Assembly: GCA_043825275.1 (NCBI GenBank)
Contig: JBDRSA010000060.1
Location: forward strand, 1-21,947
Source: Candidatus Omnitrophota bacterium
GTDB taxonomy: Bacteria > Omnitrophota > Gorgyraeia > 2-01-FULL-45-10 > JBDRSA01
Length of the DNA: 21,947 nucleotides
Direction: 5' to 3'
Below are positions 1 through 21,947 of this stretch, in pieces. Numbering within the stretch: the stretch's first letter is position 1; every line of letters starts with the position of its first letter. Under the pieces are notes generated by a model. It did not search any database, was not told the DNA's origin, and saw only the letters and a list, made by a program, of their open reading frames with translations. The position numbers and the translations under genes were made by a program.

Positions 1-3000
1 CTTGTGCATTCCCGCTACAGCACAAATACCTTCCCGACGTGGGACCTCGCGCAGCCGTTCAGGTTTCTCGCGCATAACGGTGAGATCAATACGCTGAGAG
101 GGAACGTCAATTGGATGCGGGCGAAGGAAGACCTGCTCACAAGCCCGCTTTTCGGGAAAGATATTGAAAAACTGAAGCCGATCATCGTGCCTGGAGGAAG
201 CGACTCCGCGGGAATAGACAATATTTCAGAACTACTGCTTCTTGCGGGAAGGCCGCTTGCCCATGTCGTGATGATGCTTATTCCGCCGGCCTGGGAACAG
301 AACAAGCTCATGGCGAAACATGAGAGAGATTTTTTCCGTTATCACGCCTGCCTCATGGAACCGTGGGACGGCCCCGCGGCGATCGCGATCACCGATGGGA
401 CAAGGATCGGCGCTGTCCTTGACCGGAACGGCCTTCGGCCGGCGCGATACCTTGTCACCAAGCGGGGCTTGATCGTCATGGCCTCGGAGGTCGGCGTTCT
501 CGATATACCGGCGTCTGATATCGCTTATTCAGGGAGGCTCGAGCCGGGCAAGATATTCTTCGTCGATACGGATGAGGGAAGGATCATCGATGACAGCGAG
601 CTAAAAAGGTCCGTCTCGACACGGAGGCCGTACGGGAAATGGGCGAACGACAAACTCGTTGACCTCGAAAAACTGTCGAAACCAAAAGAGAAGACGGAAA
701 AGGTCGCGGATCTGAGCCCGACGCTGAAAGCGTTCGGGTATACGCGCGAAGACATGAAGTTTATCATCCAGCCGATGGCAGCCGACGGTAAAGAGCCTAT
801 CGGCTCGATGGGGAATGATACGCCGCACGCTGTGCTCTCGAAAAAACCTCAGGTCCTCTACAGCTACTTTAAGCAGCTTTTCGCCCAGGTCACGAATCCC
901 GCGATCGACCCCATCCGGGAAGAGCTTGTTATGAGCCTTGAATGTTTTATGGGTTCGCGGAAGAATCTTCTCGATGAGACGCCTGACCACTGCCGGAAGG
1001 TCTGGTTGAAGCATCCTATCCTGACGAACGAGGAACTGTTAAAACTGAAGCATATCAACGAGAGCGGCTTTAAGACGAAGACGATCTCGATCCTTTTTGA
1101 CGCCTCCGACGAGAAGAATATGACAACCGCGCTTGACCGGATCTGCAGGGAGGCGAAAAACGCGATAAAAAAGAAGTACACATTCATCGTCCTGAGCGAC
1201 CGGAGGGTTACCGGGGAAAAAGCGGCTGTGCCGGCGCTCCTGGCGGTCGGGGCGGTCCACCAATATCTGGTAAAAAACGCGTCACGCTCACAGATAGCCC
1301 TGATACTTGAGAGCGCGGAACCGCGTGAGGTACACCACTTCGCGGTACTCCTGGGGTTTGGCGTAGGATGCGTAAACCCCTATTTGGCGTATGAGGCCAT
1401 CGACCGTTTGATCGAAGAAGAGCGCCTGAAGATCGACCGGAAGGCGGCGGTAAAGAATTACATAAAAGCGGTCAACAAGGGGATCATGAAGGTCCTCTCG
1501 AAGATGGGGATCTCAACGATCCAGAGCTACCGCGGGGCCCAGATATTTGAGGCGGTCGGCCTTCACGATGAGACGATCGAACGCTGTTTCGCGGGAACTG
1601 TCTCGCGGATCGGCGGGGTAGGGATCAGGGAGATCGCCCGGGAGACGATCCTTAGACATCGAGAAGCGTTCCCGAAGCGGGAAGGGGCAGGTGACCTTCT
1701 TGAGACCGGAGGTCTTTATCAGTGGAAATTGGACGGCGAATTCCACCTCTGGAATCCGAAAAGTATCGCCGCCATCCAGGACGCCTCAAAGAAGAATGAC
1801 TACATCCGCTATAAGGACTTTTCCCGGCTGATCAACGATCAATCCGAACATCCGACGACGCTCAGAAGCCTTCTATCCTTCAAAAAAAGAAAACCGGTCC
1901 TGCTATCCGAAGTCGAGCCGATATCATCCATTGTTACGCGCTTCGCTACCGGCGCGATGAGCTTTGGCTCGATCTCGCGGGCGGCGCACGAGTCGCTCGC
2001 GATCGCGATGAATAAGCTCGGCGGGAAGTCGAACACGGGGGAAGGCGGCGAGGACCCGGTCCGGTTCATGACACTCCCCTCGGGAGAGTCCGCCCGAAGC
2101 GCGATCAAACAGGTCGCGTCGGGGCGGTTCGGCGTAACGGCTAACTACCTGGTGAACGCCGATGAGCTGCAGATCAAGATCGCCCAGGGAGCGAAGCCCG
2201 GCGAAGGCGGGCAATTACCCGGACACAAAGTGAGCTCGACGATCGCTAAGATACGCTATACGACTCCCGGCGTGACGCTCATTTCGCCGCCGCCGCACCA
2301 TGACATCGATTCGATCGAGGACCTGGCGCAGCTTATCTATGATCTCAAGAACGCCAATCCGCGAGCGCGTATCAGCGTAAAGCTGGTATCTGAAGTCGGC
2401 GTTGGTACGATAGCCGCCGGTGTGGCGAAGGGTCATGCCGATATGATACTTATTTCGGGCGGCGACGGCGGGACGGGAGCGTCGCCGCGGAGCTCGATCA
2501 GGCACGCGGGGCTCCCCTGGGAGCTTGGACTGTCGGAAACCCACCAGACGCTCGTCCTGAACGACCTTCGCAGCAGAGTGCGGCTCCAGACCGACGGCCA
2601 GATGCGAACCGGACGCGATGTCGCGATCGCCGCGATGCTCGGCGCCGAGGAGTACGGGTTCTGTACCGCCGCGCTCATCGTGCTTGGATGCGTTATGCTC
2701 AGGCATTGTCACCTGAACAACTGTTCGGTCGGGATCGCGACACAGGACGACTTACTTCAGAAGCGGTTCCGGGGGAACCCTGAGCATGTCGTGAACTACC
2801 TCTCCTTTGTAGCTCAGGAGCTTCGTGAGATCATGGCCTTGCTCGGCATCAGGAAAGTCGACGAACTGATCGGAAGGACCGATCTTTTGGAGATGAACAA
2901 GTCGATGCTGGATTGGAAGACGCGAGGGCTTGATTTTTCAAAAATACTCTATAGACCGAAGGTCCCCCGGCCGGTTGAAGCATATTGCACAAAACCCCAG

Positions 3001-3840
3001 GATCACGGCATAGAGACTGTCCTTGACAAGGAGCTTTTGCGTCTCGCGAAGAAATCTCTTGAGCATCGGGAGCCGGTCCGCCTGTCGTTTGATATCAACA
3101 ATGTGAACAGGACGACCGGGACGATGCTCTCGGGCGAGGTCTGCAGGCGCTATGGTGAATGGGGGCTTCCCGAAGACACCATTTATTGCAAATTTAAAGG
3201 CGTGGCCGGTCAGAGCTTCGGCGCGTTCCTCGCGAGGGGCATTACCTTTGAGCTCGAAGGGATGGCGAATGATTATATCGGCAAGGGGATCTCAGGCGGC
3301 AGGATCATCGTATATCCGGGGGCGGGGTCGTCGTATAAGCCCGAAGAGAATATCATTATCGGGAATACGTCATTTTATGGAGCGATAAGCGGTGAGGCGT
3401 ACATCCGCGGGATCGCCGGGGAGCGGTTCTGTATCAGGAATTCAGGAATATACGCTGTTGTCGAAGGAGTGGGCGACCACGGCTGTGAATACATGACCGG
3501 CGGAAGGGTCATCGTGCTCGGGAAAACCGGGAGGAATTTCGGCGCCGGGATGTCGGGCGGGATCGCGTATATTTACGATATTGACGGCGACTTTAAGAAT
3601 AAGTGCAATAGGGACATGGTGATCTTCGATCGAATGAACGAAGACGACAGCATCATGATCAAGAACCTTCTTGTCGGACATGTAAAGACTACCAAGAGCG
3701 ACCGGGCCCGCTATCTTCTCGGCAATTTAGAAAGCGAAATGAAGAAGATCGTCAAGGTCATGCCCATAGAGTACAAGAGGGTCCTGGAAGGTAAACAGGT
3801 CGAGCAGTCTCTGGGTTTAGGCGAGGCTTCGGATGGATAG
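1..3840 (+). CDS. gltB: Glutamate synthase large subunit, 5' end cut by window edge
   Basis: The frame is open from nt 1, so the GTG at nt 4 is an internal codon. Class-II (Ntn) amidotransferase motifs: HSRYSTNTFP and LAHNGEINT. FMN-domain motifs: QGAKPGEGGQLPGHKV, SPPPHHDI, GGDGGTGASP. 3Fe-4S motif C-x5-C-x4-C (CVMLRHCHLNNC, about nt 2688-2723). C-terminal GXGXG beta-helix domain (GVAGQSFGAF, GVGDHGCEYMTGG). Stop TAG at 3838-3840. Confidence 0.97.
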   Translation, partial: LVHSRYSTNTFPTWDLAQPFRFLAHNGEINTLRGNVNWMRAKEDLLTSPLFGKDIEKLKPIIVPGGSDSAGIDNISELLLLAGRPLAHVVMMLIPPAWEQNKLMAKHERDFFRYHACLMEPWDGPAAIAITDGTRIGAVLDRNGLRPARYLVTKRGLIVMASEVGVLDIPASDIAYSGRLEPGKIFFVDTDEGRIIDDSELKRSVSTRRPYGKWANDKLVDLEKLSKPKEKTEKVADLSPTLKAFGYTREDMKFIIQPMAADGKEPIGSMGNDTPHAVLSKKPQVLYSYFKQLFAQVTNPAIDPIREELVMSLECFMGSRKNLLDETPDHCRKVWLKHPILTNEELLKLKHINESGFKTKTISILFDASDEKNMTTALDRICREAKNAIKKKYTFIVLSDRRVTGEKAAVPALLAVGAVHQYLVKNASRSQIALILESAEPREVHHFAVLLGFGVGCVNPYLAYEAIDRLIEEERLKIDRKAAVKNYIKAVNKGIMKVLSKMGISTIQSYRGAQIFEAVGLHDETIERCFAGTVSRIGGVGIREIARETILRHREAFPKREGAGDLLETGGLYQWKLDGEFHLWNPKSIAAIQDASKKNDYIRYKDFSRLINDQSEHPTTLRSLLSFKKRKPVLLSEVEPISSIVTRFATGAMSFGSISRAAHESLAIAMNKLGGKSNTGEGGEDPVRFMTLPSGESARSAIKQVASGRFGVTANYLVNADELQIKIAQGAKPGEGGQLPGHKVSSTIAKIRYTTPGVTLISPPPHHDIDSIEDLAQLIYDLKNANPRARISVKLVSEVGVGTIAAGVAKGHADMILISGGDGGTGASPRSSIRHAGLPWELGLSETHQTLVLNDLRSRVRLQTDGQMRTGRDVAIAAMLGAEEYGFCTAALIVLGCVMLRHCHLNNCSVGIATQDDLLQKRFRGNPEHVVNYLSFVAQELREIMALLGIRKVDELIGRTDLLEMNKSMLDWKTRGLDFSKILYRPKVPRPVEAYCTKPQDHGIETVLDKELLRLAKKSLEHREPVRLSFDINNVNRTTGTMLSGEVCRRYGEWGLPEDTIYCKFKGVAGQSFGAFLARGITFELEGMANDYIGKGISGGRIIVYPGAGSSYKPEENIIIGNTSFYGAISGEAYIRGIAGERFCIRNSGIYAVVEGVGDHGCEYMTGGRVIVLGKTGRNFGAGMSGGIAYIYDIDGDFKNKCNRDMVIFDRMNEDDSIMIKNLLVGHVKTTKSDRARYLLGNLESEMKKIVKVMPIEYKRVLEGKQVEQSLGLGEASDG

Positions 3841-3861
3841 GGAAGCGAAGAGATCCGATCG

Positions 3862-4088
3862 GTTCATAGTACAAAGTTCATAGTTTGAATTGCGGTTTAC
3901 GGTGTACGGTTAATGGTTTACGGCTAAAAGATCGAAAAAAGAAGCCGATTAGTTCATAGAAAATCAACGTTGAAATCGCGCACATTGCGCTACCGATCGT
4001 TTTTTAGTTTTTATCTCTTTACCGTTCACCGTACACCGTTAACCATAAACCGTGTTAGACTTTGAACTATTGACTATGAACTATGAAC
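3862..4088. repeat. Nested palindromic intergenic element, copy A
   Basis: Outer arm 3862-3889 (AGTTCAT-like heptads) is complementary to 4061-4088 (GAACTAT heptads): 28 positions with 3 mismatches and 3 G-T wobbles, counted by hand. Inner arm 3892-3926 holds 5 ACGGTNN heptads, and 4019-4053 holds 5 NNACCGT heptads. The core of about 90 nt is conserved with the second copy at 20111-20391. Confidence 0.85.
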
Positions 4089-4128
4089 TGCATGGAATTA
4101 CGCGTTTAATACGGCGAACGGAGTTGAG

Positions 4129-5574
4129 ATGGGAGATGTAAAGGGATTCATAAAGGTAGCGCGGCAGAAAGCGCAGTATCGGCCCGTCTGCGAGCGGATC
4201 ATGGATTATAAGGAGATCGCCGTACCGAGAAGCGACGCGAAGTCAAGCGAGCAGGCGTCGCGCTGCATGGATTGCGGCACGCCGTTCTGTCATTGGGGCT
4301 GCTCGGTCGGCAATTTTATCCCTGAGTGGAACGATGCCGTATACGCCGGGCGCTGGAAAGAAGCGTACGAGATGCTCGATTCGACGAACAACCTTCCTGA
4401 AGTGACCGGAAGGATCTGCCCGGCGCTCTGTGAGTATTCCTGCGTATTGGGGATCAACGATGACCCGGTAACGATCAGCGAGAATGAGCTCTCGATCATA
4501 GAATACGCTTTTAAGAATGGATTTGTACAGCCAAGGCCTCCAAAAAAGCGAACAGGAAAAAAAATGGCCGTTATCGGCTCCGGCCCGGCGGGACTTTCGT
4601 GCGCGGCCCAGCTGAATAAAGCCGGCCATACGGTAACGGTATTCGAGAAAGACGATAAGATCGGCGGGATATTGCGCTACGGTATCCCGGATTTTAAACT
4701 TGAAAAATGGATACTCGACCGCCGTATCGCCCTATGGGAGAACGAGGGTGTGCGCTTTACGACGGGTGTGAACGTCGGCGTTGATTATCAGGCGAAAGAG
4801 CTTCTTGAGGAGTTTGACGCGGTAGCTCTGGCGGGCGGATCGCGCCAGCCGCGCGATCTCAGGATCGAAGGGAGAGACCTCAAAGGTATCCATTTCGCGA
4901 TGGACTATCTTATACAATCAAACAGAAGGATCAGCGGGGAGAAGATCCCCGAAAGCCGATTGATTGACGCGAAGGGGAAACGCGTTGTTGTGATCGGCGG
5001 CGGCGATACCGGCTCCGACTGTGTCGGGACGGCCCATCGGCAGGGAGCGGCGTGTGTTGTCCAGGTCGAGCTTTTGGAGCAACCGCCGGAATGCAGGACC
5101 GGTAAACAGCCATGGCCGCTCTATCCGGCGCTTCTCAAAACATCGACAAGTCACCAAGAGGGGGGGGAACGCCACTGGTCCGTGCTTACAAAAAAAATTA
5201 TCGGCGAGAATGGTCGCGTATCGGGGCTTTCGTGCGTTAAAGTGGAATTTTCAAGCAAGAAGGGCCTCTCGTGCCCTATCGTAAAGGAAGTGACCGGTAG
5301 TGCGTTCGATATCGGCGCGGACCTGGTTATTCTGGCGGTCGGCTTTGTCCATCCGGTCCATGACAAATTACTCGCCGACCTGGGCGTCGCCTTTGACGGC
5401 CGCGGAAATGTTAAAGCCGACGACTCTTTTAAGACCGCGAACAAGAAGGTATTCGCCGCCGGGGACATGCGGCGCGGGCAGTCGCTCATTGTTTGGGCGA
5501 TATCAGAAGGCAGGAAAGCGGCGCGGGCTATCGATCTATTTTTAATGGGCTCCTCAAAACTCCTTGATTTTTAG
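4129..5574 (+). CDS. gltD: Glutamate synthase small subunit (NAD(P)H-binding, GltD family)
   Basis: 481 aa. N-terminal Cys clusters CMDCGTPFCHWGC and CPALCEYSC. Dinucleotide folds VIGSGPAGL and VVVIGGGDTGSDC. GGAG Shine-Dalgarno 6 nt upstream of the ATG. Confidence 0.95.
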   Translation: MGDVKGFIKVARQKAQYRPVCERIMDYKEIAVPRSDAKSSEQASRCMDCGTPFCHWGCSVGNFIPEWNDAVYAGRWKEAYEMLDSTNNLPEVTGRICPALCEYSCVLGINDDPVTISENELSIIEYAFKNGFVQPRPPKKRTGKKMAVIGSGPAGLSCAAQLNKAGHTVTVFEKDDKIGGILRYGIPDFKLEKWILDRRIALWENEGVRFTTGVNVGVDYQAKELLEEFDAVALAGGSRQPRDLRIEGRDLKGIHFAMDYLIQSNRRISGEKIPESRLIDAKGKRVVVIGGGDTGSDCVGTAHRQGAACVVQVELLEQPPECRTGKQPWPLYPALLKTSTSHQEGGERHWSVLTKKIIGENGRVSGLSCVKVEFSSKKGLSCPIVKEVTGSAFDIGADLVILAVGFVHPVHDKLLADLGVAFDGRGNVKADDSFKTANKKVFAAGDMRRGQSLIVWAISEGRKAARAIDLFLMGSSKLLDF

Positions 5575-5591
5575 AAGCGTTCTGCAAGCCT

Positions 5592-5613
5592 AATAATTAA
5601 GCAATAATTAAGC
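5592..5613. repeat. 11-bp tandem direct repeat (AATAATTAAGC x2) abutting a promoter
   Basis: Exact copies at 5592-5602 and 5603-5613, followed by a partial AAT. AT-rich, with a period of about one helical turn. It ends 8 nt before the -35 hexamer, so it may be an UP element or a regulator site. Confidence 0.6.
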
Positions 5614-5621
5614 AATTTATC

Positions 5622-5650
5622 TTGACAGTTGTGAGCAAAATGTAGATAAT
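5622..5650 (+). promoter_or_regulatory. Sigma70-type promoter candidate upstream of the nuoE-like gene
   Basis: TTGACA (5622-5627), 17-nt spacer, GATAAT (5645-5650). Predicted transcription start about 5657. Confidence 0.55.
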
Positions 5651-5684
5651 ATTGTCATCAACACAACGGATGTGTTGACCGGAC

Positions 5685-5718
5685 AAAGGCGTTCTGGATC
5701 TCAGAGAACGCTTTTTTT
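5685..5718 (+). terminator. Intrinsic terminator-like hairpin with U-tract
   Basis: Stem GCGTTCT (5689-5695) pairs with AGAACGC (5705-5711), followed by T7 (5712-5718). An upstream AAA can extend the stem. A second 8-bp hairpin precedes it: TCAACACA (5658-5665) pairs with TGTGTTGA (5671-5678). Confidence 0.65.
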
Positions 5719-5748
5719 ATTTTTACAACATTAAAATTAGGATGGGGC

Positions 5749-6243
5749 ATGGCGACCAAAACAGTGAAAAGAATCAACTCTATTCTCAAGAACAGAGAAA
5801 AGAATCCACGTGAATTGATCGAAGTCCTCCAGGATGTCCAGGCAACTTTTAAGTATCTTCCAGAGCAGGAGTTGCGGATCGTTTCTGAAAAGCTGAATGT
5901 CCCCCTCATCGAAGTCTTCAGGGTCGCAAATTTTTATAAAGCGTTCACTTTGAAGCCGCGCGGCAAGCACCTGGTGACGGTATGCATGGGAACCGCATGC
6001 CACGTTCGGGGAGCGCCGAAGTTTGTCGATGAGGTTCTCGGGCAGCTCAGTATAAAACCGGGCGAGACTACCGAAGACGGCATGTTTACCGTTGAGACGG
6101 TGAACTGCCTCGGCGCGTGCGCTCTTGGCCCGATTGTCGTGCTCGATGGAACGTACCATGACCACATGACTACGGGGAAGCTGCGGGATTTGATTCAGAG
6201 CGTTACAAAGAAGAAGAAAGGTAGAAAGCGACGCCATGGTTAA
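5749..6243 (+). CDS. NuoE/HydC/HndA-like thioredoxin-fold [2Fe-2S] subunit
   Basis: 164 aa. Motif VCMGTACHVRG ... NCLGACALGP gives the C-x4-C ... C-x3-C pattern of the complex I 24-kDa family. AGGA Shine-Dalgarno 6 nt upstream. The 3' end overlaps the next gene by 8 nt (ATGGTTAA). Confidence 0.9.
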   Translation: MATKTVKRINSILKNREKNPRELIEVLQDVQATFKYLPEQELRIVSEKLNVPLIEVFRVANFYKAFTLKPRGKHLVTVCMGTACHVRGAPKFVDEVLGQLSIKPGETTEDGMFTVETVNCLGACALGPIVVLDGTYHDHMTTGKLRDLIQSVTKKKKGRKRRHG

Positions 6244-8089
6244 GATTCGGACTTTAAAGGATTTAGAATTTCTAGCTAAAAAAACTCGGGACTTAAGCAA
6301 AAAAAAGGCGATGACGGTCATTCTGTCGTCGGGGACGTGCGGTCAGGCGTGCGGGTCGTTGCATGTCGCTGATAAGCTTCGAAAAGAGATCGCGAGAAAA
6401 AAGCTAGAGAAAAAAGTAAATGTACGGATAACGGGATGCCACGGATTCTGTGAGCAGGAACCGTTGATGGTTGTTGAGCCTGAAAATATCTTTTATTGTC
6501 ACGTCAAACCCGATGATATTTTGGAAATTGTGTCTGAGACACTTCAGCGGGGGAGGGTAGTTGATAGGTTGCTCTATGTTGACCCGACAATAGGTAAGAA
6601 AATAGAAAAGGAAAAAGATATCCCGTTCTATAAAGCCCAGGAAAGGATCGTCCTCGGACAGAATAAACTTGTCGATCCGTGTAATATCCATGACTACGTT
6701 GAGAACGGTGGATATTCGGCATTTATAAAAGCCTTGAATTCAATGAAACCGGAAGAGGTTATCGAAGAAGTTAAGAAGTCGGGGCTCCGAGGCAGGGGCG
6801 GCGGCGGATTTCTTACCGGGAAGAAGTGGGAGCATTGCCGCAAAGCGGAAGGGGAGCCTAAATATGTCATCTGTAACGCGGATGAAGGAGATCCGGGGGC
6901 GTATATGGACAGGAGTGTGCTGGAGGGCAATCCTCACGAGGTTATCGAGGGGATGCTCATCGGCGCGTTCGCGATCGGCGCCCGCCACGGCTACATCTAT
7001 GTCAGGAACGAGTATCCGCTCGCGGTCCAGCACGCTAAATTTGCCGTGCAGCAGGCGGAAGAGCTGGGGCTTATCGGCGATGATATCCTCGGAAGCGGTT
7101 TCTCGTTCGATATCAGGATCGCGCGCGGCGGCGGCGCGTTTGTATGCGGTGAGTCGACCGCGTTGATGGCATCGCTTGAAGGAAAAGTTGGCGAACCGCG
7201 CGCGAAAGATGTCCATACGACCGACAAGGGGTTGCACGACCTTCCCACAAACCTGAATAATGTCGAAACGTGGGCGAATGTGCCGTTGATCATCAAAAAC
7301 GGCGCGAAGTGGTTTTCGTCGAAGGGGACCAAACAGAGTAAGGGCACCAAGATATTCGCCCTGACCGGGCAGATACGTAACACGGGCCTCGTTGAGATTC
7401 CTATGGGGATGAGTTTACGTAAAATTATCTATAAAATTGGCGGCGGTCCGGCAGTAGGAAGGAAGATAAAGGCGGTTCAGACAGGGGGGCCGTCAGGAGG
7501 ATGCCTGCCGGAACGCTTATTTGATCTGCCGGTCGACTTCGAGGCCCTGGACAAGGCGGGTTCGATGGTCGGCTCCGGCGGGATGGTCGTTATGGATGAG
7601 TCGACCTGTATGGTCGACGTCGCGAAGTATTTTCTGAAGTTTCTCATTGACGAGTCGTGCGGTAAATGTGTTCCGTGCAGGGTCGGACTCAGCCGCATGC
7701 TGGAGATCATCACCGACATCACCGAAGGAAGGGGCACGGAAGAGAAATTGGCGCTCCTCGAAGAGACGGCGCGTACCGTGTCGCTTGGTTCGCTCTGCGC
7801 GCTGGGGAAAACCGCCCCGAATCCCGTTCTTTCTACGATAAAGTACTTCAGGACGGAATACGAGTCGCATATCGCCAAAAAGAAATGTACCGCCGGCGTT
7901 TGCAGAGAGCTGATCAGCTACGCGATCGACGCGAAAAAGTGTACCGGGTGCGGCGTATGTCTGCGCGGCTGTCCGCATGGCGCCATTTCCGGGAAGGCGA
8001 AATCGGCGCATTCTATAGACAGAACGCGATGCAGCAAATGCGGCATTTGCAAAGAACAGTGCAGGTTTAACGCTATCGACGTGTTGTAA
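6236..8089 (+). CDS. NuoF/HydB/HndC-like NADH-binding FMN flavoprotein with extra Fe-S domains
   Basis: 617 aa. N-terminal thioredoxin-like 2Fe-2S domain (CGQAC ... CHGFC). FMN/NADH core motifs GRGGGGFLTGKKW, NADEGDPGAYMDR, CGESTALMASLEG. N3 cluster motifs SCGKCVPCR ... LCALG. C-terminal 2x[4Fe-4S] ferredoxin domain (CTGCGVCLRGCP, CSKCGICKEQC). Confidence 0.92.
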   Translation: MVKIRTLKDLEFLAKKTRDLSKKKAMTVILSSGTCGQACGSLHVADKLRKEIARKKLEKKVNVRITGCHGFCEQEPLMVVEPENIFYCHVKPDDILEIVSETLQRGRVVDRLLYVDPTIGKKIEKEKDIPFYKAQERIVLGQNKLVDPCNIHDYVENGGYSAFIKALNSMKPEEVIEEVKKSGLRGRGGGGFLTGKKWEHCRKAEGEPKYVICNADEGDPGAYMDRSVLEGNPHEVIEGMLIGAFAIGARHGYIYVRNEYPLAVQHAKFAVQQAEELGLIGDDILGSGFSFDIRIARGGGAFVCGESTALMASLEGKVGEPRAKDVHTTDKGLHDLPTNLNNVETWANVPLIIKNGAKWFSSKGTKQSKGTKIFALTGQIRNTGLVEIPMGMSLRKIIYKIGGGPAVGRKIKAVQTGGPSGGCLPERLFDLPVDFEALDKAGSMVGSGGMVVMDESTCMVDVAKYFLKFLIDESCGKCVPCRVGLSRMLEIITDITEGRGTEEKLALLEETARTVSLGSLCALGKTAPNPVLSTIKYFRTEYESHIAKKKCTAGVCRELISYAIDAKKCTGCGVCLRGCPHGAISGKAKSAHSIDRTRCSKCGICKEQCRFNAIDVL

Positions 8090-8175
8090 AAGTGGAGGGA
8101 TGATAGCGTATTAAATACAGTATTGGCCGGGCAATGGAGCCCGACGAGAGTGGTCAAGAAGACTAAGAAGTCGAA

Positions 8176-8883
8176 ATGGAGGCGATGATGCCTGCGTATG
8201 TAACGCTTACAATCGATGGAGCATTCGTGCGGGTACCGCGTAGTACCTCAGTGCTGGATGCGGCCTTAACAAGCGGGATCTGTATACCGCATCTGTGTCA
8301 TATGAATGGCGTTACCCCGATCGGCGCGTGCCGGATCTGTATCGTTGAATTGGTCAAGAACGGCAGATCAAAAGTTACCGCGTCGTGTACGCTCGAAGCT
8401 GAAGAAGGTATGGTTATTCTTGCCCATTCGAAAAAGATACTGCGGGCGCGGAAAAACATCGCGGAAATGCTCGTTGCTGAAGCTCCGAATTCGCGCGCAA
8501 TTCAGGACATCGCTGTCCGATGCGGCGTCAAAGAGGTGCGATATCCTTTTCGCAGGAATGATTGCGTTTTGTGCGGTAGGTGTGTGCGCGCCTGCGATGA
8601 GATATGGCGGTCTAAGTCACTGGGTTTTGTCGGCCGCGGGCCGGAGCGCCATGTCGCGCTGCCGTTCGATAAACGGCCGGAATATTGTAAGCGATGCAAC
8701 GCCTGTATCGATGTGTGTCCGATGACGATCACGCCGTGCTCCGGACCCATGAAGCCGGGCGAAGAGGCCCTGTGCGGGATGTGCGAGTCACAGTTATCGA
8801 TGGCTGAAAAGATCGAAGACACCTGTGTCGATTGCAGACTGGGAGACGGGTTCCATTGCGCGAGAAAAAGTTCTTACAGTTAA
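8176..8883 (+). CDS. NuoG/HydA N-terminal-like Fe-S protein (2Fe-2S plus 2x 4Fe-4S), no catalytic domain
   Basis: 235 aa. 2Fe-2S motif CHMNGVTPIGACRIC ... ASC. CVLCGRCVRAC and CKRCNACIDVCP. Extra C-terminal cysteines CGMC ... CVDC ... C. The His-ligated cluster motif typical of NuoG is not seen (AEMLVAEAPNS). The true start may be ATG 8185 or 8188, because GGAGG lies at 8178-8182. Confidence 0.8.
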   Translation: MEAMMPAYVTLTIDGAFVRVPRSTSVLDAALTSGICIPHLCHMNGVTPIGACRICIVELVKNGRSKVTASCTLEAEEGMVILAHSKKILRARKNIAEMLVAEAPNSRAIQDIAVRCGVKEVRYPFRRNDCVLCGRCVRACDEIWRSKSLGFVGRGPERHVALPFDKRPEYCKRCNACIDVCPMTITPCSGPMKPGEEALCGMCESQLSMAEKIEDTCVDCRLGDGFHCARKSSYS

Positions 8884-8909
8884 CGGCATGATGAGACAAG
8901 GAGAAGAAC

Positions 8910-10502
8910 ATGAATCTGCAGCAACCGAACGCAAATGATGTAACACAGACGGCGAACAGGTCGCGGAATGTCGTCCCTACCTCAGGGCTCTGTACGCGAT
9001 GTATCGACGGATGCCGCGGCAATTGCGAAGTATTCAAAGCAAGCTTTCGCGGCCGCGAAGTGATCTATCCCGGCCCATTCGGGGAAATTACGGCAGGAGG
9101 CGACAAGAATTACCCGATCGATTATTCGCATCTCAATATTCAGGGATATGCCATGGGGGCGAAAGGTTTGCCGAAAGGGGTTGAAGGTAATCCCGATACC
9201 GCGATATTTCCGGCGGTAGATACCGAGACCGAATACGGCTGGGATGAGAAGGTGAAGTTGAGGATCCCCGCGTTTACGGGAGCGCTCGGGTCGACCGAGA
9301 TCGCGAGGAAGAACTGGGAGCACTTCGCGATCGGAGCGGCTATTTCCGGAGTTACCCTTGTTTGCGGTGAAAATGTCTGCGGTATCGATCCAAAACTGGA
9401 GCTCGACAAACATGGCAAGATCAAGAAGGCCCCGGACATGGACCGCAGGATCGAGACGTACCGGCGATTCCACGAGGGCTACGGCGAAATCCTTGTCCAG
9501 ATGAACGTCGAAGATACCCGTCTCGGCGTCGCTGAATACGTCAGCAAGAAGCACAAGCTTGAAACTATAGAGCTGAAGTGGGGGCAGGGCGCGAAGTGTA
9601 TCGGCGGAGAGATCAAAGTCGAGAGCCTCGACCGCGCGCTTGAGCTGAAGAAGAGAGGCTATATCGTTACGCCGGATCCGTCCGTAAAATCGGTTCAGAA
9701 AGCGTATAAGCATGGCGCGATCAGGGAGTTCGAGCGTCATTCACGTCTCGGGTTCGTTACCGAAGAGGCATTTTTTGCGGAGATCAAACGGCTTAGAGAC
9801 ATCGGATTCAAACGTATTACGCTGAAGACCGGCGCCTATCCGATGCGTGAGCTTGCCATGGCGATCAAGTATAGTTCTTTGGCCAAGATAGATCTTTTAA
9901 CCATAGACGGCGCGCCGGGCGGAACGGGGATGAGCCCCTGGCGGATGATGGAAGAGTGGGGCGTGCCTACCTTCTATCTGCAGTCGATGACGCATGAGAT
10001 ATGTGAGCGGCTCGCGAGAAAGGGCATGCGCATTCCCGATATCGCCATAGCCGGCGGCTTCTCAACAGAAGATCACCTATTCAAAGTGCTGTCGATGGGA
10101 GCGCCGTACGTGAAAGCGGTCTGTATGGGAAGGGCCTTTATGATCCCGGGCATGGTCGGTAAGAATATCGGCTACTGGATCGAAAGCAAAGATCTTCCGC
10201 AGACGGTTTCCCGTTTCGGGAAGACGCCGAATGAGATATTTGTCTGCTATGACGAGCTTGCCGAGAAGTACGGGAAGGACATAAAAAATATTCCGCTCGG
10301 GGCCTTGGGAATCTACAGTTTTTCCCAGAAGCTCAAGGTTGGCCTGCAGCAGCTTATGGCCGGCAGCAGGAATTTCAGGCTCAGCACCATTACCAGGAAT
10401 GATGTGATGGCGCTCACCGAAGAAGCAGCGAGAGTATCGGGGATCCCCTTTATTATGGATGCTTTTCGCAAGGAGATGGAGGAGATCGTCGAGGCAAGGT
10501 AA
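8910..10502 (+). CDS. Glutamate synthase-related FMN-domain protein (GltB domain-2 paralog, no amidotransferase or GXGXG domains)
   Basis: 530 aa. WGQGAKCIGGEIKV matches GltB QGAKPGEGGQLPG. DGAPGGTGMSP matches GGDGGTGASP. IAGGFSTEDHLFKVLSMGA matches the GltB FMN-phosphate region. N-terminal CTRCIDGCRGNC (nt 8991-9026). AAGGAGA Shine-Dalgarno upstream. Confidence 0.85.
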   Translation: MNLQQPNANDVTQTANRSRNVVPTSGLCTRCIDGCRGNCEVFKASFRGREVIYPGPFGEITAGGDKNYPIDYSHLNIQGYAMGAKGLPKGVEGNPDTAIFPAVDTETEYGWDEKVKLRIPAFTGALGSTEIARKNWEHFAIGAAISGVTLVCGENVCGIDPKLELDKHGKIKKAPDMDRRIETYRRFHEGYGEILVQMNVEDTRLGVAEYVSKKHKLETIELKWGQGAKCIGGEIKVESLDRALELKKRGYIVTPDPSVKSVQKAYKHGAIREFERHSRLGFVTEEAFFAEIKRLRDIGFKRITLKTGAYPMRELAMAIKYSSLAKIDLLTIDGAPGGTGMSPWRMMEEWGVPTFYLQSMTHEICERLARKGMRIPDIAIAGGFSTEDHLFKVLSMGAPYVKAVCMGRAFMIPGMVGKNIGYWIESKDLPQTVSRFGKTPNEIFVCYDELAEKYGKDIKNIPLGALGIYSFSQKLKVGLQQLMAGSRNFRLSTITRNDVMALTEEAARVSGIPFIMDAFRKEMEEIVEAR

Positions 10503-10538
10503 AAAACCGTTCACGCCTGAATTGTCGCGTAATTATAA

Positions 10539-10567
10539 TTGACAATGAGGCCGTGAAGGAGTAGAAT
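10539..10567 (+). promoter_or_regulatory. Sigma70-type promoter candidate upstream of carA
   Basis: TTGACA (10539-10544), 17-nt spacer, TAGAAT (10562-10567). A second TATAAT lies at 10642-10647 with no good -35. Confidence 0.55.
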
Positions 10568-10575
10568 ACGAATTG

Positions 10576-10636
10576 AGAGAAACAAAGGCGTCCTTTCTAT
10601 ATACAACGAAGTAGAAAGGACGCTTTCTCTTTTGTT
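10576..10636 (+). terminator. Long hairpin with U-rich tail (terminator or attenuator-like) in the carA leader
   Basis: 12-bp stem GCGTCCTTTCTA (10588-10599) pairs with TAGAAAGGACGC (10612-10623). An outer 7-bp helix pairs AGAGAAA (10576-10582) with TTTCTCT (10624-10630). The 3' tail is TTTCTCTTTTGTT. Confidence 0.55.
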
Positions 10637-10675
10637 GAGGGTATAATACCGGTTTATGATACCGCAGGGGATCGA

Positions 10676-11779
10676 ATGAATAAGACAAAAAAGGCAAAAA
10701 TAGTCTTCGAAGACGGAAGGACTTTTGCGGGGAGTTCTTTCGGCGCCGGGGGAACCACCTTCGGCGAAGCTGTCTTCAATACCAGCATGTCAGGCTATCA
10801 GGAGATCCTTACCGACCCTTCCTACAAAGGACAGATCGTCGCCATGACCTACCCGCTTATCGGAAATTATGGGGTCAACTCCGAGGACGTAGAGTCGAGA
10901 AGACCGTTTGTTGAGGGTTTTGTCGTAAAAGAGAGAAGCCGCATCGCCAGCAGCTGGCGGAGCGAGCGGACTCTCGATGAGTATCTTGAGGAGAATGGTA
11001 TTATCGGCATCGAAGGGATCGATACGCGGGCGCTCACCCGGCACATCCGTCTTAAGGGCGCCATGAAAGCGGTCATATCAACCGATGATCTTGATGAGAG
11101 AAGACTAAGAAAAGCCGCGAAGAATTCCCGCGGCCTTACCGGGATAGACCTTGTGAAAGAGGTGCGATACGAAAAGATCACGCGCTGGAATAAGAAGGGA
11201 AAATATACGATCGCTGTTCTCGACTGCGGCGTTAAATTCAATATTCTCAGACGGCTTGATGAAATCGGCTGTAAAGTTGTCGTGGTTCCTTCTGACGCGG
11301 ATGCGGCTACGATACTGGATGAAAAACCGGACGGGATCCTGCTTTCGAACGGGCCCGGCGATCCGGCCGGCGTTCCGTATATTGTCGATACCGTCCGGAA
11401 CCTTATCGGGAAAGTACCGATATTCGGCATCTGCTTCGGACATCAGATGCTGGGGCTTGCTCTCGGCGGAAAGACCTACAAGTTAAAGTTCGGCCACCAC
11501 GGCGGGAACCACCCGGTAAAGGACCTGAAGACCGGCCGCGTCGCTATCACCGTCCAGAATCACAGTTTCTGCGTCGATGTCGACACGCTCAAAAAGAGCG
11601 ATATTGAGATCACCCACATCAACCTGAACGACAATACCCTTGAAGGTATGAGGCACAAAAAGCTCCCGATCTTCTCGGTCCAGTTCCATCCGGAATACGG
11701 CCCCGGCCCGCGGGACGCGGTGTATTTGTTCGGCGAGTTCGTAGATATGGTGAAGAAGCATGCGAAGAAGGGTCGATAA
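10676..11779 (+). CDS. carA: Carbamoyl-phosphate synthase small (glutaminase) subunit
   Basis: 367 aa. N-terminal FEDGRTFAGSSFGA and FNTSMSGYQEILTDPSY. Triad GATase motifs GICFGHQ and VQFHPE. Confidence 0.97.
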   Translation: MNKTKKAKIVFEDGRTFAGSSFGAGGTTFGEAVFNTSMSGYQEILTDPSYKGQIVAMTYPLIGNYGVNSEDVESRRPFVEGFVVKERSRIASSWRSERTLDEYLEENGIIGIEGIDTRALTRHIRLKGAMKAVISTDDLDERRLRKAAKNSRGLTGIDLVKEVRYEKITRWNKKGKYTIAVLDCGVKFNILRRLDEIGCKVVVVPSDADAATILDEKPDGILLSNGPGDPAGVPYIVDTVRNLIGKVPIFGICFGHQMLGLALGGKTYKLKFGHHGGNHPVKDLKTGRVAITVQNHSFCVDVDTLKKSDIEITHINLNDNTLEGMRHKKLPIFSVQFHPEYGPGPRDAVYLFGEFVDMVKKHAKKGR

Positions 11780-11790
11780 AAGGAAAGCCT

Positions 11791-11976
11791 GTCATTGCGA
11801 GTCCCGCGAAGCGGGGCGAAGCAATCTCCCGAACGAAGCGAGGGGGTCTTTTAGTAATTCTGACAGAGATTGCTTCGTCGCGGAGCTAAGTAAAAGTGGG
11901 GCGCTTCTCGCAATGACGAAGAGGGAAATAACTTCGTCGCGGAGCTAAGTAAAAGTGGGGCGCTCCTCGCAATGAC
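11791..11976. repeat. REP-like palindromic repeat cluster (GTCATTGCGAG ... CGAAGCAATCTC family)
   Basis: Unit 1 spans 11791-11828 and has an internal CCCGC-GAA-GCGGG hairpin. An inverted unit runs GAGATTGCTTCG (11866-11877) to CTCGCAATGAC (11907-11917). A 46-nt direct repeat occurs at 11872-11917 and 11931-11976, with 2 mismatches and a 59-nt period. Confidence 0.8.
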
Positions 11977-11992
11977 AAATAAGAGCTAAAAA

Positions 11993-13474
11993 ATGCCAAA
12001 AAGAACTGATATAAAAAAGATACTGATCATCGGCTCCGGGCCGATCGTGATAAGCCAGGCCTGCGAGTTCGACTATTCCGGCACCCAGGCCTGCAAAGCG
12101 CTCCGTGAAGACGGGTACAAAGTAGCCCTTATTAATTCAAATCCCGCTACGATCATGACCGACCCCGATATGGCGGATGCGACGTATATTGAGCCGATAA
12201 CGCCGGAAGTCGTCGAGAAGATCATCGAGAAAGAACGGCCCGACGCGATCCTGCCGACGCTTGGCGGGCAGACCGGGCTCAATACGGCCATGAAGATCTG
12301 CGAAATGGGCGTTCTCAAGAAGTACAACGTGAAGATGATCGGCGCGAATTATAATGTTATCAGGAAAGCCGAAAACAGGAACGATTTCAAAAAGGCGATG
12401 CTGAAGATCGGCCTCGACCTGCCGAAGAGCATGCTCGCGCATAGCATGAACGGCGCGCGGAAAGCTCTTAAAAAGATAGGCCTTCCGGTCATTATCCGGC
12501 CGAGTTTTACGCTCGGGGGCACCGGCGGCGGGATCGCGACGACGAAAGAAGAGTTCGAGTATATCGTTGCCCTGGGGCTCAAAAACAGTATGACCAGCGA
12601 GGTCCTGATCGAGGAGTCGATCGTCGGGTGGAAAGAGTACGAGCTCGAAGTGATGCGCGACATAAAAGACAACGTCGTTATTGTCTGTTCGATCGAGAAT
12701 CTCGATCCGATGGGGATCCACACGGGGGACTCGATCACGGTCGCGCCGCAGCAGACCCTGACCGACCGTGAGTATCAGACGATGCGCGACGCGGCGATCG
12801 CGATCATGCGTGAGATCGGCGTCGCGACGGGCGGGTCGAACGTACAGTTCGCCGTGAATCCCAAAAACGGAAGGATGGTCGTTATCGAGATGAATCCGCG
12901 CGTATCGAGGAGCTCCGCGCTCGCCAGTAAAGCGACCGGGTTTCCGATCGCGAAGTTCGCGGCGAAGCTTGCCGTCGGTTATACGCTCGATGAGATACAG
13001 AACGACATAACGAAAGAGACGCCGGCTTCGTTCGAGCCGACGATTGATTACTGCGTCGTGAAGATCCCGAGATTTACGTTCGAGAAGTTTCCCGAAGCGA
13101 AGGATATCCTCGGTATTTCCATGAAATCGGTCGGAGAAACGATGGCGATCGGCAGGACGTTCAAGGAAGCGATCCAGAAAGGATTACGCGGTTTAGAGAT
13201 CGGCCATGTCGGGCTCGACAACAAGAAATCGTTCAGGAAGATACCGGACAGCAAGATGTACAAGCGCCTGAAAGAGCCGAACGCGTCGAGAATATTCTAC
13301 GTAAAATACGCCCTTCAGAGGGGGATGAGCGTCAGGAAGCTCGCGGATATTACCGGTATCGACCCCTGGTTCATTCACAACATTAAAGAGATCGTCGATC
13401 TGGAGAAAAAGATAAAACAGGTTGCCAGTTGCCAGTTGCCAGAAAACAGAGAAAAAAATTCCCGCTGCCGATAG
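11993..13474 (+). CDS. carB: Carbamoyl-phosphate synthase large subunit, N-terminal portion of a frame-interrupted copy
   Basis: 493-aa [27 protein letters not shown], an ATP-grasp domain, and part of the oligomerisation domain. Homology to the downstream full-length paralog stops near the A7 run. The last residues ([17 protein letters not shown]) are partly repeat-encoded or out of frame. Confidence 0.9.
13421..13441 (+). repeat. Heptanucleotide tandem repeat (GTTGCCA)x3 inside the carB frame-overlap zone
   Basis: Exact copies at 13421-13427, 13428-13434 and 13435-13441. An A7 homopolymer follows 10 nt downstream at 13452-13458. Confidence 0.95.
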
Positions 13475-15231
13475 ACCTTCTAAAAAAGGCGAAGGAATTT
13501 GGGTTCAGTGACTGCCAGATAGCGGAGCTCATTGGTTCAGACGAGCTTGCTGTTCGCGGAGGTCGAAAAAAACTGGGTGTCCAGGCGACCTTTAAACTGG
13601 TCGATACCTGCGCGGCCGAGTTTGAGGCGTATACGCCGTATTACTATTCGACGTATGAATCCGAAGACGAATCGCGCCCTTCGAAAAAGAAGAAGATCAT
13701 GATATTGGGCGGCGGGCCGAACAGGATCGGACAGGGGATCGAGTTTGACTATTGCTGCTGCCACGCTTCGTTCGCGCTGAAAGAGCTTGGTTATGAGACA
13801 ATCATGGTGAACTCAAATCCCGAGACCGTATCGACCGATTACGACACTTCCGACAAGCTCTATTTTGAGCCGCTTACATTTGAAGACGTGATGAACATTG
13901 TCGACAGAGAAAGGCCGGATGGGGTAATAGTCCAATTCGGCGGGCAGACGCCTTTGAATCTCGCTAAAAAACTCCTTGACGCGGGTGTCCCCATAATCGG
14001 CACCTCGGTCAGATCTATCGATAACGCTGAAGACAGGGACAAGTTCGCGAAGCTTATCAGAAAGCTGAAGATCGACCAGCCGCCAAACGGCTCCGCGACC
14101 TCAGGAGAGGAAGCGCTGAAGATCGCGCGGCGGATCGGATACCCGATCCTGGTGCGGCCGTCATATGTGCTCGGCGGAAGGTCCATGAGGATCGTTTATA
14201 ACGATTCGTCGCTGAAAACTTTTATTAAAGAGGCCGCGGATACTTCACGGGAGCTTCCGATCCTGATAGACAAATTCCTTGAGGATGCCGTTGAGGTCGA
14301 CGTCGACGCGATTTCAGACGGAACGATGACCGTTATCGGCGGTATCATGGAGCACATTGAGGAAGCCGGGGTTCATTCCGGCGACTCGGCATGCGTGCTT
14401 CCGCCGCATACGCTGAGCGATGAGATCATCAATACGATACGGGATCATACGATCGCGATCTCAAAAGAGCTTAAAGTCGTCGGCCTTTTGAACATTCAGT
14501 TCGCGGTTAAAAACGATGTGGTATTTGTCCTCGAGGTAAACCCGAGGGCGTCGAGAACCGTGCCGTTCGTCAGCAAAACGATCGGTGTCCCGCTCGCGAA
14601 ACTCGCGGCAAAGGTTATGACGGGAAAGACCCTGCGTGAACTCGGATTCACCAAAGAAAAGCATATTGAACATATTTCGGTAAAGGAATCGGTGCTTCCG
14701 TTCTCAAGGTTTTCAGGAGTCGATATACTGCTCGGGCCTGAGATGAAGTCGACCGGCGAGGTCATGGGTATCGATACTTCGTTCGGCGTGGCCTTCTATA
14801 AAGCGCAGGCCGCGGCTGGACACGTCCTTCCGAAAAGCGGCAAAGTTTTTATCAGCGTCAAGAATGACGATAAGCGCGACGTGGTCTTTCTCGCGAAGAG
14901 ATTATGCGACATCGGATTTGAGATCCTCGCGACAAAAGGGACCGCCAAGGTTTTCAGGTCAAATGCCATAAAAGCAAAAACGCTCGGGAAGATCGGTGAG
15001 GGGCACACCGAACTGCTGGACCTTATCAAAAAGGGTGAGATACATCTTATTATTAATACTCCATCGGGCCAGCGGGGGCAGTCTGACATGAAGCCGATCC
15101 GCAGCCTTGCGGTCCTGCAGGGGATACCGTGCATAACGACGATCCAGGGAGCTCAGGCGACGGTAAACGGCATTGATTCAATAGCGAAAAAAGAACTTAC
15201 GGTCCGATCGATCCAGGAGTATCTTTCTTGA
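13429..15231 (+). CDS. carB: Carbamoyl-phosphate synthase large subunit, C-terminal portion of the frame-interrupted copy
   Basis: This frame is -1 relative to 11993-13474 and is open from 13387. Homology begins at [16 protein letters not shown] (nt 13459 onward). Second ATP-grasp ([20 protein letters not shown]) and MGS-like allosteric domain are present. The TTG start given in the ORF track has no convincing Shine-Dalgarno. Confidence 0.88.
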
Positions 15232-15291
15232 ACCGGGATCCGGCATCCGCTCGGGGGCAGGTTCAAAGTAGATGCGCAATGTCCGTATCCG

Positions 15292-15300
15292 TGCTATAAT
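15292..15300 (+). promoter_or_regulatory. Extended -10 promoter candidate (TGcTATAAT) for the full-length carB
   Basis: TG at 15292-15293 and TATAAT at 15295-15300. No good -35. It lies 54 nt upstream of ATG 15354. Confidence 0.45.
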
Positions 15301-15353
15301 AATGTGCTGATAAATCATAGAGAATGTTGTTGTTCAATCGAGAAGGAGAGGAC

Positions 15354-18565
<3,212 letters not shown>

Positions 18566-18581
<16 letters not shown>

Positions 18582-20107
18582 TAGCGATCCTTGACTTCGG
18601 AAGCCAGTACACGCACCTGATCGCCAGGCGTGTCAGGGAGTGCGGGGTGTATTCCGAGATCGTGCCGTATACGATCACAAAAAAAGAGCTGCTCGAGAAA
18701 GACCCGAGCGCCCTGATCCTTTCGGGCGGGCCGGCGAGCGTGACCACAAAGAAAGGCCCCCGCTGCGATCGCGAGATCTTCTCGTTAGGTATTCCGGTCC
18801 TCGGGATCTGTTACGGGGCGCAGCTGATGGCGGAGATGCTCGGCGGGAAGGTTAGCGCGGCGCGCGCGCGTGAGTACGGCAAGGCGTCACTGACGATCAA
18901 GTCGAGAATATCACTTTTAAAAGGGGTGGGACAGACCGAGACGGTCTGGATGAGCCACGGCGATAAGATCACGATGCTTCCTTCCGGTTTTCGTATTATC
19001 GGATCGACCGACAACGCGCATGTCGCGGCGATGGAGGATGGATCGCGGAAATTCTACGGCGTGCAGTTCCACCCTGAAGTCGTCCACACGCCGAAAGGAA
19101 AACAGATCTTCGCCAATTTTGTTCATGGGATCGCCGGCTGCAAAGACGGCTGGAACATGAAGTCGTTCGTCAAGAGCCAGATAGGGGCACTGCGGGAGAG
19201 ACTCGGGAACGACAAAGTTCTCTGCGCGTTGAGCGGGGGCGTCGATTCGTCCGTTTTGACGGTGCTCTTACGTGAAGCGATCGGGAAGAACCTCATTGCG
19301 GTCTTTATCGATAACGGTGTTCTCAGGAAAGACGAAGCGCGTCTTGTGAAAGACAGGTTCAAGAACAAATATAAGATTAACCTGAAGCTTGTTGACGCAA
19401 GCGATATATTTCTCAAGCGGCTCAAGGGTGTGAGCGATCCCGAGAAGAAGCGGAAGATCATCGGAATGACCTTTATTTCCGTATTCGAAAAAGAGGCGAA
19501 GAAGATCGGCGCAATAAAGTACCTGGCGCAGGGGACGCTCTACCCTGACGCGATCGAATCGGTATCGCCGACCGGCGGCCCGTCGGCGATGATCAAGAGC
19601 CATCACAATGTCGGCGGACTTCCGAAGCGGCTGAAGTTCACGCTTATCGAGCCGCTCAGGGACCTCTTTAAAGATGAAGTGCGGCTTGTCGGCAAAGAGC
19701 TCGGGTTGCCGGACGAACTTGTGTACCGGCAGCCGTTTCCCGGCCCGGGACTTGCGGTGCGGATCATCGGGTCGATCACCAGGAAACGTCTTGATGTACT
19801 GCGTGAAGCGGACTGGATACTTGTCGATGAGATAAAACGCGCCGGGTTCTATCGGGATCTTTGGCAGTCGTTCTGTGTTCTTCTGCCGATCAAGACGGTC
19901 GGTGTCATGGGCGACCAGAGAACGTATGAGAACGCGGTCGCGATACGCGCGGTAACGAGTGAAGACGCGATGACGGCCAACTGGGCGCGGCTTCCGTATG
20001 ACCTTCTTGAAAAGGTTTCGAACAGGATCATTAATGAGGTGCAGGGCATCAACCGTGTTGTGTATGATGTCTCATCGAAGCCGCCGAGCACGATAGAGTG
20101 GGAATAG
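18566..20107 (+). CDS. guaA: GMP synthase (glutamine-hydrolysing)
   Basis: 513 aa. [18 protein letters not shown], GATase Cys in GICYGAQ, FHPE, ATP-PPase P-loop SGGVDSSV, C-terminal PPSTIEWE. The start overlaps the carB stop by 16 nt. Confidence 0.97.
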
Positions 20108-20110
20108 AAC

Positions 20111-20391
20111 AGTTCATAGTTCAAAGAGGATGTCCCGCAGGCGAACCATGGACTTTGAACTGATCAGATTACCAGTAGTTGTAAGAATGAAATTACGGTT
20201 TACGGTGCACGGTTAACGGTTTACGGTTAAGATCGAAAAAACAACCGATTAATCCGAAGAAGATCAGCATTGAAATTTGCATATTGCGTTATTGATCATT
20301 TTCAGCTCTTTTTTACCGTTCACCGTACACCGTTAACCGTAAACCGTCTCTGTTCTCCGAACTATGAACTATGTACTATGAACTTTGAACT
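20111..20391. repeat. Nested palindromic intergenic element, copy B
   Basis: Inner arms: 5 ACGGTNN heptads at 20195-20229 and 5 NNACCGT heptads at 20313-20347. The right inner arm differs from copy A at one base. The core at 20230-20312 is alignable to copy A. Outer heptads are AGTTCATAGTTC (20111-20122) and GAACTAT/GTACTAT/GAACTTT (20359-20391). The left flank carries about 70 nt of extra sequence, including GACTTTGAACT in the right-arm orientation. Confidence 0.85.
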
Positions 20392-20414
20392 AAATGGGAG
20401 TTAAGTAGCCAACC

Positions 20415-21788
20415 ATGTGCGGAGTATTCGGGATATTCGACCATAAAGACGCGTCGTTAATGACGTACCTGGGCCTTTACGCGCTGCAGCATCGCGGCGA
20501 GGAGTCCGCGGGGGTCGTCGTTTATGACCGGAAGATCGTCAGACAGCTCAAGGGGATGGGGCTCGTAAGTGAGGCGCTGGACCAGAAGTCCGTCAAGTCG
20601 CTCCGCGGACACATCGCGGTCGGGCATACCCGGTATTCCACGACCGGATCGAGCACCGCGAAGAACATCCAACCATTTCTGGTGAACCACCGCGGGACGC
20701 ATATCGCGATCGCCCATAACGGTAATCTCGTCAATACCGCCTCGCTTCACCAAGAGCTTGAGGAAAAAGGGTCGATCTTTCAGACGTCGATGGACTCTGA
20801 GATCATCGCGCACCTTATCGTCAGGGCGAACGGCGGCGGCCAGAAAGAGGCGGTTGTCAGCGCGCTCTCCCGGCTGAAAGGCGCCTTTTCGCTCGCCCTT
20901 ATGGTCGATGACATGCTCGTCGCTGCCCGGGATTCCGGAGGTTTCAGGCCGCTCTGCCTCGGAAGGCTCGATGGGGCGTATGTTCTGGCGAGCGAAACGT
21001 GCGCGCTCGACCTTATCAACGCGAAGTACGTGCGTAATATCGAACCCGGTGAGATCGTGTTCATTACGAAAAACGGCTTAGAGAGTGTTTTTCTGCCGAA
21101 AGCGAAGCGTCACACCGCCTGCATTTTTGAATACATATACTTTGCCCGGCCCGATAGCGATATTTTTAAGCATAATGTGTATGAGTCAAGAAAGAGGCTG
21201 GGCGCGCAGCTCGCCAAAGAGTTCCCGGCCGACTGCGATCTTGTAATGCCCGTGCCCGATTCGGGGAATTACGCGGCGCTCGGCTTTGCCGAAGAATCGG
21301 GGATACCGCTTGAGCTGGGCCTGGTGCGAAACCACTATATCGGCAGGACGTTCATTCAACCGCTGCAGCACACGAGGGATTTCAGAGTACGGGTGAAATT
21401 AAACCCGGTGCGCGACCTTTTAAAAGGGAAAAGGATCGCCGTTGTAGAGGATTCGATCGTACGAGGAACAACCAGCCGGATCAGGGTCAAGACGCTCAGG
21501 GAGGCCGGCGCGAAGGAGATCCATATGCGCGTCAGTTGCCCGCCGCTTAAGCATCCGTGTTATTACGGCATCGATTTTCCGACCGAGAAAGAGCTTATCG
21601 CCTCGAAGCATACGATCGAGTGGATCCGTGACTTCATCGGCGCCGACAGCCTCAAATATCTGAGCAAAGAGGGCATGTTACGATCGATGTCGCTGCCGGC
21701 AGAAGAGTTCTGTACGGCGTGCTTTGACGGGGACTATCCGGTAACGCCGGAAAGAAGGATGTCCAAGCGCGTACTCGAGAAGAGGTAG
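20415..21788 (+). CDS. purF: Amidophosphoribosyltransferase (glutamine PRPP amidotransferase)
   Basis: 457 aa. The N-terminus MCGVFGI gives the catalytic Cys directly after Met, with no propeptide. PRTase motif VVEDSIVRGTT. Four Cys positions (ACIFEY, CPPLKHPC, CTAC) fit the [4Fe-4S]-type PurF pattern. Confidence 0.97.
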   Translation: MCGVFGIFDHKDASLMTYLGLYALQHRGEESAGVVVYDRKIVRQLKGMGLVSEALDQKSVKSLRGHIAVGHTRYSTTGSSTAKNIQPFLVNHRGTHIAIAHNGNLVNTASLHQELEEKGSIFQTSMDSEIIAHLIVRANGGGQKEAVVSALSRLKGAFSLALMVDDMLVAARDSGGFRPLCLGRLDGAYVLASETCALDLINAKYVRNIEPGEIVFITKNGLESVFLPKAKRHTACIFEYIYFARPDSDIFKHNVYESRKRLGAQLAKEFPADCDLVMPVPDSGNYAALGFAEESGIPLELGLVRNHYIGRTFIQPLQHTRDFRVRVKLNPVRDLLKGKRIAVVEDSIVRGTTSRIRVKTLREAGAKEIHMRVSCPPLKHPCYYGIDFPTEKELIASKHTIEWIRDFIGADSLKYLSKEGMLRSMSLPAEEFCTACFDGDYPVTPERRMSKRVLEKR

Positions 21789-21851
21789 TTCATGGCGGAG
21801 AAAAGAACAAAGATCGTGATGGGAAAGCTATGAAAAAAGAGAGAAGATAAT

Positions 21852-21947
21852 ATGCCGAAATATATTTTTGTTACCGGTGGGGTCATATCGAGTTTAGGGA
21901 AAGGGATAACGTCCGCTTCGGTCGGAAAACTTCTGGAGTCAAAAGGG
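21852..21947 (+). CDS. pyrG: CTP synthase, first 32 codons only (runs off window)
   Basis: Hand translation gives [32 protein letters not shown], which matches the conserved PyrG N-terminus ([16 protein letters not shown]). It is not in the ORF track because it is incomplete. Confidence 0.9.

Follow-up and report, generated by a model that had tools for sequence, protein, structure and literature searches.

A Bfu-type NADH/ferredoxin gene module linked to a distant glutamate synthase-like FMN protein in a Candidatus Omnitrophota contig

The E-F-G-X cluster and its attenuator leader

In the window, i.e. the whole analysed stretch of 21,947 nucleotides, positions 5749-10502 hold four co-directional genes on the + strand, here named E, F, G and X. 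The ORF layout agrees with the overlaps and short gaps described in an earlier note on this DNA, as E and F overlap by 8 nt, and 86 nt and 26 nt separate F from G and G from X, respectively. Based on a GGAGG motif and the N-termini of homologs, G more likely starts at 8185 or 8188, and an AAGGAG lies 8 nt upstream of the X start. The cluster directly adjoins canonical gltBD, also as described earlier and borne out by Pfam and NCBIfam matches. The features are as follows:

4-3840, + strand: gltB, canonical, 5′-truncated at the window edge (Pfam/NCBIfam)
4129-5574, + strand: gltD, canonical, directly upstream of E (Pfam; TIGR01317 at 641 bits)
5622-5650, + strand: promoter-like TTGACA-17-GATAAT in the gltD-E intergenic region, 11/12 consensus matches, a consensus match only
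5658-5724, + strand: ANTAR-type leader RNA, fold -24.1 kcal/mol, z = -3.65
5749-6243, + strand: E, NuoE/HoxE/BfuC-like thioredoxin-like [2Fe-2S] subunit, 164 aa
6236-8089, + strand: F, BfuB/HydB-type NuoF flavoprotein, 617 aa
8176-8883, + strand: G, short BfuA-type NuoG-N-terminal Fe-S protein, 235 aa
8910-10502, + strand: X, FMN TIM-barrel protein, distant relative of the GltS synthase domain, 530 aa
10539-10567, + strand: carA promoter-like site (consensus match)
10676-11779, + strand: carA (Pfam), the downstream context of X

The promoter-like sequence previously ascribed to the cluster is present in the gltD-E intergenic region, but such sites are no commoner in the region than in shuffles (6 found versus 7.1 expected). 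The leader comprises hairpin 1 (5658-5678), a small hairpin GGAC[AAAGGC]GTTC (5681-5694) and a terminator hairpin (5685-5715) followed by a T-run (5712-5724), with the 3′ half of the small hairpin serving as the 5′ arm of the terminator; it had no Rfam match. Related loci totalling 2.05 Mb contain 32 occurrences of its core, GAC-AAAGGY-GTY plus a terminator, with sites upstream of X, E, a GAF-ANTAR gene, amt/glnB, gdhA and GltD-like genes; this one type of leader stands ahead of X on its own, of E-F-G-X, of amt/glnB and gdhA, and of a gene for a GOGAT subunit. The carA leader carries an attenuator variant, AAC-AAAGGC-GTCC, with a strong terminator (fold -33.9 kcal/mol, z = -4.71). Whereas the window reads gltB-gltD-leader-E-F-G-X, locus L018 reads gltB-gltD-leader-X. 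We propose that E, F, G and X would form one transcription unit expressed from their own promoter and ANTAR-type attenuator leader.

The subunits: a Bfu-type E-F-G module and an FMN protein of its own family

Profile-HMM annotation placed E, F, G and X in the Pfam families expected by the earlier note. E, described there as a NuoE-like 2Fe-2S protein, matched PF01257 (2Fe-2S_thioredx) at 3e-46, with 9MQX_C, 7P5H_C and 7T2R_C as its best PDB matches. F comprises Complex1_51K, SLBB, NADH_4Fe-4S and a C-terminal Fer4 dicluster, i.e. an FMN/NADH core with an N3-type [4Fe-4S] cluster and a 2x[4Fe-4S] C-terminal domain, preceded by a weak Pfam match to 2Fe-2S_thioredx at residues 22-101. It aligned end-to-end, at E values of about 1e-224 to 1e-227, with three structurally characterised bifurcating BfuB subunits (7T2R_B, 8A6T_B and 9MQX_B). 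Both HydB/BfuB accessory domains attributed to F were recovered, the N-terminal one weakly; the cysteine motifs quoted for it lie at C35/C39 and C68/C72 of the N-terminal 2Fe-2S domain. The N-terminal motif SSGTCGQAC, however, differs from the canonical CxGTGC of characterised BfuB proteins.

For G, the Pfam matches were Fer2_4 and Fer4_Nqo3/dicluster, and neither an H-cluster nor a molybdopterin domain turned up in the same search, in agreement with the NuoG/HydA-N-terminal-like wire lacking a catalytic domain proposed previously. G carries a [2Fe-2S] motif plus a pair of CxxCxxCxxxCP motifs, shows no His-ligated cluster motif, and ends in a Cys-rich tail (C188, C200, C203, C217, C220 and C228) that is common to G proteins linked to X or to its paralogous clade X′ (~50% identity). 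L056 and L065 encode unrelated G proteins without this tail. Its best PDB match was WorA (9MQX_A, 1.5e-33). Because F aligned over its full length with the three BfuB chains and 9MQX was the best PDB match for E and G, E-F-G is, judged from sequence, a genuine HydBC/Bfu-type module.

The Pfam match of X was to Glu_synthase (PF01645) only, at residues 286-412 with 51.3 bits versus a cut-off of 20.4, and GATase_2, Glu_syn_central and GXGXG domains were not detected in this search. PF01645 was matched by 47/47 family members tested, other Pfam matches among them being IMPDH (10/47) and FMN_dh (2/47). X had no NCBIfam match, and no PDB chain, GltS included, was found by phmmer or with a 47-sequence profile. 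X had been called a GltB FMN-domain paralog without amidotransferase and GXGXG domains; the absence of those domains stands, but ‘paralog’ overstates the similarity, given that BLASTP aligned X with the window's own GltB over 74 residues only (E = 4e-4). By hhalign, X matched the GltB FMN domain with 97.8% probability, and its homology to the synthase domain is clear only by such profile-profile comparison. This alignment pairs X with the GltB motifs GALGST, GE-N, VQ..EDTRLGV, KWGQGAK-IGGE, DGAPGGTGMSP and AGGF..ED, at X residues invariant across the family, and showed the GltS [3Fe-4S] motif to be absent. The N-terminal CX2CX3CX3C pointed out earlier is present as C28/C31/C35/C39 and is also invariant. 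In the AF2 model, residues 100-485 form a confident barrel and the N-terminal 100 residues are of low confidence; with this model Foldseek retrieved FMN barrels including GltS, with glycolate oxidase and IDI-2 ranked as high as GltS.

X belongs to a distinct, highly conserved, uncharacterised family with a remote relationship to the GltS synthase domain, for which the label ‘glutamate synthase’ is not established, because the GltS [3Fe-4S] motif and the glutaminase and tunnel domains are all missing. A Bfu complex could form in which X makes something other than glutamate, by reduction or oxidation of some other substrate (e.g. a different 2-oxo or imino acid) or by a non-redox GltS-like reaction resembling that of N-methylglutamate synthase. 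The remote GltS similarity, the equal or better Foldseek ranking of other FMN barrels and the IMPDH and FMN_dh matches all point that way, as does an invariant Glu in the X family at the position aligned with what we take to be Gln978 of GltS. N-methylglutamate synthase subunit C (MgsC) moreover bears the same NCBI name as X (PMC6237917). The conserved Q-GAK and GE motifs argue for a glutamate-making X, however, and the redox input module speaks against a non-redox reaction.

Recurrence of the module and its nitrogen-assimilation context

Among 80 species-level genomes of bacteria and archaea with strict X orthologs (≥72% identity), X-type E-F-G was found within 10 kb of X in 7, and in 2 of the 40 strict-ortholog loci that extend 4 kb or more to each side; L003 and L018 have X directly after gltB-gltD, without E-F-G. 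The earlier note had named X orthologs lacking nuoEF-like neighbours as evidence against coupling, and most strict orthologs do lack them. In most cases X must thus rely on a different donor, which makes E-F-G an add-on here that X function does not require. By contrast, an E-F-G-X′ operon was found in 9/9 sampled X′ loci, whose hosts include Aminicenantes, Thermoplasmatales, Halobacteriota and Methanoperedens, and in 4/9 of them F is fused to a domain resembling GltD, which classically feeds electrons to GltB. E-F-G-X′ runs without interruption and in one direction in L161-L164, L167-L172 and L033/L046. X accompanies E-F-G in the window, L025, L083, L089 and L030, and in the order X-E-F-G in L084/L087, L090 and L085, i.e. 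the adjacency survives gene-order rearrangement. The closest relatives of the window's F (≥64% identity) form one X-linked clade in a neighbour-joining tree, with X adjacent in 6/8 loci having enough sequence. Among F relatives at 54-62% identity, the next gene mostly encodes a long HydA-like or another G protein. The coupling of a NuoEF-like module to a GltS-like FMN protein, as first suggested for this locus, hence recurs, and across these loci the link between the Bfu-type module and the X/X′ family is conserved, not accidental.

The scarcity of E-F-G around most X orthologs, the variable gene order and the gene intervening between E-F-G and X in L030 and L085 would suit a self-sufficient, ferredoxin-dependent X that is merely co-regulated with an unbound, independent NADH/ferredoxin module (e.g. 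one balancing the pools). This is unlikely, considering the invariable contiguity in the sampled X′ loci, the Cys-rich G tail specific to X/X′-linked modules, and the tight E-F-G-X spacing behind a single leader; no function has been described, moreover, for BfuBC and a BfuA wire in the absence of a third-substrate module (PMC9304861). That E-F-G serves a partner other than X, be it the adjacent GltBD or some hydrogenase or formate dehydrogenase encoded elsewhere, with X an unrelated neighbour, is very improbable. E-F-G does sit between gltD and X, the view of the genome is 22 kb, and the more distant F relatives mostly have other G proteins; yet GltD itself has an NAD(P)H site, the promoter-like site and terminator-containing leader separate gltD from E, E-F-G-X′ operons exist with neither gltBD nor hydrogenase nearby, and the nearest F clade is X-linked.

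Neighbours of X and X′, amidotransferase genes among them, include glnA, gdhA, gltBD, amt/glnB, nrpR, GAF-ANTAR, carAB, pyrG, purF, guaA, hisHF and nadE, and in L171 nifH-glnB-glnB-nifDK lies directly downstream, so that a nitrogen and glutamate context of the X module is strongly supported by gene neighbourhood. Complete GOGATs stand beside X in the same loci (gltBD in the window, the archaeal type in L058/L068), and therefore X fills no obvious gap, which lends some weight to a product other than glutamate; the consistent company of glnA, gdhA, gltBD, nrpR, PII, amt and nif and the GltD-fused F variants weigh the other way, and we regard such a product as possible but rather doubtful. With GS encoded next door, an enzyme that uses glutamine would be more expected than one that uses ammonia.

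Proposed function and comparison with known Bfu systems

We give about even odds (~0.5) to the reading that a ‘Type 2’ Bfu complex (as defined in PMC9304861) delivers electrons from NADH and ferredoxin to a GltS-like reductive aminase; gene content, the conservation of domains, motifs and operon linkage, the nitrogen-gene surroundings and the common leader are observed, and the physical complex, its cofactors, substrate and ammonia dependence, and the direction and stoichiometry of electron flow are what we infer here. In this four-subunit complex, E (BfuC) and F (BfuB) would form the conserved core, in which NAD(H) would bind at an FMN and the C-terminal [4Fe-4S] pair would be the binding site of ferredoxin, and G would be the short BfuA wire with one [2Fe-2S] and two [4Fe-4S] clusters, its Cys-rich tail docking the catalytic subunit. 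Electrons would enter X via a cluster on the N-terminal CX2CX3CX3C and pass to FMN in the TIM barrel, where the imino acid that a 2-oxo acid gives with ammonia could be reduced. The substrate loops of X match the synthase site of glutamate synthase (GE(N), Q-GAK-x-GGE, DGxxGGTGxSP), and 2-oxoglutarate plus NH3, yielding glutamate, are the most likely substrates; free ammonia would be used because neither X nor the operon has a glutaminase. Stand-alone X, as in most genomes, would presumably receive electrons from ferredoxin or another carrier, while here and throughout the X′ clade the Bfu ‘plug’ would supply those of NADH and reduced ferredoxin at about -400 mV.

At nitrogen-limited metabolite levels the 2-oxoglutarate + NH4+/glutamate couple was calculated at about -330 to -380 mV, where other Bfu third substrates also fall, so that a Bfu-type donor could power ammonium assimilation at no ATP cost in situations in which NAD(P)H-GDH is unable to do so. 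The standard 2-oxoglutarate/glutamate potential, -133 mV, is far above that of NADH, and the need for a low potential rests on the concentration argument. Our literature search found no paper describing an E-F-G-X module, and the pairing, recurring across anaerobic bacteria and archaea, may represent an undescribed glutamate-making route.

The known Bfu partners are more varied than the hydrogenase, formate dehydrogenase and transhydrogenase listed in the earlier note, since they extend to a tungsten aldehyde oxidoreductase with a solved structure, 9MQX, and, as predictions, to CODH, POR, Bam and others (PMC9304861, PMC12318220). G (235 aa) most resembles WorA (247 aa) of this WorABCSL complex, in which a short BfuA likewise recruits a separate catalytic module (PMC12318220).

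Gene layout of the window and the E-F-G core

All large ORFs of the 21.9-kb Omnitrophota MAG window lie on the + strand, in the order gltB (cut by the edge), gltD, E, F, G, X, carA, a split carB, a second and full-length carB, guaA and purF. Given this annotated order, running from gltBD to carAB, guaA and purF, the locus is a run of glutamine- and glutamate-handling genes. The window gltB has the GATase_2, Glu_syn_central and GXGXG domains all present in Pfam, and the spacer between gltD and E holds a promoter-like site followed by a leader. The coordinates and spacing claimed for E, F, G and X by the earlier note were confirmed by the window ORFs, and the features concerned are as follows.

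5658-5724, + strand: putative ANTAR-type leader, a small hairpin GGAC[AAAGGC]GTTC overlapping a terminator hairpin with a T-run
5749-6243, + strand: E, ORF of the NuoE/BfuC-like [2Fe-2S] protein
6236-8089, + strand: F, BfuB/HydB-type NuoF flavoprotein, 617 aa, with an 8-nt overlap with E
8176-8883, + strand: G, short BfuA-type Fe-S protein, 235 aa, after an 86-nt gap from F
8910-10502, + strand: X, FMN TIM-barrel protein, 530 aa, after a 26-nt gap from G and with a good Shine-Dalgarno sequence
10583-10640: second leader site of the window, a putative ANTAR-type attenuator

Downstream, the first carB (11993-15231) is broken into ORFs of 493 and 600 aa that overlap and differ in frame, split exactly at a repeat (13421-13441) of three tandem copies of the 7-nt unit GTTGCCA, and is followed by an intact second carB (15324-18581). 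In the related loci L003, L006 and L007, carB is a single ORF of 1077-1099 aa, and the split in the window looks like a frameshift caused by slippage at the repeat, or like a faulty assembly. L006 (JAIWAR010000004.1, labelled Methanosarcinales archaeon) has the gene order of the window, with identities of 81% for X, 71% for carA, 79% for carB and 63% for purF; the contig may be of bacterial origin and wrongly binned into an archaeal MAG.

The Bfu family of electron-bifurcating enzymes is defined by its invariant BfuBC core (Schut et al., PMC9304861), and in its 'Type 2' members BfuA retains clusters A1, A2 and A4 alone, with the catalytic site on additional subunits (PMC9304861). E carries PF01257 at 3e-46, and in the PDB it is matched best by the BfuC chains of 9MQX, 7P5H, 7T2R and 8A6T. 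The Pfam domains of F are Complex1_51K, SLBB, NADH_4Fe-4S, a C-terminal Fer4 dicluster and a weak N-terminal 2Fe-2S_thioredx, so that the NuoF core is flanked by the N-terminal [2Fe-2S] and C-terminal 2x[4Fe-4S] domains of a BfuB, the N-terminal motif being a variant one. From residue 1 or 28 to residue 614, F aligns with 7T2R_B (A. mobile NiFe-HydABCSL), 8A6T_B (T. kivui HydABC) and 9MQX_B (A. mobile WorABCSL) at E-values of about 1e-224 to 1e-227, with the C-terminal and N3 cysteines conserved. G contains Fer2_4 with its [2Fe-2S] motif and two CxxCxxCxxxCP motifs, corresponding to clusters A1, A2 and A4 without A3 and A5; the position of the His-ligated cluster motif reads APNSRA, and the Pfam search of G found no H-cluster or pterin domain. 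The best solved match of G is WorA, a short BfuA of 247 aa (9MQX_A, 1.5e-33), and that of E also comes from 9MQX. The Cys-rich tail of G (C188, C200, C203, C217, C220 and C228) is kept in the G proteins adjoining X or its paralogous clade X′ (~50% identity to X), and is absent from the G of unrelated neighbours. Judged by every feature that can be read from sequence, E-F-G belongs to the Bfu family.

In the N-terminal domain of F, the first Cys pair has the sequence SSGTCGQAC versus the usual CxGTGC, and several F relatives retain one Cys of this pair. A BfuB sub-group was noted in which S(S/A)GTCGxA(C/R/S/K)GS replaces CxGTGC, giving three or four Cys with changed spacing; its carriers are the window F (residues 27-76, 6236-6460) and F proteins of L082, L083, L086, L104, L105, L128, L161, L168 and L169. 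Both N-terminal Cys are lost in the F homologs of L108, L111, L131 and L143, and the cluster content of the N-terminal domain may vary within the family.

The X family and its relation to glutamate synthase

The only Pfam match of X was PF01645, the FMN synthase domain of glutamate synthase (GltS), at 51.3 bits against a cut-off of 20.4 and over residues 286-412, and the same family was matched by all 47 of the X family members searched. The NCBIfam search of X returned no match, and PDB chain searches with X as a single sequence and with a 47-member profile gave no meaningful match, solved GltS included; BLASTP against the window GltB aligned 74 residues around DGxxGGTGxSP. The family, for which there is neither a solved structure nor a curated family model, is compact: 192 representatives, most of them fragments, were found below E = 1e-30 among 1.84 billion cluster representatives. 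It is also extremely conserved, with identities of 72-89% across bacteria and archaea, namely Omnitrophota, Planctomycetes, Thermodesulfobacteriota, Dehalococcoidia, Nitrospiraceae, Methanoperedens, Methanothrix, Bathyarchaeia, Altiarchaeales and an Asgard archaeon. The only invariant Cys are C28, C31, C35 and C39, all N-terminal, and further invariant positions include G153-E-N-V, K223-W-G-Q-G-A-K229 followed by I-G-G-E234, E273-F-E-R-H-S-R279, D333-x-A-x-G-G-T-G-M-S-P343 and A381-G-G.

An AlphaFold2 model of X (mean pLDDT 71.7), confident for the barrel at 100-485 and not for the N-terminal 100 residues, matches FMN-dependent TIM barrels generally, including the GltS chains 7MFM, 6S6S and 1OFE, and GltS chains show the highest sequence identity among these structural matches (17-18%). 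Comparing the X family with the window GltB by a single-sequence profile yielded a 40-column match, and the full-length alignment needed a small alignment of GltB and archaeal-GltB FMN domains, against which hhalign reported a probability of 97.8%. The GltS motifs GAMSFG, GEGG, QVASGRFGV, QGAKPGEGGQ and DGGTGASP and the last FMN-phosphate loop were thereby aligned with X, so that X presents PF01645 together with the substrate-loop motifs of a synthase TIM barrel, the match being a remote one.

In GltS, a [3Fe-4S] cluster is bound by three Cys of the synthase domain in a CX5CX4C-type motif after the last FMN-binding strand, and the glutaminase is of the PurF type (class II), with an N-terminal catalytic Cys and an ammonia tunnel formed with the central domain. 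The X region aligned with the GltB Cys motif reads GKNIGYWIESKDLPQTV and has no Cys, Pfam found no GATase_2, Glu_syn_central or GXGXG domain in X, and no glutaminase, central or GXGXG gene was present in the E-F-G-X or E-F-G-X′ operons sampled. Because the [3Fe-4S] motif and the glutaminase and tunnel domains were not found, X stands outside the strict glutamate synthase family, and it plausibly works like the GltS synthase site. Since the GltS motifs align and the [3Fe-4S] Cys stretch is without Cys, X retains the synthase-site architecture with a changed route of electron entry, most likely through a cluster on the N-terminal four-Cys motif.

Genomic linkage, nitrogen-gene neighbourhood and leader RNAs

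The earlier note named a general lack of nuoEF-like neighbours among orthologs of the FMN protein as an outcome that would refute it, and for strict orthologs this outcome was observed. An X-type E-F-G at most 10 kb from an X ortholog was found in 7 of 80 species-level genomes (L023, L025, L030, L033, L039, L044 and L046, among the L-numbered related loci fetched for comparison), and E-F-G linkage in 2 of the 40 X loci flanked on each side by 4 kb or more of sequence. L056 and L065 were dropped as E-F-G-linked X loci, G being long and molybdopterin-like in L056 and having another tail in L065. As the strict orthologs mostly lack E-F-G, a stand-alone X must use another electron donor; Bfu coupling is facultative for the X clade, and the window represents a case with the Bfu module added.

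The X′ clade gave a different frequency. The sample consisted of nine X′ proteins, chosen for the length of their contigs and for their spread over taxa, and a contiguous co-directional E-F-G-X′ operon was present at all nine (including L033). In four of the nine operons F is a fusion protein (L168:2056-5220, L169:2116-5292, L170:1078-4248 and L172:1064-4228; 1054-1058 aa), in which the NuoF core is joined to a GltD-like Fer4_20 plus Pyr_redox_2 domain that replaces the 2x[4Fe-4S] ferredoxin domain at the C-terminus. Such a fusion implies two pyridine-nucleotide sites and possibly no ferredoxin site. Directly upstream of the fused-F operon, glnA or gdhA was noted in three of the four loci (L168, L169 and L172).

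An F-centred test was made on the closest 80 F relatives collected from metagenomes. Among relatives with at least 64% identity, X adjoins in 6 of the 8 loci that are sufficiently long, in the order E-F-G-X or X-E-F-G, and those further off belong mostly to hydrogenase-type clusters or to another conserved cluster. A rough neighbour-joining tree places the X-linked F proteins in a single clade and the X′-linked ones in two to four other groups. The coupling of a Bfu core with the X family is thus ancient or repeated, and specific. A second, well conserved Bfu-type cluster was seen repeatedly among the distant relatives (L095, L096, L116, L123, L124, L134, L137, L138, L141, L144-L146 and L148), composed of four upstream genes (~182, 100, 390-416 and 310 aa), then E, F, G of ~237 aa and a ~150-aa gene; no X-like gene was found in this cluster in the F-centred loci. 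Two apparent G-X fusions (ORFs of 747 aa in L089 and 729 aa in L128) were rejected, their N-terminal extensions being out-of-frame read-through over G in GC-rich contigs.

X and X′ occur together in some genomes (L036:10001-13258, L073:9911-13292, L023:7997-11590, L033:5042-11590 and L083); in Nitrospiraceae they are in tandem and followed by nrpR, and in Methanoperedens X is divergent from an E-F-G-X′ operon. The presence of both clades side by side suggests non-redundant roles.

The genes around X point to nitrogen metabolism. A GAF-ANTAR regulator recurs in 14 loci and NrpR in 16, and further neighbours are gdhA, glnA, gltBD, a PyrK-like/GltD-like pair, amt, glnB, carAB, pyrG, purF, guaA, hisH/hisF and nadE. 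The X′ operon is preceded by glnA in L163, L168 and L172 and by gdhA in L169, and in L171 (465-10152, a Halobacteriota MAG) E-F-G-X′ lies directly upstream of nifH-glnB-glnB-nifD-nifK, which links the module to the assimilation of newly fixed nitrogen. It is therefore likely that E-F-G-X belongs to nitrogen assimilation. A recurrent arrangement of PyrK-like and GltD-like genes (an NfnAB-like or GltA-like pair), gdhA, GAF-ANTAR and X was observed in Omnitrophota and Planctomycetes (L005, L013, L021 and L027), with attenuator leaders before the first gene and before the regulator gene. HisH/HisF was considered as a glutaminase partner of X in Dehalococcoidia and rejected, as hisF is upstream and hisH downstream and both resemble ordinary his genes in an amidotransferase-rich nitrogen cluster.

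An ANTAR leader consists of two tandem small stem-loops with loops of about six bases (A at position 1 and G at position 4), the second of which competes with an intrinsic terminator. The core GAC[AAAGGY]GTY plus terminator was found at 32 sites in the 2.05 Mb of fetched loci, nearly all intergenic and co-oriented, upstream of stand-alone X, E of E-F-G-X, the GAF-ANTAR gene, amt/glnB, gdhA, the PyrK-like/GltD-like pair and an archaeal-type GOGAT subunit gene (for example L018:3729-3778; L019:9888-9930 and 14239-14273; L083:2789-2844, 7897-7952 and 8065-8105; L165:6160-6195 and 7916-7962). Shortly before many of these cores stands another hairpin with an A..G.. loop (xxxAC[Axxxxx]GTxxx), whose stems vary among loci yet are complementary in ~10-15 of them; in the window leader the loop of this first hairpin is 5-7 nt. 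Rfam gave no family at gathering scores over the window, and the leader gave chance-level matches alone. The leaders of the X-related nitrogen genes apparently form an ANTAR-type attenuator regulon. The order is gltB-gltD-[leader]-X in L018 and gltB-gltD-[leader]-E-F-G-X in the window, and this position of E-F-G, inserted behind the regulatory leader of X itself, argues for co-transcription and a shared role.

Proposed reaction and comparison with known systems

A Bfu enzyme tightly couples NAD(H), ferredoxin and a third substrate, whose module is attached to BfuA. Conserved operon linkage and the partner-specific G tail suggest indirectly that X may be so attached to G, the BfuA subunit, and E-F-G-X quite probably acts as one complex. 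In such a complex, NADH would be bound at the FMN of E-F and ferredoxin at the C-terminal clusters, and electrons would pass through the G clusters and the cluster on the X N-terminus to the X FMN, which would, in a GltS-like site, reduce the imine that ammonia forms with a 2-oxo acid. Most likely this would turn 2-oxoglutarate + NH3 into glutamate, with free ammonia. An activity of X from 2-oxoglutarate to glutamate is proposed because its neighbours are glnA, gdhA, gltBD, nrpR, amt/glnB and nif, and glutamate as the product is given a little under even odds. One main weakness of the proposal is the co-occurrence of complete GOGATs with X, an archaeal-type set adjoining X in L042, L058 and L068. 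Free ammonia is suggested as the nitrogen source since no glutaminase is present, and as the donor it is put forward tentatively; adjacency to glutamine synthetase, another main weakness of the proposal, would fit an enzyme that uses glutamine.

The standard potential of 2-oxoglutarate + NH4+/glutamate is ~-133 mV, from the GDH equilibrium constant. At 50-100 mM glutamate, 0.5-1 mM 2-oxoglutarate and 1-10 µM ammonium, an effective potential of -330 to -380 mV was computed, and NAD(P)H therefore cannot drive amination at such levels; at such low ammonium, cells normally spend ATP through GS-GOGAT. In the Bfu paradigm, NADH and reduced ferredoxin jointly deliver electrons at ~-400 mV (PMC9304861). 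A -400 mV donor, or ferredoxin alone for stand-alone X, could aminate without ATP. Alternatively, the flow could run in the opposite direction, with NADH bifurcating to the amination reaction and to ferredoxin.

A bolder reading, to which we assign a probability of about one in four, is that X and X′ are unrecognised glutaminase-less Fe-S/FMN 'reductive aminases' that would fix free ammonium on 2-oxoglutarate with low-potential electrons, a stand-alone X with ferredoxin and E-F-G-X with NADH plus ferredoxin through the Bfu core, so that redox energy would replace the ATP of GS-GOGAT. This would constitute an ATP-free high-affinity route from ammonium to glutamate in energy-starved anaerobes (Omnitrophota, Aminicenantes, Dehalococcoidia, Methanoperedens, Methanothrix and Asgard archaea), induced by nitrogen limitation via ANTAR or NrpR. 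Textbooks assign GDH to high and the ATP-dependent GS-GOGAT to low ammonium, and if X makes glutamate from ammonium with low-potential electrons, a third entry would stand beside them. The X family belongs to the core nitrogen regulon of many uncultured anaerobes, and its distribution offers a natural experiment, with X stand-alone in most genomes, Bfu-'plugged' in some and with a GltD-fused core in others.

A full-text literature search, made largely outside the subscription journals, turned up no paper on a Bfu enzyme whose FMN subunit resembles GltS, and the Bfu family paper with its supplement has no mention of glutamate (PMC9304861). The known and predicted third substrates of the family are H2, formate, NADP, aldehydes, CO, pyruvate, aryl-CoA, F420, quinones and H2O2, and 18 of its 57 clades are unassigned (PMC9304861), among which the E-F-G-X module may be. 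If the proposal is true, a biosynthetic nitrogen-assimilating reaction would be added to the Bfu family and a function put on one uncharacterised clade of PMC9304861.

Known ANTAR antitermination systems include EutV, NasR and AmiR, and GnfR of Geobacter for nitrogen genes. The putative leaders resemble theirs in having two small hairpins with loops of about six bases, the second overlapping the terminator, and a GAF-ANTAR gene adjoins X in the 14 related loci; unlike in these systems, the candidate regulator carries a GAF sensor in place of a receiver domain, the window itself contains no ANTAR gene and no Rfam model matches the putative leader.

X shares with GltS (GltB/GltD and ferredoxin-GltS) the FMN TIM barrel PF01645 with aligned and invariant synthase-site motifs, the proposed electron input from Fe-S to FMN and the nitrogen-assimilation context, and in some X′ operons a GltD-like domain is even fused to F. 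X differs from GltS in being without the PurF-type glutaminase, central and GXGXG domains, none of which is in the operon, in having an N-terminal CX2CX3CX3C motif instead of the CX5CX4C [3Fe-4S] motif, and in its proposed electron input from a NuoEFG-like module, not from GltD or free ferredoxin. The archaeal-type split GltS, made of GATase, FMN(+Fer4) and GXGXG proteins, likewise has a stand-alone FMN protein of ~500 aa with an N-terminal Fe-S motif, but this subunit falls in a separate cluster (c25), has an N-terminal 2x[4Fe-4S] ferredoxin domain and is encoded with GATase and GXGXG partners. As the whole archaeal set adjoins X in three loci, X is additional to it and not an instance of it.

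The Bfu-type transhydrogenase NfnABC/Stn (9N5U and 8OH5) also combines a BfuBC core with a glutamate-synthase-derived part, which there is a GltD-like (beta subunit) FAD domain fused to BfuA and binding NADP(H). In the window, by contrast, the GltS-related part is a relative of the alpha-subunit FMN/synthase domain and a separate protein, and the canonical gltD lies outside the operon.

The closest parallel in the core is the tungsten aldehyde oxidoreductase WorABCSL of Acetomicrobium mobile (PDB 9MQX), an electron-bifurcating enzyme of the 'Type 2' Bfu kind (PMC12318220), whose chains are among the best PDB matches for E, F and G (top for E and G, third for F). Its short BfuA (247 aa versus 235 aa of G) likewise ends in a tail with Cys and has neither the large C-terminal domain nor the His-ligated cluster. 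WorA recruits the catalytic module through a C-terminal zinc finger and helix (PMC12318220), whereas the G tail sequence is not of this kind, and G-X binding is inferred. The partner of the window core is an FMN TIM-barrel protein rather than a tungstopterin enzyme with the polyferredoxin wire WorS, and the expected direction is reductive (biosynthetic), not oxidative. On their own, WOR enzymes depend on ferredoxin, and with the BfuABC 'plug' they bifurcate (PMC12318220); as with X, their catalytic subunit is a separate protein that also stands alone in other organisms.

Follow-up and report, generated by a model that had tools for sequence, protein, structure and literature searches.

The frame break in a tandem carB gene of an Omnitrophota contig resembles a very recent, ordinary mutation or an error of assembly rather than a designed genetic switch

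Simple-sequence contingency loci are genes subject to phase variation through changes in repeat number, and, to our knowledge, core biosynthetic genes are not typical targets of this type of control. The gene for the large subunit of carbamoyl-phosphate synthetase (CPSase), carB, is naturally split in Aquifex aeolicus and Methanocaldococcus jannaschii. Breaks in a polypeptide chain are best tolerated in hypervariable, insertion-tolerant loops, and a deficit of one base at a homopolymer is a classic mode of sequence error. Slippage is evident, and is selected against, only from runs of approximately 9 nt; functional slippage is recognized by a two-ORF layout that is conserved in non-identical homologues, and disrupted genes that could be rescued by slippage are known (PMC1088944). 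In the case of ribosomal -1 frameshifting in Escherichia coli, heptamers without stimulators reach at most about 10 times the background of 0.05%, and heterogeneous A-site codons such as AAU shift poorly (PMC4066793). Frameshifting has been proven in an IS cluster for the motif A_AAA_AAC, which likewise carries an Asn codon (PMC4066793).

The gene compared here with these systems, carB1, is located in a metagenome-assembled genome (MAG) of Candidatus Omnitrophota. The window analysed, 21,947 nt in length, is the entire 21.9-kb contig. A literature search for a description of carB from Omnitrophota returned nothing relevant. carB1 lies immediately 3' of an intact carA and is followed by an intact divergent paralogue, carB2 (Table 1). 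It is an ordinary orthologous large-subunit gene that is one nucleotide short: where a single ORF of about 1070 aa is expected, the frame changes between 13421 and 13461, and GenBank lists the two resulting ORFs as separate CDS. ORF1 encodes the carboxyphosphate-synthetic half and the first part of the oligomerisation domain, and its last five residues, NSRCR, are an out-of-frame tail. ORF2 encodes the remaining oligomerisation domain, the carbamoyl-phosphate-synthetic half and the allosteric (MGS) domain. In the search with the carB equivalog profile (NCBIfam NF003671 / TIGR01369), residues 1-478 of ORF1 were found to match profile positions 1-477, and ORF2 to match positions 478-1057 from its residue 13 (the L of FPLP, encoded from about 13459). 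The two ORFs therefore abut at 477|478, and the family match runs end to end, with 843 + 861 bits against a cut-off of 599, a sum exceeding the score of the intact carB2. The preliminary description of this DNA had recognized a single carB with a -1 break, an assignment borne out by this meeting of the profile halves, and its coordinates for the ORFs, overlap, repeat and A7 run proved correct to the base. Its placement of the break within the oligomerisation domain, away from the boundary between the two halves, agrees with the alignment to E. coli CarB (match to residues 397-618, E = 1e-77).

Table 1. Positions of the features of the carB1 locus in the window.
Feature	Position	Strand	Basis and identification
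carA, glutamine-hydrolysing small subunit	10676..11779	+	Intact; Pfam CPSase_sm_chain + GATase; NCBIfam TIGR01368, 506 bits against a cut-off of 307; GenBank MFH1996011.1
carB1 piece 1 (ORF1), 493 aa	11993..13474	+	Translation; NF003671 positions 1-477, 843 bits; GenBank MFH1996012.1
Zone with frame 0 and frame -1 both open	13387..13471	+	Translations, variant translations
G_AAA_AAG in frame 0 (GAG AAA AAG)	13405..13411	+	Sequence; A_AAG tetramer type of -1 shift-prone motif (class from PMC4066793); candidate site only
Perfect (GTTGCCA)x3 tandem repeat	13421..13441	+	TRF 3.1 copies, 100% matches; variant translations
carB1 piece 2 (ORF2), 600 aa, annotated from TTG 13429	13429..15231	+	Translation; NF003671 positions 478-1057, 861 bits; GenBank MFH1996013.1
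A7 run	13452..13458	+	Sequence; homopolymer census; variant translations
Frame-0 stop TAG ending ORF1	13472..13474	+	Sequence, translation
carB2, intact divergent paralogue, 1075 aa	15354..18581	+	NF003671, 1519 bits over profile 1-1057; Shine-Dalgarno GAAGGAGAGG before ATG 15354; GenBank MFH1996014.1

Frame -1 opens at 13387 and ends with the stop at 15231, and a -1 shift at any point of the doubly open zone yields a full-length product. An open overlap of 85 nt is in itself unremarkable, as about one third of 24-codon stretches are without a stop. The heptamer array, in contrast, can hardly be due to chance: no other perfect three-copy heptamer array exists in the window, approximately 1e-4 would be expected by chance per 22 kb, and it falls inside the interval of about 40 nt where the frame must change. 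The A7 run lies 10 nt 3' of this repeat and 13 nt 5' of the TAG that ends ORF1. Such runs are common in the window, where four other A7 runs, three A8 runs and one G8 run occur in intact genes. In the frame-0 codons GAA AAA AAT, the motif A_AAA_AAT (13453-13459) is phased correctly as a -1 heptamer and conforms to the slippery pattern X_XXZ_ZZN, but its heterogeneous A-site codon places it in the weaker class (PMC4066793). The G_AAA_AAG within the open overlap is a second -1-prone site, absent from the preliminary description.

Variant translations were used to define the changes that rejoin the frame, and showed a single lesion. One extra A (A8) fuses the ORFs, as had been proposed, although the product is 1079 aa rather than the anticipated 1078 or so; the length of 1075 aa given for the paralogue likewise holds only if its second ATG (15354, with a Shine-Dalgarno sequence) is the start. 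The expectation that one or four heptamer copies would also fuse the ORFs was correct, each giving a single ORF (1074 and 1081 aa, respectively). Two repairs missing from the earlier account, an extra T at 13459 and an A5 run, join the ORFs as well, whereas the ORFs stay separate with two or five heptamers or with A6. As at a contingency locus, a change in the unit number of an intragenic repeat thus toggles the frame of carB1.

carB1 was compared with the 120 best listed orthologue proteins and with 79 genomic loci, and neither half shows decay. Against the 120 orthologues, carB1 keeps 385 of 386 family-invariant columns, the exception being a replacement of L by I. Among 625 near-invariant columns it departs at 6, three in each half, which equals the median of the intact orthologues. 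The ratio of C- to N-terminal identity is 0.945, compared with 0.928 +/- 0.014 in the orthologues, indicating that ORF2 is no more diverged than ORF1. Neither further frameshifts or stops, nor an excess of changes at conserved sites, nor faster downstream divergence, as would mark a decaying pseudogene, was found in carB1, and the plain pseudogene with accumulated degenerative mutations, put forward earlier as one outcome, does not fit either half. Because decay is lacking, the lesion is either very young or not real; this total lack of decay is predicted equally by an artefact.

The break falls within the oligomerisation domain, in a hypervariable loop equivalent to about residues 480-484 of E. 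coli CarB, where the fused protein carries a 10-residue insertion. Among the 120 orthologues, the segment surrounding this loop, matching 50 residues of the fused protein, was found to be 36 to 76 residues long, and in relatives the loop has repeats of its own (KSKSKIKIKIKIKRK in locus L001, RNQKPENRNQK in L081). This loop therefore normally changes by indels of the slippage type. Each of the 120 closest orthologues listed (77-81% identity, 1068-1122 aa) is a single protein, and one uninterrupted frame crosses the junction in 76 of the 79 loci, the other three ending at residues 550-553. A break at this loop was found neither among the 120 best listed proteins nor in the 79 compared loci. The comparison of related genomes suggested in the preliminary description, once run, thus revealed no conservation of the two-ORF layout. 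On the reading preferred here, the break in carB1 is neither conserved nor designed as a means of recoding or switching.

The DNA of the loop gives disagreeing indications of which tract has changed. Locus L002 (GAA AAA AAT ATT CCG) and one register of L081 (CCA GAG AAC AGA) favour frame 0 through the A run, whereas L003 (AAA TTC CCG) and the orthologue P0039 favour the -1 frame; the A-rich loop repeats align in several registers. On the loop sequences compared, the lesion appears not to be assignable to any one of the A run, the T pair and the heptamer copy number. The intact carB of L056 contains a perfect three-copy heptamer in frame, and the array therefore need not be the lesion of carB1; the notion that an in-frame triple heptamer is impossible was dropped. 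The shortest path from an in-frame ancestor is an expansion from one to three heptamer copies, and the one-copy reading resembles basic loops such as AARRKSRRKGKKDFPLD in P0039.

A recent, real null or leaky allele, buffered by the intact carB2, is the reading to which we give about an even chance. One net -1 nt change (equivalently +14 nt) in the DNA for a hypervariable, insertion-tolerant surface loop would have interrupted carB1, and would have arisen by strand slippage at an adjacent simple tract, whether by gain or loss of GTTGCCA (with one or four copies as the in-frame states), by contraction of A8 to A7, or by contraction of TTT to TT at 13459. We infer that this allele is most likely a genuine and very young feature of the sequenced DNA, not one created in assembly. 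Its product is probably truncated at 493 aa, with at most a trace of full-length CarB1 formed by unprogrammed slippage at A_AAA_AAT, G_AAA_AAG or A7. carB2 is 53% identical to carB1, and its orthologue stands in tandem with carB1 in L081 (70%), the same arrangement being present in L001, L004 and L031; the whole carA-carB1-carB2 tandem is conserved in L081, L001 and L004. carB2 is likely a functional back-up of carB1, and the allele would be tolerated because this intact tandem paralogue can supply the activity, as predicted on the assumption that it pairs with the single carA.

An assembly, sequencing or strain-consensus artefact is possible but rather unlikely. According to this explanation, carB1 of the organism is intact, for example with A8 or TTT, and the contig is one base short at a homopolymer, in accordance with the classic error mode. 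The source is a MAG contig, neither half has degenerated, carB is unbroken at this loop in all compared relatives, and the in-frame L003 sequence reads like the A8 repair. Moreover, only two of 12 window proteins looked up were recovered from the Logan assembly of SRR26275509, which suggests low coverage in that run. However, nine other coding runs of 7-8 identical bases in the contig (three A8 and one G8 among them) leave the frame intact, and carB1 is the only broken gene in the 22 kb. The Logan assembly of SRR26275509, made independently, matches the contig without a difference over 2984 bp (100% identity), a stretch covering window positions 17241-20224 only and thus outside the junction, and this base identity argues for accurate reads. 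An artefact also leaves the perfect non-triplet tandem array beside the break unexplained, and we know of no short-read assembler that fabricates 14 nt of tandem repeat. Further searches for the locus in other data were negative: exact look-ups of the ORF1 and carA proteins found nothing, a gapped DNA pattern across the junction had no match in metagenome contigs, and the same species was not encountered, with best identities of 81% for a full-length protein search and 71% for a 230-aa junction query. A 62-aa junction query gave no candidate; the index appears to mask the proteins of the window itself. A 46-aa protein listed as "representative" of the cluster of ORF1 (P0248) was set aside, being unrelated and having no coding sequence in the window.

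That carB1 is a functional split or switch of any kind is improbable. In particular, it is very doubtful that the gene is kept in a switchable or leaky state, with function regained only when the heptamer number changes (from three copies to four or one), when the A run or the ribosome slips, or when two pieces cut in the loop act as one enzyme. If true, a host-dependent Omnitrophota cell would possess one constitutive CPSase (carB2) and one whose dosage is set, at random or heritably, through simple-sequence slippage; an enzyme central to nitrogen or pyrimidine/arginine metabolism would then be under control of the contingency type. For the two-piece enzyme itself, the 493-aa and 600-aa pieces would assemble non-covalently, the C-terminal piece being made from TTG 13429 or by reinitiation after the TAG ending at 13474. 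Both pieces are perfectly conserved, the cut falls in a hypervariable, insertion-tolerant loop, the GenBank annotation has two CDS, the ORF overlap is compatible with coupling, and split carB is present in the phylum, in the Omnitrophota MAG loci L010, L017 and L020. However, these natural splits lie at residues 550-553, 70 residues downstream of the carB1 break at about residue 483, and none of the compared relatives is split at this loop. No Shine-Dalgarno sequence precedes TTG 13429 or ATG 13699, the only candidate starts of ORF2, although most genes of the contig have one; TTG 13429 sits within the heptamer repeat as a by-product of it, and the promoter and terminator scan found no promoter-like site or anything else. 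The preliminary description had already pointed to the lack of a convincing Shine-Dalgarno sequence or ATG for ORF2 and, because the break also lies inside the oligomerisation domain, had considered a designed split unlikely; both points stand, and we give the two-piece enzyme little credence.

Regulated expression of carB1, in the form of phase-variable or slippage-dependent synthesis, was raised earlier as a testable alternative to simple decay. Either programmed -1 frameshifting at A_AAA_AAT or G_AAA_AAG, or transcriptional slippage at A7, would set a fixed low ratio of full-length CarB1, or heptamer number or A-run length would impose a heritable ON/OFF state. The 85-nt doubly open zone does contain two mutable tracts and two or three shift-prone motifs, the gene is undecayed, A_AAA_AAC with its Asn codon is a proven motif, and disrupted genes that slippage could rescue have precedent. 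However, of the elements expected for programmed -1 frameshifting, only the heptamer is present. RNA folds of 13459-13560 and 13380-13520 were no better than those of shuffled sequences (z -0.92 and -0.39, respectively), indicating no stimulatory structure; neither GGAG nor AGGA, as a Shine-Dalgarno-like stimulator, occurs within 20 nt upstream of the slippery site; and an Rfam search gave no match. The A7 run is shorter than the 9 or more nt at which transcriptional slippage operates in many bacteria, and the two-ORF layout is absent from every non-identical homologue compared, contrary to the functional-slippage criterion (PMC1088944). With a poorly shifting AAU codon, a heptamer of the kind that is weak in E. 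coli without stimulators (PMC4066793), and three repeat units and an A run that are short for a contingency locus, regulated expression gains no positive support and is the least probable of the explanations weighed here.

Several practical consequences follow for the use of this sequence. MFH1996012.1 and MFH1996013.1, each listed as "carbamoyl-phosphate synthase large subunit", are halves of one frameshifted gene, and should therefore be handled as a pseudogene or as a sequence needing correction. In metabolic reconstruction of this MAG, the secure CPSase is carB2, not carB1. Across Omnitrophota, as this case shows, slippage-type length change has a hot spot in the oligomerisation-domain loop of CarB. 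Should the break be shown to be both real and polymorphic, it would illustrate, on a modest scale, gene loss under way with a paralogue as buffer in a reduced-genome lineage; greater importance would come only with read-level heterogeneity or a junction peptide.

What distinguishes carB1 from the known systems? Like contingency loci, it has an intragenic non-triplet repeat and a homopolymer whose length sets the frame; unlike them, it has only three units and A7, and its product is a core biosynthetic enzyme with no surface or restriction-modification role. Like the naturally split carB of L010, L017 and L020, it consists of an N-terminal and a C-terminal piece. The natural splits, however, are cut at the end of the oligomerisation domain (ending ...YYSTYDK), have their own starts and are often unlinked, whereas carB1 is broken in a loop, its ORFs overlap out of frame and its C-terminal piece has no credible start. 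With the programmed -1 sites of dnaX (A_AAA_AAG) and of the IS911 and IS3 types (PMC4066793), carB1 shares a phased X_XXZ_ZZN heptamer (A_AAA_AAU), an upstream A_AAG tetramer and a -1 frame leading into a long conserved ORF; it differs in having no hairpin, pseudoknot or internal Shine-Dalgarno sequence, in its poorly shifting A-site codon and in an organisation absent from the compared relatives, whereas in dnaX and the IS elements both products are functional by design. The "authentic frameshift" genes (Baranov et al., 2005, PMC1088944) contain runs of 9A or 9T, compared with A7 in carB1, where the heptamer repeat or the T pair could equally well be the lesion. As in that class, carB1 is a housekeeping-type gene broken at an A run, with homologues that are single ORFs. 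Its status as a pseudogene is debatable because, as in that class, one extra A, templated or untemplated, would restore the product.

Judged from sequence, the two annotated proteins ORF1 and ORF2 are the 5′ and 3′ pieces of one carB gene, here carB1, the second lying in the −1 frame. ORF1 matches positions 1–477 and ORF2 positions 478–1057 of NCBIfam profile NF003671, and both were named by the annotation pipeline because each alone scores above the whole-protein cut-off. Among the window's GenBank proteins (MFH1996006-016) they are MFH1996012.1 and MFH1996013.1, both named carB large subunit and neither flagged as a pseudogene; the public record lists 'carbamoyl-phosphate synthase large subunit' twice, as distinct proteins, not as one frameshifted gene. 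The 90% cluster to which ORF1 belongs has as its representative a 46-aa Logan peptide (P0248) with no relation to it, which looks like a clustering artefact. The fused product obtained by frame repair was found to be 77–81% identical to the 120 best listed proteins in a search of 5.8 billion, all 1068–1122 aa long and, where source names are given, mostly from Omnitrophota. The junction is read through in one frame in 76 of 79 compared genomic loci. The remaining three carry genuine N-half genes ending in ...YYSTYDK* where carB is classically split between its halves, 70 residues beyond the carB1 break; unrelated genes follow them, the C-half presumably being elsewhere in the genome. The carB1 break maps between E. 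coli CarB residues 480 and 484, within the oligomerisation domain and not at the inter-half boundary, in agreement with the preliminary description. Many proteins of 200–400 aa contain only the oligomerisation domain and the start of the CarB second half (e.g., P0146, P0166, P0209 and P0215). Such proteins occur on contigs of up to 2.2 Mb and so are not contig-end truncations; they are probably frameshift-fragmented carB elsewhere, or unrecognised multi-piece carB.

The overlapping ORFs, the three heptamers, the A7 run and the −1 shift-prone motif A_AAA_AAT, in phase with ORF1 (frame-0 codons GAA AAA AAT), were all recovered as first described by translation and TRF. In variant translations, a single ORF of 1074–1081 aa was regained with A8, A5, an extra T at 13459, or one or four heptamers, which bears out the proposed fusions by an added A or a changed copy number; with two or five heptamers, or A6, the ORFs stay unfused.

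Features of the carB1 break, the surrounding contig and the compared loci
Feature	Location	Strand	Description
ORF1	11993-13474	+	CPSase large subunit residues 1-~483, then junk tail NSRCR and TAG
ORF2	open 13387 to 15231	+	−1 frame; remainder of CarB1; annotated 600 aa from TTG 13429
G_AAA_AAG	13405-13411	+	additional shift-prone motif within the open two-frame overlap
(GTTGCCA)x3	13421-13441	+	perfect tandem array
A7 run	13452-13458	+	ten bases 3′ of the heptamer array
33-nt exact direct repeat	11873-11905; 11932-11964		carA–carB1 spacer
Nested palindromes	3841-4128; 20108-20414		intergenic, ~250 nt; upstream of gltD-like and amidophosphoribosyltransferase genes, respectively
27-nt identity	4018-4044; 20312-20338		between nested-palindrome copies
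45-nt identity	13708-13752; 17025-17069		carB1 and carB2, respectively
Divergent carB tandem pair	L081 5869-12649; L001, L004 second hits; L031 630-3824 and 4001 onward		
Natural N-half carB	L010 2256-3908; L017 4001-5662; L020 4001-5662		550-553 aa; Omnitrophota MAGs
Heptamer arrays	L056 1907-1927; L015 3268-3295; L026 5242-5269; L033 3858-3963		

The junction falls in a loop with a 10-residue insertion relative to E. coli. The counterpart of 50 fused-protein residues here ranges from 36 to 76 residues among 120 orthologues, and most of these loops are rich in K/R and many contain internal repeats (KSKSKIKIKIKIKRK in contig L001; RNQKPENRNQK, encoded by GAAACCA-like heptads, in L081). This length range and these repeats mark the loop as a hot spot where slippage naturally changes its length. 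Perfect 3–4-copy heptamer arrays were also in excess near the carB loci of unrelated MAGs (six in 720 kb, against 0–1 for each period of 5, 6 and 8–12); one, (TCACTCG)x3.7, sits in the carB linker of L056, a Thermodesulfovibrionia MAG.

The window, a complete 21,947-bp contig of a Candidatus Omnitrophota MAG, carries a nitrogen-assimilation and nucleotide cluster (gltB, gltD-like, NuoE/F-like plus ferredoxin, GltS-like, carA, broken carB1, carB2, guaA and amidophosphoribosyltransferase genes). The divergent paralogue carB2 is intact, with 1075 aa from ATG 15354 and a good Shine-Dalgarno sequence. The carA–carB1–carB2 tandem recurs in Omnitrophota contigs L081, L001 and L004, and a carB2-like plus carB1-like pair in a Pelovirga MAG (L031). 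Each has an uninterrupted carB1 orthologue; carB1 types are ~80% and carB2 types 65–70% identical to the window's corresponding copies, and only one carA adjoins these pairs. The 45-nt identity between carB1 and carB2 (third codon positions 15/15) lies within ~190 nt of ~85–93% identity, against 60% (DNA) and 53% (protein) overall, and may be a short gene-conversion tract. The 33-nt spacer repeat is part of a 59-nt unit present twice, with REP-like inverted motifs (cattgcgag/ctcgcaatg) just upstream of the carB1 start. The nested palindromes share the order (GTTCATA)n, (TTACGGT)n, ~80-nt core, (ACCGTAA)n, (GAACTAT)n, with no Rfam match and no copy in 82 related loci, and may represent a repeat element, regulatory or palindromic, placed ahead of genes for glutamine-dependent enzymes.

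Of 386 invariant columns the fused protein departs from one (L to I; leave-one-out test), and of 625 near-invariant ones from six, three per half, exactly the median of intact orthologues. Its C/N identity ratio is 0.945, versus 0.928 ± 0.014 in orthologues, with no greater divergence in the ORF2 part than in the ORF1 part. The degenerative mutations expected of a plain pseudogene were thus not seen, indicating a lesion that is very young, not real, or harmless. With moderate confidence, carB1 is regarded as a recent allele, real and either null or leaky, that carB2 buffers; it would have arisen through a commonplace slipped-strand indel, in a tolerant loop of a carB that is otherwise normal. 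An in-frame ancestor would reach this state most directly by heptamer expansion from one copy to three. An assembly or consensus artefact hiding an intact carB1 is less likely but has an appreciable probability. An A8-to-A7 miscall likewise predicts absence of decay, the in-frame array of the intact L056 carB implies that the GTTGCCA array need not be the lesion, and comparison of the loop DNA gives conflicting signals, frame 0 through the A run being favoured by L002 and L081 and the −1 frame by L003 and P0039. No same-species sequence was found in any collection searched. As indirect evidence for a real change, the nine other coding homopolymers of 7–8 nt on the contig are all in frame, with no further gene broken; the independent Logan assembly of SRR26275509 matches 3 kb (17241–20224) with zero differences; and the perfect array lies exactly at the frame change (~1e-4 expected by chance), such non-triplet arrays not being known as typical assembly errors.

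A functional two-piece CarB1 is improbable: the only in-frame C-piece starts are TTG 13429, created by the repeat and lacking a Shine-Dalgarno sequence, and ATG 13699, as the earlier doubts about this ORF's start had implied. About as improbable is programmed frameshifting or phase variation, the switchable junction raised in the preliminary description, for which nothing positive emerged: folding of the RNA 3′ of the slippery site and across it did not surpass shuffled controls (z −0.92 and −0.39), no Shine-Dalgarno-like stimulator was found upstream of it, no promoter- or terminator-like sites in 13100–13800 and no Rfam family, and no relative in the proposed comparison of related genomes was broken at this loop. 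Selection against slippage-prone runs is typically seen at 9 nt, and functional slippage was accepted only where non-identical homologues shared the two-ORF layout (Baranov et al., PMC1088944); the carB1 run is A7, and its layout is unique among the compared homologues. In E. coli, heptamers without stimulators gave at most ~ten-fold over a 0.05% background, and heterogeneous A-site codons such as AAU were poor shifters (Sharma et al., PMC4066793). By these measurements, any carB1 read-through would be expected to amount to an unprogrammed leak of less than one percent.
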